Source of the DNA: a virus
Lineage: Duplodnaviria; Heunggongvirae; Uroviricota; Caudoviricetes
Direction: 5' to 3' (one strand)
DNA: 64,000 nucleotides
Virus record (IMG/VR): IMGVR_UViG_3300028887_000002
Span: 212,278 to 276,277 of that record
Shown: one piece after another, positions 1-64,000 of the stretch
Layout: every line of letters starts with the position of its first letter
How positions within the stretch are numbered: the first letter of the stretch is position 1
The notes under the pieces: generated by a model
What the model was told of the DNA's origin: nothing
Databases searched by the model: none
The model's input: the letters and a program-made list of their open reading frames with translations, nothing else
Made by a program: the position numbers and the translations under genes

Positions 1-168
1 TTGGATATCACCCTTTACATAAGTTTGCCCATTCGCATCCGAAAAAACTTCAACATTATCTTCCTCGCTTCTATTTCCCAAGTCAGCCAATATTAAATTA
101 TAAAGTCTATCTCCCGATTGCATCACAATTTCGGAAATTGATTTTTCCTCGTTAATCATATGTTTCAT
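1..168 (-). CDS. hypothetical protein, C-terminus beyond window start (ATG complement at 166..168; MKHMINEEKSISEIVMQSGDRLYNL...)
   Basis: Open frame on the minus strand running off the left edge, in tight array with downstream minus-strand genes. Confidence 0.4.
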   Translation of the reverse strand, partial: MKHMINEEKSISEIVMQSGDRLYNLILADLGNRSEEDNVEVFSDANGQTYVKGDIQ

Positions 169-189
169 AATCAATTTTCTTTATTTTTG

Positions 190-1107
190 TTATTTTTCCT
201 GTTGATATTCGTCATAAAACGACTCAAGCCCATATGTCAATTCTCCGTACCAAACTTTTGAATTCTCAAAATCATTCAGTTGTTTTATCCTTTCACTAAC
301 CAAATCTGGTTTATAAGTAATAATGTATTTTTCATAAGCGTTACGTAACTTTTTACGAAGGCTCACCTTATTTTTAAAGAATATTAGATGTCCTAAATCA
401 GTAAATCTATCACCTAATTCGTATTGGTAAGAATATAGTGACACATCATTCTCCTTAATATATTCATATAATTTTCCAAATTCCTGAAATTCTGAAAAAC
501 CATCAAGTGTAGCTTTAAACTCATCATTAGTATCTTTTTCAATTAAATAGGAATAGAAATCTTGTGCAATATTTTTTTGTTTCTCCAATTCTTTATATGA
601 AACCAACTCACTAACAACACGGTCAGTTTTAATAATGCTGTTATAAAGTTTAAAAAAACGTTTATACCAGTTGTGCTTATCTGTAAGTTCGTTATAATAT
701 CTTTTTAACTTATGAATTTCCACGCTAACATTTGATTTGAACGATGACAACAACTCATCTTCCACTTGGAATCCGATAAGCCTCATATAATTTTTGTTAT
801 AGTCAAACTCCTGGTTGTAGGTTGTGCGCAAATTTAACAGGTTGAAATAATCTTGTCGGTCAAAACAAATATAGATATAGTATTCCACATTCAGCATATC
901 AATGTCAGGGATAATGTCACTGATTGGATATTCAATGTTTCCTGTTATATAGATTGCGCCGTTTGCCTTTGAAAACATATATTGGTCGGTCTCGACCTTT
1001 TCGTTAAAATCTTTCTCAATTATATCAAACAATCTTTCAGCAGACTCTCTAATTTCTGTCGGCATACATGAATATTCATCATATTCTATTGGTGTGTGAA
1101 TTATCAT
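190..1107 (-). CDS. hypothetical protein (305 aa)
   Basis: Long ORF in the track. An AT-rich CTATTTTTATCAAAAAAG element lies about 28 nt upstream on the minus strand and resembles the putative late-promoter core. Confidence 0.6.
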   Translation of the reverse strand: MIIHTPIEYDEYSCMPTEIRESAERLFDIIEKDFNEKVETDQYMFSKANGAIYITGNIEYPISDIIPDIDMLNVEYYIYICFDRQDYFNLLNLRTTYNQEFDYNKNYMRLIGFQVEDELLSSFKSNVSVEIHKLKRYYNELTDKHNWYKRFFKLYNSIIKTDRVVSELVSYKELEKQKNIAQDFYSYLIEKDTNDEFKATLDGFSEFQEFGKLYEYIKENDVSLYSYQYELGDRFTDLGHLIFFKNKVSLRKKLRNAYEKYIITYKPDLVSERIKQLNDFENSKVWYGELTYGLESFYDEYQQEK

Positions 1108-1162
1108 AAAAAATAACTTTTTTGATAAAAATAGGTGAAATTGAGAAGGAAACCAAGAACGA

Positions 1163-2713
1163 CTAACTTAGATATTCTTCCACCAGTTGATTGACCTCAC
1201 CATCAGATAACAGACGCATCGACTTTATCGGCTTTGGGTCGAAGAGGTAGAGAATATCAGTTGATTCGGTTGCAAACTCATAGGAATTATAACCAGCATC
1301 TTTAAGAAGCAACTTGTCATTATCATTTAACCCATCAATCCCGTCAAATGTTCCTTCGGGATAACCGCACACATCTTCAACTTCGTTTGTATCTGCCACA
1401 CACAACAAATTGTCATCAATAAGATATTCGGCAATATGTGCATTTGGTATAAGAGTTCCATCATCCTCGTCTTCAAATATATAAAGTAGTGTATCCATTG
1501 CGTCAGGTGTCAACCAAATCCCACCTTCTTTATGAGGAATATCGCCAGTGAAACCACGATAGTACTTCGTTGTACCGAAATCACGGCCATCCTCGTTCAA
1601 CTCACCTGAAGTGATGTAGTTGTCACAGATTTGGACACGGTTGTTTTTCATGTCAATGAAGTCGTTGAAGTCGTCCATATCCTTCTTCTCCATAATCTTG
1701 TCACATATTTCAGTCGTCATTTCAGCACCCTTTCGCGTCCCCATGAAAACGTTTTGCAGGTAGTTGTTGAACATTTCGGGTTCCATCCTTGAAACCACCA
1801 TAAGGTAGAAGTTGGGTTCTATCACCGACATGTCAACGTTAATCTTCTTGAACATCTTCATAATAAGTTCCCACAGTGGCAGTCCGATACGCTTATCCCA
1901 TCTGTCGGCAAGGGAGAAGTCAGCCTTCTTCAATATGTATTGTGTCCGTTCAAGGTCATCGGGTAATCCATGGGATATTGCAAGTTCCAATATACCCTTT
2001 ATCCCTTCCATAAGCAACAATGGAAATACCGCACCGCTTGCGACAATCTTCGGGGCAACCTTGTCACCACTTATATATAAGTCAACACTGGAATCGGAAT
2101 AACCCTCGCCGTGTTCGTCCTTCCTTTCGTTTCCCTTGCAGTAGAGTTCAGCCTGTGCCAGTATGTTGTAGTCGTTGTATAAGACAACAAGTTTGGGGTT
2201 GATTTTTTTCACCTCATCAGCATACAGTGATATGTCTGAAGCGTAGTACATTGCCGCCCCGTAAGTAAGTGCGTTGAGCATCCTGCGCTTGTAGACCTCA
2301 TCGGTAAGGCTTGCCATGTCGTCAATGTCACCGAACTCAAAATCGTCAGTCGGTTCGGGGAGTTCCCTGTGGCTTGAAACATCAACGCCAGGTATGAGTT
2401 GCAATACAAGTTCTATAGTATCGTCTGGCACATTGAACAGATTGCATATTACAGCACGGGCAATATCCTCAAGCGTACCAGCATCGGTTTCCTCAGTACG
2501 GCTACAGATACCAGTCAGTTTGTCAAGCATTGAAGGCACTTCCGACAGGTCATGGTCGCCAAGTTCTTCCATAATGCTTGTGAATTTGCGCGAAACCGCC
2601 TTGACAATGAACTTTTCCTCATCCTCTGGAGGGTATGAAGGGTGGTCGCCAAGCGATGTCTTATGCTGTCGTAATGCGTCCAGTATGTATGACGGCAACT
2701 TGAGTTGTTCCAT
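1163..2713 (-). CDS. hypothetical acidic protein (516 aa)
   Basis: Long ORF with higher GC (~45%) than neighbours. No recognisable motif. Antisense ORFs inside it are judged spurious. Confidence 0.6.
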   Translation of the reverse strand: MEQLKLPSYILDALRQHKTSLGDHPSYPPEDEEKFIVKAVSRKFTSIMEELGDHDLSEVPSMLDKLTGICSRTEETDAGTLEDIARAVICNLFNVPDDTIELVLQLIPGVDVSSHRELPEPTDDFEFGDIDDMASLTDEVYKRRMLNALTYGAAMYYASDISLYADEVKKINPKLVVLYNDYNILAQAELYCKGNERKDEHGEGYSDSSVDLYISGDKVAPKIVASGAVFPLLLMEGIKGILELAISHGLPDDLERTQYILKKADFSLADRWDKRIGLPLWELIMKMFKKINVDMSVIEPNFYLMVVSRMEPEMFNNYLQNVFMGTRKGAEMTTEICDKIMEKKDMDDFNDFIDMKNNRVQICDNYITSGELNEDGRDFGTTKYYRGFTGDIPHKEGGIWLTPDAMDTLLYIFEDEDDGTLIPNAHIAEYLIDDNLLCVADTNEVEDVCGYPEGTFDGIDGLNDNDKLLLKDAGYNSYEFATESTDILYLFDPKPIKSMRLLSDGEVNQLVEEYLS

Positions 2714-2717
2714 AGTA

Positions 2718-3116
2718 TTAGAGGTTTTTCAAAAATTTCTTGAAATTTATCTCACGGGAGTTTTCGCGGAGGAAATCCCTTCTCATACGCATAATATCTT
2801 CCTTCGACAATATTCTGCCTTCTTGCATACTTGCGGTAATTTCAGTCGGTTTGCCGTTAACATTAGCCTCGGTTCCCAACTTGACATCAGGGTCATTAAT
2901 GTTTATGCCGTTCTGTGTTGCAAGTTTTGCTGTGTTAGCAAGTGCCACCGACGGATTGTTTTTTTCGGATGATGTTGGGTGTGTCTTGCTTATTGTGACG
3001 TCATTCGACGGACTGTTGTCGCTGATAGATGTATCCTCGTCAATAGTCTGATAGTTTCCAGACATGAGGTATTCGTATTGTGATTCAGTTATTTTGAAGT
3101 TTCTTTTCATAATCAA
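2718..3116 (-). CDS. hypothetical protein (132 aa); N-terminus MIMKRNFKITESQYEYL weakly resembles the CTS-like family motif
   Basis: ORF in the track, 4 nt downstream of the gene at 3134..3553. Confidence 0.5.
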   Translation of the reverse strand: MIMKRNFKITESQYEYLMSGNYQTIDEDTSISDNSPSNDVTISKTHPTSSEKNNPSVALANTAKLATQNGININDPDVKLGTEANVNGKPTEITASMQEGRILSKEDIMRMRRDFLRENSREINFKKFLKNL

Positions 3117-3133
3117 ATAAAATAAAATTGTTA

Positions 3134-3553
3134 TTATTTTCTCCAGAATGAAACAATAAACGAATTAGCGTCAATATCATCAATTGTGCAATAGATGCCG
3201 AACTTATCCGTACCTCTGTTTATAGTTTTGTCCATATTTCTCATCATGCTATCCATCGGTTCATTGTCAAATGCACCAGTATAGTCACTCAAGAATGAAA
3301 CCTTAATGGCATTACCACCCATTTTCCATTCAACAACAGCCAATCCGTTTCCGTATGTACCTATGATAATTGGGTGTTGGTTTGTATATTTCGGCATACG
3401 GTAAGGGACATCAAGCAAGTCGTATATCCAGTCAGTTGTAATTTCCTTGCCGTCGATATAGGCTGGCTGGCGGTTGTTATTCATACTTTCGTTTAAAATA
3501 CGTTTCATACTGTTTTTTACTGCGTCACGTATTTGTTTCTCAGTTATCTCCAT
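3134..3553 (-). CDS. hypothetical protein with CTS-like N-terminal motif MEITEKQIRDAVKNSMKRILNE (start taken at the ATG at 3553 rather than the TTG at 3559)
   Basis: N-terminal 22 aa align position by position with the N-termini of the 48840..49190 and 38156..38800 proteins. ATATTTATT element 21 nt upstream. Confidence 0.6.
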   Translation of the reverse strand: MEITEKQIRDAVKNSMKRILNESMNNNRQPAYIDGKEITTDWIYDLLDVPYRMPKYTNQHPIIIGTYGNGLAVVEWKMGGNAIKVSFLSDYTGAFDNEPMDSMMRNMDKTINRGTDKFGIYCTIDDIDANSFIVSFWRK

Positions 3554-3574
3554 ATTCAATTAAATATTTTTTAA

Positions 3575-3615
3575 TAAATATTTGGTTGTTTGAAAAATAG
3601 TTTATATTTTTGCCA
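3575..3615 (+). promoter_or_regulatory. Bacteroidota-type promoter (TTTG 3581..3584, TATTTTTG 3605..3612, 20-nt spacing); part of a conserved divergent promoter block that is also present at 24364..24456
   Basis: Matches the -33 TTTG / -7 TAnnTTTG consensus. The ~60-nt block is about 80% identical to 24380..24440. Confidence 0.6.
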
Positions 3616-3643
3616 CGAATTTTAAAAATGAAAGGGTTATATT

Positions 3644-4222
3644 ATGTTAAGCGAGGAAAGAATTAATGCAAACTACTTGAAGTTCATCCAATACCTTGAG
3701 AAGTACGGATGCTATTCGGAAGAAATGATTAACGACATGGGGGAAAGAATCAAGAACGCCCCGTATTCTGGAACAGTTGACTTTGGCGGTGCCTACAGGG
3801 GTGGCCTTATTGACGTTACCTTGAACGTGCTTTGTAGGGTCGGTCACTTTGTAAACAGCGCACTGACGACAAACTGCAAGTTCCTTGGGGTAAACCAGAA
3901 TATGCTTATGAAGGTATTACTTTTGCTCAACGTGGCAAAGGCTGATATGTTCATACCGCAATCAAACGACTGGAAACGCAAGAATGGTATGCCCTACGAG
4001 TTCGTGGACAGCAAGACCAAGTTGAAGTTCGGTGAAAGAAGCCTATACCTGTGCCAGAAGTACGGAATTAAGTTGGAGGAGGAAGAGTTCGAGGCATTCC
4101 TCTGCATTGACCGCGAGGAGGACGCTGGCGAGAGATTCAGTTCACCGCTATATGCTATGGTGAAGGCTACCAAAATGTTCACGCTTGTCTATAACAGACA
4201 GTTGGTTTTGAGCGAAAAGTGA
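3644..4222 (+). CDS. hypothetical protein (192 aa)
   Basis: ORF directly downstream of the promoter at 3575..3615. Confidence 0.6.
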   Translation: MLSEERINANYLKFIQYLEKYGCYSEEMINDMGERIKNAPYSGTVDFGGAYRGGLIDVTLNVLCRVGHFVNSALTTNCKFLGVNQNMLMKVLLLLNVAKADMFIPQSNDWKRKNGMPYEFVDSKTKLKFGERSLYLCQKYGIKLEEEEFEAFLCIDREEDAGERFSSPLYAMVKATKMFTLVYNRQLVLSEK

Positions 4223-4395
4223 TAGATTCGTTTGATGTTGATAAAAGAGGTTATATAGAACATCATGGGTATGATATTAATGTCAATGATGCAAAAACCG
4301 ACCCAATCGGGTTCTTAAATTTCTTTTCAGAAAAATATGAAGAACCAGAAGATTGGTATGAAAGGGCAGAGCATGGTGATTTTGATAACGATTAA
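4219..4395 (+). CDS. possible small ORF (58 aa, GTG start overlapping the upstream stop as GTGA)
   Basis: Open frame VIDSFDVDKRGYIEHHGYDINVND... ending before a terminator hairpin. Below the ORF-track size cut-off. Confidence 0.3.
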   Translation: MIDSFDVDKRGYIEHHGYDINVNDAKTDPIGFLNFFSEKYEEPEDWYERAEHGDFDND

Positions 4396-4459
4396 ACTGC
4401 TTCGCATAATCCAAGTTCATCATATCTTATAATAAACCCAATAGATTACTTAACTATAT

Positions 4460-4492
4460 AAGCGAATCAATATTTGGTTCGCTTTTTCTTTT
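4460..4492 (+). terminator. rho-independent terminator-like hairpin (AGCGAA ... TTCGCT followed by TTTTTCTTTT)
   Basis: 6-7 bp stem plus T-run read directly from the sequence. Confidence 0.5.
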
Positions 4493-4531
4493 ATATTCAC
4501 TTGTTTTTATTTGTTCCCATAACTATTTTCA

Positions 4532-5674
4532 TTGAAAATTAATTTTATTTCGATGAAGAAAATATGGTTATGGCTTAAGTTAGCGTTCACATACCTGGCA
4601 TATGGTATGAAGAAGACCGAGCAGGACATCCTCACCACCAAGGGTTTGAAGGATGACGTTGACAGTGGCATTGAGGCTGAGGTTACAGACCAGCGAGTAT
4701 CAAAGGCTTTGCTGAAGGGTGAACTCACACAGGCGGTAAAGGAGTTGCGTTACAGGACGTACAAGGTCGATGCTGCATCAAGATTCTTTGAATATTATTC
4801 CCCGACACTTACCCACAAGCGCGAGAAACTTGAACAGAAAATGGTTGTATTTGAAAATTCCGACAATAGGGAACTCATAGTTATACAACCCAACTTTACA
4901 AAGACCGAGTCGTTGCTCGAATCAATGGAGAGGATTGAGAGACATGAGGAACGCAAGGAAGAATACTACCTTTACATAGGAAGGGAATATGATTTCAGTC
5001 CGAGGTTTCCGTTGGAGAAATACACGACAAAGGTTGCAGTTTTCAAGGGTGATGATGAAGAACATGCTGTAATCGACTTCTATGTATCGAAGTATGCCAA
5101 TCCAGACCTTAAGGTATCAAAGGCGTTCATCAGCGAGGTCGAAAGGGTTAGGGATATAGGAAAGTCAAGTGACATTACTGATATAAACGAACTCACCTTT
5201 ATGACACTTAACGCTTATGGTGTTGTTGATATGTTCCTTTATACATTCAAGGACTTCAAATTTATGAAGGTGTTGGAATTTGACGGCAGTTATGTAATAA
5301 GGTTTGGCTGTAGAATCGATGTCAATGGCGAGGATATGACCAAGGAATACTACTGCAAGGAGATGGATGAGAAATATAAGACCAACGCCCCGAAGGATTT
5401 TGTAGTGGACATTACCAACACCCCAGTGGTAAGGGAGTATGTATGTGCCGAATGCGGTAAGGTTGTTAGATACGATACTGCGGAAATAAATGCATTGGAA
5501 CCAGTATCGCTGGATGAACTGGACGAACAGGAGGAAAAAAGCAGTGTGACTGAATACATGGACATGGAGATGTCGGAACAGACATTTGGCAAGATGCTGT
5601 GCAAGGATTGTCTTGAAAAGAAACTGAATAGCCTCAAGTCCGTATATGAAAAGAGAACGAATAATAACAAGTAA
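4532..5674 (+). CDS. hypothetical protein with C-terminal zinc-ribbon (CAECG...CKDC); true start may be an internal Met (for example 4607)
   Basis: Long ORF with paired CxxC motifs near the C-terminus. Confidence 0.55.
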   Translation: MKINFISMKKIWLWLKLAFTYLAYGMKKTEQDILTTKGLKDDVDSGIEAEVTDQRVSKALLKGELTQAVKELRYRTYKVDAASRFFEYYSPTLTHKREKLEQKMVVFENSDNRELIVIQPNFTKTESLLESMERIERHEERKEEYYLYIGREYDFSPRFPLEKYTTKVAVFKGDDEEHAVIDFYVSKYANPDLKVSKAFISEVERVRDIGKSSDITDINELTFMTLNAYGVVDMFLYTFKDFKFMKVLEFDGSYVIRFGCRIDVNGEDMTKEYYCKEMDEKYKTNAPKDFVVDITNTPVVREYVCAECGKVVRYDTAEINALEPVSLDELDEQEEKSSVTEYMDMEMSEQTFGKMLCKDCLEKKLNSLKSVYEKRTNNNK

Positions 5675-5688
5675 ATTTATATAAAACT

Positions 5689-6144
5689 ATGAGTGACAAT
5701 ATTTTAGAAAACTATCTTAAACAGGTAGAAGAAGACAAGAAGAATGAAAACAACGACCTTCCAAATGGTATTAAGCGTGAAGATATGACAGACGAGCAGT
5801 ATGAACTCTATCAGAAGGAACTGAACAAACTCAGACAGCAGTCGAATGCGGAAGCCGAAGCAAAGAGGAAGTTCAATGAAACCTACATCAAGATTTCAGA
5901 GGAAAGCCTCATATCTACAGACAAACTGGCAGTTGAGGATGCAACCATAAAGGTAAAGAGGGCATATTGTCCTCATTGTGGCAAGGAAATAGTATCCAAG
6001 TTGCCGTCGATGTGGAATCCTTATACAGGAGAAAAGATTTGCCGTTATGACTGTGAATGTGGTTTCAAGGCTAATCTAGAATATACTTATCCAAGGCTAG
6101 TAATACTTGACAAGGATGGAAACGAACTTGATATTCAATTCTAA
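5689..6144 (+). CDS. hypothetical zinc-ribbon protein (CPHCG ... CRYDCECG)
   Basis: ORF with CxxC pairs. Confidence 0.6.
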   Translation: MSDNILENYLKQVEEDKKNENNDLPNGIKREDMTDEQYELYQKELNKLRQQSNAEAEAKRKFNETYIKISEESLISTDKLAVEDATIKVKRAYCPHCGKEIVSKLPSMWNPYTGEKICRYDCECGFKANLEYTYPRLVILDKDGNELDIQF

Positions 6145-6173
6145 TAATAATGAGAAGAAATTGTAATTGAGAA

Positions 6174-6773
6174 ATGAAGAAGACTATTGCGATTGACCTT
6201 AATGATGTGGTAAGGGATTTCAGCGGGCAGTTTACCTTCTTATACAAGAAGTACATTGATGGTACTTGTGAAATCAAGAAGGAAGACATTACCGATTTTG
6301 ACCTATCGAATGTGTTTGAGTTCGAGGATGAAGATGCATACAGGAACTTCAGATTTGTCGACTATGCATTCGACCTTCATGCACGGGCAATGATGTGTGA
6401 CGACAGGCTGAGTGCATCGTTGAACAACTGGATTTGCAATGAGTTGGGCAATCTTGACGAGCCTCCGACAGTATTGGTGGTAAGTCCGTTTGAGATTGCG
6501 CTTACAATCCAGTCAACACTTTCGTTCCTTGCCGCACACGGCTGTAGGGAGAGAGAATATTACTTCCCGATGGATTCGGCGACTATATGGGACAGATGTG
6601 ACGTTCTTATTACGGCTAATCCTAACCTTATCGCTATGAAACCCGAAGGCAAGACTGCCATCAAGATTGACGCTGCTTATAACAAGGATGTTGAAAGTGA
6701 TTATGCATTCAAGTCGATGATGGATGTTATTGAAGATAAGGAAGAAACTGTATTAAAACTATTGGAGGAATAG
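6174..6773 (+). CDS. HAD-fold 5'(3')-deoxyribonucleotidase (NT5C)-like protein with a degenerate active site
   Basis: IAIDLNDVVRDFSGQF resembles the NT5C motif I VLVDMDGVLADFEGGF, and VVSP resembles motif II. The second motif-I Asp is Asn, and the motif-IV Asp pair is replaced (VLITANPN). Confidence 0.45.
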   Translation: MKKTIAIDLNDVVRDFSGQFTFLYKKYIDGTCEIKKEDITDFDLSNVFEFEDEDAYRNFRFVDYAFDLHARAMMCDDRLSASLNNWICNELGNLDEPPTVLVVSPFEIALTIQSTLSFLAAHGCREREYYFPMDSATIWDRCDVLITANPNLIAMKPEGKTAIKIDAAYNKDVESDYAFKSMMDVIEDKEETVLKLLEE

Positions 6774-6776
6774 ACA

Positions 6777-7166
6777 ATGAGTGAATTTATTTTATTTGAA
6801 GACAAGAAGTATGCACTGGACTTGAACAAGTGCATTGAGTTTATGTTGAGTGGCAAGGACGTTGAAACCAGCAAGACCGAGACATACGGACTACTTGAAG
6901 ATACCAATAAGTTGGAAATGGTAGGACGTGAGTTTTCTGAAACAAAGAGTGCTTGTAACGATGTAATATCGAACATCAAGTACGACCTGCTGAAGAACGT
7001 GTTGAATATGCTTTTCTCGCCGATATTTGATTCAAGCGGACAGCCGTTGATGGTTAAATGCTTTGACCATATGCACTTTGGACAGATGCTGGCTTTCAAC
7101 ACATTGGTTAATGCTGGAATTTTGATTGAAATTGATGAAGATAACGAAAATAAAATTGAATATTAA
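6777..7166 (+). CDS. hypothetical protein (129 aa)
   Basis: ORF with compact spacing to its neighbours. Confidence 0.55.
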   Translation: MSEFILFEDKKYALDLNKCIEFMLSGKDVETSKTETYGLLEDTNKLEMVGREFSETKSACNDVISNIKYDLLKNVLNMLFSPIFDSSGQPLMVKCFDHMHFGQMLAFNTLVNAGILIEIDEDNENKIEY

Positions 7167-7174
7167 TAAGAACT

Positions 7175-8350
7175 ATGAGCAACAAGAAGGACACTAAGAT
7201 TATAGAGAGGGTTGATTTTGCCATAAGCAATATCAAGGAAAAGAAGAACAAGTGGTTTTTCTTCGTGGTAGATTCCAAGAACGTGCCTAATTCAGGTATG
7301 GAATATATGTACCAGATGGCGTACACATTGAAGGAAAAGGGGTTTGATGTTACAATGCTTTACCAGTTGGACAATGAATATACGCCTGAAGAGATTGAAG
7401 ACCTCAAGAAGAAGAATATGCCGTTGGATAACAACCGCGTATTTACTGGGGTTGGCGAATGGCTAGGAACTGAATATGCCGAACTTCCACATATGAACAT
7501 TCAGAAGGAACAGTGGGTTGTTTCACCATCGGACTTTCTGTTTGTACCAGAGGTATTTTCATCGCTTTTGAAACAGACCTACCAACACAATATTCCGTGC
7601 AAGCGCTTTGTTGTATTGCAGAACTATGACTACATCAGCGAGTTTATTCCATTTGGTGACCAGTGGGCATCTTACGGCGTGGGTGATGCTATTGCAACGA
7701 CTGAACAACAGAAGGAACTTATATTAAACGTATTCCCATATTTGAAGTGCAAGGTACTCAATCCTTATATAAAGGAATGTTTCAGAAGTCCGATTAAGCC
7801 ACAGAACCTTATTGTTAATATCATCAGCAAGAGACAGTCGGATGTAAACCGCATCATTAAGCCGTTCTATTGGAGAAACCCGTGGTTGCAGTTCGTAACT
7901 TTCAGAGACTTGCGTGGTTATTCGCAGAGCGAATTTGCTGACAAACTTAAGGAAGGTGCCATTACTGTATGGGTTGACGATGAAACGCCTTTCGGATACA
8001 GTGCACTTGAAGCAATAAGATGTAATAATATTGTATTAGGTAAAATACCTCAGAACATTCCCGAATGGATGGGCAACAAGGAAAAGCTCTTTGATAATGG
8101 TATTTGGTTCAGCAACATTAATGATGTGCCAGATATGCTTGCTAATATTGTCACATCGTGGATGAACGATGAAATACCCGAACCTTTCATTAATGCTATG
8201 AATGAGACAAACAAACTTTATACCCGTGAGGATTGGGAAAGCAACATTGACGGTATCTTCAACAGCATAATGGAAGAACGCATTGCCGAACTTGAGAATG
8301 TAAAGGAAACCATCAAGAATAAGAAGAATAACGAAGAGGAGGCTGAATAA
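7175..8350 (+). CDS. GT-B fold glycosyltransferase (GT4/GT1-like)
   Basis: C-terminal FGYSALEAIRCNNIVLG matches the E-x7-E region of retaining GT-B enzymes. Size and layout are consistent. Confidence 0.65.
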   Translation: MSNKKDTKIIERVDFAISNIKEKKNKWFFFVVDSKNVPNSGMEYMYQMAYTLKEKGFDVTMLYQLDNEYTPEEIEDLKKKNMPLDNNRVFTGVGEWLGTEYAELPHMNIQKEQWVVSPSDFLFVPEVFSSLLKQTYQHNIPCKRFVVLQNYDYISEFIPFGDQWASYGVGDAIATTEQQKELILNVFPYLKCKVLNPYIKECFRSPIKPQNLIVNIISKRQSDVNRIIKPFYWRNPWLQFVTFRDLRGYSQSEFADKLKEGAITVWVDDETPFGYSALEAIRCNNIVLGKIPQNIPEWMGNKEKLFDNGIWFSNINDVPDMLANIVTSWMNDEIPEPFINAMNETNKLYTREDWESNIDGIFNSIMEERIAELENVKETIKNKKNNEEEAE

Positions 8351-9180
8351 TGGAAAATATGGCTAATTTTAACGATATTGCAGTAATTGTTCCACTGCAT
8401 AAGATTGACGAAAACAACGATAAGAAGTATATGGACGATTCATACAACAGTGTTGTTGAATGCCGTAAGTTTTATAATGGAAGCCTTGACTTGGTTTATG
8501 TTGTTGCCCCAGAAGTTGAAACTTATATCAAGAGTTTCCTTGAAGGCAAGGTAGGTTGCAATTACATTGTTAACACCACTGGCGAGACTGACTTCTGTTC
8601 ACAGATAAACTTTGCTGTCGATAATATTGACGAGAAGTACCAGTATTTCAGCATACTTGAATATGATGACGTATACAGGCCGAAGTGGTTCAAGATGGCA
8701 TCGGATTATTACCGTACCAACGAACAGGTCTCCATATTTCTCCCAGTAAATATTATTCATTCATCCGATGATGAGAGATGGCAGTATGGTAATGAGTTAC
8801 CACTTGCTGGTTCGTTCAGCAACAACCTTGGGTTCATTGACAACGAATGTCTTGAAACCTATTTCAACGTAAACTTGACTGGTGGTATCTTCAACCGTGA
8901 GGACTTTGTTAGTGCTGGCAAGTACAAACCGTCAATAAAGGTTGCGTTCAACTATGAACTTTTGCTCAGAATGACAAAGAAGGAATACAAGGTTATGGTA
9001 GTTCCGAAGGAGGGTTATGTCCATATGATTGGCAGGGAAGGTTGTCTTAACATGATATATATGCAGACAATCCCCGACAAGGATGTAAAGAAATGGTTTG
9101 AACTTGCAAAAAGGGAAAGTAAGTTTGACGAGGATAGGAAGAAGGCTATTTCCAGCAAGGAAAGTGAAGACTTAAAATAA
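8350..9180 (+). CDS. GT-A fold family 2 glycosyltransferase
   Basis: N-terminal IAVIVPLH followed by a DxD-type motif (LEYDDV), typical of GT2. Confidence 0.7.
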   Translation: MENMANFNDIAVIVPLHKIDENNDKKYMDDSYNSVVECRKFYNGSLDLVYVVAPEVETYIKSFLEGKVGCNYIVNTTGETDFCSQINFAVDNIDEKYQYFSILEYDDVYRPKWFKMASDYYRTNEQVSIFLPVNIIHSSDDERWQYGNELPLAGSFSNNLGFIDNECLETYFNVNLTGGIFNREDFVSAGKYKPSIKVAFNYELLLRMTKKEYKVMVVPKEGYVHMIGREGCLNMIYMQTIPDKDVKKWFELAKRESKFDEDRKKAISSKESEDLK

Positions 9181-9201
9181 GAAGACTTATGTTGATACGC
9201 C

Positions 9202-9987
9202 GTGAACGACAATGCCAATATTACTACAACGCAGGAAGTTGCAACTCCAAAGAAACGGGGGCGCAAACCAAACCCAGATAAGCGGAAGATGTATTTTGAC
9301 GCAAGGGAAGAAGAGGCGTTCAGACAGTATCTGACAACCACCGACAAGGCAGAGAAGGATGAGATTTTCCACAAGATACTTTATCCTGCTCTGTCCAAGA
9401 TGGTGGAATGTATCATTAGGCGCTACAATCTGTCAACACCAAATGAAGATTACGAGAGTACGTTTAAAGATACGTTGTCATTCCTGATAACCAAGACCAG
9501 CACTTTTAACCCTGAAAAGAACAAGAAGGCTTATTCCTACTGCGGTACAATCTGCAAGAACTACCTCATATTCAAGATGACTGCCTATTCAAAGAAGGAA
9601 TCAAAGAACTCTTCCTACGAAACGGTCTATAATGAGCATAATCCCGATGTCCGTTCAAGTGAGGAAAGGGAAACTGAAACAACGGAATTCAACCAGGAAT
9701 TGTTGGAGTTGATGAGACTGCGTCTCTCACAGTACCTTGAGAAGAAATCAAACTTGAACGAGAATGAACGCAAGGTAGGGTATGCATTATGCGAACTCCT
9801 TGAACATTGGGATGAGATATTTAATAACTTTGACGGTGATGAGACGAAGAAGTACAACAAGACCAACGTTCTCTACTATATCAAGGAGAATACGCTGTTG
9901 ACAACAACCGAGGTACGAAATGCCATGAAGATGTACAAGAAGTTGTACCGCAACACCAAGAAACGCTTCTTGGATAGCCAAATTTAG
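9202..9987 (+). CDS. sigma-70 family (region 2-like) factor with N-terminal AT-hook-like basic tract (KKRGRKPNPDKRK)
   Basis: DYESTFKDTLSFLITKTSTFNPEKNKKAYSYCGTICKNYLI matches sigma region 2.1-2.2 (FDP..g..FSTYA..I). Size 261 aa. Confidence 0.55.
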   Translation: MNDNANITTTQEVATPKKRGRKPNPDKRKMYFDAREEEAFRQYLTTTDKAEKDEIFHKILYPALSKMVECIIRRYNLSTPNEDYESTFKDTLSFLITKTSTFNPEKNKKAYSYCGTICKNYLIFKMTAYSKKESKNSSYETVYNEHNPDVRSSEERETETTEFNQELLELMRLRLSQYLEKKSNLNENERKVGYALCELLEHWDEIFNNFDGDETKKYNKTNVLYYIKENTLLTTTEVRNAMKMYKKLYRNTKKRFLDSQI

Positions 9988-10025
9988 TGTTTTCGGATAT
10001 TTATACTTAGTAAAACTTATACGAT

Positions 10026-10436
10026 ATGCCAGTACTTAAGAAATATAAGGTGAAACTCAACTCGAAGGATAATCTTGAATGCCTCTTGCAGGAACTTTAT
10101 GACGAGGCTTGCAAGAACCTTGTTGAGATACAGAACCAGATGAACAAACTTACAAGTTCCGTCCAACTCAACGATGAGATTATGGATGGCAAGGCGAAGT
10201 ATGCCAAGGCGATGAACGACTATCTCACCAACAAGAACAAGGCGATAAACACCAAACTGGATGTTGCAAGGCTTCTTTCTGATGTAATAAAGATGCAGGG
10301 CGACAAGCGCAAGGACAAGGGTGACGTTGATGAGGTTGGCGACTGGGATAAACTGCTTGACAATCTGAGTGAAAAGGATATGCTTCCGATTTCTTCAACC
10401 AACGAGAAGAAGGGTGAACAATATATTTTGAAATAA
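10026..10436 (+). CDS. hypothetical coiled-coil protein (136 aa)
   Basis: ORF with an ATATTTATAC element about 33 nt upstream. Confidence 0.55.
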   Translation: MPVLKKYKVKLNSKDNLECLLQELYDEACKNLVEIQNQMNKLTSSVQLNDEIMDGKAKYAKAMNDYLTNKNKAINTKLDVARLLSDVIKMQGDKRKDKGDVDEVGDWDKLLDNLSEKDMLPISSTNEKKGEQYILK

Positions 10437-10448
10437 TCTTTTGAGGTT

Positions 10449-12569
10449 ATGGCTACCAGTAAGGAGATGAAGGAGAAGACATTGGCTACTATTGATGGTG
10501 CGCTGTGTGTTTTGGACAAGTTACCGAGGCTTGACCCGACCAATATCGACATATCATTCAATGCATCGGTAAACCCGTTTGAACTTCTTCTTGATATGCT
10601 GAAGCGTACAAGGGGATATGACGGGATGATTGAGATACTGTCAAAGATAATTGGTTGGTCGGTGGACGCATTGGAACCCATAGTCAAGGCATTGATAATT
10701 TCAAACCTCAAGTCTTATTTCACCTGTAGCATAAACCCAATAATACCCGACAGGCTGTTGGAGGACGGATTTGTCTTTGACTTGAAAAAGATTGACATAA
10801 ACGGCATAATGAACTATTCTCCTATAAGTTCAAGAGCAAAGTTGCCGTACTACGATGATAATCCTGGCAAATATATGTACTTTGGTTGTGAGGATTTTGA
10901 AACCACCGATGACCTTATAAACGCCACCGACTTTGACGCATTCTTGTGGTATGTGAAGAACTGTACCACGGACAGACAAGTTTGGTTGGGGGTTGACTTA
11001 CTTAAGGCTAACCAAATATCAGGTTCTCCGAGGCCAAATTCAAAATTTACCAAGCAACGCAAGTCAGATGGCATTGTGACGCTTGAATATAACGGGCGTT
11101 CATCGGGGTTGACTAAGGCTATGGGGGAAGCATATAATATTCCACCAGCAACACTTAACACCCAAGTCCCGTTCAACAACTGCATACATTTGTTCATAGG
11201 AAATGTACTGAAAGTTCCAGAAAATGAAGTACAGGCGCTTTATAGTACAATACCGATGGTTAGACGTAATATTAGTGACTTACATAACACCATTGATAAG
11301 GCTAGAGATTATATCAGTGAAATAGAAGAGACTTTAAAAGAACTGAAAAACGACAAGAACCTTACGGCAGAGGAACTGAAAGAGAAGGAAAACTTCTGCA
11401 ATGCAGACATCTCCAACCTCAGAACTGCTATAAAGGCAATGAAGGGAACGCGCCGTAATGATACATCAGTCCAAGATGTTATGGGTAACATATTAGTTCC
11501 AGACGGGGATACGCAGAAACTTCTTCCTTTACAATCAATAAACACCGAACTGGTTATACCGACATCAATAGTCGAAACAAGCATAATTGAAGAGGAGAGG
11601 TATTTAAGACAAGCGGTTCAATCGGAACAGACCCAAGCCAACAACGGAATGTATCGTCCGATTGAAATGAACTACTACTACCGCAAGCCTTTATTCCTGT
11701 TCAACTACGACTATGTAATGTCATTGAAGATATTTGACAAGAAGGTTGTTACCGCACAGTTGGTTGATGCGTTGACGCAATGCTTTACCGTCAATATGTC
11801 GTTGTCCTACGAGGAGGCTCTTATCCGTGCGGAAGTGGAACGGATGGTAAATGATATTGTTGAGAGTGATGACACCTATGTGAACGACTGTTTCTTTACG
11901 TTCGCCAACGATACCTACAATGATATGCTGGAGACCACGCAGATGAACCATATGGGTATTCATACGGACAGCAATGGAAACGGACGTGTTATTGACTATA
12001 GTAGCATAATGGATGCTCTGAACCAAGTAAGCGAGGCTGCCACTGAAAACGATATGAGTACTGCAATAGAGGGTGTGTTGAGTGTTGCTTCAGCCTCATT
12101 GTTAAGTATAGATGAAACTAGGGAGCGAGATTTCAAGGCTGACATTACATTGATTGAAAGTTTTATGACAAATCTTGCTGCTGTGCTGGTAAGAGCGTTG
12201 ATTTCACCCAAACTATATATGCTGATGGCTGTAAATATGCGTGTTATGGGTGATGCGAACCCCAACTTCGATGTCGGTAACTTCATAAGGATGAATAAGA
12301 ACATGATGGTTTCGCTTATCCGTTCCATAAGGGATGAACTCATTAGGCTTATAATGAATGAGGTTATGTCCATCCTTAAGGATATTGCTGAAAGTGTTAT
12401 GGCAAAGTTGACGGTTGAACAGTTCCAGTACTACAAGAACCTGCTTGCAAGTTGCATTGAATGCTTCAGACTGTTCGGTACTGGCATCAGCGACTGGAAT
12501 ATGGATAATGTTGATTACGCTGACATCTATGAGACTGACGAGCCTGAACCACAACCAAATAACTGCTAA
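10449..12569 (+). CDS. large virion structural protein, probably a baseplate or tail component (706 aa)
   Basis: Long ORF immediately upstream of the small paralogs and the gp5/gpV-like hub gene. Function inferred from context only. Confidence 0.45.
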   Translation: MATSKEMKEKTLATIDGALCVLDKLPRLDPTNIDISFNASVNPFELLLDMLKRTRGYDGMIEILSKIIGWSVDALEPIVKALIISNLKSYFTCSINPIIPDRLLEDGFVFDLKKIDINGIMNYSPISSRAKLPYYDDNPGKYMYFGCEDFETTDDLINATDFDAFLWYVKNCTTDRQVWLGVDLLKANQISGSPRPNSKFTKQRKSDGIVTLEYNGRSSGLTKAMGEAYNIPPATLNTQVPFNNCIHLFIGNVLKVPENEVQALYSTIPMVRRNISDLHNTIDKARDYISEIEETLKELKNDKNLTAEELKEKENFCNADISNLRTAIKAMKGTRRNDTSVQDVMGNILVPDGDTQKLLPLQSINTELVIPTSIVETSIIEEERYLRQAVQSEQTQANNGMYRPIEMNYYYRKPLFLFNYDYVMSLKIFDKKVVTAQLVDALTQCFTVNMSLSYEEALIRAEVERMVNDIVESDDTYVNDCFFTFANDTYNDMLETTQMNHMGIHTDSNGNGRVIDYSSIMDALNQVSEAATENDMSTAIEGVLSVASASLLSIDETRERDFKADITLIESFMTNLAAVLVRALISPKLYMLMAVNMRVMGDANPNFDVGNFIRMNKNMMVSLIRSIRDELIRLIMNEVMSILKDIAESVMAKLTVEQFQYYKNLLASCIECFRLFGTGISDWNMDNVDYADIYETDEPEPQPNNC

Positions 12570-12583
12570 AACAATATAAATTT

Positions 12584-12979
12584 ATGAGTTGGATAAAACA
12601 GATTTCAGACAGGGTAAACACACTTTTTGAGAATGCAAGGGCGCCAATGCCCACCATTCCTCCGATACTGCTTGCGTGTGAGATTATGCGCCGTCCAGGG
12701 CTTTCGGCTATGGCGTTGGCTGCTTCAATAATAAGGAGACTTCCAGAAGCAGGTGTTCCTACTGACAGAAATCCCGATGGTAGCGAGAATGTCGTGGTGA
12801 AGACAATAATGATTGGGTGTGAGGAACTGGTGAGGGAGATAAAGGAGAACTCCTCGGTAACGTGCGCATTAAGTCCTGGACAGATAAACGTGACAATAAG
12901 CGGTGGTAATGCTGGCGGTCCTATCATTGGTACGGGAACCAACGTTGCACCATTTACAATAAAAGGTATATTCCAATAG
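12584..12979 (+). CDS. hypothetical protein, paralog A (131 aa)
   Basis: MSWIKQISDRVNTLFENARAPMPTIPPILLACEIMRRPGLSAMALA... is clearly homologous to the next ORF. Confidence 0.55.
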   Translation: MSWIKQISDRVNTLFENARAPMPTIPPILLACEIMRRPGLSAMALAASIIRRLPEAGVPTDRNPDGSENVVVKTIMIGCEELVREIKENSSVTCALSPGQINVTISGGNAGGPIIGTGTNVAPFTIKGIFQ

Positions 12980-12983
12980 GACT

Positions 12984-13358
12984 ATGGGGTGGATAAAGAC
13001 TATATCATCACGGGTGAACAACCTTTTTAAGAATGCAAGAACACCAATCCAAAGCATCCCCCCGATACTTATGCTCTGTGAAATCTACCGACGCCCTGGA
13101 CTTTCTGCTATGGCTTTGGCTTCACAGGTGATAAGAAGGCAGGAGGTTACCGATGACTATTGCCCCTGCGGTATTGCGAATGTTAACAACAGGGTTTGGA
13201 AGATAATAGCTGAGGAGGTTGTAAAGCATATCAAGGACTATGGCATTGCTAAATGTACGATAAATATGGGCGACATTCAGTTCCAATGTATTATTGGCGA
13301 AACCACTATGTCGGGTAGCAACCTCAATACGATAGGTATTGATGGAATCGGAAGTTGA
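12984..13358 (+). CDS. hypothetical protein, paralog B (124 aa)
   Basis: MGWIKTISSRVNNLFKNARTPIQSIPPILMLCEIYRRPGLSAMALA... is a tandem duplicate of the 12584..12979 protein. Confidence 0.55.
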   Translation: MGWIKTISSRVNNLFKNARTPIQSIPPILMLCEIYRRPGLSAMALASQVIRRQEVTDDYCPCGIANVNNRVWKIIAEEVVKHIKDYGIAKCTINMGDIQFQCIIGETTMSGSNLNTIGIDGIGS

Positions 13359-13383
13359 TAACAAAGAAAAAATTCATTAATAT

Positions 13384-13575
13384 ATGGAAATAGAAATGTT
13401 TACGAACAAGGAACTCGAAGACCAGATGGCTTCCATTGAGAAGAGGTACAATGAGGAGAAGTACAACTGCAAGGTCACCATTGACGAGGCTATCGAACGT
13501 ATGGAAAAACTTTCAAACGAATATGAAAAGGTAAAGGCAGAATTAAAGCGTAGAGGAGGACAGATTAATGGTTGA
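13384..13575 (+). CDS. small coiled-coil protein (63 aa)
   Basis: ORF overlapping the next gene start by 8 nt. Confidence 0.4.
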   Translation: MEIEMFTNKELEDQMASIEKRYNEEKYNCKVTIDEAIERMEKLSNEYEKVKAELKRRGGQING

Positions 13576-14479
13576 GTTTAGTAAAGACAAATATATCATT
13601 CGAATGTGTGAGGTTGTCTCCGTTGACGATGAGAACGAGGGGCAACGCATAAAAGTGTTTATACCTGGTATTGATGAGTATGATAGGGTTTCCGAAGGTA
13701 TGACAATGCCGAGAACTGACAAGTTGCCGTACTGTTTCCCGTTATTACCAAAGATGCTACACGTTATGCCGAAGGTTGGCGAGTGTGTATTGGTGTTGCT
13801 GGAGGAAATGGGTGTTACTGGCGGTCAACGCTATTATATCGGGCCGATTATCTCTCAGGACTACAAGATGAAAAAGGATAGTTTCAAGGTCAGTGCGACA
13901 AGCCTTATGAACGGACAGCGCAAGTTCCCGCCACTTCCAGCGCCTTCATTAAATCCTGAAACCGAAGGTAGTATCCCCGACAAGGATGATATTGCAGTGA
14001 GGGGAAGAAACAATAGCGATATGGTACTGAAGGACAATGAACTACGACTTAGGGTTGGGTTTACTGATACCGACAAGAAGAACGATGTGCTTAACTCTCT
14101 GAACTACAACCATACCGACCTTGGATATATACAGATGAAATATGCTGAACGCAACGACGAGAAACGCAGGACTTATAACAGCAGTATCAACATTGTGGCT
14201 GACAGGATAAACATATTGTCCCACGATTCAGTTGACAAGTTCGAGATACAGGACAGGAACGAACTGGTTCCTAACAGCGAGATGGCAAAGATACTCGAAA
14301 AAGCACATCTATTACCATATGGCGACTTATTGGTGGACTTCTTGAAGGAGTTCATAAGGATATTCAAGAGCCACACCCATCCGTATGCAATGCTTCCGCC
14401 TTGTCTGCCCTCACAGGACGTAAAGATATTGGACACGGACTTGAGCACTTTGTTATCCAAATCAATAAGAATCAATTAG
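13568..14479 (+). CDS. baseplate hub/spike protein, gp5 / gpV-like N-terminal OB-fold domain
   Basis: RIKVFIPGI...PKVGECVLVLLEEMGVTGGQRYYIGPI matches the conserved gp5/gpV N-terminal pattern (RVrV...vGdeVlV.F..GD...piilG). Confidence 0.55.
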   Translation: MVEFSKDKYIIRMCEVVSVDDENEGQRIKVFIPGIDEYDRVSEGMTMPRTDKLPYCFPLLPKMLHVMPKVGECVLVLLEEMGVTGGQRYYIGPIISQDYKMKKDSFKVSATSLMNGQRKFPPLPAPSLNPETEGSIPDKDDIAVRGRNNSDMVLKDNELRLRVGFTDTDKKNDVLNSLNYNHTDLGYIQMKYAERNDEKRRTYNSSINIVADRINILSHDSVDKFEIQDRNELVPNSEMAKILEKAHLLPYGDLLVDFLKEFIRIFKSHTHPYAMLPPCLPSQDVKILDTDLSTLLSKSIRIN

Positions 14480-14503
14480 CGGAAATAGACTATTTATTAT
14501 ATA

Positions 14504-15280
14504 ATGGATAGCAGATTCAAAGATATTATCAACAAGGAAATTATCGCCTATGAGACGATATATTGGGATATTTGCCGTGACATGATTTCCATAATGGGAA
14601 AACCGACGAAGCCGAACTACTACAAAGCAAGAAAAATTACCCATGAGTTGAAGAATAGGTGTTTAAGAAATATCACAGTTGCGCCAAAAAAAATCTCTTT
14701 TGATAAATATGAAGATTTTGAATACTGGGCAGAAGATTGCAGGAATTTCAAACTACCAGCCAACTTTGGTGAAACTAGAACAATTCCAAGGTATGACATA
14801 AGTGTTAAGGATGATAACAACCAATATTGTTCTTCAATAACACCCTTTATAATGCTCAATATGTGCAACGATATTTTTGAAAGTTATAACTACGACATAC
14901 CTAATAGCTATATGAAAGAATATATTGATAATGAGTTGGATAAGATATATAAATTATTAATAGCAAAACATTTCTTCACTGTGGATATTGACTACATAAC
15001 GGATATATGTAAGTCGGTTGACAATTTCATTACAAACACAAACCTTTACAAAAAAATGACTTCAATCGTTGAAGGTGGTGAAATGTTGGGTGGAGAAAAT
15101 ATTTCAGACTCCAACGAAGATATTAGAGACTTGATAAACTATACAGCAAGGAAATTAGCGCGAATAGTCTTCCAATTCAAACAAATGGTAATAATGGATT
15201 ATTCGCTACCGCATAAACATTCAATACAAGAAAGTGATATCTATTATCAAAATCATATAAAAAAATACTTAATAAGATGA
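14504..15280 (+). CDS. hypothetical protein (258 aa), very low GC
   Basis: ORF whose composition is strongly AT-skewed relative to the flanking structural genes. Confidence 0.5.
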   Translation: MDSRFKDIINKEIIAYETIYWDICRDMISIMGKPTKPNYYKARKITHELKNRCLRNITVAPKKISFDKYEDFEYWAEDCRNFKLPANFGETRTIPRYDISVKDDNNQYCSSITPFIMLNMCNDIFESYNYDIPNSYMKEYIDNELDKIYKLLIAKHFFTVDIDYITDICKSVDNFITNTNLYKKMTSIVEGGEMLGGENISDSNEDIRDLINYTARKLARIVFQFKQMVIMDYSLPHKHSIQESDIYYQNHIKKYLIR

Positions 15281-16086
15281 AGTTAAACAATAAATACATC
15301 AGACGGATACTTCGTGAAGCAATAGAAGAATCATTGGGCATTTCAGATAAAGTAAAAGAAGTATCTGATTCAATATTAAGAGCCGCACTTAATGGTGAAA
15401 CTCACGTAAAAATGGATGACATTGACATCTGTTTATCGTATGAAAATATCAATTTTAAGAATTTTGGTGAATATGAACGCTGGGTTGACACCAATCACCG
15501 ACTAGCATTTAGTTTCATTAAGTTTCACAAAGTAATCACGTTTGGTAATCTATATTTCAAACTTATTTATATAGATGGAAAATTAGACTATGCTGAAACC
15601 CTTAATTCAATATACCATGAAGTAGAACACATATTTCAACAAATAAAACAAAATAAAAGTTTTGGAAATGAAAGGAATAACACTAAATACTCTAAAGTAG
15701 ATATACCACCCACCAACAAATATGAACAATTTGTATGGACTGTAAAATATTTATCTTTCCGTTATGAAATAGATGGTGAAATTAATGGTTTATATGGTAG
15801 TTTAAATGGCTGTGCTGAAAAAGGTGAAATACCAAAAAATAAATATGAAATATTAGATATTGTAAAAGAAAGTGATATCTTTAAGAAGATGAATGTTATA
15901 AAGGATGGTTTATCATTGACAAAAACCAACCCTAAAGAAATAACTAAGGCTCTTATGTGTTACGGTTATAATGAACCATCTTTAGAAAAATTAGAAGTTA
16001 AAGCAACCCATATATTAAACGCTGTAAAATTGAAAATTTGGCGCCTAATAACTAAATTTATGGAGGACTACAATATAAATAACTAA
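15277..16086 (+). CDS. hypothetical protein (269 aa), very low GC; contains HEVEH (HExxH-like)
   Basis: ORF overlapping the upstream stop. N-terminal IRRILREAIEE has weak resemblance to the CTS-like motif. Confidence 0.5.
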   Translation: MKLNNKYIRRILREAIEESLGISDKVKEVSDSILRAALNGETHVKMDDIDICLSYENINFKNFGEYERWVDTNHRLAFSFIKFHKVITFGNLYFKLIYIDGKLDYAETLNSIYHEVEHIFQQIKQNKSFGNERNNTKYSKVDIPPTNKYEQFVWTVKYLSFRYEIDGEINGLYGSLNGCAEKGEIPKNKYEILDIVKESDIFKKMNVIKDGLSLTKTNPKEITKALMCYGYNEPSLEKLEVKATHILNAVKLKIWRLITKFMEDYNINN

Positions 16087-16105
16087 TTACTATATTCATT
16101 AGATT

Positions 16106-17542
16106 ATGATTGAAACACATACATTCTTGGACAAATGCAACACGTTGATGGTTAATTCGGAGATAAACTACTGCCTTAACCCGATGATTGAACTTTATTA
16201 CGGCTACGAACTGTCAAGGTGCATAATACATTTTGACACCGACAAGGTAAAGCAACTTGTTGATAATAAGATATACCCTGACATTACCAAGTTAAGGCAC
16301 AGGCTGAAGATGGTAAATACAGCGAATTTCGAGGCTAACGAGAAACTGAACCGTCCGTTCCCAGACCTGCCGTGTACCGACCTCAGGCAACGTGCAATAT
16401 CATTCGACCTCGTATTTTTCCTTGTACCGAAGGATTGGGATGGTGGCCGAGGGTTTGATTCAGATACCGATTTGCATCAGATAATACCAAGCAGGTCAGT
16501 ATCAACAAAGCCATCCAACTGGTTTTATGCTACAAGCATACATAAGTGGGATAAGCCTGGCATCTTTAGTTTTGAAGATTATGAAACTTCCTATTATGCT
16601 GACCAGCAAAGTTCAGAACAAGTACCTTTCATAATTGGTAGCCAGCATTTTGAATACGGTAACGAGGATATTGACATTGACATTACCGATGTTTTCAACA
16701 AGTTTATGCTAGGCGAATACCCCAACTACGGAATAGGCATTGCATTTTGTCCTGAACTTGAGGGTACACCACAGAAGTTATCACAGTATGTTGGATTTTT
16801 CTCAAACACAACCAACGGGTTTTATGAACCATATGTTGAAACAAGATATGACGACTGTCTTTCTGATGACAGAACCGACTTCTATCTTGACAAGGAGAAC
16901 AGACTTTACTTTTACGCAACGGCTGGCGGTCAGTCAATAGAACTTGACAATTTGCCGACCGTAATGCTGAACGACAAGGAATATACAGCCAAGATGCAGA
17001 CAAGGGGTGTGTATTACATTGACGTAATGCTTTCATCGGAAGAATATGAACCCGAAACAATGTACTATGATGTATGGACTAACCTCAACTACAAGGGTAG
17101 ACATATTCCCGACAGTGAACTTTATTTCACAACAAAGGCTCCAGAAGGTTATTTCACTTTTGGTCTCCCATATGAAACCAAATACAACGAGAAGTTTGTC
17201 CCATCAATATACGGTATAAAACAGAATGAAAGGGTATGCCGTGGTGACGTGAGAAAGGTAAACATTGACTGTAAGATACAATACACCAAGAAGCAGATAT
17301 ACCCTACCGACAATATTGAGTATCGTTTATATATACTGGATGGCCAGCGTGAATACGATGTTATCAACTGGTCAAAGGTTGACAGGGGATATAACACAAG
17401 TTACTTTATGATTGATACTGAATCACTGTTACCAGCCGACTATTATGTAGACCTCCGCATTAAGTACGACATGGAGGAGATTATTCATCACAAGCAATTG
17501 AAGTTTACGGTTGTAAACAATATGACAGAAACACACAATTAG
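16106..17542 (+). CDS. hypothetical protein (478 aa), possibly tail-associated
   Basis: Long ORF after the baseplate module. No diagnostic motif. Confidence 0.5.
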   Translation: MIETHTFLDKCNTLMVNSEINYCLNPMIELYYGYELSRCIIHFDTDKVKQLVDNKIYPDITKLRHRLKMVNTANFEANEKLNRPFPDLPCTDLRQRAISFDLVFFLVPKDWDGGRGFDSDTDLHQIIPSRSVSTKPSNWFYATSIHKWDKPGIFSFEDYETSYYADQQSSEQVPFIIGSQHFEYGNEDIDIDITDVFNKFMLGEYPNYGIGIAFCPELEGTPQKLSQYVGFFSNTTNGFYEPYVETRYDDCLSDDRTDFYLDKENRLYFYATAGGQSIELDNLPTVMLNDKEYTAKMQTRGVYYIDVMLSSEEYEPETMYYDVWTNLNYKGRHIPDSELYFTTKAPEGYFTFGLPYETKYNEKFVPSIYGIKQNERVCRGDVRKVNIDCKIQYTKKQIYPTDNIEYRLYILDGQREYDVINWSKVDRGYNTSYFMIDTESLLPADYYVDLRIKYDMEEIIHHKQLKFTVVNNMTETHN

Positions 17543-17554
17543 AAGAAAAATTTT

Positions 17555-18502
17555 ATGAAACAGGTGATTGACAAGGAAATAAGGAAACGCAGTTTCAGAC
17601 GAATGCTGAGAAACAACGCAGTTGAAAGCAGACAATATACAAGCGTGGGCAGTGGCAGGACTTCTGAAGCATACAGGTCGGTAATAAGGAAGAACAGCGA
17701 TATACACGTTGCATTATGTGCAATGGCAAAGATGGAAAACAACTACCTTAGGGAGTGGGTTGAATACCACCTTAACCTTGGATTCGACCACATATTCATA
17801 TACGACAACAACGACAAGGACAGCGAGAGGTGCGAGGACTGCCTTACACCCGAATTGTTGCAAAAGGTTACTATTGTTGACTATAGGGGTAGGATACAGG
17901 GCGACTGCAAGATACAGGTTACCGCCTACCAGGACTGCTACGACAAGAGGCTGAAGGACTACGACTGGGTTTCGTTCCTTGACATTGACGAGTTTATGAC
18001 ATTCACAAAACATAATTCAGTCAAGGATTATCTTACAGCAAGCGTATTCAATGCGTTTGACTGCATAAAGATAAGTTGGCTCTGCTATGACGACAACGAC
18101 AAGTTGCACTACGAGGACAAGCCTGTGCTCGAAAGGTTTACAAGACCATGCTCCGACAAGTCGGTGAACCAGCACTACAAATTGTTCGTAAGGACTGGGC
18201 TGAACGGGTTGAAGATACCCAACGTACATTACACTTCCTATATCAAGGATGTTTGCAACAACTGTGGCAAGCGGGTTACATGGTCTAAGAGCACCAGATT
18301 CTCGCCAGTTACATATGAGTGGGCTTATATAAGGCACTATTGCACCAAGAGCCTTGAGGAGTTTGTGAACATCAAGAAGAAACGCCGTAGCAAGGGGTCT
18401 TCGGAGACAAGGCTCAGCGAGAGGTTCTACTGGAAGTACAACAAGAAGACAGCCGAGAAGGAAAAACTGCTGAAGGAATTGTTCAAGGGGTTGAGAAAAT
18501 AA
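17555..18502 (+). CDS. GT-A fold glycosyltransferase (GT2/GT92-like) with basic N-terminal extension (IRKRSFRRMLRNN)
   Basis: ENNYLREWVEYHLNLGFDHIFIYDNN and a DxD motif (FLDIDEF). Confidence 0.6.
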   Translation: MKQVIDKEIRKRSFRRMLRNNAVESRQYTSVGSGRTSEAYRSVIRKNSDIHVALCAMAKMENNYLREWVEYHLNLGFDHIFIYDNNDKDSERCEDCLTPELLQKVTIVDYRGRIQGDCKIQVTAYQDCYDKRLKDYDWVSFLDIDEFMTFTKHNSVKDYLTASVFNAFDCIKISWLCYDDNDKLHYEDKPVLERFTRPCSDKSVNQHYKLFVRTGLNGLKIPNVHYTSYIKDVCNNCGKRVTWSKSTRFSPVTYEWAYIRHYCTKSLEEFVNIKKKRRSKGSSETRLSERFYWKYNKKTAEKEKLLKELFKGLRK

Positions 18503-18524
18503 TAAAAAATGGATTATTATCAAC

Positions 18525-19439
18525 ATGGATGGCTATAAGATGAAAAACATCAATGAGACTTGGATGAAGCAACGCTCGTTTAGGCGATTGGTACGAACCA
18601 ATATGAAAAACGCAAATGGCGGGAATGGCACACCAATTAACAATGAAAGTGTTTCAACCGCAAGAAGCAACAGGTTCGCGAGGATGGGGAGACCAATAAA
18701 CACGACATCCGTAAGCGAAGGTATATCAATATGCCTTACGGCTTGGAAGACTGCCGACTATATTGAGGAATGCCTTGATAGTATTGAAAACCAGAGTTGG
18801 TTCAAGACACACGACAACTTTGAGGTACTGCTTGGTATTGACGCTTGCGAGGAAACACTTGCAAAGGTGAAGGAGATAATGCACAAGTACAGAAACCTTT
18901 CTGTCTACATGATGGAGAAGAACGTTGGGACTTATGTGACCACAAACACAATGATGAACCTTGCCCAATATGAATGGTTATTAAGGTTCGATACGGATGA
19001 TATTATGTTGCCCAATATGATTGAAACTCTTATGACGAGAAAAGGTAATGCCGAGTTCGTAAGATTTCAAATGGAAAACTTTACCGAGAGTGGTGTCAAG
19101 TGTAATAGAAGTAAAATACAGTTGGCTCATGGTCCGATTCTAATGAAAAAAACTATTTTCCTTAAATTCAAAGGTTATAAGGATTGGGTGTGCAGTGGTG
19201 ATTCCGATTTGATTAAGCGTGTTAAACATTATTGTAGGTATTTTGAATTGAAAGAGGTTTGTTTTAGAAGAAGGATACAGAAAAATTCATTGACAGTAAA
19301 AAAAGACACTAATAACAAATCAGAAGAAAGAAGACGTTTCAACAAACTATTGGGTGACAATAACAATTACTCAACATTAGCAAAATGTATAAATGATGAA
19401 ATTATAACAAATCCATTCTATGAGATATATAAAAAATAA
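18525..19439 (+). CDS. family 2 glycosyltransferase with basic N-terminal extension (MKQRSFRRLVRTN)
   Basis: ISICLTAWKTADYIEECLDSIENQ resembles the GT2 N-terminal signature, and FDTDDIM is the DxD motif. Confidence 0.65.
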   Translation: MDGYKMKNINETWMKQRSFRRLVRTNMKNANGGNGTPINNESVSTARSNRFARMGRPINTTSVSEGISICLTAWKTADYIEECLDSIENQSWFKTHDNFEVLLGIDACEETLAKVKEIMHKYRNLSVYMMEKNVGTYVTTNTMMNLAQYEWLLRFDTDDIMLPNMIETLMTRKGNAEFVRFQMENFTESGVKCNRSKIQLAHGPILMKKTIFLKFKGYKDWVCSGDSDLIKRVKHYCRYFELKEVCFRRRIQKNSLTVKKDTNNKSEERRRFNKLLGDNNNYSTLAKCINDEIITNPFYEIYKK

Positions 19440-19444
19440 AAATA

Positions 19445-21025
19445 TTGTATATGAACATTAAACATTTTATAATAACACGCTTCATGTCTGAACAATTTAA
19501 TCATAGTGATGAAGAATTGTTTAACGAAAGTTTTCTTATACAATCATATAATCTAATGAAAAATCATTTACTTCAAACACTTTCAATACAAACTAATAAA
19601 AATTTTGAATTAATAATTCTCATACATGATAGAGTCCCATTACAAAATGTAAAATTTTTGTACGAATTGGAAGAAAAATATAATTTTCCTATTACTATTA
19701 AAAGGAGTGGTGCTCTTAAAGAATACATTAACACTTTCAAAAATCAATATGATTTTGTCATAACAAGCCGAATTGATTATGATGACCATATTTATAAATG
19801 CGTGGTAGATGACACGCAAAAACGAATTGATAATAAGTATGCTGTGCAACTGTATGGCTTATTGAATGGTGTATCTATTATTGATAATAACACAGAAGCA
19901 CATTTTATGACTAAAAATTATAATAATCAAGGCTTTTTTTCAGTTTTTGAAACTCTTATATTGAACACACATAAAATAGACAAGTTATTTAGCATATATG
20001 ATTTAGGCAACCATACGAAAGTCTGTGAAACGATAAAGAAAAAATACCGTGAGTTTGATATTCCGAATATAAATGCAATTAAAATTGAATATGACAAATG
20101 TAAAGATATAAGGTATATTTGGATAAGGCATAAAAACTCACAGTCAGTGCTCATTAGCAATAAATATCATTGTACAAATAATATTATTAGAGGATTAAAT
20201 TTATCTGATTTTGGATACACGCCTAAACCGAGCGATAGCCTAGTATCTAACAACAATCAAGAGAAAAGTGTTAAAAGGTCTGATGTGCAAATATTTGTAT
20301 TGTGTTATAAAAAAGTGAACCATAACATACCAGACAATTCTTTATATACACCGTTACAATGCGGAGCAAGCGTATTCGCCAATACTGATTTATGTAAACT
20401 TAAAGATAACTGCGGAGACAATATATCGGAAAGAAATGAATTTTATGCTGAAGTAACTGGAACATATTTCTTATGGAAAAATAAGAGTAAAGACTATAAA
20501 TACATTGGCCAGACACAATACCGAAGACAACTCATACTTGATGAAAGTACTGATTTTGATGAAATTTTTAAAAAATATGATGTAATATTACCAAAGAGAC
20601 TATCTTTTCAAAATATGACGGTTTTTGAACAATATGCTCTACATCATAATCATAAAGATTTGGAATTAATGTGGAAAATTATTACAAATAAATTTCCTGA
20701 GTATTCCAATGATTTTAAAACTTATATATTGGAAGGTAATGAATTGTTTGCCCATTCGGGTTTAATTATGAGAAGCGAAGATTTTGACAAATATTGTAAA
20801 TTTCTTTTTACTTGCATAAATGAACATTCAAAAATTTGTGGTATTAAAAATGTTAATGATATGAGGAAGTACATACTAAAAAATTTTCCTAAAGGTAGAC
20901 AAAAGGTTGAAAGGCAAAAATTCTTGTATGGATTTTTAGCGGAGAGATTGTTAACATTATTTATATTTCACAATTTCAAAAATATAATGGAAATGAATTA
21001 CACTTTTTATGACGTGAAAAAATGA
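19445..21025 (+). CDS. two-domain glycosyltransferase-like protein (N-terminal rhamnosyltransferase-like HFIITRF region, C-terminal DUF4422-like region)
   Basis: N-terminus KHFIITRF resembles the putative rhamnosyl transferase family start. The C-terminal half (LQCGA...YAEVTGTYFLWKN) resembles capsule-associated DUF4422. Very low GC. Confidence 0.45.
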   Translation: MYMNIKHFIITRFMSEQFNHSDEELFNESFLIQSYNLMKNHLLQTLSIQTNKNFELIILIHDRVPLQNVKFLYELEEKYNFPITIKRSGALKEYINTFKNQYDFVITSRIDYDDHIYKCVVDDTQKRIDNKYAVQLYGLLNGVSIIDNNTEAHFMTKNYNNQGFFSVFETLILNTHKIDKLFSIYDLGNHTKVCETIKKKYREFDIPNINAIKIEYDKCKDIRYIWIRHKNSQSVLISNKYHCTNNIIRGLNLSDFGYTPKPSDSLVSNNNQEKSVKRSDVQIFVLCYKKVNHNIPDNSLYTPLQCGASVFANTDLCKLKDNCGDNISERNEFYAEVTGTYFLWKNKSKDYKYIGQTQYRRQLILDESTDFDEIFKKYDVILPKRLSFQNMTVFEQYALHHNHKDLELMWKIITNKFPEYSNDFKTYILEGNELFAHSGLIMRSEDFDKYCKFLFTCINEHSKICGIKNVNDMRKYILKNFPKGRQKVERQKFLYGFLAERLLTLFIFHNFKNIMEMNYTFYDVKK

Positions 21026-21191
21026 TTAAAATATATCATCTTACACAGCATTCCTGCCACGACTATAATATGTTTCATAAACATCGTCGTTCAGACCGTA
21101 GTCGACCATTACACCAAGAACATAATAAAAACCAAGGCAGTTGCAAAACTAATTTTGGATAAGAAGTTGGTTTAAATATAGAATAGTATGT

Positions 21192-21956
21192 CTAGAATAG
21201 ATATTCGTTCTCACTATGGATAGTATTCGCATCCCGTACACTTCCCCAGACCATAAGGTCTCTAAGTTCTGGCGGATTGCCGTAGAAGATGACCCTGTTG
21301 TTCTTTTTGTCCTCAACATATCTGCAATAGCAATCTTCGGCATTGTCCATCAACCTATATAAGTCGAACCTATAGCCGTCCCTTAATTTAGGTTTCACTT
21401 CGTTTCCACTTTCACTGTTGACAAACTTCACCTTCACATCGTCAACCATAATGCTTTCGGTCAACAGTTGTTTCCAAGTTGTTTTCTTATGGGTATCTTC
21501 GTAGAGCATTCTGATTACATTCTCGTCAAGGTTTACCTTCTTGTGCATATGTTTTGAAGGTGCGTCCACAATGTCCTTCTGGCACTTTTCAGTCCAGTTT
21601 CTGAACAGTATGTTGCCGTCCTTGTAGGCTTCCTCCTCAAACGGAACGAGGTTGCTGTCCTCGCTGGTCTTGTCGGACGAAAATCTGCCCATATCGAGCC
21701 TGTTCTCAAGGTTCTGGCAGTGATGTATCATCTCGTGTGCAAAACTCCTTAAAACGTCCTTAGGATGCCTGTCCCTGATGAACAGGACAATCGTATAGAT
21801 GTCGGGTCTGTAGTACCCTGTGCGTATGAATACGCCGTCCTGCTTCCTGTTGGTGAGTTTTACCTTCGGGAAGGGCTTGCAGGTTATGTTGTCGGCTATG
21901 AAGTTGGCCAACGACTTGATGTATGGTATGTAGTTGAAATGCTTCTTGGTTTTCAT
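21192..21956 (-). CDS. putative zinc metallopeptidase (HExxH: FAHEMIHHCQ), SprT/ImmA-like
   Basis: Single HExxH motif in a 254-aa ORF. Confidence 0.4.
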   Translation of the reverse strand: MKTKKHFNYIPYIKSLANFIADNITCKPFPKVKLTNRKQDGVFIRTGYYRPDIYTIVLFIRDRHPKDVLRSFAHEMIHHCQNLENRLDMGRFSSDKTSEDSNLVPFEEEAYKDGNILFRNWTEKCQKDIVDAPSKHMHKKVNLDENVIRMLYEDTHKKTTWKQLLTESIMVDDVKVKFVNSESGNEVKPKLRDGYRFDLYRLMDNAEDCYCRYVEDKKNNRVIFYGNPPELRDLMVWGSVRDANTIHSENEYLF

Positions 21957-22216
21957 TACTTCAACAATTTGCTTCTAATCTGACGCATTACTGATTCGGT
22001 TATCTGGTCAACATATCTGTCAACGCTTTCGTCCTTTGAGGATTTTACTCGTTCGGGAAGTCCTTTGTCTTTGGTTTTTGCAAACTTGCGTACTTCTTTC
22101 CTTGTCATTGAGTCTGCGGCTTTCTTTACCTCTGGACTTGCATTATCCAGTTCGCCCTTCTTGTAGGCATCAACTAACCTGAAAAAGCGGGCCTGTTTCT
22201 TACTCTTCGCTGGCAT
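21956..22216 (-). CDS. small lysine-rich hypothetical protein (86 aa)
   Basis: ORF whose start overlaps the downstream gene by 1 nt. Confidence 0.45.
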   Translation of the reverse strand: MPAKSKKQARFFRLVDAYKKGELDNASPEVKKAADSMTRKEVRKFAKTKDKGLPERVKSSKDESVDRYVDQITESVMRQIRSKLLK

Positions 22217-22233
22217 TGGTTTAAATATTTATA

Positions 22234-24363
22234 TTAGTTATTATATTCATCTTCGACTTCTTCTTCACCAAAACCATAATATTCGTCTTCCACCTCAACT
22301 GGTCTGAAATGCCCATATTCATCCTTTACGTATTCATTGTAGTCCTCATCACGATACAACGGTTCGTCATCCTCACGGTTCATCATCTCCCAACCATGTG
22401 GAACTCTAGTGTTATGGGGTTCAAACCATTCGTTAGGACGATGTTCCTCATCTGACGGATATTCAATATCACCTCTCTGGTTCATCTGTATTTCAAAATT
22501 ACCAAGCCCATACATTTCATTGATTACTCGCTTGACACCGTTTGAGATAACCCTCTTCAACTGGGATTCTGTTAGTCTTATAGTTCTCTTTGTCATATTA
22601 TTATAATTTTTGTTATAATTATTTTCGTTAATTCTGCGATTATATAATGAGTTAGGATTCTTTTTTTCAAGTTCTTGAATCTTCAGATTTATAACGTCCT
22701 GTTTACGAACCAATTCATTCGGGAGATTTCTCAATATTTCATCCCTCTTGGCATTGGCTTCAGCAAGCGCGTCGTTTAGTAACTGTTCGTTCTTCGGTTC
22801 CGCAGTCCATTTGTCCACAAACCAATCTGACCACTCGTCATGCATTGCCCCGCACTCATTATAGACTCGTGTGTAGGGATATTCGTGGTTTCTGAAGATT
22901 TCAACCAAACAGTCATTTCCTGTTTTATATGCGTTTCCCAAATCAGTGTTCACATTCACAATATTCTTTACCAAAAAATCATCTATTTCACTTTGGATTT
23001 TCAAATATTCAGACCTTAATAAGTCTTTTTCTTTCACATATTCTTCAAACGCAATCTGTTCGGGACTTACATAATCATTGAAATATTCAGCGACTGTTTC
23101 AGGGGAATAATAGTTCGTCCTATTCCCATACATACTGGTGTGATGCCATTCATCGGGGGTTATGTTCGGCAGTTCCCTTTTGATTCGTGCAACCGAAACC
23201 TTCACACTGCCGTTATTTTGTTTGATTAGATTATTCACCTCCTCAGCAAATTCTCTTCCAATCTGCGACTTGTTTCTCAGCCCACGGCTTTCAGCATCAA
23301 CAGCCCTTCGGCTTTTTGAATAGCCGACATAACCGCTGTTACCACCGAAGTATCTCCTTCCTTCATTCACATCATAGAACACCTCGTCGTTCCGTAGCAG
23401 TTCCAACGAAGCCTTTTCCATCTCGGAAGGTTCCCTTGGCGGAAAGTCTCTCTTAGGTATTGTGAACCCAGGTTCCTTGCGTTCGTAGTCATCCTTCGGT
23501 TTAGGTCTCAAATCAGACAAAATGTGATTTATCCTTTCACGGTTTCTAGTGAAGAGATTTCTAACCAAGAGTTTGTTATACAGTGGTTTTCCATTGACCT
23601 CTATTGTATAGGCTTTATTACCAAACACATCGAGCGCACTACAGATTGCGTTGGCTTCATAGGTGTTAATCTTGTCGTCCCTCATCACTGACCTTAATAT
23701 TGTTATGACTCCAGTATAAAACGTGTATTTATTTTCGCCATCCAACGATTTCTTAACCTCGTTCACGCTTTCAACGGTGTCAATCCTTATAAACTTTTCG
23801 TTAAGTTTCTTAACATTGAATATGACATATATATCATCTTCCCTATAACCATCATAACCCAGTTTCAACAGCATATCGGCAATGAACGGAATATAGTTGC
23901 TTGGGACGTGGCTATACCATAACTCCCTCATACTTGAAGGCTTTTTCCACTTGACAATATCAATTATGCGTTCAGTTATGCTGTCGCAAACAATGCTCTT
24001 GTAGAAATCATTTGTTTTGTTGATTTCCGTCTCGTACATATCATAGTCACGGTTGTTCCTTACTTCGCTTTGCTTGTTTCGAAGCCATTGTAGGTCATCT
24101 TCCGCATTGATAACGTCTTTAAAAACCTCTGTTGGGTTTGCGTTGGTACTGACAAAGTTAAACTCATCAGCCTTTACCGCATAGAACTTCGTGCCGTAGT
24201 CCAGCGCCTTTGACGGACGTGACGTGAAATAGAAGCCGTAGCCCTCACCAGCCCTAAACCCACCTTTTATGAAGGATGAATCGAACTTATCTATGTCTAG
24301 GTTCGTGCCGTGTACAATATAACCATTTCCAATATATTCAGCAATGAGTTTAAACAAGTCCAT
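22234..24363 (-). CDS. 709-aa multidomain protein: N-terminal PARP-like (H-Y-E class) ADP-ribosyltransferase-like domain, Asn-rich linker, C-terminal 120-aa module (22234..22596) starting MTKRTIRLTESQLKRVI that is homologous to the CTS-like family
   Basis: YIVHGTNLDIDKFDSSFIKGGFRAGEGYGFYFTSRPSKALDY matches the PARP signature HG[ST]...I...GF...G.GIYFA..SKS..Y. The C-terminal module aligns with the N-termini of the 38156..38800 and 48840..49190 proteins and has an acidic, aromatic-rich tail. Confidence 0.5.
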   Translation of the reverse strand: MDLFKLIAEYIGNGYIVHGTNLDIDKFDSSFIKGGFRAGEGYGFYFTSRPSKALDYGTKFYAVKADEFNFVSTNANPTEVFKDVINAEDDLQWLRNKQSEVRNNRDYDMYETEINKTNDFYKSIVCDSITERIIDIVKWKKPSSMRELWYSHVPSNYIPFIADMLLKLGYDGYREDDIYVIFNVKKLNEKFIRIDTVESVNEVKKSLDGENKYTFYTGVITILRSVMRDDKINTYEANAICSALDVFGNKAYTIEVNGKPLYNKLLVRNLFTRNRERINHILSDLRPKPKDDYERKEPGFTIPKRDFPPREPSEMEKASLELLRNDEVFYDVNEGRRYFGGNSGYVGYSKSRRAVDAESRGLRNKSQIGREFAEEVNNLIKQNNGSVKVSVARIKRELPNITPDEWHHTSMYGNRTNYYSPETVAEYFNDYVSPEQIAFEEYVKEKDLLRSEYLKIQSEIDDFLVKNIVNVNTDLGNAYKTGNDCLVEIFRNHEYPYTRVYNECGAMHDEWSDWFVDKWTAEPKNEQLLNDALAEANAKRDEILRNLPNELVRKQDVINLKIQELEKKNPNSLYNRRINENNYNKNYNNMTKRTIRLTESQLKRVISNGVKRVINEMYGLGNFEIQMNQRGDIEYPSDEEHRPNEWFEPHNTRVPHGWEMMNREDDEPLYRDEDYNEYVKDEYGHFRPVEVEDEYYGFGEEEVEDEYNN

Positions 24364-24389
24364 AATAAATGAAAATATTTTCTAATAAA

Positions 24390-24425
24390 TATTTGGTGTA
24401 TTGAAAAATAACAATTATTTTTGCC
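24390..24425 (+). promoter_or_regulatory. Bacteroidota-type promoter (TTTG 24393..24396, TATTTTTG 24416..24423); second copy of the conserved divergent promoter block
   Basis: Same architecture and about 80% identity to 3575..3615. It drives the small ORF at 24457 and, by read-through, tnpB. Confidence 0.6.
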
Positions 24426-24456
24426 ACGATTTTTGAAAGAAAAATATAAAAACAAA

Positions 24457-24592
24457 TGGCTGACACGAAACTGACTATAGAAGAGATAGAAGTAGCACTT
24501 GCGGAGTCAAGGGATTTCAGTTATCTGAAGAACCTTATGGTATTCAATGTCTATGGATTATTGAAAAAATTTAAAAAGTTACCTATTTTTTA
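24457..24592 (+). CDS. small ORF (44 aa, MADTKLTIEEIEVALAESRDFSYLKNL...) immediately downstream of the promoter and ending at the IS junction
   Basis: Open frame ending 14 nt before the GC-rich IS. Its C-terminus may have been altered by the insertion. Confidence 0.35.
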
Positions 24593-24605
24593 ATAAAAGA
24601 AAAAA

Positions 24606-25950
24606 ACTTGATACGCAACTACACATACCGCCTCTACTCCTCCAAGCACCACAAGGCTTTGGCGAGCCTCATCACGACGGCAAACCACACGTGGAACCAT
24701 ATCGTCGCCCTGTGCCACAGGTACTACCGCCGATACGGGAAGTCCGTGTCGGAGGGACAACTGAAGCGCCACATGGCGAAGATGGCGAAGAGGGACAGGT
24801 ATATGTCAAAGTTGCACTCACAGTCGCTCCAGGCAATATGTGAACGGTACGAGGACGCGCTGAAACAAGCCTTCAAGATAAAGGGTCGTGGATTGCCCCA
24901 CGCCCGAAGGATGTTCGGGAAAGGCTCGGTGCTGTTCAAGGGCAACGGTGGGTATGTCCTTGAAGCCGTAGGCAACAAGGGCGTACTGCGCATAAACAAA
25001 CTGGGGAAAAACTGGAAGTTCCGCTTCAAACTAACACGTCAGTGGGGCGAGGTAAGGAACGTCACGGTAAAAAGGGATGAAGACGGCTACTACTACCTGA
25101 CGGTATGCTGCAACGTCCCCGACGAACATCTCGAAAGGGAAGGTTACGCCTCCATCGGGATGGACTTCGGGATGAAGACGTTCCTCACGCTGTCGGACGG
25201 CACTGCCGTGCAGATTCCCGACTACCACAGGAAGGCGCTTGCCGAACTGAAGGCTGCCGACAGGTCGCTGTCGCACAAGCGCAACGCAAAGGTCTATGGT
25301 TCATCATACCGCAGGGCGAAACACCACAGGCAGGTCGCCTATGCCAAGGTCACCAACAGGCGGTCGGACTTCCACTGGAAACTCGCGCACGAACTGTGCA
25401 GGAAGTACAGTTTCATCGCCATCGAGGACTTGAACATGAAGTCCATGCAGATGCACAGGAACTGGGGAAGGAAGGTCTCTTCCCTTGGGTACTCGGAGTT
25501 TGTAATGAAACTCATGGTCGTTGCAGAGAAGTACGGTACGGTCGTCCACAAGATTGACCGCTGGTATGCATCCAGCCAGACTTGCAGCAAGTGCGGGTAT
25601 GTGTACAAGGGAACGAAAGACCTTAAAGTCCGCGAGTGGACTTGTCCTGTCTGCGGTACCGTCCACGACAGGGACGTGAACGCGGCTATTAACATATTGA
25701 ATGTCGCCTTAAACGACATAAGCGGGAAGGGCGTTTCCCGCGTCGGGAGCAATAGTAAGACCCCCAAGGGGCAACCCTCGGAGGCAGTTGCGCACGGGTC
25801 TTGCGACCCCGCTACCGACCAAGAATCCCACTCACTTTGATTTGTTTTCAACAGTGGTGGGAGTACGTCAATGGGCTTCAATTGAAGCACCATATCCCAA
25901 GAAACTGTTCCTTGAACAGCAACTGGAACTTGCACGGCTCGGCAGTATGA
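24606..25950 (+). mobile_element. IS200/IS605-family tnpB-only (IS1341-like) element, GC-rich insertion
   Basis: A block of roughly 55-60% GC with abrupt boundaries in ~35% GC DNA. It contains an intact tnpB plus about 105 nt of GC-rich 3' region with a perfect 14-nt palindrome (GCTTCAATTGAAGC) consistent with a right end / omega-RNA scaffold. Confidence 0.7.
24608..25840 (+). CDS. tnpB: TnpB (OrfB) RNA-guided RuvC-like nuclease, apparent TTG start
   Basis: N-terminal YTYRLY resembles the TnpB start. RuvC-I is GMDFG, RuvC-II is AIEDLN, the zinc finger is CSKCG...CPVCG and RuvC-III is DRDVNAAINI. Confidence 0.85.
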   Translation: MIRNYTYRLYSSKHHKALASLITTANHTWNHIVALCHRYYRRYGKSVSEGQLKRHMAKMAKRDRYMSKLHSQSLQAICERYEDALKQAFKIKGRGLPHARRMFGKGSVLFKGNGGYVLEAVGNKGVLRINKLGKNWKFRFKLTRQWGEVRNVTVKRDEDGYYYLTVCCNVPDEHLEREGYASIGMDFGMKTFLTLSDGTAVQIPDYHRKALAELKAADRSLSHKRNAKVYGSSYRRAKHHRQVAYAKVTNRRSDFHWKLAHELCRKYSFIAIEDLNMKSMQMHRNWGRKVSSLGYSEFVMKLMVVAEKYGTVVHKIDRWYASSQTCSKCGYVYKGTKDLKVREWTCPVCGTVHDRDVNAAINILNVALNDISGKGVSRVGSNSKTPKGQPSEAVAHGSCDPATDQESHSL

Positions 25951-25995
25951 GAGTGGTGGTAGCAAAAAAAAAGATTAATAAAAAACAAAGAACAA

Positions 25996-26633
25996 TGATA
26001 GACGATTTAACATTACAGCCAGCAGGTGAGGTCATTGACAACTTTGAACTCATCAAGCCAATCCTTGAGTTCAACAGTGAGGACGACTTCTATTTTGTGC
26101 AGATATTGGAACGGAAGAAGGAACATCCCGAACTCGGTTCAAATTCAAGAGTGTTGAAAACATATTATATCAAGAACATAGGGCATCTCAACTACCTTTA
26201 TGATGAGATACGGACATTGTGCATAGTCTTCAATGCCCGTGCCTATATCCATCCGACTAAGCGTTCGTTCGAGAGGATAACCTATCAGACCTTGAAGATG
26301 GTGACGGACTATATTATCCAGCCCGATTTTTCACATGCCCACAGGTCTTGGGATTCTGCTTGTGGCAAATACGCCACGGGCAACGGCAAGAGATGGATTG
26401 TAGATGTTGACAACGGCTGTTGCGAGGATGACGAGGAAACCCTACGAAACTTTATAAACGGCATATTCCCTGCAACGGACGACAGGATATTGCTTAAGGT
26501 TCCCACCAAGAACGGCTATCATCTAATCACAAAGCCGTTCAATCTGATGGAGTTCAAGAAGCAATATCCCAACATTGACGTTCACAAGAATAATCCGACA
26601 TTGCTGTTTGCTGTGAAAAAATTTGACAAATAA
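25996..26633 (+). CDS. hypothetical protein (start probably MIDDLTLQ at 25996, or MRVVV at 25947)
   Basis: AT-rich ORF resuming just after the IS right boundary. The 5' part of the track ORF (25788..) lies in IS DNA and is not native. Confidence 0.5.
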
Positions 26634-26650
26634 TAAAAAACTAACGAAAC

Positions 26651-27037
26651 ATGTGTTTAAAGAAGAAAAATTTTGTTGCTGACGCACTGCTTAATGTTGT
26701 GAAAACAAACAACACATTAAGTTATATAACAAATGGTTTTATCAAAATTGAAAAAACATTAAATACCATAACATCGCCATTACATCTATCGGTGATAGAT
26801 AACTACATCCAAATATATGAAACAGTTGCAAATTCTAAAATTAATTCCATTGGCGATGAAGATACAAGAGATTGGCTTCAGGAAGTTCTTGTCAGACGGC
26901 TTAACGCTTTGGAGAAACTTCAAGACAAAATAATTACTGATATGGCAACATATGCCAAAATAGGCACCGAAAGGATTAACAAGGAAATTGAACACGAGAA
27001 TCATTGGCGTGAAAACAACAAAAAAAATGAAAAATAA
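26651..27037 (+). CDS. hypothetical protein (128 aa)
   Basis: ORF. Confidence 0.5.
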   Translation: MCLKKKNFVADALLNVVKTNNTLSYITNGFIKIEKTLNTITSPLHLSVIDNYIQIYETVANSKINSIGDEDTRDWLQEVLVRRLNALEKLQDKIITDMATYAKIGTERINKEIEHENHWRENNKKNEK

Positions 27038-27070
27038 TTTGGTAGTTTCAAAATAACCGATTATATTTGC
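27035..27070 (+). promoter_or_regulatory. Bacteroidota-type promoter (TTTG 27037..27040, TATATTTG 27061..27068)
   Basis: Matches the consensus with 20-nt spacing. Upstream of the gene at 27098. Confidence 0.55.
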
Positions 27071-27097
27071 AAATATTAACTTTAAAACTTTACGACT

Positions 27098-27727
27098 ATG
27101 GGAGGAAACAAACATTGGATTTGTGAAACAATGGACGAAAAGGATGCAAGAGAATTGGCGGAAGATTGGGTAAAAAGTGGCGGACAGGTTCGTGAAGACG
27201 GCCCGCACGGTGGAAACAATACTGACCATTTACACTTGTTCTTGGACAATGACAAGAACAACGACGTTGTACTCAACTACACTCGTGGCACAGGCTACGA
27301 AGGAGAAGAAGACCACAGCGGAAGCAGTGACTCTTCGAGTTCAAACGACGATTACGACTGGCCTGACGACAACAGCGACAGTAGTAGTTCGGATGACGGC
27401 GGTTGCTTTATCACCACTGCGGTTTGCGGTTCATTGGGAAAACCCGACAACTGTGAGGAACTGACTTTGTTCAGACGTTTCCGCGACACATATATGCAAC
27501 AGACTGTTGACATGCGTTCGGATATCGCTGAATACTACGAGGTAGCACCAAAGATATGCACCGCCATTGATGCGCTTGGAAAGCAAAAGGTTGACAAGGT
27601 CTACGGACAGATATGGAACGAGATGCTTAAGCCGACCTTTAATGCGTTGAAGAAGGGAGAAATGGACAAGACGTATCGCCTTTATAAGGGAATGGTTATG
27701 ACATTGAAGAAAAAATATTTAAAATAG
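27098..27727 (+). CDS. hypothetical protein with Ser/Asp-rich low-complexity tract and GGCFITTAVCGS motif
   Basis: ORF. The motif is not confidently assignable to a known family. Confidence 0.5.
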   Translation: MGGNKHWICETMDEKDARELAEDWVKSGGQVREDGPHGGNNTDHLHLFLDNDKNNDVVLNYTRGTGYEGEEDHSGSSDSSSSNDDYDWPDDNSDSSSSDDGGCFITTAVCGSLGKPDNCEELTLFRRFRDTYMQQTVDMRSDIAEYYEVAPKICTAIDALGKQKVDKVYGQIWNEMLKPTFNALKKGEMDKTYRLYKGMVMTLKKKYLK

Positions 27728-27742
27728 TAAATTAGAAAAATC

Positions 27743-28204
27743 ATGAAGAAACAATCGGTAGAGTACAGAGTGAGGCAGGAAGACCTCCTCAGAGCAGAAT
27801 ATCGCGGGATAATAGAATATTCAAAATTACATTTGGTTGCACGAAAAGGTGAACCAGTTAGAACCTACGAAGACCGAAAGAACTGGCTGGGCAACGTGAA
27901 GGAAGTTTGTATTATTTCAGAAACTGAAACATATCAAGAGGATATGTATGTTACTGACTGGACTAACAGCCGTCGGGAAAGGGAAAAATATGAAAGCATG
28001 AATCCCATAAGTGCATGGATAATGGAAGATATGAAATGCTTCATAGAAGATAATATTATCTATTTTAAGCCATATGTGACGTTATATTTCAAAGAAGATT
28101 GTGGGAATGACATTACTATACCTTTTAACAAGGAAGAAGAAGCCCTTGAGTATCTTGACAGCCTGAAGGAAGAATTGCCCATGCTGGTGGTTGTGAAGGA
28201 ATAA
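27743..28204 (+). CDS. hypothetical protein (153 aa)
   Basis: ORF. Confidence 0.5.
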   Translation: MKKQSVEYRVRQEDLLRAEYRGIIEYSKLHLVARKGEPVRTYEDRKNWLGNVKEVCIISETETYQEDMYVTDWTNSRREREKYESMNPISAWIMEDMKCFIEDNIIYFKPYVTLYFKEDCGNDITIPFNKEEEALEYLDSLKEELPMLVVVKE

Positions 28205-28223
28205 CAAAAAATTAGTTAATATC

Positions 28224-28796
28224 ATGGAAATACTAGTTAAAGAATTTTGTGATGGTTACGGACGGAATGTCAAAATCCCATCAGATGTTCTTTCCAAGGC
28301 GATTGAACGTTATAAAACTGAAACTAACAAATTGGAGAATAGTTTTGGTTGTTTGTTAGAATACAGAAAACTTCCATTACAAATGTCGGTTTCTGATATT
28401 AGTCATAAAATATCATCAATTGAACAAAACGGAGATAATAGTCTAATATGTAAGATTGAGACATTCAAATCGCCTCTCAATGTTTTGGATGAAATATTAG
28501 AAAACGAACCCGAAACACTTATGCCAGTAGTAAGCGGTTGGAAGGATGAAAATGGTGAATATAATATTCATTCAATAAATTTCGTACCAAATGTCACGGA
28601 AAATCAATTTGATTGCAAATACCAAGGCAGACTGGTCAATCAGGGAATGACATTATGCTTTGCTGATGAGGATGTCAACTTCCCGAACTGTTCGGAGGAT
28701 TGTCCTAAATATAAAAAGTACGAACCAAAAGAACCTAAATACACTACGGATGAGAATGGCAATGTAGTAATTGACTTGGTTGACGAAAATAATTAA
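28224..28796 (+). CDS. hypothetical protein (190 aa)
   Basis: ORF. Confidence 0.5.
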   Translation: MEILVKEFCDGYGRNVKIPSDVLSKAIERYKTETNKLENSFGCLLEYRKLPLQMSVSDISHKISSIEQNGDNSLICKIETFKSPLNVLDEILENEPETLMPVVSGWKDENGEYNIHSINFVPNVTENQFDCKYQGRLVNQGMTLCFADEDVNFPNCSEDCPKYKKYEPKEPKYTTDENGNVVIDLVDENN

Positions 28797-28809
28797 AAAA
28801 AGTGAATTA

Positions 28810-29793
28810 ATGGAAATTATTCAAACAACTTTCAATTTCACCCCGACAATTACCTTCATTGACTTGTTCGCTGGCATAGGCGGATTTCGCAAGGCGCTTG
28901 AAAGTCTTGATTGCAAGTGTGTGTTTTCATCGGAAATTGATAATGATGCAAGACAGACATATCTGACAAATTACGGAGACCTTCCGTCTGGCGACATAAC
29001 GTTGGAAGAAACAAAAGCCTTGATACCAAAGGACGTTGATATTGTTTGTGGAGGTTTTCCCTGCCAGGCTTTCTCAATAGCAGGACTGCGTAGAGGTTTT
29101 GAGGACACAAGAGGAACTTTATTCTTTGACGTAGCAGAAATCGTGAGTACACACAAGCCAAAGGTTATTTTCCTTGAAAACGTCAAGAACCTACTATCGC
29201 ATGACAACGGCAACACCTTCAAGGTTATAAAAGAGACTTTGGAAAAATTGGGATACAAAGTCTACTATAAGGTGATGAATGCAATGGAATACGGAAATGT
29301 ACCACAAAACAGGGAACGCATATACATTGTAGCGTTCGAGCCGACAAAAGTACCCAACTACGAAAAGTTCAAGTTCCCCGAACCACTTCCTCTGACAAGA
29401 ACTGCTATGGATTGCTATGACAAACTGGATGATATTTCATCAAAATACTACTACACCGATAAATCCCCTGTCTATAACGACCTCGTGGCTAATATGAAAG
29501 ACAAGACATCCGTCTACCAGTGGAGACGTGTCGGTGAAATAAGGGAGAACAAGCACAAGGTCTGTCCTACGTTGCTTTCCTCTATGGGGTGTGGTGGCAA
29601 CAAGGTTCCATTAGTCATTGATGATAGGGGGATTAGGAAATTCACACCTACGGAATGTTTGAAGTTTCAAGGCTATGAGGATTTCAAGTTTCCCAATACA
29701 ATGTCAGATAGCGTGAAATATAGATTGATAGGAAATTCGGTGGTGGTTCCACTGATAAGACGGATTGGCGAAAATATTATCGAAGTTTTTTAA
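28810..29793 (+). CDS. DNA (cytosine-5)-methyltransferase (Dcm-like)
   Basis: Motif I FIDLFAGIGGF, motif IV GFPCQAFS and motif VI ENVKNL. Start taken at the ATG at 28810 after the upstream stop. Confidence 0.85.
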   Translation: MEIIQTTFNFTPTITFIDLFAGIGGFRKALESLDCKCVFSSEIDNDARQTYLTNYGDLPSGDITLEETKALIPKDVDIVCGGFPCQAFSIAGLRRGFEDTRGTLFFDVAEIVSTHKPKVIFLENVKNLLSHDNGNTFKVIKETLEKLGYKVYYKVMNAMEYGNVPQNRERIYIVAFEPTKVPNYEKFKFPEPLPLTRTAMDCYDKLDDISSKYYYTDKSPVYNDLVANMKDKTSVYQWRRVGEIRENKHKVCPTLLSSMGCGGNKVPLVIDDRGIRKFTPTECLKFQGYEDFKFPNTMSDSVKYRLIGNSVVVPLIRRIGENIIEVF

Positions 29794-29799
29794 GAAAAA

Positions 29800-29833
29800 G
29801 TTTGTTAGTATCAAAAAATCATTCTATTTTTGC
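29800..29833 (+). promoter_or_regulatory. Bacteroidota-type promoter (TTTG 29801..29804, TATTTTTG 29825..29832)
   Basis: Consensus match with 20-nt spacing. Implies the gene start is at 29854, not 29830. Confidence 0.5.
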
Positions 29834-29853
29834 GGAAAGAAAAAATTATTACT

Positions 29854-30438
29854 ATGGAATACAAAGGATTTAGAATTTACAACGAAAAGGAAACCGAAGA
29901 ATTGAAAAGGCGTTACTTTGAGTCGCAACTGAACGGCGTTGTTGACAATGATGCGTTGATATGGTCGCAAGATGACATAAGGCTTGGTTTTATTGAAATG
30001 CTGATGGGTCTTTCTGTCCAAATGATTCACTATAATCTTGCTGTTGAGTTTGAGACTTACCATAAAGACCGTTTTGACTATCGGTTTAATTGTTTAATGA
30101 ACTACAAAAAGACAAATTGCAAGGACTTTGATGAGAAGGAATGCATTGGGGTAATCCGTGAGGAAGCACAAGAATTTGCTGACGAATGGCTTAACGATAG
30201 GAAGATGGAAACTCCTGAATGGATACTTCAAAAAGGCTATGTACTAGTGACACACAATATATATATACTAAGGGACGAGGAAAGTTTCATGCAATTTTTA
30301 AACTCCATACTCGCCAGTGGAAATAATATTGAAAAATCACTTAACAATCTTGATGATAACGGAAAACCATTAAGAATATTCCAAGGGATGTGTACTACTG
30401 GTTATGACTACGAACTGACAAAGGTGGTTAACAAATAA
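29854..30438 (+). CDS. hypothetical protein (194 aa)
   Basis: ORF. Start chosen downstream of the predicted promoter. Confidence 0.5.
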   Translation: MEYKGFRIYNEKETEELKRRYFESQLNGVVDNDALIWSQDDIRLGFIEMLMGLSVQMIHYNLAVEFETYHKDRFDYRFNCLMNYKKTNCKDFDEKECIGVIREEAQEFADEWLNDRKMETPEWILQKGYVLVTHNIYILRDEESFMQFLNSILASGNNIEKSLNNLDDNGKPLRIFQGMCTTGYDYELTKVVNK

Positions 30439-30471
30439 TTTTGGTTTAACAAAAAATAGTTAATTTTTTTT

Positions 30472-30828
30472 ATGAAAACTATAGAAAAGGTACAGAAAGA
30501 ACTGAAGAAGTATGAAAAGACCAAGATGGTCGATGGAAACGAAGTGGTTTATTACACGCCAGGTGCTGAGAAGTGCAAGGAGGCGATAAAGTTTCTCACC
30601 TACAATAACGAGCACAATCATTATGATGATGAATGGCTTAAGAAGGAATTGGAAACCATTGAGAAGAAACGCAAGGTTCTAAGTGAAAGGTGTAAGTCAA
30701 TGGAAGAAATCAACATCCACGATGGTGTGAAAACCATAAGACACGGTTACGAGGAACAGTACAAGGATGTCTGTGAAAAACTTAGGGATGTTAACCGTCA
30801 GAGAAGATTCCTAAAATATTTAATGTAA
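30472..30828 (+). CDS. hypothetical protein (118 aa)
   Basis: ORF. Confidence 0.5.
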   Translation: MKTIEKVQKELKKYEKTKMVDGNEVVYYTPGAEKCKEAIKFLTYNNEHNHYDDEWLKKELETIEKKRKVLSERCKSMEEINIHDGVKTIRHGYEEQYKDVCEKLRDVNRQRRFLKYLM

Positions 30829-30832
30829 AAAA

Positions 30833-30870
30833 TATTTGGTAGTTTGAAAAATATTGTTTTTCTTTGCACC
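30833..30870 (+). promoter_or_regulatory. Bacteroidota-type promoter with conserved AATATTTGGTAGTTTGAAAAAT upstream element
   Basis: TTTG at 30835..30838 and a TTTCTTTG -7-like element about 20 nt downstream. Followed by an AGAAAGGAAT Shine-Dalgarno-like sequence and the ATG at 30894. Confidence 0.5.
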
Positions 30871-30893
30871 GAATTTTAGAAGAAAGGAATTTT

Positions 30894-31580
30894 ATGACAG
30901 ACTTTAGAAACTATGCAGTGAAGGGGCTTGGCATTAGTAGCAATGCCTTCGACCAGTACACAAAAAGTGTAAGTGCAAGATACGGAACAAGTTTCGTAAA
31001 CCCCACAATCATTGAGGAGAGACAACTGAACGTTGCACAAATGGATGTGTTCTCACGCCTTATGATGGACAGAATCATATTCATTGGCACCGACATTGAC
31101 GACTACACAGCAAATGTTGTAGAGGCACAACTTTTATATTTAAGTAGCGTTGATGAGAACAAGGACATATCATTGTACCTCAACACCCCTGGCGGTAGCG
31201 TATATGATGGACTTGCAATCTACGACACAATGCAGTATGTGAAATGTGATGTATCAACCGTATGTATGGGTATGGCCGCTTCAATGGGGTCAATTCTCCT
31301 ATCGGCTGGAACCAAGGGCAAACGATATGCATTGCCACACTCACGTGTCATGATACATCAGCCACTCGGCGGTATTTCACAGGCACAATGCTCCGACATT
31401 CAGATTACAGCCAACGAAATCCAAAAGTGCAAGGACGAACTCTTCAAGATATTGTCCGAGAATACTGGACAGCCGTTGGAGAAAATAAATACCGATGGCG
31501 ACAGGGACTTCTGGATGACGGCGAACGAGGCATTGAAATATGGTATTATTGATGAGATTTTTGGAAAGCAGGGAAAATAA
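30894..31580 (+). CDS. clpP: ATP-dependent Clp protease proteolytic subunit ClpP
   Basis: YLNTPGGSVYDGLAIYD, the Ser nucleophile in GMAASMGS, His in MIHQPLGG and DRDFWMTANEALKYGIID. Near-canonical bacterial ClpP along its full length. Confidence 0.85.
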   Translation: MTDFRNYAVKGLGISSNAFDQYTKSVSARYGTSFVNPTIIEERQLNVAQMDVFSRLMMDRIIFIGTDIDDYTANVVEAQLLYLSSVDENKDISLYLNTPGGSVYDGLAIYDTMQYVKCDVSTVCMGMAASMGSILLSAGTKGKRYALPHSRVMIHQPLGGISQAQCSDIQITANEIQKCKDELFKILSENTGQPLEKINTDGDRDFWMTANEALKYGIIDEIFGKQGK

Positions 31581-31615
31581 TTTGTTTAATTTATAATTTT
31601 AGGAAAGGATTTTTT

Positions 31616-32449
31616 ATGAACACAAGAAGATTAATCACAATCGGAATCATTTTAGCGGTAGTTATTATTCTCATGTCATGCTTTATGAGATGTTCAAAGG
31701 TTGACAGCGCAGAGGTTGGTATCAAGTTCAACAAGTTGAGCCTTACCGAACAGGGAACATTGGACGCAACAGTCGTTACGGGTTATACGTGGTACTGCCC
31801 AGTCACAACAGACCTCCATACCTATCCAGTGTTTGTACAGAGAAAGAACTACACACCATTTACGGTTAATACGAAGGACGCAGCCGAATTCACGATGGAC
31901 CCGACAATCGCCTACCAGATAAACCGTGACCGTGCCATTGACATCTTCCAGAAATACCGCAAGTCATTGGAAGAAATCGAAGACGGATATATGAGAACTG
32001 TTATCTATGACGCATACCGTATCACTGCCAATAGATATACATCCGACAGTATTATGGGCAATCGCGCCCGTTTCGAGAGCGAAGTACGCATTATGCTCGA
32101 CACAGCACTTTCTAACGAAGGATTTATGGTAACTGAGTTCACTTCGCAAATAACACCGCCAGCATCACTCCGCGCAATGATAGACTCGAAGAATGCTGCA
32201 ATACAGTCAGCACTTAAAGCCGAAAACCAAGTGAAGGAAGCAGAAGCCAATGCAAAGATTGCTGTGGCTAAGGCTGAAGGTGAAGCCCAAGCGTTGAAGA
32301 TTAAGGCTGACGGCGAAGCATATTATAACAGAACGGTAGCCGCCTCGTTGAACAGCATCCTTGTCGAACAATACGCAATTGAAAAGTGGAACGGACAGAT
32401 GCCACAGGTCACAGGCAACGGCGGAATGCCATTCATCAACTTGAAGTAA
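31616..32449 (+). CDS. SPFH/Band-7 (stomatin/HflC-like) membrane protein
   Basis: N-terminal TM helix, SPFH core and C-terminal Ala/Glu-rich coiled coil (AEANAKIAVAKAEGEAQALKIKADGEA). Confidence 0.75.
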   Translation: MNTRRLITIGIILAVVIILMSCFMRCSKVDSAEVGIKFNKLSLTEQGTLDATVVTGYTWYCPVTTDLHTYPVFVQRKNYTPFTVNTKDAAEFTMDPTIAYQINRDRAIDIFQKYRKSLEEIEDGYMRTVIYDAYRITANRYTSDSIMGNRARFESEVRIMLDTALSNEGFMVTEFTSQITPPASLRAMIDSKNAAIQSALKAENQVKEAEANAKIAVAKAEGEAQALKIKADGEAYYNRTVAASLNSILVEQYAIEKWNGQMPQVTGNGGMPFINLK

Positions 32450-32469
32450 TGATATTTCCATAATTTTGT

Positions 32470-33177
32470 TTGTTTTATTATATTGATTTTGCACATTATA
32501 TACCCCAATATATAATGTGCATTTTTTCATATTTTATGTTGAAAATCAGAAAGATAATCAAAGATATTGACAAGACGCAAGCAATATTATTAACCTGTGT
32601 TTTTATTGATACGATATTACAATCATTAGCGTATCCAATGATTAGGAAGACCACAGGGGAACTCTTGCCTTCAAGATATTTCGCCATAGAGGGAATAGTC
32701 TGTAGCGTCTCAATCATAATAGCCTGTGCCTTGTGGAATTCAAAGAAGTTCAGAAAATTCTCCTTCAAGATATATGCAACACTTGCTGTCATTGAGAGCA
32801 TTGCCTGGTTATCATTAGGCTTGACAATGTACTTCCACTTCAACGTTTGGGTATTTGCTATTGGTTCTCTCTTGTGTGTGAGTGTCATATCAGTCTATAT
32901 CGCAAGGATTATAAATTCCTTTCGCGTGGCATTGTTCCCCGACCGCAAGCGCGAGTTCTATGACAACAACGTCCGTCTGGTTGATAGCATATCAGGGTTG
33001 ATAGGACTTGGCATTGCCGCGATATTCCCATTGCCCCTTGATATTTCAGTGCTTCTGTGGGGAATAGGTACAGTTGGTACGGTCGGGTGGTTGATAGTCT
33101 ATGGAAAGAATAGGAAACGGCTTGACAACATTGAGAAGGATGACGATGACATATATATCATTGAGGACATCCACTAA
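32470..33177 (+). CDS. polytopic membrane protein (possible partner of the SPFH protein); start uncertain (Met at 32470, 32515 or 32536)
   Basis: Several hydrophobic helices read from the translation. Operonic with the SPFH gene. Confidence 0.5.
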   Translation: MFYYIDFAHYIPQYIMCIFSYFMLKIRKIIKDIDKTQAILLTCVFIDTILQSLAYPMIRKTTGELLPSRYFAIEGIVCSVSIIIACALWNSKKFRKFSFKIYATLAVIESIAWLSLGLTMYFHFNVWVFAIGSLLCVSVISVYIARIINSFRVALFPDRKREFYDNNVRLVDSISGLIGLGIAAIFPLPLDISVLLWGIGTVGTVGWLIVYGKNRKRLDNIEKDDDDIYIIEDIH

Positions 33178-33183
33178 CCAATA

Positions 33184-34281
33184 TCAATAACTGAAAACCT
33201 TGAAGACCTTTCGTTGCAAGTCACCATTTTCAACCCAGAGCATTTCAATTATATAATACCCATATATATTCAACCGTCTTGTCTCATATGGTTTTAGCCT
33301 TATGTCATATCTTATCCTCCCGTCGGGATAATATATATAGGCATCACAAATCCTGTCAATTCCAACAAGGCATATGCCATTCTCATAATATGCAGAAGGT
33401 GTAATCTTGACAACGGCAGGTTTCCTCATCGCAACGACAATGTCCGAATAATATGTTGCGGAATATGATGTGCTGTCCATCTGCTCGAACCTGTAGTATG
33501 TCGTGTCTGACGGCGGATTGTCATCAAGGAAGGAATAATAGGTGTTCTCAATTGAATTACCCCCACAAGCAGTCGAAACCCACGCAAAGTCAGTCCAGTC
33601 TATTGCATCGGTTGACCGTTGAAGTTTGAAGCCAGCGTTATGCTCCTCGGTGGCTGTCACCCATTCAAGAAGGTTGCCTTCGGGGTCGGTGTTGACCGTG
33701 AAGGATAGAAGGGTAATGGGTAAAGGGCTACTAACTTCCCAGTATATGAAAATAGTATCAAGATATATTGCATTCTGATAAGAACGTATTCCGATGTAAG
33801 AATAAGTACCTTGCAACAGGGTCAAGTCCAACTCTTCATCCTGGTCAAAACGTGTCCATATAAGTTCACCTAGTAAAGTTCCCCTTTCCCTATTATTAAA
33901 TAAATCATTGGGTGTTGCATATGGCGTGTTTTTTCCGTAGAACATCAGTTCTCTTGAATCATTGGTATTTTGCTGATGCCACTTTACACATATTTTGTTT
34001 ATAGTACCAATTTCTGTTGTTGTGACTATACCTTCATTTGAATTTTTAGTTCTTATCTTAAAACAATTTTGTTGAAAATTATCTTCGCCCCCACTATTAC
34101 CATTGTAAACAATGTCTGAATTAAATGATTTCTCCCAAGAAGAATAACTACTACCTAATATACCAATTGATTGTTGTGTTAAAGTATCTATTATTATGTT
34201 TTGCCCCCAAACAGTACCGTTTGCAAGCAGTCCCAGGGATGCTAACAATATCATAATCATTTGTCTTACAAATCTTTCCAT
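33184..34281 (-). CDS. secreted protein with N-terminal signal peptide and C-terminal Por/T9SS sorting domain
   Basis: Signal peptide MERFVRQMIMILLASLGLLANGTVWGQ. C-terminal ~80 aa (YYPDGRIRYDIRLKPYETRRLNIYGYYIIEMLWVENGDLQRKVFKV) fit the T9SS CTD pattern. Start taken at the ATG at 34279..34281. Confidence 0.6.
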   Translation of the reverse strand: MERFVRQMIMILLASLGLLANGTVWGQNIIIDTLTQQSIGILGSSYSSWEKSFNSDIVYNGNSGGEDNFQQNCFKIRTKNSNEGIVTTTEIGTINKICVKWHQQNTNDSRELMFYGKNTPYATPNDLFNNRERGTLLGELIWTRFDQDEELDLTLLQGTYSYIGIRSYQNAIYLDTIFIYWEVSSPLPITLLSFTVNTDPEGNLLEWVTATEEHNAGFKLQRSTDAIDWTDFAWVSTACGGNSIENTYYSFLDDNPPSDTTYYRFEQMDSTSYSATYYSDIVVAMRKPAVVKITPSAYYENGICLVGIDRICDAYIYYPDGRIRYDIRLKPYETRRLNIYGYYIIEMLWVENGDLQRKVFKVFSY

Positions 34282-34364
34282 ATGAATATAATTTTTCTTA
34301 TAAATATTTGTCCAACTGGATTTTTTGCAATAACTTTGCATCATCAATTATATAAGCATTAGAA

Positions 34365-34544
34365 CTGATGAACCGAAGAAGAAAAAACAAGCGTCTGATA
34401 ATGGATATGGTCAAGGCCTTGCGGAAGAAGTCCCGCGAGGAGGAGATAGAACTGTTCGGCAAGCAGGTCTCAATGCAAACCAAGGTCTCCGAAAGCAAGA
34501 AGGCCTACAAGCGACATAGGAAGCATAGGGGAAAATGGGAATAA
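34365..34544 (+). CDS. possible small basic ORF (59 aa, MNRRRKNKRLIMDMVKALRKKSREEE...), locally GC-rich
   Basis: Open frame of about 50% GC inside an otherwise AT-rich intergenic region. Below the ORF-track cut-off. Confidence 0.3.
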   Translation: MMNRRRKNKRLIMDMVKALRKKSREEEIELFGKQVSMQTKVSESKKAYKRHRKHRGKWE

Positions 34545-34557
34545 AAAATAATTTTTT

Positions 34558-34592
34558 TATTTGTTTTTCAGAAATTCCGATATATATTTGCA
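34558..34592 (+). promoter_or_regulatory. Bacteroidota-type promoter (TTTG 34560..34563, TATATTTG 34583..34590) for the DNA polymerase gene
   Basis: Consensus match with 19-nt spacing. Confidence 0.55.
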
Positions 34593-34657
34593 TCGGCAAA
34601 TGATGTTACCGAAGTGTAACTTAACCTTGCCCTGAATAATTATATAAATTATTATCA

Positions 34658-37600
34658 ATGGAAGAAAAAAACATTTATCATTCAACCAAGGAAGACATCC
34701 AGAGTTTCCTTTCGGGTTCCAACCCGTTCGAGCACATAATCAAGATTGAGTGCGACAATACCGACAACGAGGTAACGATAATCTACCGTGACGAGAACTA
34801 CAACAAGCAGATGATGAAGGACGACTTCAAGCCTTTCTGTTGGTGTACCCAGAGGGTTGCCCGTGAAATGTATAATGGTGACCGTAACAAGTTAAAGTCC
34901 GCAATGGCAAAGTATGGAATATCTTGCAGGGGGCTTGTAACAGCAAGGTCTGACGGGAGAGTTCCCGAAAGGATGGCAAACGGCTTCAACATAATGTTCT
35001 TCGCCACCGAGAAGATGTCCTACCGCGACTTTATGAAGTTCTTCAAGGAGGCTGGCGTACCAATCTATCCGAGGGAAGGCGACAAGAACTACGACAGGGT
35101 TGACTATGTGGTTGTTGCCCCAGCCGAGCAGTATATGATACAGACGGGCAAACGGTTGTTCAAGGGGTATGAAGACTACGATGAACTGCTTAGGATGGAG
35201 TGGGACTTGGAAACCGAGGGACTTGACCCTAACAAGTGTATGATTAGCCAGATAGGTATCAGAACCAACCACGGCTACGAGAAGATTATCCCGATAGACG
35301 GCGAGGGTGACGAGAAATACGACAACGAACTGGAAGGCATACTACAGTTCTTCTCAATCATCAAGGAACTTTCCCCCGACATACTGACAGGCCACAACAC
35401 CGAGAACTTCGACTGGAACTTCATTGACGTGCGACTTAGGGTGCACGGGCTTGAAATGTCGGAGGTAAGCAAGGACTACTTCCCAAAGGGTGTATATAAG
35501 AAAGACAAGGAGAATGTACTGAAACTCGGCGGTGAAATAGAATACTTCAAGCCGACAGTGATGTGGGGAACCAACATAACGGATTCGCTGTTCGCAGTAA
35601 GAAGGGCACAGGCGCTTGATTCCAATATGAAGAAGGCCGACTTGAAATACGTTACCAAGTATTCAGACCTCAACAAGCCGAACCGCGTCTATGTGCCTGG
35701 CAAGAAAATCAACGACACGTGGGTTGACAACAGTGAGACCTATGCCTTCAATGACGAGAACGGCATTTGGTTCAAGGTGGATGACAAGGTTATGTCCCGT
35801 ACATATATAGAGGTTGATGGGAACGGTGACGATATAAGGTCTACGAGGTTTGAGTTGAACGGCAAGAGCCTTCTTGACAAGCAGGACGGTGTGACATATC
35901 AGATGGTAAGCGGACGGTATATCGTTGAACGATACCTGCTGGACGACCTTTATGAGACGGACAAGGTTGAAGCACGTTACAACCAGTCGAACTATCTAGT
36001 GGGGAAGATGCTACCAGTATCATACGAGAAGATGTGTACGATGGGTACTGCTACAATATGGAAGTACCTTATGTTGGCGTGGAGTTACGAGCACGGGATT
36101 GCAATACCAGAACCAACCAAAAAAAGACCCTTCACGGGCGGGCTAAGTCGTTTAATAACAGTGGGTTACAGTAAAAATGTAGTCAAAAATGACTACAACA
36201 GCCTTTATCCTAGCATTATACTTACATTTAAAATCAAGACCGAAGTTGACATTACAGACGCAATGTTGTCGTTGCTTGAATATATCCTAACCCAGCGCGA
36301 ATACTACAAGGGGTTGAAGAGCAAATATGGCAAGGAGGCGAACAAGTTGGAAGACCAATTGTCAACGATGGACAAGTCTCACCCCGACTACAAGAAACTA
36401 AGCGAGAAGAAAAAGGAATGTAAGCGACTTAAGAGTCAGTATGACAAGATGCAACTACCGCTCAAGATTGTTGGGAACAGTTTTTTCGGAAGTTTTGCCG
36501 CGTGCGGAACGATATTTTATTGGTCAGATATGGACTGTGCCGAAAAGACAACCTGTATCGGCAGACAGATGTTTAGACTTCTTATCAGTTGGTTTAAACA
36601 TTTAGGTTATCAACCAATCGTAGGTGATACCGATGGTATAAACTTCAAGGTCGCCGACAACCTTAGGTACACAGATGAACACCCCTACATATCTAACGGC
36701 AAGGGGCGTAATACTGAAAAGGGTAAGGCGTACACAGACGTAAGGGCTGATGTCGCGGAGTTCGAGGACTTGTTCCTGACGGGCAAGAACGGCCTTGACA
36801 TTGACGAATTCGTTCCAGCCAGCGTATATCTGAAGCGAAAGAACTATGCCGACCTTCTTGATGACGGCAAGATGAAACTCGTAGGCAACACGTTGAAGTC
36901 AAAGAAGATGCCGTTGTATATAGAGAAGTTTATAGATACTGCGATGAGAATGCTCCTGGAGGGCAGGGGCAAGGATTTCCTTGACTATTACTACGACTAC
37001 ATTGAGAAGATATACAACCTACAGATTCCGTTGAACGAGATAGCCTCAGTCGGCAAGATTAAGACCAGTATAGACGATTACAAGAAGAACTGCAAGACGC
37101 TTACGTCCGCAGGTAACAAACGTGCAAGACAGGCATGGTACGAACTTGCAATCAAGCACAACCTCAGCGTAAACATGGGCGATACAATCTACTACATCAA
37201 CACTGGCGACAAGAAGTCGTCTTCGGACGTGCAGAGGCTGACCAAATACTACCGCAAGAACCTGTTCGGCGAGGATGATGTTACAAAGGATATTACCAAG
37301 GAATACAAGACCGCAGTCAAGAACGGTACTGTTCCAAAGTCAGTTAAACTGGCGCAGTATGTAGCCGAGAACCACAAGGACATCGAGGAGAGGGACGAAC
37401 TCATATTCAACTGCGTGATGATACCCAATACAATAATGGAGGACGAGGAAACGGAGCACCTCTGCGACGAAAACTTTGAATACAACGTTGATAAGTACAT
37501 TGACATGTTCAACAAGCGCATATCGGGTCTTGCAGTATGCTTCCACCCGTCAATAAGGTACAGGGTGGACGAGAATGGAAAAACAGTCAATAACCTGTTC

Positions 37601-38083
37601 GTTTCCAACCCATCCGACAGAAAGTACTTTACCGAGCAGGAGTGCGAACTGGTTGCAGGTATGCCGTTAGACCCCAAAGACCAGGACAGTTACGAGGATA
37701 TAATGCGAATGGAGGACAAGGAGATTAGGTTCTGGACTTCAGTCAACGAGATACCGCCTTATGTTGAAGAATGCGGTATGAACTGGGACGAGATTGTAAG
37801 TGACTACAACGTAAGGCAGGAGGAACTGAGAAAGGAAGGAATACGCCAGGAGGTTGAATTATACAATCTAATCATAGACAATATGACACAGGAACAGATT
37901 GACGAGTTCGAGGATGAGGGGACATTGCCTGAAACCCTGTTGAATATCGTAGAGGAAGGAAAGGGCATGGAATTCGTATCAAAGAAGTACGGAGTCGCAA
38001 TCGGTACAATATACGACATAATTGACCGCGAACCCGTCGGAGATGGTGACAGTACACCGATTCCATCGTTCCCTTCAAATTAG
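34658..38083 (+). CDS. family B DNA polymerase with 3'-5' exonuclease domain (1141 aa)
   Basis: Exo I WDLETEGL, motif A DYNSLYPSII, motif B KIVGNSFFG and motif C VGDTDGI. Confidence 0.9.
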   Translation: MEEKNIYHSTKEDIQSFLSGSNPFEHIIKIECDNTDNEVTIIYRDENYNKQMMKDDFKPFCWCTQRVAREMYNGDRNKLKSAMAKYGISCRGLVTARSDGRVPERMANGFNIMFFATEKMSYRDFMKFFKEAGVPIYPREGDKNYDRVDYVVVAPAEQYMIQTGKRLFKGYEDYDELLRMEWDLETEGLDPNKCMISQIGIRTNHGYEKIIPIDGEGDEKYDNELEGILQFFSIIKELSPDILTGHNTENFDWNFIDVRLRVHGLEMSEVSKDYFPKGVYKKDKENVLKLGGEIEYFKPTVMWGTNITDSLFAVRRAQALDSNMKKADLKYVTKYSDLNKPNRVYVPGKKINDTWVDNSETYAFNDENGIWFKVDDKVMSRTYIEVDGNGDDIRSTRFELNGKSLLDKQDGVTYQMVSGRYIVERYLLDDLYETDKVEARYNQSNYLVGKMLPVSYEKMCTMGTATIWKYLMLAWSYEHGIAIPEPTKKRPFTGGLSRLITVGYSKNVVKNDYNSLYPSIILTFKIKTEVDITDAMLSLLEYILTQREYYKGLKSKYGKEANKLEDQLSTMDKSHPDYKKLSEKKKECKRLKSQYDKMQLPLKIVGNSFFGSFAACGTIFYWSDMDCAEKTTCIGRQMFRLLISWFKHLGYQPIVGDTDGINFKVADNLRYTDEHPYISNGKGRNTEKGKAYTDVRADVAEFEDLFLTGKNGLDIDEFVPASVYLKRKNYADLLDDGKMKLVGNTLKSKKMPLYIEKFIDTAMRMLLEGRGKDFLDYYYDYIEKIYNLQIPLNEIASVGKIKTSIDDYKKNCKTLTSAGNKRARQAWYELAIKHNLSVNMGDTIYYINTGDKKSSSDVQRLTKYYRKNLFGEDDVTKDITKEYKTAVKNGTVPKSVKLAQYVAENHKDIEERDELIFNCVMIPNTIMEDEETEHLCDENFEYNVDKYIDMFNKRISGLAVCFHPSIRYRVDENGKTVNNLFVSNPSDRKYFTEQECELVAGMPLDPKDQDSYEDIMRMEDKEIRFWTSVNEIPPYVEECGMNWDEIVSDYNVRQEELRKEGIRQEVELYNLIIDNMTQEQIDEFEDEGTLPETLLNIVEEGKGMEFVSKKYGVAIGTIYDIIDREPVGDGDSTPIPSFPSN

Positions 38084-38094
38084 GGTATAAAAAA

Positions 38095-38128
38095 ATAAAG
38101 CGGGCTAAATTGATAGTCCGCTTTTATA
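38095..38128. terminator. bidirectional terminator-like hairpin between the convergent genes (AAAGCGG ... CCGCTTT with flanking A and T runs)
   Basis: 7-bp stem read from the sequence. Confidence 0.5.
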
Positions 38129-38155
38129 ATGTTATGAAAGTATCTTATCTAATAA

Positions 38156-38800
38156 TTAACGAATATAGTTGCGGATGATACGGGAAACAGTTTCATTAAT
38201 ATTATTTTCCCTCCGATTTTTCCAACCCTCACCTTTAATATAATTTGTTCTACCATGAAGATAATTGTCTATAGTATGACCTATTTCGTTATTTTGTAGG
38301 AATTCTTTATATTCATCATCGGTTTCAAAATCATATTTTTCTCTGCCTATAGGAATATCACCATATTCTTCAAACTTACCATTCCAATCAATCTTTTCCA
38401 TATCCCTATCCCAATCAATATCATGAGGACTTTTATAGTGATACCCAAAGAATACAGGCCCAGTTGCATTACTTCCGTCAGACCACCAACCATCATTATC
38501 CTTTACATATACATCATCACCTATAGGCCGTAGTGATAAATTTCTACCAAATTGTTTAGACAAACCTTTGCTAGCACTTGTACTAAAATCTCTAGCTCTA
38601 TTATCTTCTTTTTTATATTCATTCCGATTTTTATCCCAATCGTCTCGTTTGGAAGGGTCAACATACCTTTTGTAAGCAGCGTCGGCTTTTTTCTGTGCCT
38701 TTCTTGCCGCATTCATATAAGTTTTCCAATCAAGTTCGTTGATTGCTTCTCTGACAATATTCCTTAGGTCAGATTCTGTAAGTCTAATTCTTTGTTTCAT
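38156..38800 (-). CDS. hypothetical protein with CTS-like N-terminus MKQRIRLTESDLRNIVREAINE and Trp/Asp/Glu-rich body (214 aa)
   Basis: N-terminal motif shared with the proteins at 48840..49190 and 3134..3553 and with the module at 22234..22596. Late-promoter-like element upstream. Confidence 0.6.
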   Translation of the reverse strand: MKQRIRLTESDLRNIVREAINELDWKTYMNAARKAQKKADAAYKRYVDPSKRDDWDKNRNEYKKEDNRARDFSTSASKGLSKQFGRNLSLRPIGDDVYVKDNDGWWSDGSNATGPVFFGYHYKSPHDIDWDRDMEKIDWNGKFEEYGDIPIGREKYDFETDDEYKEFLQNNEIGHTIDNYLHGRTNYIKGEGWKNRRENNINETVSRIIRNYIR

Positions 38801-38825
38801 ATTATAATCAATTTTATTTCGTTAT

Positions 38826-38848
38826 TATGATTATAAATAGTACAAGAT
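38826..38848 (-). promoter_or_regulatory. putative phage late promoter element (minus-strand GTACTATTTATAATCATAATAAC, core TATTTAT at 38833..38839, 33 nt from the ATG)
   Basis: Conserved with the elements upstream of the capsid, scaffold and 48840 genes at similar spacing. Confidence 0.45.
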
Positions 38849-38869
38849 AAAAAAATAATAAAAAAAAAA

Positions 38870-38904
38870 TCTTGTTACTTTCAAATATTTGATTTATCTT
38901 TGCA
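38870..38904 (+). promoter_or_regulatory. Bacteroidota-type promoter (TATCTTTG 38895..38902) for the methyltransferase gene
   Basis: Consensus -7 element. Upstream TTG(T) at 38872..38875 is a weak -33 element. Confidence 0.45.
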
Positions 38905-38923
38905 CTCATAAAATTAACTAATA

Positions 38924-40411
38924 ATGGAAAATAGTTTTACATTCATAGATTTGTTTGCTGGTATTGGCGGATTTCACATAGCACTAAGTAACGTCGGTGG
39001 TGAATGTGTTGGTTATAGTGAAATAGCACAGGACGCAATAGAAGCATACTGCAAGAATTTTAATGAAAGCAAGGAAGATAATCTTGGTGATATAACAAAG
39101 TTAGAAACTTTACCCTGTCATGATTTTCTTACTGCTGGAGTTCCGTGCCAAAGTTGGTCGTGCGCTGGCAAGAAACTTGGATTTGACGACCAGCGCGGGC
39201 AGTTGTGGTTTAACACGCTATCTCTCTTGGAAACATCCAAACCAAAGGCGTTTATATTCGAGAATGTGAAAGGGCTGACCGAACCAAGGAATAAAGACGC
39301 ATTAGAATATATTATGAACCGTATTCGTGAGGCAGGATATTATGCAAACATTTATATACTCAATGCCTATGATTATGGTGTGCCGCAGGCTAGAATCCGT
39401 CTCTATATAGTCGGTTTTGATGACGAGAAGTATTACAAGCGGTTTAAGTTAGGCGCTACTTGTCCAGGAAGCGTACAACTTGGCGATATTCTTGATGACT
39501 TCAGAAGTAACGATACAAAAATTGGCAATAGCGTTAGCCTGGGACAGAGTTTATCAAGTAACGAAGATGGCATTAATGACTATTTTCTGTTTAACGACAT
39601 GAGGGGTGGTCAAACGACAATACATTCATGGGACATACAGGAGACTACTGACAGGGAGAAGAGCATATGCAATCTCCTGCTTAAAAACAGAAGGAAGGCT
39701 TATTATGGCAATTTGGATGGCAATCCATTATCTTTTGAACATTTCAAGGAACTAGATGAGACGATTACCAACGACGAACTTGAAGAACTGGTTAATAAGC
39801 ATATTTTCAGAAAAGTCCCATATACTTATCAAATTATTGATATTGGAAAGACTGAAACTGACTTTGAAAGACTCTTGACAAGCCTTTCAATTGACGATAT
39901 CATAAAGGTATATGACGTTAAGAACAATCGTGCAGTGAAAAAGACGGGAATAAATGTAGTCAAACAATTGTCCGATATGGAGAATAAGGGCATAGTGAAA
40001 TTAGTTGAAACAAGATACGATTTCAAAAATGCAAAGGCAAGCACTGGCATTAATGGGGTTAACCGAATTTTTCTACCTACATCAAAGATATATCCGACAC
40101 TCGTCGCAAGTGATTCCGCTGACTACATCTCGACAGTCGGCATAGAAGTCGGTCCACCCGAAGCATTCAAGAGAAAGTTTCTTGAAAAGGTTTATGCTCC
40201 GCATAATTTTAGAAAGATAACCAAGGAAGAGGCTTGCAGAATACAGTCGTTCCCCGATAATTTCATATTACCCGAAACACGGGCAAGATGGATGAAACTG
40301 CTAGGCAACAGCGTATGTCCAAAGGTAGTTCAGATGATTGCCCAAAGCGTAGTTGATACAGGTATTTTTAAAAAAAAAGTAAACTTCACTGCCCAATTAC
40401 GAACGTTTTAG
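38924..40411 (+). CDS. DNA (cytosine-5)-methyltransferase with large variable target-recognition region (495 aa)
   Basis: FIDLFAGIGGF, GVPCQSWS and ENVKGL. Confidence 0.85.
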   Translation: MENSFTFIDLFAGIGGFHIALSNVGGECVGYSEIAQDAIEAYCKNFNESKEDNLGDITKLETLPCHDFLTAGVPCQSWSCAGKKLGFDDQRGQLWFNTLSLLETSKPKAFIFENVKGLTEPRNKDALEYIMNRIREAGYYANIYILNAYDYGVPQARIRLYIVGFDDEKYYKRFKLGATCPGSVQLGDILDDFRSNDTKIGNSVSLGQSLSSNEDGINDYFLFNDMRGGQTTIHSWDIQETTDREKSICNLLLKNRRKAYYGNLDGNPLSFEHFKELDETITNDELEELVNKHIFRKVPYTYQIIDIGKTETDFERLLTSLSIDDIIKVYDVKNNRAVKKTGINVVKQLSDMENKGIVKLVETRYDFKNAKASTGINGVNRIFLPTSKIYPTLVASDSADYISTVGIEVGPPEAFKRKFLEKVYAPHNFRKITKEEACRIQSFPDNFILPETRARWMKLLGNSVCPKVVQMIAQSVVDTGIFKKKVNFTAQLRTF

Positions 40412-40444
40412 CTTCGGAAGGGTTATATATGTAAGTGAAATTTG

Positions 40445-40469
40445 AAATGTTTAACTAAAAGAAAGGAAT
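40445..40469 (+). promoter_or_regulatory. conserved 25-nt 5' leader AAATGTTTAACTAAAAGAAAGGAAT with strong Shine-Dalgarno-like GAAAGGA; identical copy at 49839..49863
   Basis: Exact 25-nt identity between the two sites. Both precede an ATG GCx start. Confidence 0.5.
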
Positions 40470-40475
40470 AATATT

Positions 40476-41609
40476 ATGGCAAAGGAAACTGAAAAGATGG
40501 AAAACAAGTTTGAATTGTATTCACCGAAGGAAATCAAGGCTCACCTTGACAACCACGTAATCGGACAGGAAGAAGCAAAGAAGATACTGTCGGTTGCAAT
40601 ATACAACCACTACAAGCGTATGCTTTCGACGAAGTATGACATCGGCAACGACAATCCAGCATACAAGGATGTGACAATAGAGAAGTCCAACATCATACTG
40701 CTCGGCAACACTGGTACTGGAAAGACATTCCTCGTACAGACAATTGCAAAGATGCTCGGTGTACCCCTGTTCATACAGGACTGCACCAAACTGACCGAAA
40801 GCGGTTATGTGGGAGAGGATGTAGAGAACTGCGTTGGCGGACTGCTTCGTGCCTGTGATTATGACGTTGAAAAGGCTGAAATGGGCATAGTAATACTTGA
40901 CGAGGTCGATAAGATTGCAAAGACCACAAAGGGCAATATGTCAATAACCCGTGACGTTGGTGGTGAAGGTGTACAGCAGGGTCTGCTGAAGATAGTTGAA
41001 GGAAGTGTTGTAGGCGTACCACCCCAGGGCGGTAGAAAGCACCCAGAACAGAAACTCGTGGAAGTCGATACACGCAACATATTGTTCATAGCACTTGGCG
41101 CATTCCCAGGCATCGACAAGGAGATTGAAAGACGTTTCAACAAGACAAGCGTTGGTTTCAGGAACTCTTCAGACACCAAGACAATATCAAACCTCACGCA
41201 GGACACAATCCTCGGCAAGGTAAAGGGCGATGACCTCAAGAACTTCGGACTTATACCAGAATTCGTAGGCAGGTTCCCAGTTATTACGCACACCAACCCG
41301 TTGAAGGTGGAGGATATGGTAAGGATTATCACCGAACCGCAGAACAGTCTTCTGAAGCAGTACCAGAAACTGATGGACATGGATAACGTTGACCTTGTGT
41401 TTACTGACGACGCCATAAGGATTGTCGCCGAGGAAGCGTTGAAGTGTGAAACGGGTGCAAGAGGTCTCAGGGGCATAATGGAACAGATACTCACCGACGT
41501 GATGTATGAATATGCCGAAACAAAAAAGAATACCAAACTCAAGATTGACAAGGCGTTCGTTGAAAAAATCCTCGGAGAGAAGGAAACACTTTACGGTGAA
41601 ACGGCTTAA
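40476..41609 (+). CDS. clpX: ClpX-like AAA+ unfoldase lacking the N-terminal C4 zinc-binding domain
   Basis: Walker A GNTGTGKTF, pore-1 loop GYVGEDVE, Walker B IVILDEVDKI, VGF in place of the IGF ClpP-docking loop, LIPEFVGRFPV and sensor-2 TGARGLR. Begins at the region that corresponds to about residue 60 of E. coli ClpX. Confidence 0.9.
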   Translation: MAKETEKMENKFELYSPKEIKAHLDNHVIGQEEAKKILSVAIYNHYKRMLSTKYDIGNDNPAYKDVTIEKSNIILLGNTGTGKTFLVQTIAKMLGVPLFIQDCTKLTESGYVGEDVENCVGGLLRACDYDVEKAEMGIVILDEVDKIAKTTKGNMSITRDVGGEGVQQGLLKIVEGSVVGVPPQGGRKHPEQKLVEVDTRNILFIALGAFPGIDKEIERRFNKTSVGFRNSSDTKTISNLTQDTILGKVKGDDLKNFGLIPEFVGRFPVITHTNPLKVEDMVRIITEPQNSLLKQYQKLMDMDNVDLVFTDDAIRIVAEEALKCETGARGLRGIMEQILTDVMYEYAETKKNTKLKIDKAFVEKILGEKETLYGETA

Positions 41610-41636
41610 TTGACTTTTCCAAAGCCATATATATTT

Positions 41637-41680
41637 GAAAGGACGGTTGCTAATATTAACTTCCGTCCTTTTTTTGTTTT
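41637..41680 (+). terminator. rho-independent terminator (AAGGACGG ... CCGTCCTT plus TTTTTTGTTTTT)
   Basis: 8-bp stem and T-run. Confidence 0.6.
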
Positions 41681-41729
41681 TCCGCGATTTAGATTTGTTT
41701 AGATTTCTTCGTCTCCTTCAAAATCAAGG

Positions 41730-43280
41730 TCAATCTTTCTTCTTCCATACATACTTGAACAGCCCGCAGTTCCATACACGGTCGTAGCCCAACTCACGGG
41801 TCATCTCGGTCTCGGTCATTGTAAGGGGAAGTCCGTATTTCTTATGGAGTATCTGCTTTCTAAACAAAAACTTATGGTATCTCTTGCATTCCCCTGTCTT
41901 ATAATATGTATAGTCTGGTTCGGTAATACTTTCAAGTTCAAATCCAAGATGTGTATATAGATTATCCGATGGGTTCAATGTCCACCTCCTGTCAGCAAAC
42001 GACTTTACTATTGTCGGGTTATAGTTCTTTATAAAATAAGAAAACAACTTTCCACCAACACCCTGACATATATATCGGCTGTCAGTCGCAAACCTCACAA
42101 GATTCCATTCTTCACCATTCTTTGTAAAAGACATAACCCCAATGAGAATATTTTCATAGTATGCACCAACATGGATGGTAGAATTCGCAAAACCCTGTAT
42201 GTGGTTGGCGTTTAAAAATGCTTCAGCGGTCTTCTTATCAAGAACACTTATATTGCATTTCCTTCCGCCAACTTTTGGCTTTGAATCATCATCAATTCCA
42301 AGCGAGTGGCATATCTTGTCGAATATTATATCCTTATGTTGTACATATTCATCCTCGAATATCTGAATAAGTCCGACACCCTTGCTATTGGCCAATAGTG
42401 TCTTGTTAAGGTGATATGACTTGTCCTTTCCGCCGAACCATTCCGAATGCCATCTAAGACCGTTATATTCAATCCCCACATTGAAACTGGGTATATATAT
42501 GTCAACCTCCAGTCCGTCAAGCAACGATTTGTCGTGTAATATAACCTTATCCTCACCCAACTTGTTGCATAGCATTTCATATATTTCAAGTTCGGCGTAT
42601 GAAAGGTGTTTCCCGCATTTAGGACAACCCTTCCCCTGCAATAACGCATCAGGATTCATTTTAAACACTCCGTGGGGCTTCCCGTTGGAACCAATCTTGT
42701 TACATATTATACTGACATCAATTTGGCTTGCCTTGTAGTCGACCAATGAATAGTCGTAGTCATCGTCCTTATGAACAGCCTTGCACTTCTCAATGAATGT
42801 TTCATTGTCATATCTGTTCCTTTCAGCATTCCTGTCAATTGTCAATCTCTTATGCGAACAACCTTTCAGATGCACCACTGGTTCCTGCCAGAATTCGCCA
42901 TACTCATTACCATCCGCATCAAGTTCACGACATATTATACAGACTGGTGTATGCATATTGACATATTCAACCTTAGAATAGTCAAGTTTCTCCCCCTTAT
43001 GCACCTGCTTGAAGCGTTCAACAACTTCCTCCGTTGTAAGCGACTTAGACCTTGAAATCTTATTGCCACGTTTCCTTGGGTGCGACTGCCCCTTGAACAG
43101 GTTGTTTGGTGTTGCCTTGAAAGCACCATATTCCTTACCGTTCTCGTCAAGGTCACGGTCTATTATAATGACGTTTGTTCGGTTGTTCACATATACGACC
43201 TCCGAAAAGTCAAGGTTCTCGTTGGGGTGGGACGCCTTGACCTTCTCAATGAACTCGTCCATTGTCATTCGCCTACTCAT
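41730..43280 (-). CDS. multi-domain nuclease-like protein, paralog 1 (three N-terminal ~55-aa Cys/His repeats, PD-(D/E)xK Vsr/DUF559-like core DIYIPS..IEYNG..WH, conserved C-terminal tail)
   Basis: Internal repeats FIEKxKxVH..DYSxVxY...IIC...G..HG.F..P..LL.G.GCPKCG. The C-terminal 40 aa are almost identical to those of the next gene (LHKKYGLPLTMTETEMTRELGYDRVWNCGLFKYVWKK). Confidence 0.55.
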   Translation of the reverse strand: MSRRMTMDEFIEKVKASHPNENLDFSEVVYVNNRTNVIIIDRDLDENGKEYGAFKATPNNLFKGQSHPRKRGNKISRSKSLTTEEVVERFKQVHKGEKLDYSKVEYVNMHTPVCIICRELDADGNEYGEFWQEPVVHLKGCSHKRLTIDRNAERNRYDNETFIEKCKAVHKDDDYDYSLVDYKASQIDVSIICNKIGSNGKPHGVFKMNPDALLQGKGCPKCGKHLSYAELEIYEMLCNKLGEDKVILHDKSLLDGLEVDIYIPSFNVGIEYNGLRWHSEWFGGKDKSYHLNKTLLANSKGVGLIQIFEDEYVQHKDIIFDKICHSLGIDDDSKPKVGGRKCNISVLDKKTAEAFLNANHIQGFANSTIHVGAYYENILIGVMSFTKNGEEWNLVRFATDSRYICQGVGGKLFSYFIKNYNPTIVKSFADRRWTLNPSDNLYTHLGFELESITEPDYTYYKTGECKRYHKFLFRKQILHKKYGLPLTMTETEMTRELGYDRVWNCGLFKYVWKKKD

Positions 43281-44958
43281 TGCTGACTCCTTTCTTCCAT
43301 ACGTACTTGAATAGTCCGCAGTTCCAGACGCGGTCGTAGCCCAACTCGCGGGTCATTTCGGTTTCGGTCATCGTGAGGGGTAGGCCGTACTTCTTGTGGA
43401 GTATCTGCTTGCGGAAGCCGAACTTGTGGAAACGCTTAGTTCCGTCAATCTTCTTGTTGTAGTAGTAATAGTCAGGCTTAATTGTCTGAACCATATTGAA
43501 ACCGAGTTTGGTATAAAGGTTATCCTCCGCCCACATAGTCCAGCGTCTGTCGGCAAATGTCTTTACTTCATCTACATTATAGTTTCTGATGAAATGTTTG
43601 AAGAGTTTACCGCCCACGCCTTGGCATACTGCGTCATATAGGCTAGCATATCTTGTGAGATTCCATTGACCTGGAGTTTCTTCAATAAAAGTCATAACGC
43701 CAACCAACGCATTATTATAGTATGCACCAAGATATAAACTTGAATTAGCAAAACCTTGTATATGGTTTGTTTCAAGGAATATTTTGGCAACATCCTTGCA
43801 TATTTCCGTTACAGTGCATTTTCGGCCAGGAATAACCGTTTGCCCTTCTATTCTTACGTTTAAGAGGTGACGTATCTTTGATAATACTAAATTCTTGTGA
43901 TGGATGAACTCGTCATCATATATATGTATTAGTCCAATACCGAGTTTGTTACACTCAATCGTCTTGTTTAAGTGATAGTTCCTGTCCTTGCCGTACTTTT
44001 CAGTATGCCACATATTTCCATCATATTCAATGGCAATCTTCTTTGAAGGTATATAAATGTCAAGTTCCCTACCTTTTAGGATTTTCCTGTCTGCATAACA
44101 ATCAAATCCCAATGACCTGATAAATTCCATTATTTCTAGTTCCGCACTGCTCTGACGCTTGAAGGTCATATTTTCATTAACAGCCGTCACCTGTTTAACG
44201 AGCAAGTCGTGGAATTCCTTTGATACAAGTGGAGTATCGTACAATTCTCGATATCTCAACTTATCCAGTCCATGCTTTTTCAAATGGACATTGTCAATAC
44301 GTGCGAGTTTTTCTCCGCATACTTGACATACAACAAATTTGTCAGGGTCGGTTTCCATTGAACGGTCTAAGGATTTATTTACTAACGCGAAATAAGGACG
44401 TTCTTCAGGGTGTTCTTCAAGATATTGAAACTTTGTCATATTATGGGTGTTCCTTAAATGCACCTCAAATGCACCACTCTTGTTATCCAAGTCTGTTGTA
44501 GTCCAATCACAATAAGGGCATTTTTTGGCTTCTTTGTCCTTTACTAATTTTACTTTCAGCCATTGTTCCCACCAGTAGTTTCCTGTACGTCTGTAATACA
44601 TTTGACGTTCATGTAACGACGGAGTTGGAATACCATACTCCTTCTCAATATAAGTTGTTAATACACCGCCCTTATTTCCAATATCAATACTTTCAAAGTC
44701 AGTTTTTTCGTCATACACGACATAGTGTGTCATATTGTCAGGCTCAGGGTATTTTTCAGTATGATAATCCTCCACGACATAATCGTATTTGAAACCTTGA
44801 TTACCCTTCTTTTTAATAGGTATATTGTTTCGGTCAAGAATTTCACGGATTCTTTTCTTTCCGACATGATGTTTTAAGGCTAAAGTTTCAATACGTTCTT
44901 CACCATTTATATATTCTTTGCAAATTTCAGTTTCATCCAATGATGTTTTCGCTTTCAT
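43273..44958 (-). CDS. multi-domain nuclease-like protein, paralog 2 (561 aa; ELDIYIPSKKIAIEYDGNMWH core, GNAT-like CQGVGGKLF motif)
   Basis: Same architecture as paralog 1. About 85% nucleotide identity over the 3' ~130 nt. Confidence 0.55.
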   Translation of the reverse strand: MKAKTSLDETEICKEYINGEERIETLALKHHVGKKRIREILDRNNIPIKKKGNQGFKYDYVVEDYHTEKYPEPDNMTHYVVYDEKTDFESIDIGNKGGVLTTYIEKEYGIPTPSLHERQMYYRRTGNYWWEQWLKVKLVKDKEAKKCPYCDWTTTDLDNKSGAFEVHLRNTHNMTKFQYLEEHPEERPYFALVNKSLDRSMETDPDKFVVCQVCGEKLARIDNVHLKKHGLDKLRYRELYDTPLVSKEFHDLLVKQVTAVNENMTFKRQSSAELEIMEFIRSLGFDCYADRKILKGRELDIYIPSKKIAIEYDGNMWHTEKYGKDRNYHLNKTIECNKLGIGLIHIYDDEFIHHKNLVLSKIRHLLNVRIEGQTVIPGRKCTVTEICKDVAKIFLETNHIQGFANSSLYLGAYYNNALVGVMTFIEETPGQWNLTRYASLYDAVCQGVGGKLFKHFIRNYNVDEVKTFADRRWTMWAEDNLYTKLGFNMVQTIKPDYYYYNKKIDGTKRFHKFGFRKQILHKKYGLPLTMTETEMTRELGYDRVWNCGLFKYVWKKGVSNE

Positions 44959-45044
44959 AAAATTATTTTTTAAATCACATATATTATTACAAAAATCGTG
45001 CCATAATTTTGCGGTGACCTACAAGTACCTTTCCTATTGTAGGG

Positions 45045-45081
45045 GCAAAAATAAAAGGGTTGAATATAAAATCCAACCCTT
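45045..45081 (-). terminator. rho-independent terminator downstream of the major capsid gene (AAGGGTTG ... CAACCCTT; the minus strand reads hairpin then TTTTATTTTTG); second hairpin at 45018..45044
   Basis: 8-bp stem with T-run on the minus strand. Confidence 0.6.
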
Positions 45082-45124
45082 AAAGTTTTAGTGTAACTCA
45101 AACACTTAACTCGTTGATACACAA

Positions 45125-47068
45125 CTATCTCAATTCGAGAGTTGACCAGTGTACCAAACCGTCGCAACGGATTGCACCGTAGTAGCGGTTGTTAACGAGT
45201 TTCTTCGCGTAACGGGTCATGATACCCTTTACTGGTGCAAAGTTGAAAGGATTTGTTACAGTTGGGGTCAAAGCCATCGGGATATAAGGTGCATAGATGT
45301 AACCAGTATCCAAGAGGCTTGTTCCGTGGTGACCCATGATGAGTGACCAGTAAGGTGCATACGGGTCAACGATTACTTTGTAACGTCCCTGCAACGAACC
45401 AATCTTTTCGATACCCATGTTGTACTGTTCGCTTTCAGCAGAAGCGTCAGTTACGTGGAAGTATTCGAGGTCGTTAAGAACTGCGCTGATTTCAGCCGAT
45501 ACAACGATGAAGTTTGCACCGCCTTGAAGTGTCGACTTTTGGATTTGTGCCGAAATCATGTTAATCTTGGTCATAAGGGTCTGGTTCCAGTCCTTCTGAG
45601 TGTAAACGGTAGAAGTTGTACCAAGTCTCTGCCATCCGTTGTAGTCCCAACGAGCCTGCCATGGAGCAGCCTTACGAAGGTCGCGGAGGATTTCACGGTC
45701 AAGTTCTGCTGCAATCTGTTCAGAAAGGATTGCGGTAAGTTCTGCTTCAGCATCAATGTTGTGGAAAGCAGATACGTCCTGTGCCAATTCAGGTGACCAG
45801 GTTGCTCTCAACTTTCTTTCTTCAACAGCAACGGTAACTGAAGTGAGTTCGAACGATACTTCGCCCATTTCGGTTTCGAGTTCGAGTGAATCGTACTGAA
45901 TCCAAGCGATGTCGAACAACTGGCTTCCGTCAGTAGCGTTGTCAGTGTTAGGACTGCCGTTGGTGAACAATGCGCTAGCGTCAACACCGATATAGCCGTC
46001 AATAGTACCACCCTGTGCAGTGCAAGGCTTTGTGAGGTCAAGTTCGATATACAACTTACCCTGAGCATCACAGATGTCACCGTAGTTTACGGTGCCATGT
46101 CCGTACTTCTGAGTAACAACTCTGAAAGGAACAGATTCGTTCTGCTTGAAAGACGAGGTCTTCAAGGTGTCGCTACCTTCAACGGCAACTGGAGCGATTG
46201 CGTTCTTGGTGATAACCTTCAATGAAGCGAGGAATGCTTCGGTATCCATTTCGTTTCCGTCAGGACCTGTCAGACGACCTGCGTTGTATGAAGCGAAACC
46301 GCTAACTTCGAGGATAACAGATGCAACAGCACCGTTAAGCAACGGAAGTTCTTCTTCGCTTGCTACTGGAACGAATTCGCCGTTTTCAGCAAGTCTTACG
46401 ATGTCAGCCTTACCAACCTTGATGGTTGCCTTACCCTTCGAGTTATCATAGAGGAAATCATCATAGAACAAGTCGTAGAGCGATTTCTTCATATAGGTGG
46501 TAACTTCGGGTTCAGTAGTTCTGCTGCTGGTCTGAACTGGGTCAACTACTGTGTCGTCAAGATAGTAGCGGTTGTACTGCTCGTTGTATCTTGCATCCAG
46601 TGGAGTTGCTGGCCAAGTACCTGTTGGTTCTTCAGCGTTCTTGTCATAGAATCTGTTGGTTCTCTTGTAACCCATGAGACCAGTGTGGCTTCCTTGGTTA
46701 CCATCAACCATTTCGTCGTAATCCCACTTGCGTTCGCTGGTTACTGGACGGATGTAGAACAACTTACCTACTGGGAGGTTCATTGCCTGTACTGATACGA
46801 TGTCGTTAGCAAGGAGTTTGCTGAAGACACGTCTAATCAACGGGAACACTACGGTTTCGAACGAACCTGAGTTATCCGATGCAGTTGCTTCGTAGATAAG
46901 GTTCTTTGCCTGGTTTTCGTAAAGTGTTGCCATATTTTCCTTGATGTGACCGTTAAGGCCGTTAAGGAATCCGAGCTTATCCCATCTCTTCTGGATATCT
47001 TCGCGGATTTTCTTTTGTGCATCGTATTCAATTGAGCCGACTGCACCTGATGTTAAAAGTTCTCTCAT
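45125..47068 (-). CDS. major capsid protein, T4 gp23-like
   Basis: Multiple long blocks align to T4 gp23: VQAMNLPVGKLFYIRPV / VQPMNSPTGQVFALRAV; WSPELAQDVSAFHNIDAEAELTAILSEQI / YSIELAQDLRAVHGMDADAELSGILATEI; GANFIVVSAEISAVL / GNFIIASRNVVNVL; IYAPYIPMALTP / IYYAPYVALTP; NFAPVKGIMTRYA / NFQPVMGFKTRYG. Start taken at the ATG at 47066..47068. Confidence 0.9.
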   Translation of the reverse strand: MRELLTSGAVGSIEYDAQKKIREDIQKRWDKLGFLNGLNGHIKENMATLYENQAKNLIYEATASDNSGSFETVVFPLIRRVFSKLLANDIVSVQAMNLPVGKLFYIRPVTSERKWDYDEMVDGNQGSHTGLMGYKRTNRFYDKNAEEPTGTWPATPLDARYNEQYNRYYLDDTVVDPVQTSSRTTEPEVTTYMKKSLYDLFYDDFLYDNSKGKATIKVGKADIVRLAENGEFVPVASEEELPLLNGAVASVILEVSGFASYNAGRLTGPDGNEMDTEAFLASLKVITKNAIAPVAVEGSDTLKTSSFKQNESVPFRVVTQKYGHGTVNYGDICDAQGKLYIELDLTKPCTAQGGTIDGYIGVDASALFTNGSPNTDNATDGSQLFDIAWIQYDSLELETEMGEVSFELTSVTVAVEERKLRATWSPELAQDVSAFHNIDAEAELTAILSEQIAAELDREILRDLRKAAPWQARWDYNGWQRLGTTSTVYTQKDWNQTLMTKINMISAQIQKSTLQGGANFIVVSAEISAVLNDLEYFHVTDASAESEQYNMGIEKIGSLQGRYKVIVDPYAPYWSLIMGHHGTSLLDTGYIYAPYIPMALTPTVTNPFNFAPVKGIMTRYAKKLVNNRYYGAIRCDGLVHWSTLELR

Positions 47069-47087
47069 TATAATCAATTTTTTTATT

Positions 47088-47109
47088 CTTATTTGTTAAA
47101 TAAATATTC
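47088..47109 (-). promoter_or_regulatory. putative phage late promoter element upstream of the capsid gene (minus-strand GAATATTTATTTAACAAATAAG, core TATTTAT at 47100..47106)
   Basis: Conserved motif and spacing (about 32 nt to the ATG) shared with the scaffold, 48840 and 38156 upstream regions. The downstream AAATTGATTATAATG is shared with the 38156 leader. Confidence 0.45.
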
Positions 47110-47130
47110 ACCAAATTTCAAAAGTGAAAA

Positions 47131-48672
47131 TTATTTTAAGCGTTCAACCCTCTCCATCAGACTGATGGTCTTCTTGAGGTCGTCGCTCAGAAGTGTTGTT
47201 TCTACTAACTTGTTATTTTCTGAAGATGACTTGCTTTCGGTGATAGGTGTGCCGTTGAGTGTCTTCTTGATGTCGTTAATCGGGTGGCTCCTCTTAAGTT
47301 CCTCGTTAATTTGGGTATAGAGTGCCTTCGACTCGTTGATGGACTTAACAGCGTTGAACCTGTTGATAATATTCATCTTCTCTTCCTTGGTTGTCGAGTT
47401 CTCAGTGACAAGTTTTATAATCTTTGCGAGGCTGCTGTTGACTACGGTGGCTTCATTCAACTGCTTTGTGATTTTTGCCGCGATATTCTTCAACTGTTTG
47501 TTCTCTGCAAGGATTGCGTTTGCCTTTCTGCGGAGGTTTTCGTTCATACCTTCTACAGTACCTTCGTATTCGCCATTGTCTCTTGAAATCGCGTGGCTTC
47601 CGTAAGCAGTGGAATCCTTTTCGGACTTCAATGTCTTGTGCATTCCACGTTCGTTTCCATGTCCGAAGCGTGACTGTTCCTCAAGTGCTTCGTCATATTC
47701 GTAGTCGAAGTCAAACTCTTCGGTATCATCATCGCCATAGTCAGCAAGCAAATCTTCGGTAAAGTCTTCGTCCTCGATGTAGTCCTTACCGAATTCGCGT
47801 CTCATAGCATTCTTTGCGGCACGTTTGCTACTTGGATTCCTTCTTTCGTCAGTTTCCTCGTCGCATTCAAGGCATACTTCGTAGAGAGGTTCCTCGCCCT
47901 TCTTGACTTCCTTTGAGTAAGGAGTTGAATCGCCAGCATCTCCGACCCAGCGCTTAACGTTGTTCTTTGCGCCCTTCGGAACACCGCCGTCGAAATCCAT
48001 ACCACCCTTACGTCCGTCATCAGCGGGCATGGTCATCGCACTCTTGTCCTGGTAACCGCCAGTGTAACCAAGGTTATCCGACTCGTTCATCATAGTTGTG
48101 TCGTCTGTTTCAAAATTATTATCGGCTTCCCCACTCAGGTCAATGATATATTCCTTGTCCGTAGTGTCATCGGTCAGTGTCAGATTGTCGCCGTTCATTA
48201 CAACGCGAACGCCGTCCTCTGGGGTGACCGTTTGGAACACCTTGTGCAATTGGGCATCATTCATTCCCGTGCAGTCATATTCGCCGTCACCGCATTTGAA
48301 CTGTTCAAGTTCATCGTCCCATGTCGTGTCTTCTTCACCTGTCTCTGGTGCTTCAGTAGCATCAGTTGCGAGGTCTTCCGTACCTGCTACCGTTTCGGTT
48401 TCGCCTTCTGGCGTTGCTTCTGCGGTTTCGGTTTCCACATCGGTTACCTGTTCAGTCTCTGGAGTGGACGGGATATCTTCCTTCTGGTAGGTATCGTCCT
48501 CTTTCTTTGTTTCTTCCTTCTTTTCGGAAAGAATTTCCCTCAAGTTCTGGTTTACTGCTTCTCCGAGGAGGTTCTTCAACGATTCCTTCGTGCTTTTTAC
48601 GAATTCTTCATCGAGAGCCTTCTTTTCGCTAACCAGGTTCTTGATATATTCGCTTCTAATTTTACTAGCCAT
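47131..48672 (-). CDS. acidic prohead scaffold/core protein (gp22-like by position and composition, 513 aa)
   Basis: Immediately upstream of the gp23-like gene. Highly acidic with coiled-coil termini and many (L/I)-x-E motifs. Confidence 0.5.
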   Translation of the reverse strand: MASKIRSEYIKNLVSEKKALDEEFVKSTKESLKNLLGEAVNQNLREILSEKKEETKKEDDTYQKEDIPSTPETEQVTDVETETAEATPEGETETVAGTEDLATDATEAPETGEEDTTWDDELEQFKCGDGEYDCTGMNDAQLHKVFQTVTPEDGVRVVMNGDNLTLTDDTTDKEYIIDLSGEADNNFETDDTTMMNESDNLGYTGGYQDKSAMTMPADDGRKGGMDFDGGVPKGAKNNVKRWVGDAGDSTPYSKEVKKGEEPLYEVCLECDEETDERRNPSSKRAAKNAMRREFGKDYIEDEDFTEDLLADYGDDDTEEFDFDYEYDEALEEQSRFGHGNERGMHKTLKSEKDSTAYGSHAISRDNGEYEGTVEGMNENLRRKANAILAENKQLKNIAAKITKQLNEATVVNSSLAKIIKLVTENSTTKEEKMNIINRFNAVKSINESKALYTQINEELKRSHPINDIKKTLNGTPITESKSSSENNKLVETTLLSDDLKKTISLMERVERLK

Positions 48673-48693
48673 TTGCGTAAAAATTTTTTTTGA

Positions 48694-48715
48694 GTTATTT
48701 TTAAAAATAAATATA
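48694..48715 (-). promoter_or_regulatory. putative late promoter element upstream of the scaffold gene (minus-strand TATATTTATTTTTAAAAATAAC, core at 48707..48713)
   Basis: Same core and spacing (35 nt) as the capsid upstream element. Confidence 0.4.
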
Positions 48716-48787
48716 TCAGCGTTTTCATTTTTGATAAAAAAATTAACGGTGTGATTAAAAATATTTTAATTTTTTTCGAGGGAAGAT

Positions 48788-48816
48788 AAAAAAAACACCC
48801 CATTGGTTGTGGGGTG
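48788..48816 (-). terminator. rho-independent terminator after the 48840..49190 gene (CACCCCA ... TGGGGTG followed on the minus strand by TTTTTTTT)
   Basis: 7-bp GC-rich stem plus an 8-nt T-run on the minus strand. Confidence 0.6.
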
Positions 48817-48839
48817 CATAAATAATATTGTACCTTTTT

Positions 48840-49190
48840 CTACCACTTCAAATCTGAGACATCATTTATCGCGTTAGGAATCTCAATTGCACCAAATTCA
48901 ATTAGTTCAATCTCCTTATTTGTGCTGTCGGCTGGATTTATCTTTCCGCTAACATCAGTGATGTCTATTATATCGTAGTGTGGAAATTCCCTGCGTACTT
49001 TTTTCACAGCTTCCTTGTCCGAACCAGTTTCAGATATTGCGGCAACAAAAATTATATCGTCAGTCTCGTTGTAACACTCAATGCACTTCACGTACAAATC
49101 ACCAATATCTTCCTTCAGTACTCTCTTGACGGATTCCTTAACAATATTGCGCAAGTCTGATTCGTTAAGTCTTATAACTTTCTTTGTCAT
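48840..49190 (-). CDS. small prohead core / internal-protein candidate with CTS-like N-terminus MTKKVIRLNESDLRNIVKESVKRVLKE (116 aa)
   Basis: Sits at the position of T4 gp67/gp68 (just upstream of the scaffold and capsid genes). Carries the shared N-terminal motif. Late-promoter-like element upstream. Confidence 0.55.
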   Translation of the reverse strand: MTKKVIRLNESDLRNIVKESVKRVLKEDIGDLYVKCIECYNETDDIIFVAAISETGSDKEAVKKVRREFPHYDIIDITDVSGKINPADSTNKEIELIEFGAIEIPNAINDVSDLKW

Positions 49191-49221
49191 ATAATATTCA
49201 GTTTTTATATTGTTATTTTAT

Positions 49222-49240
49222 GTTTATAAATAGTTCCCCG
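49222..49240 (-). promoter_or_regulatory. putative late promoter element (minus-strand ACTATTTATAAACATAAAA, core at 49226..49232, 36 nt from the ATG)
   Basis: Near-identical to the element upstream of the 38156 gene. Confidence 0.45.
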
Positions 49241-49332
49241 ATTTCAAAAACAATATATAAATTGTTGGCACGGAATTTGCATTATATACCTTATAATATA
49301 TAATAATAACTATCAAAAACAATTATAGAATT

Positions 49333-49728
49333 ATGAAGAAGATTATACTTACAATGAGTGTTTTGTTCGCAATGGCTTTTGCCTGTGTAGCACAGGAAGT
49401 GCTTACGGCTACAAGGGTTGTCAAGTCAAGGGGCGCTGAAAGCGAATACGTATTGCCCAACATGAACGATGAGGTTGCTATCGAAAGACCTGTCCTTTCA
49501 AGGGGCGGTTGCGTGGTAAAGATTGATAACTGGACTGGATACTACATAGACCTCTGGGTCGACAAGAACTACAAGGGCAGACTTAACCCATGGGAAAACT
49601 CGCAGTTGATTATGCCCAACGGCTTCAACGAAATATACTGTAGGACTATGGGTGAATCGTACCAATGGTTGGCTGGGGGCGAATGTAACGAGCAGTTCGT
49701 ACTGTCAATGCCCGAAGAGGACGAATAG
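49333..49728 (+). CDS. secreted or periplasmic protein with signal peptide (MKKIILTMSVLFAMAFACVAQ)
   Basis: Hydrophobic N-terminus with a plausible cleavage site. Confidence 0.5.
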   Translation: MKKIILTMSVLFAMAFACVAQEVLTATRVVKSRGAESEYVLPNMNDEVAIERPVLSRGGCVVKIDNWTGYYIDLWVDKNYKGRLNPWENSQLIMPNGFNEIYCRTMGESYQWLAGGECNEQFVLSMPEEDE

Positions 49729-49789
49729 GAGGAATGTTGACAAGACGAAGAATGACGATTATTAATTAGTCGTCATTTTTTTTTATTTT

Positions 49790-49826
49790 TTATTTGGTAG
49801 TTTCAAAAATAGTGTATATATTTGCA
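49790..49826 (+). promoter_or_regulatory. Bacteroidota-type promoter (TTTG 49793..49796, TATATTTG 49817..49824), followed by the conserved 25-nt leader at 49839..49863
   Basis: Consensus match with 20-nt spacing. Confidence 0.55.
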
Positions 49827-49869
49827 TCGTCAAAATACAAATGTTTAACTAAAAGAAAGGAATTAAATT

Positions 49870-50133
49870 ATGGCACAGAGTTACATTGAGTTCACTAGGG
49901 TGCAGCAGGTAAGAGTACCGTTGAAGAAGAAAATTAATGCTCAGCAGTTCATATATTATATGAACGGCGAGGACAATATGTTCGACGATGAAGATATCGA
50001 CTTCGACAACGAGGAAATTGTCGAGGAGGAATATTCATTTACCAACCACGACTGCAAGTTGGTTATTGACGGCAAGATGGTTTACGAATTCAAAAGCCCG
50101 TGGGTTATTGGCACATTATTCAAAATCAAATAA
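49870..50133 (+). CDS. hypothetical protein (87 aa)
   Basis: ORF after the promoter and conserved leader. Confidence 0.5.
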   Translation: MAQSYIEFTRVQQVRVPLKKKINAQQFIYYMNGEDNMFDDEDIDFDNEEIVEEEYSFTNHDCKLVIDGKMVYEFKSPWVIGTLFKIK

Positions 50134-50154
50134 CATTAGAAAGGAGAAGTGATT

Positions 50155-50589
50155 ATGCCGAACCTATTTGAAGCATCATGCGACCAGAAGTCGTTTGAAA
50201 CCCTCAAACAAATCAAGGCTAACTTTGAAGCCGAGCAAGCGGAAGAAAAGCACAGAGAGCGCGAGAGAATGGTAGAACACCATAAGCACACACATATATT
50301 TGATTCCTACGAACAGGCACTTGACTGGCTTGTAGAACATTCCGACAGAAGTATTGAATGGCATTGTAAAACATTATCATGGCTACCCGAAAAGAAGGTA
50401 TACCAGTCGTTTGAACAAGAGTTTGATATAGATGGTGTCATCCCTTATGATGTAGTCAGATATTACACAAGGGAGCAATTGCTTGGCGGCATAAAGGAAC
50501 ATATAATATATATGAAAGAAAAATATAATGCCGATGATAGCAGACTTTTTGACGAATATGGAAAATTGAATTATGTTGAAATAATATAA
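50155..50589 (+). CDS. hypothetical protein (start at the ATG at 50155 after AAAGGAGAAG)
   Basis: ORF with a Shine-Dalgarno-like sequence. Confidence 0.5.
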   Translation: MPNLFEASCDQKSFETLKQIKANFEAEQAEEKHRERERMVEHHKHTHIFDSYEQALDWLVEHSDRSIEWHCKTLSWLPEKKVYQSFEQEFDIDGVIPYDVVRYYTREQLLGGIKEHIIYMKEKYNADDSRLFDEYGKLNYVEII

Positions 50590-50602
50590 ATTGTATTTAA
50601 CT

Positions 50603-51499
50603 ATGGAAGAAAACATTAACATTGCGAAGATTTTGGAGAATGCCCCCAAGGGGTTAAAACTATATAGCCCGATTTGTGGAGAGTGTGAACTGAGATGTGT
50701 TGGCAGTCAACTTATAACTGTCGTTGATTGTGAAGATGGTATGTATAACTTTGGCATCTACGGGGAGAAGACTGTTAATGGTGAATGTCTATTGTTCCCA
50801 TCAAAAGACCGCAGAACTTGGAATAACTGGCAGGAAGTATTGTTCCAAAATGGCGATGTAGTAACAAGTACAGAAACTGAAAATACATTTATTATAATAT
50901 TTAAAAATGATGTTGGTTTTAATGGAATAGATAAATCTAACTTATGCCATAAATTATGGTATAAAAATTATCGTTATGCCACTCCAGAAGAACGTGAACA
51001 ATTTATGGCAGAACTCAATGCAAACGGTTACAAGTGGAACGCTGATACCAAACAGATAGAAAAGATTGAACAGCAATACACACCGAAATATAAAGTTGGA
51101 GATTGGATAACTGGAAAGTATATTGGCACAATACAAATAATAGGAATCACAAATAACTATTATAATTTTAGTAATAATACTATATCAGACATATATTCGT
51201 TTGATAATAACAAACAATGTTGCATTGCAAGTGAACTTGACTTAATAAATATTGGTATCAAAGAAAAACCATTCTCAATCAATGAACTAAAACCATTTGA
51301 TAAAGTATTAATGCGTAATGAAGGAGAATATTGGAGAATAGAAATATTTCAAAGTTATTTTAAAGGCGGTGGAGATTATATAGTATATTCTGGTATTACA
51401 CATCAAAAGCATCAATGCATTCCTTACAATGATGAAACCAAACATCTATTAGGAACTACTGAGGATTGTCCTGAAAAATACAAAACATGGGGGGAATAA
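50603..51499 (+). CDS. hypothetical protein; contains ATPEEREQFMAELNANGYKWN motif shared with the 56929..57660 protein
   Basis: ORF. Start taken at the ATG at 50603. Confidence 0.5.
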   Translation: MEENINIAKILENAPKGLKLYSPICGECELRCVGSQLITVVDCEDGMYNFGIYGEKTVNGECLLFPSKDRRTWNNWQEVLFQNGDVVTSTETENTFIIIFKNDVGFNGIDKSNLCHKLWYKNYRYATPEEREQFMAELNANGYKWNADTKQIEKIEQQYTPKYKVGDWITGKYIGTIQIIGITNNYYNFSNNTISDIYSFDNNKQCCIASELDLINIGIKEKPFSINELKPFDKVLMRNEGEYWRIEIFQSYFKGGGDYIVYSGITHQKHQCIPYNDETKHLLGTTEDCPEKYKTWGE

Positions 51500-51501
51500 C
51501 G

Positions 51502-51726
51502 ATGAGAAAGATTATTGAAATAATATTATTGTTGACCGCAATTGCATTTGCTTCCTGCTCTTATGATAGGTACAAGGACGGTGCAAGCACATATATTGAA
51601 ACGGATTTCTATAAGATTAGGCTTCTCAGCGACACAACGGCACTGGTGATTCCTAATCATATTGAATCAGCAAAGATAACGCAACCCTATATAATTTCAA
51701 CAAAATGCAAGGAAGAACGCCAATAA
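51502..51726 (+). CDS. small putative lipoprotein (signal peptide plus AFASC)
   Basis: Hydrophobic N-terminus followed by Cys. Confidence 0.4.
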   Translation: MRKIIEIILLLTAIAFASCSYDRYKDGASTYIETDFYKIRLLSDTTALVIPNHIESAKITQPYIISTKCKEERQ

Positions 51727-52034
51727 CAAAAGAATTGCTCGAAGCCAACGGCTTTGAATATTTCAACCGCAAGTGCGAGAACTATAACGAATATTTCCTT
51801 TATAGTGAAGGATGGAACGAGTTGCACGGGGAGGAAGATATAATCATAACGATATATCCGATATTGAACGGATTTTGGCAACTTGAGATAATCAACCATA
51901 TTGACTATGCGGTTGTTGAAGTCGGTGTGAAATATGCTGAGGAACTACAGATGGCGTTGGATTTGTTTAGGATTGAAAAGAAAATTGAAACGAACAACCG
52001 TATTTTGAACGTTTCAACTTCCTGCGACTTATGA
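51705..52034 (+). CDS. hypothetical protein (109 aa)
   Basis: ORF. Confidence 0.45.
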   Translation: MQGRTPITKELLEANGFEYFNRKCENYNEYFLYSEGWNELHGEEDIIITIYPILNGFWQLEIINHIDYAVVEVGVKYAEELQMALDLFRIEKKIETNNRILNVSTSCDL

Positions 52035-52559
52035 ATGGTGAAGATGTTTAACAAAAAAAGAAAGGAAATTAATATGATTGAAAATTGGGTTTATAATGAC
52101 ATTGTCCTTTATTCAAAAGGATGGTACAAGAGCCACGGAAATATGGTAGAAGACCTTGGTTATTTGTTCACCAAGATTTACGGATGGACACCGACCACAG
52201 AGGAAGAAGTTGCAAGAATGATGCTTCGCGTTATCGACAAGTTATATGAGGCGAAGGAAGTGAAGTTTTCATCGGGTTCCTATATGAAGTCATTTGAATA
52301 TCTGTTCAATGAAATTAACCACAAAGTACGATTTTATAACAAATCATATTCATTAGCAACGATTGAGATATGTTTATCAATATTGTTTGACTTAGATACG
52401 TCCGAGATAAAGTTAAATCCACCCCACTACGGAAAGAAGGAACATTTTAGGCTTGGCGGTTTTCAAAATTATCCAATAAGTATGACCTATAGTTCCGTTT
52501 TTCATAGTAAACTATTGAAAAACATTCTTTTCCTGCTTCGCCGAGCCACAACTTCTTAG
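52035..52559 (+). CDS. hypothetical protein whose last ~10 codons lie in GC-rich IS DNA (C-terminus probably altered by the insertion)
   Basis: The AT-rich ORF runs into the GC-rich block at about 52530 and terminates inside it. Confidence 0.45.
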   Translation: MVKMFNKKRKEINMIENWVYNDIVLYSKGWYKSHGNMVEDLGYLFTKIYGWTPTTEEEVARMMLRVIDKLYEAKEVKFSSGSYMKSFEYLFNEINHKVRFYNKSYSLATIEICLSILFDLDTSEIKLNPPHYGKKEHFRLGGFQNYPISMTYSSVFHSKLLKNILFLLRRATTS

Positions 52560-53741
52560 GCCACTCGCGTGACGGTCGTCCATTGGAGGGTTCTCCACAG
52601 GCGTGAATTCGGGCGAACTCAGCCCTACTCCTAATATTCTAAGCCCCTCGTCCCTGATATTCAGGGCGGCGTTGAGGTCGCGGTCGATGACCGCCCCGCA
52701 ACTGGGGCATATCCATTCCCTGTCGTTCAGGGTCAGGTCTCTCTTGATATATCCGCAGTCGTGGCACGTCTTGCTTGACGGGTAGAACCGTCCCACGAGG
52801 ACGAGCGTCCGCCCGTACCACTGGCACTTGTATTCCATCATCCTGCGGAACTCGCCGAGGTTCACCTCGCATATGCTCTCGGCGAGGCGGTGGTTCCTGG
52901 TCATCCCCTTGACGTTCAAGTCCTCCATGCAAACGACTTGGTTTTCGTCGATTAACTTGTTGGAAACGTCGTGGAGATACCAGTCCTTCCTGTGGCATAC
53001 CTTCTCGTATGCCTTGGCGAGCCTTATCCTCGCCTTGTCCCTGTTTTTACTGCCTACCTGCTTGTGGGACAACTGTCGGTGAAGCCTTTTCAGCCTCTTC
53101 GAGACGGACTTCTTGAAGTGCATGTTCGCATAGCGCGTACCGTCGCTTGCAATAACGAAGTCCTTCACTCCGAGGTCAATGCCTATGATGCCCTTGGCGT
53201 CGCTGCGCTGTTCGACCTCGCATTCGATTAGTACTGACAGCAGGTACTTCCCGCTTGCGCCCCTCGTGAGGGTCAGCGACCTCACGCTCGACTGCTGGCG
53301 GTTGAGGGTTATCTCGTCCAGTCTGGAGCACTTGAAGTGGATGTCGGACAGTTTCTTCGTCAGGTCGATGCGGTTGCCCCTTATGCCGATAAAAGCATCG
53401 GATGGGAAACGGCAGGATTCCACGTTGGAGTGCTTGCGCGACTTGAACTTCGGGAAGCCCCTGTGGTGCTTGAAGAAATTGTCGTAGGCGGTGTTCATGT
53501 CCCTAACAGCCTGTTGAAGTACCTTCGAGTGTGCATCCTTCAGCCAGGGGAACTCCTTTTTCAAGTCAACGAGGTGTTTTATTGCATCAACGCCCGATAC
53601 GGATTTGTTTTCCTTCTCGTAGGCATCCTTTCGGTAGGCAAGGCACTTGTTGAAGACAAAACGGCAGCAACCGAGCAACTGGTTGATTATGCGCTGTTGT
53701 TCGTCCGTCGGGTAGAGCCGTATCTTTATAGCCTTCAACAT
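52512..53741 (-). CDS. tnpB: TnpB (OrfB) RNA-guided RuvC-like nuclease
   Basis: N-terminus MLKAIKIRLYPTDEQQ, RuvC-I GIDLG, RuvC-II CMEDLN, zinc finger CHDCG...CPSCG and RuvC-III DRDLNAALNI. Confidence 0.85.
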   Translation of the reverse strand: MLKAIKIRLYPTDEQQRIINQLLGCCRFVFNKCLAYRKDAYEKENKSVSGVDAIKHLVDLKKEFPWLKDAHSKVLQQAVRDMNTAYDNFFKHHRGFPKFKSRKHSNVESCRFPSDAFIGIRGNRIDLTKKLSDIHFKCSRLDEITLNRQQSSVRSLTLTRGASGKYLLSVLIECEVEQRSDAKGIIGIDLGVKDFVIASDGTRYANMHFKKSVSKRLKRLHRQLSHKQVGSKNRDKARIRLAKAYEKVCHRKDWYLHDVSNKLIDENQVVCMEDLNVKGMTRNHRLAESICEVNLGEFRRMMEYKCQWYGRTLVLVGRFYPSSKTCHDCGYIKRDLTLNDREWICPSCGAVIDRDLNAALNIRDEGLRILGVGLSSPEFTPVENPPMDDRHASGLRSCGSAKQEKNVFQ

Positions 53742-53745
53742 AAAT
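52530..53745 (-). mobile_element. second IS200/IS605-family tnpB-only element (GC-rich insertion), a different subfamily from the first
   Basis: Abrupt GC-rich block. The tnpB start coincides with the GC boundary at about 53741, and the tnpB stop (52512) lies about 20 nt beyond the other GC boundary, in AT-rich phage DNA. Confidence 0.65.
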
Positions 53746-53750
53746 AAAAA

Positions 53751-53778
53751 TTAAATCATTATATAAATATAATGATTT
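53751..53778. other. perfect 13-bp AT-rich palindrome (TAAATCATTATAT aa ATATAATGATTTA), 10 nt from the tnpB start
   Basis: Read directly from the sequence. Either a phage terminator or hairpin, or an IS left-end feature. Confidence 0.5.
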
Positions 53779-53807
53779 AAAAATATTTTTCAAGAAATTT
53801 TCAAAAA

Positions 53808-53844
53808 TATTTTGGTAGTTTGGAAAAGACGTTGTATCTTTGTC
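53808..53844 (+). promoter_or_regulatory. Bacteroidota-type promoter (TTTG 53811..53814, TATCTTTG 53835..53842)
   Basis: Consensus match with 20-nt spacing. Confidence 0.55.
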
Positions 53845-53872
53845 CTGACTCTTAAACGGGAGGTTTTAGTAT

Positions 53873-53989
53873 ATGATTGAAAATAATAGAAAATATTCAA
53901 TAAAATTAAAAGGAATTACTAATAAATCAGCGAATATTTATAATACACAGATGAACAGGATTGCAAACGAATGGTTTAACAAAAAATAA
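53873..53989 (+). CDS. possible small ORF (38 aa) after GGGAGG
   Basis: Shine-Dalgarno-like sequence then ATG. Below the track cut-off. Confidence 0.3.
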   Translation: MIENNRKYSIKLKGITNKSANIYNTQMNRIANEWFNKK

Positions 53990-53998
53990 CAAAAAAAT

Positions 53999-54295
53999 AT
54001 GAATACAAGGCTTCTGAAACGTTATAGAAAAGATGCACTAAGGAATGTGAAGTGCGACATTAAGAACAATGGTGGAATATATATCAAACTTTATCTTACA
54101 GGAGAACGCTTTCACAAGAATTTAAGTTTCTTCGCTATGTGTGATGATGTACTTTATTGGGATTATGATTTTTTTCAAACCAATGATATTGAAGAAGCAA
54201 AGAATGTTCTCAAGGTAGCACGGAGAGTCTACATTATGGAATTAGTTAGGGAAGAAAGGGAAAGAAGACTTAGAGAAAAGGTTATTAATTTATAA
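53999..54295 (+). CDS. hypothetical early protein (98 aa)
   Basis: ORF. Confidence 0.5.
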   Translation: MNTRLLKRYRKDALRNVKCDIKNNGGIYIKLYLTGERFHKNLSFFAMCDDVLYWDYDFFQTNDIEEAKNVLKVARRVYIMELVREERERRLREKVINL

Positions 54296-54307
54296 ATTTA
54301 TAATATT

Positions 54308-54571
54308 ATGTCAAGAGAAAAAGAAAGAATTGATGCGAGTTTTAACTACACAATGTCAATCAGACCAAATGTGATTGGCGGTTCAGCGTTGCTAACGGAA
54401 GAGGAATATATCAACTTCAACAGAAATCCAGCATTTGAAGCAGGTGCGATTTGGAGTGACAAGACCCTGATTGAAAAAGCGCACAAGTGGATAAGTGAGC
54501 ATGTCGCTGAAGCCACTGGGATTGATAGTGTTGCTTTGATTGAAAGTTTTGATGAATTTATTGAAAACTAA
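54308..54571 (+). CDS. hypothetical protein (87 aa)
   Basis: ORF. Confidence 0.5.
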   Translation: MSREKERIDASFNYTMSIRPNVIGGSALLTEEEYINFNRNPAFEAGAIWSDKTLIEKAHKWISEHVAEATGIDSVALIESFDEFIEN

Positions 54572-54586
54572 AAAACTATAAGAACT

Positions 54587-54781
54587 ATGAGCGTTTTATT
54601 AATTATCATGATGGCAGTGATGTGTTTTGTACTGTCAGTGGTTTTGAGAGTAATGTCTAATATGTACAAACTAAACAAAAAGGTTACGGCATCCAGTGTT
54701 TGCAGTCACATTTCATATGGATTGGGAATTGTCGCTGGCGTGTTTGTTGGCTGGCTGTTCGCTATGCTGATGATGGTCTAA
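54587..54781 (+). CDS. small two-TM membrane protein (64 aa)
   Basis: Two hydrophobic helices in the translation. Confidence 0.45.
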   Translation: MSVLLIIMMAVMCFVLSVVLRVMSNMYKLNKKVTASSVCSHISYGLGIVAGVFVGWLFAMLMMV

Positions 54782-54793
54782 GTGAATATTACT

Positions 54794-55072
54794 ATGCGAA
54801 AGAAAGTACATTTAGCACCTTCCACCAATAAGGACATCGCCAAGGAAATTGGTAGGGATGTTGAGGAAAAACTTCTAATTTCTTCAACGTTATCTATGGG
54901 TAAAATAGAAAAGTTCGGTGACTGCGCACAGGATAGTGCCTTGAAGATGGCTGAATATAAGGACGAAATCGCATTGAGCGCATTCTGTGAAACCTGCCGA
55001 CTATCAAGTGAATGCAATAGCGACTGTGAACTACTCAAGAAATTTGAATTATTAATCAAGGGAGAGAAATGA
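54794..55072 (+). CDS. hypothetical Cys-rich protein
   Basis: ORF. Start taken at the ATG at 54794. Confidence 0.45.
   Translation: MRKKVHLAPSTNKDIAKEIGRDVEEKLLISSTLSMGKIEKFGDCAQDSALKMAEYKDEIALSAFCETCRLSSECNSDCELLKKFELLIKGEK

Positions 55073-64000: not shown

Follow-up and report, generated by a model that had tools for sequence, protein, structure and literature searches.

The window (the whole 64,000-nt stretch of viral DNA analysed here) is part of a metagenome contig of 339,275 bp, JGI Ga0310696_10000014, and codes for a gp23-like major capsid protein, a scaffold-like protein, a family B DNA polymerase, two TnpB proteins, and ClpP-like and ClpX-like proteins. Immediately upstream of the scaffold-like gene, which is followed by the capsid gene, lies 48840..49190, a gene for a small protein that starts with a short motif (hereafter the tag) recurring elsewhere in the window in otherwise unrelated proteins. 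The features concerned are listed below; they are all on the minus strand, and the open reading frames and N-terminal sequences are as described in an earlier note on this DNA.

48840..49190, minus strand: tagged gene, 116 aa (profile score 58.9 bits, E=2e-17)
49110..49190, minus strand: tag of the 48840 protein, residues 1-27, MTKKVIRLNESDLRNIVKESVKRVLKE, with LNE10, VKE19 and LKE27 sites
38156..38800, minus strand: tagged gene, 214 aa (profile score 48.0 bits)
38735..38800, minus strand: tag of 38156..38800, residues 1-22, MKQRIRLTESDLRNIVREAINE
22234..24363, minus strand: multi-module protein, 709 aa, with a predicted ADP-ribosyltransferase (ART)-fold N-terminal domain, a central region, an internal tag and an acidic 93-aa tail
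22516..22596, minus strand: internal tag of 22234..24363, residues 590-616, MTKRTIRLTESQLKRVISNGVKRVINE (profile score 45.7 bits; ATG at 22596)
3134..3553, minus strand: partial member, 139 aa (profile score 16.3 bits, E=4e-4)
3488..3553, minus strand: tag of 3134..3553, residues 1-22, MEITEKQIRDAVKNSMKRILNE
47131..48672, minus strand: scaffold-like acidic protein, 513 aa, its C-terminal part homologous to a gene found beside the capsid and protease genes of relatives
45125..47077, minus strand: gp23-like major capsid protein, 650 aa (Pfam Gp23, E=4e-71)
46889..46897, minus strand: codons of the predicted capsid maturation site I-Y-E↓A, aligned with LTE↓A of T4 gp23

These scores come from a profile HMM of 57 motif copies, run against all 1,059 six-frame ORFs of the window. 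The earlier note had placed the motif at the N-terminus of four proteins, of which 48840..49190 and 38156..38800 are clear members; 3134..3553 keeps the second half of the motif and the final LNE, is without the K-x-IRL leader and counts as partial, while 2718..3116 (minus strand) scores at chance level (3.4 bits, E=3.9) and was rejected. The same note had seen the motif open the C-terminal module of 22234..24363, which is where the profile finds it (residue 590). Of the five proteins that the note had listed, three are therefore full members, one is partial and one does not belong. Once the tag is removed, the cargos are mutually unrelated (BLASTP E>0.2), in line with the original description. 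None of Pfam, PHROGs and NCBIfam models the motif; searched against them, it does not emerge as a known, unrelated family, and the four window proteins give no significant match, be it for the tag or for the tagged protein. What is conserved is the peptide: between window copies, third codon positions differ in 50-55% of cases vs 32-43% for positions 1 and 2, and in each pair of tags 3-5 identical residues are written with different codons, which argues for selection on the peptide and not on the DNA, bears out the earlier claim of protein-level conservation and led us to reject a DNA-level repeat. As for the cargos, that of 48840..49190 is acidic (pI 4.2) and a whole-protein search of 5.8 billion proteins returned only two relatives of this 116-aa protein, both near-identical; a single-sequence AlphaFold model shows residues 10-25 as helical, at low confidence (pLDDT 40). 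The cargo of 38156..38800 belongs to an 'ELDWKTY.NAA' family that is tagged also in three related loci (L017, L036 and L042) and occurs as an internal module of another carrier (P0207).

The tag is a basic (pI about 10), amphipathic peptide of ~26 residues with a helical hydrophobic moment and the consensus M-(N)-K-K-x-I-R-L-T-E-S-D-L-H/R-R/N-I-V-K-E-S-V-K/N-R-V-L-K-E; it was rejected as a signal peptide since it has no hydrophobic stretch. Its end is abrupt. Each column from the initiator Met through a closing [L/I]-x-E carries 2-4 bits of information, and those straight after it <0.6 bits, with Gly as the commonest next residue; in the 58 unique IMG/VR copies, which were retrieved with motif-derived patterns that inflate conservation inside the tag but have no bearing on how abruptly the tag ends, the final positions are L (47) or I (6), a variable residue and E (52), and the middle Glu, present in 40 of 58, is not invariant. 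The (L/I/V)-x-E tripeptides highlighted in the earlier note are a general property: 166 of the 168 complete tagged proteins from related loci (median length 124 aa, median cargo pI 4.9) have two or more [LIV]-x-E within their N-terminal 30 residues. The tag is basic, the cargos mostly acidic and the scaffold acidic. Divergent variants of the tag retain a heptad-like pattern.

How widespread is the tag? Searching IMG/VR with back-translated motif patterns gave 64 loci (58 unique), in which the tag nearly always begins at residue 1-5 of proteins of 80-230 aa with unrelated C-termini; this is the case for ~52 of the 58 unique loci and for 129 of 147 top-scoring proteins, and ~10% of tag copies are internal or fused. 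A HMMER search of 1.84 billion representative proteins matched 9,111 clusters (E<=1e-3), of which 2,128 remain at E<=1e-10, and the carriers among the matches listed come from metagenome sources only and bear no informative names. Many members are only 35-75 aa long and consist of the tag and a short, very acidic tail, and the best 120 matches of a word-index search are all proteins of <=74 aa. Pfam finds almost no domains in the 147 top-scoring carriers and none in common (only eight matches, each in a single member). The tag was not found in isolate genomes or cultured phages, its carriers being phage-like metagenome contigs and MAG contigs, and motif strings have no occurrence in the published text searched. 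A divergent form (M.LSERKLRRIVKEEI.RVL.E) is carried by at least ten small ORFs of the uncultured 484-kb phage LR756508, in the 45 kb around its gp21, scaffold and capsid genes.

The tag is not confined to N-termini, a point missed by the earlier note: in multi-module proteins it recurs internally, 2-4 times. Many high-scoring carriers have 2-4 copies, each ahead of a different module, in a list of top 150 profile matches that is skewed to multi-copy proteins because scores add up. In the top-scoring carriers, 107 of 164 internal copies have no Met start, so that gene fusion does not explain them and they qualify as genuine inter-module elements. The internal tag of the 709-aa window protein is likewise a conserved feature, since its closest relatives (P0270-P0275) carry two internal tags each. 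This protein, which has no close IMG/VR relatives and no match among the sequences of solved structures, has only an ADP-ribosyltransferase domain and the tag as recognisable parts. The former, predicted to be of the polyvalent-protein type, is supported by a match of the N-terminal 220 residues to Pfam ART-PolyVal (E=7e-5, below the gathering score), by homologs in which PF18760 is combined with PF18819, PF18798 and PF18762, and by an AlphaFold model with a pLDDT of 84. The literature regards polyvalent proteins as packaged and injected (PMC5512222; PMC7824862), and T4 Alt, a packaged ADP-ribosyltransferase, is trimmed by gp21 at both ends (PMC9026906). By analogy, the 709-aa carrier looks like a packaged effector. 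Just after its gene, 21192..22216 (minus strand) codes for a DUF3008 protein of 86 aa and another protein of 254 aa. PHROG families similar to DUF3008 match N-terminal parts of far larger phage proteins, and the arrangement may represent a polyvalent protein split across separate genes.

The capsid protein of this phage has no close counterpart in cultured phages. Its best matches share 31-41% identity across about half its length and come from Rhodothermus RM378, Microcystis Mel-JY01 and Flavobacterium 'immuto' phages and from LR756508, and by megablast no GenBank phage matched the 10 kb around the locus. The protein is gp23-like, as the earlier note had it, and the cleavage-site logic is that of T4: in ~38 capsid proteins of the clade, [I/L]-x-E-A is invariant, except for its variable middle residue, at the column of the T4 gp23 LTE↓A site. 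The T4 prohead protease gp21 cuts after L/I-x-E (PMC9026906), and a 'hydrophobic, variable, Glu' pattern is common to the end of the tag and to the capsid [I/L]-x-E-A site. Residues ~116-395 of the capsid protein form a ~280-residue insertion, absent from the Gp23 Pfam model and from all cultured-phage homologs and conserved at ~66% identity within the rumen clade.

A second link to the head comes from the scaffold. Residues 28-46 of the scaffold-like protein (TKESLKNLLGEAVNQNLRE) can be aligned to positions 9-27 of the tag, the N-termini of clade scaffolds read MNKNIRSKVVKESLL...TESAVKTLLDEAVRDTYAKLLSE followed by an acidic run, and hhalign of the tag profile against the scaffold N-terminus profile gives P=7.5e-5 at a probability of 62%. 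The tag thus seems to resemble the scaffold N-terminus weakly, which is suggestive only. T4 (L071, L176) offers a parallel, in that IPII and IPIII start with MKTYQEFIAE↓A and the gp22 scaffold with MLKEQLIAE↓A, which are closely alike.

The third link is gene order. With the head proteins of Flavobacterium phage immuto as probes, we found 14 motif-selected loci to have a gp21 homolog no more than 3 kb from the tag gene, and others to have a portal, scaffold or capsid gene nearby; in relatives, one to four tag genes stand in tandem in the interval between portal and protease genes. In a reciprocal test on the best 80 JGI loci chosen by gp21 alone, independently of the motif, the tag was present in 50; of the 27 loci that extend 4 kb or more to each side, 19 have it. 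Tag density in these loci is ~0.43/kb in the 2.5 kb after gp21 vs ~0.04/kb on the scaffold/capsid side, with 13 copies directly downstream of gp21 on the same strand and 42 on the portal side. In the T4 gene order it is gp67 and gp68 that occupy the portal-protease interval. The earlier note had put the 48840 gene exactly at the gp67/gp68 place, which holds for relatives and not for this genome, where the tag gene is followed by the scaffold-like gene and then the capsid gene and no protease gene intervenes. Linkage is not universal: only one of 20 MAG loci with the tag has a head or packaging gene within 5 kb, and in large genomes most tag genes are scattered outside the head module.

In many relatives, a gp21-type protease adjoins the tag genes, and one also occurs in LR756508. 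Clade gp21 homologs retain the LNHP and GVSSRG motifs of T4, which we take to be the catalytic His and Ser motifs. The protease of this genome itself is assumed. Tblastn with Flavobacterium phage gp21 found no protease of this genome, a profile of nine rumen gp21 homologs found no gp21 in the window plus 10 kb on each side (84 kb of the 339-kb genome), and the contig is absent from the best 80 loci of the gp21 scan of JGI contigs; the best match to the gp21 profile, a 190-aa protein without the catalytic His (E=0.13), was judged spurious. The same 84 kb yielded, by profile search, no further tag copies either, so that the gp21-like (S77) protease and the additional motif proteins for which the earlier note had suggested looking were both missing there.

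Several observations on the head module and its surroundings deserve mention. The gp21 homologs of eight clade loci (L009, L010, L021, L036, L043, L055, L056 and L063) retain two sites, G-[IL]-L-I-E on the N-terminal side and [FY]-[VI]-E-[SAN] on the C-terminal side, the latter with a conserved helical tail (INEKI.KIKNIL) behind it; their appearance is that of self-processing sites and, possibly, of a targeting peptide of the protease's own, such as has been proposed for T4 gp21. In LR756508.1 (L175), the gp21 homolog (1490..3100) aligns as two pieces ~800 nt apart, just upstream of a homolog (4046..4939) of a 516/561-aa endonuclease-like family, and an intron or intein may split the protease gene. 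In the window, the capsid gene is followed at once by two paralogs of that family (41730..43280 and 43273..44958, minus strand, of 516 and 561 aa), which show PHROGs 'HNH/homing endonuclease' matches (E down to 1e-93) and weak Vsr/PD-(D/E)xK matches, and homologs follow the capsid gene in more than 20 related loci, a synteny oddly stable for a homing endonuclease. The 516-aa product of 1163..2713 (minus strand), which matches no family, has a homolog immediately upstream of gp21 on the same strand in nine protease-anchored loci and is probably another head-module protein; its gene is >40 kb from the capsid gene in this genome. Divergent from the tag gene 48840..49190, and where relatives have the protease gene, stands 49333..49728 (plus strand), coding for a 131-aa protein with a signal-peptide-like N-terminus (MKKIILTMSVLFAMAFACVAQ). 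Three IS605 OrfB/TnpB (Cas12f-like) genes are found in ~84 kb, at 24773..25840 (plus strand), at 52512..53741 (minus strand) and, outside the window, at L174:18027-19781, one of them beside the ADP-ribosyltransferase-fold gene and one near the tag/scaffold/capsid block. Pfam and PHROGs gave nothing useful for the neighbouring genes 190..1107 and 28224..28796 and for a 310-aa gene just beyond the window.

Tag genes also share a promoter-like element, TATTTAT, with head genes. The copies upstream of the genes considered here are the following:

49226..49232, minus strand: TATTTAT upstream of tag gene 48840..49190
38833..38839, minus strand: TATTTAT upstream of 38156..38800
3574..3580, minus strand: TATTTAT upstream of 3134..3553
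24385..24391, minus strand: TATTTAT upstream of 22234..24363
48707..48713, minus strand: TATTTAT upstream of the scaffold-like gene
47100..47106, minus strand: TATTTAT upstream of the capsid gene

The element lies 20-40 nt upstream of the starts at 49190, 38800, 3553 and 24363 and of the scaffold-like and capsid genes. It had been claimed for all members, and is not found ahead of the rejected candidate (2718..3110) or of the internal tag copy. It is not over-represented in the window (30 found vs 22 expected), its significance lying in its position: in related loci, it occurs within 70 nt upstream of 51 of 54 scaffold, 59 of 73 gp21 and 63 of 134 tag genes, vs 7% of short ORFs. A different pattern, TTTG-N17-23-TAnnTTTG, which we take to be the Bacteroidota promoter consensus, is ~four-fold enriched (14 copies in the window vs 3.4 expected), with 12 of the 14 on the plus strand, as in these examples at plus-strand gene starts:

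3581..3612, plus strand: TTTG-N17-23-TAnnTTTG
27038..27069, plus strand: TTTG-N17-23-TAnnTTTG
49793..49824, plus strand: TTTG-N17-23-TAnnTTTG
57668..57699, plus strand: TTTG-N17-23-TAnnTTTG

That plus-strand genes have Bacteroidota-type promoters while the minus-strand head and tag genes have TATTTAT suggests a strand-separated early/late programme. Among the former are a ClpP-family protease gene adjoining one for a Band_7/stomatin-like protein (30894..31580 and 31616..32449, plus strand), which resembles the cellular NfeD-stomatin pairing, and a separate gene for a ClpX-like AAA+ protein (40476..41609, plus strand); all three have host-type promoters. In genome collections scanned with a three-sequence tag alignment, the motif was found on MAG contigs only, from the gut of sheep, cattle, buffalo, yak, reindeer and horse, mostly binned as Bacteroidales. 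Because of this and of the promoter pattern, the host is very probably a gut bacterium of the Bacteroidota.

The reading that we favour, with a probability of roughly 0.6, is that the tag is a capsid-targeting (encapsidation) propeptide removed by the head protease, an analogue and not a homologue of the T4 capsid-targeting sequences. It is favoured because (i) the tag heads thousands of unrelated small proteins and ends sharply at a conserved [L/I]-x-E, (ii) tag genes cluster between portal and protease genes and share a promoter-like element with scaffold and protease genes and (iii) one carrier has a T4 Alt-like ADP-ribosyltransferase fold. The earlier note had already proposed cleavage by a gp21-type protease; the unrelated carriers, the sharp end and the head-gene linkage speak strongly for that proposal, and the missing gp21 in the window and the 10 kb on either side speaks against it. 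In the sequence of events that we infer, tagged proteins would be produced late in infection, along with head proteins, and the tag would dock its cargo on the acidic scaffolding core of the prohead, possibly by mimicking the scaffold's own N-terminal helices. A gp21-type prohead protease cutting after [L/I]-x-Glu would then take the tag off and, at internal tags, split modules apart, leaving the cargo within the capsid. Short acidic cargos would probably act as core peptides of the T4 gp67 type, while folded cargos such as the ADP-ribosyltransferase-fold protein would probably be ejected into the host with the DNA. The earlier note had seen in the whole set probable host-injected, anti-defence or host-takeover factors, and some carriers may indeed be injected and play an anti-defence role; many members, being short acidic peptides, are less suggestive of effectors than of disposable core proteins such as T4 gp67. 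A more ambitious version, which we hold only tentatively, is that the tag is a portable signal derived from the scaffold that marks all capsid-loaded or ejected proteins of a very large uncultured clade of T4-like Bacteroidota phages, with internal copies defining polyproteins that would be cut into effectors in the capsid.

Of the alternatives, the one that survives best, unlikely as we think it is, has the tagged proteins as accessory scaffold or core proteins like T4 gp67/gp68, which would help to build or size the large capsid and be degraded and expelled at maturation, undelivered. The portal-protease position, the many members of 35-75 aa that are little else than a tag and a gp67-like acidic tail, and the likeness of the tag to the scaffold N-terminus would all be expected under it. 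It does not account well for cargos that are hugely diverse and turn over fast (9,111 clusters), which is unexpected for structural parts of a core and is illustrated by the two close relatives only of the 48840 cargo, nor for folded domains (one of them with an ADP-ribosyltransferase fold) or for the many copies far from the head module.

Strong conservation outside the cleavage sites, which implies a specific binding partner, and the linkage of tag genes to the portal gene could also mean that the helix docks to another virion component, such as the portal or the inner face of the capsid shell, and stays uncleaved, as in cargo binding through MuF/SPP1 gp7 or the P22 scaffold. We regard this as improbable, since a conserved terminal [L/I]-x-E followed by a sharp drop in conservation fits a processing boundary, internal copies stand between modules and the capsid protein of the clade has T4-like cleavage logic. 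About as improbable is a role outside the virion, with the helix serving as an interaction or degradation tag, either a degron/adaptor for the phage's ClpX-like and ClpP-like proteins or a handle for a host factor. The window does encode both Clp proteins and the tag genes of big genomes are mostly scattered outside the head module, but tag genes are 6-10 fold enriched beside gp21 and the portal gene and share their promoter-like element with scaffold and protease genes, whereas the Clp genes are on the other strand and have host-type promoters. Finally, a conserved 5' end acting as a DNA-level element (a recombination cassette or translation-initiation region), for which the exchange of T-even internal-protein loci between conserved flanks might be cited, is very hard to believe in, as it is contradicted by the codon analysis (synonymous exceeds non-synonymous divergence within the motif), by the 107 of 164 internal copies without a start codon and by the heptad-like pattern retained in divergent variants.

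The propeptide reading brings the tag close to the T4 capsid-targeting sequences (propeptides of IPI, IPII, IPIII and Alt). In both systems, an N-terminal peptide is common to otherwise unrelated proteins, ends at a hydrophobic-x-Glu site of the type cut by gp21 and resembles the N-terminus of its own scaffold protein; the capsid is of the gp23 type here and the protease of the gp21 type in relatives of this phage, and one carrier with a predicted ADP-ribosyltransferase fold recalls Alt. The differences are equally clear. The tag has no sequence similarity to MKTYQEFIAE, which is why we speak of an analogue, and the tag HMM finds nothing in the T4 head region; with 26 residues vs 10 it is 2.5 times longer, is far more conserved and contains two or three potential cleavage sites; it spans far wider, more divergent phages and thousands of putative cargos; and there are internal copies as well, as many as four to a protein, for which T4 offers no precedent. 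Relative to the T4 sequences, the tag is thus longer, far more widespread and also used between modules of larger proteins. With T4 gp67/gp68, the tag genes of relatives share the place between portal and protease genes, the small size of their products and, in many cases, a gp67-like acidic tail, but there is no sequence similarity that we could find, and they are multi-copy and hypervariable whereas gp67 and gp68 are single conserved genes.

Parallels exist further afield. Like the tag, encapsulin cargo-loading peptides and P22 scaffold loading use a short portable peptide to send unrelated cargo into an HK97-fold shell; unlike it, these peptides are usually C-terminal and uncleaved, and bind the shell (encapsulin) or are engineered (P22). 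In the giant phages phiKZ, 201phi2-1 and SPN3US, a diverged gp21 homolog cuts many proteins of the head interior (inner-body and ejection proteins) after Glu, and their propeptides have redundant cleavage sites as the tag does (PMC9026906). These propeptides differ from the tag in having no conserved sequence and an S/A/G-x-E cleavage motif, and the phages belong to another lineage with another capsid protein family. Polyvalent proteins, often fused to MuF or portal domains (Iyer et al. 2017), are multi-module proteins presumed to be packaged and injected, and the 709-aa protein and its homologs appear to carry ART-PolyVal or other such domains. Here, however, the presumed handle is a short repeated helix and not a MuF or portal domain, and modules are separated by the tag instead of a dedicated polyvalent-protein peptidase domain.

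Should the tag prove to be an encapsidation signal, a search with a single short profile would be enough to catalogue which proteins, normally invisible to annotation, thousands of uncultured gut and rumen phages load into their capsids. In T4, such proteins include anti-restriction and host-takeover factors. If true, this reading would (i) extend the principle of capsid-targeting sequences beyond T-even phages, (ii) point to an origin of such tags as copies of the scaffold's own N-terminal sequence, (iii) provide a ready peptide for loading foreign proteins into Bacteroidota phage capsids and (iv) make polyprotein processing within a phage head directly testable, the internal-tag polyprotein strategy being one for which, to our knowledge, no precedent has been described in a phage.
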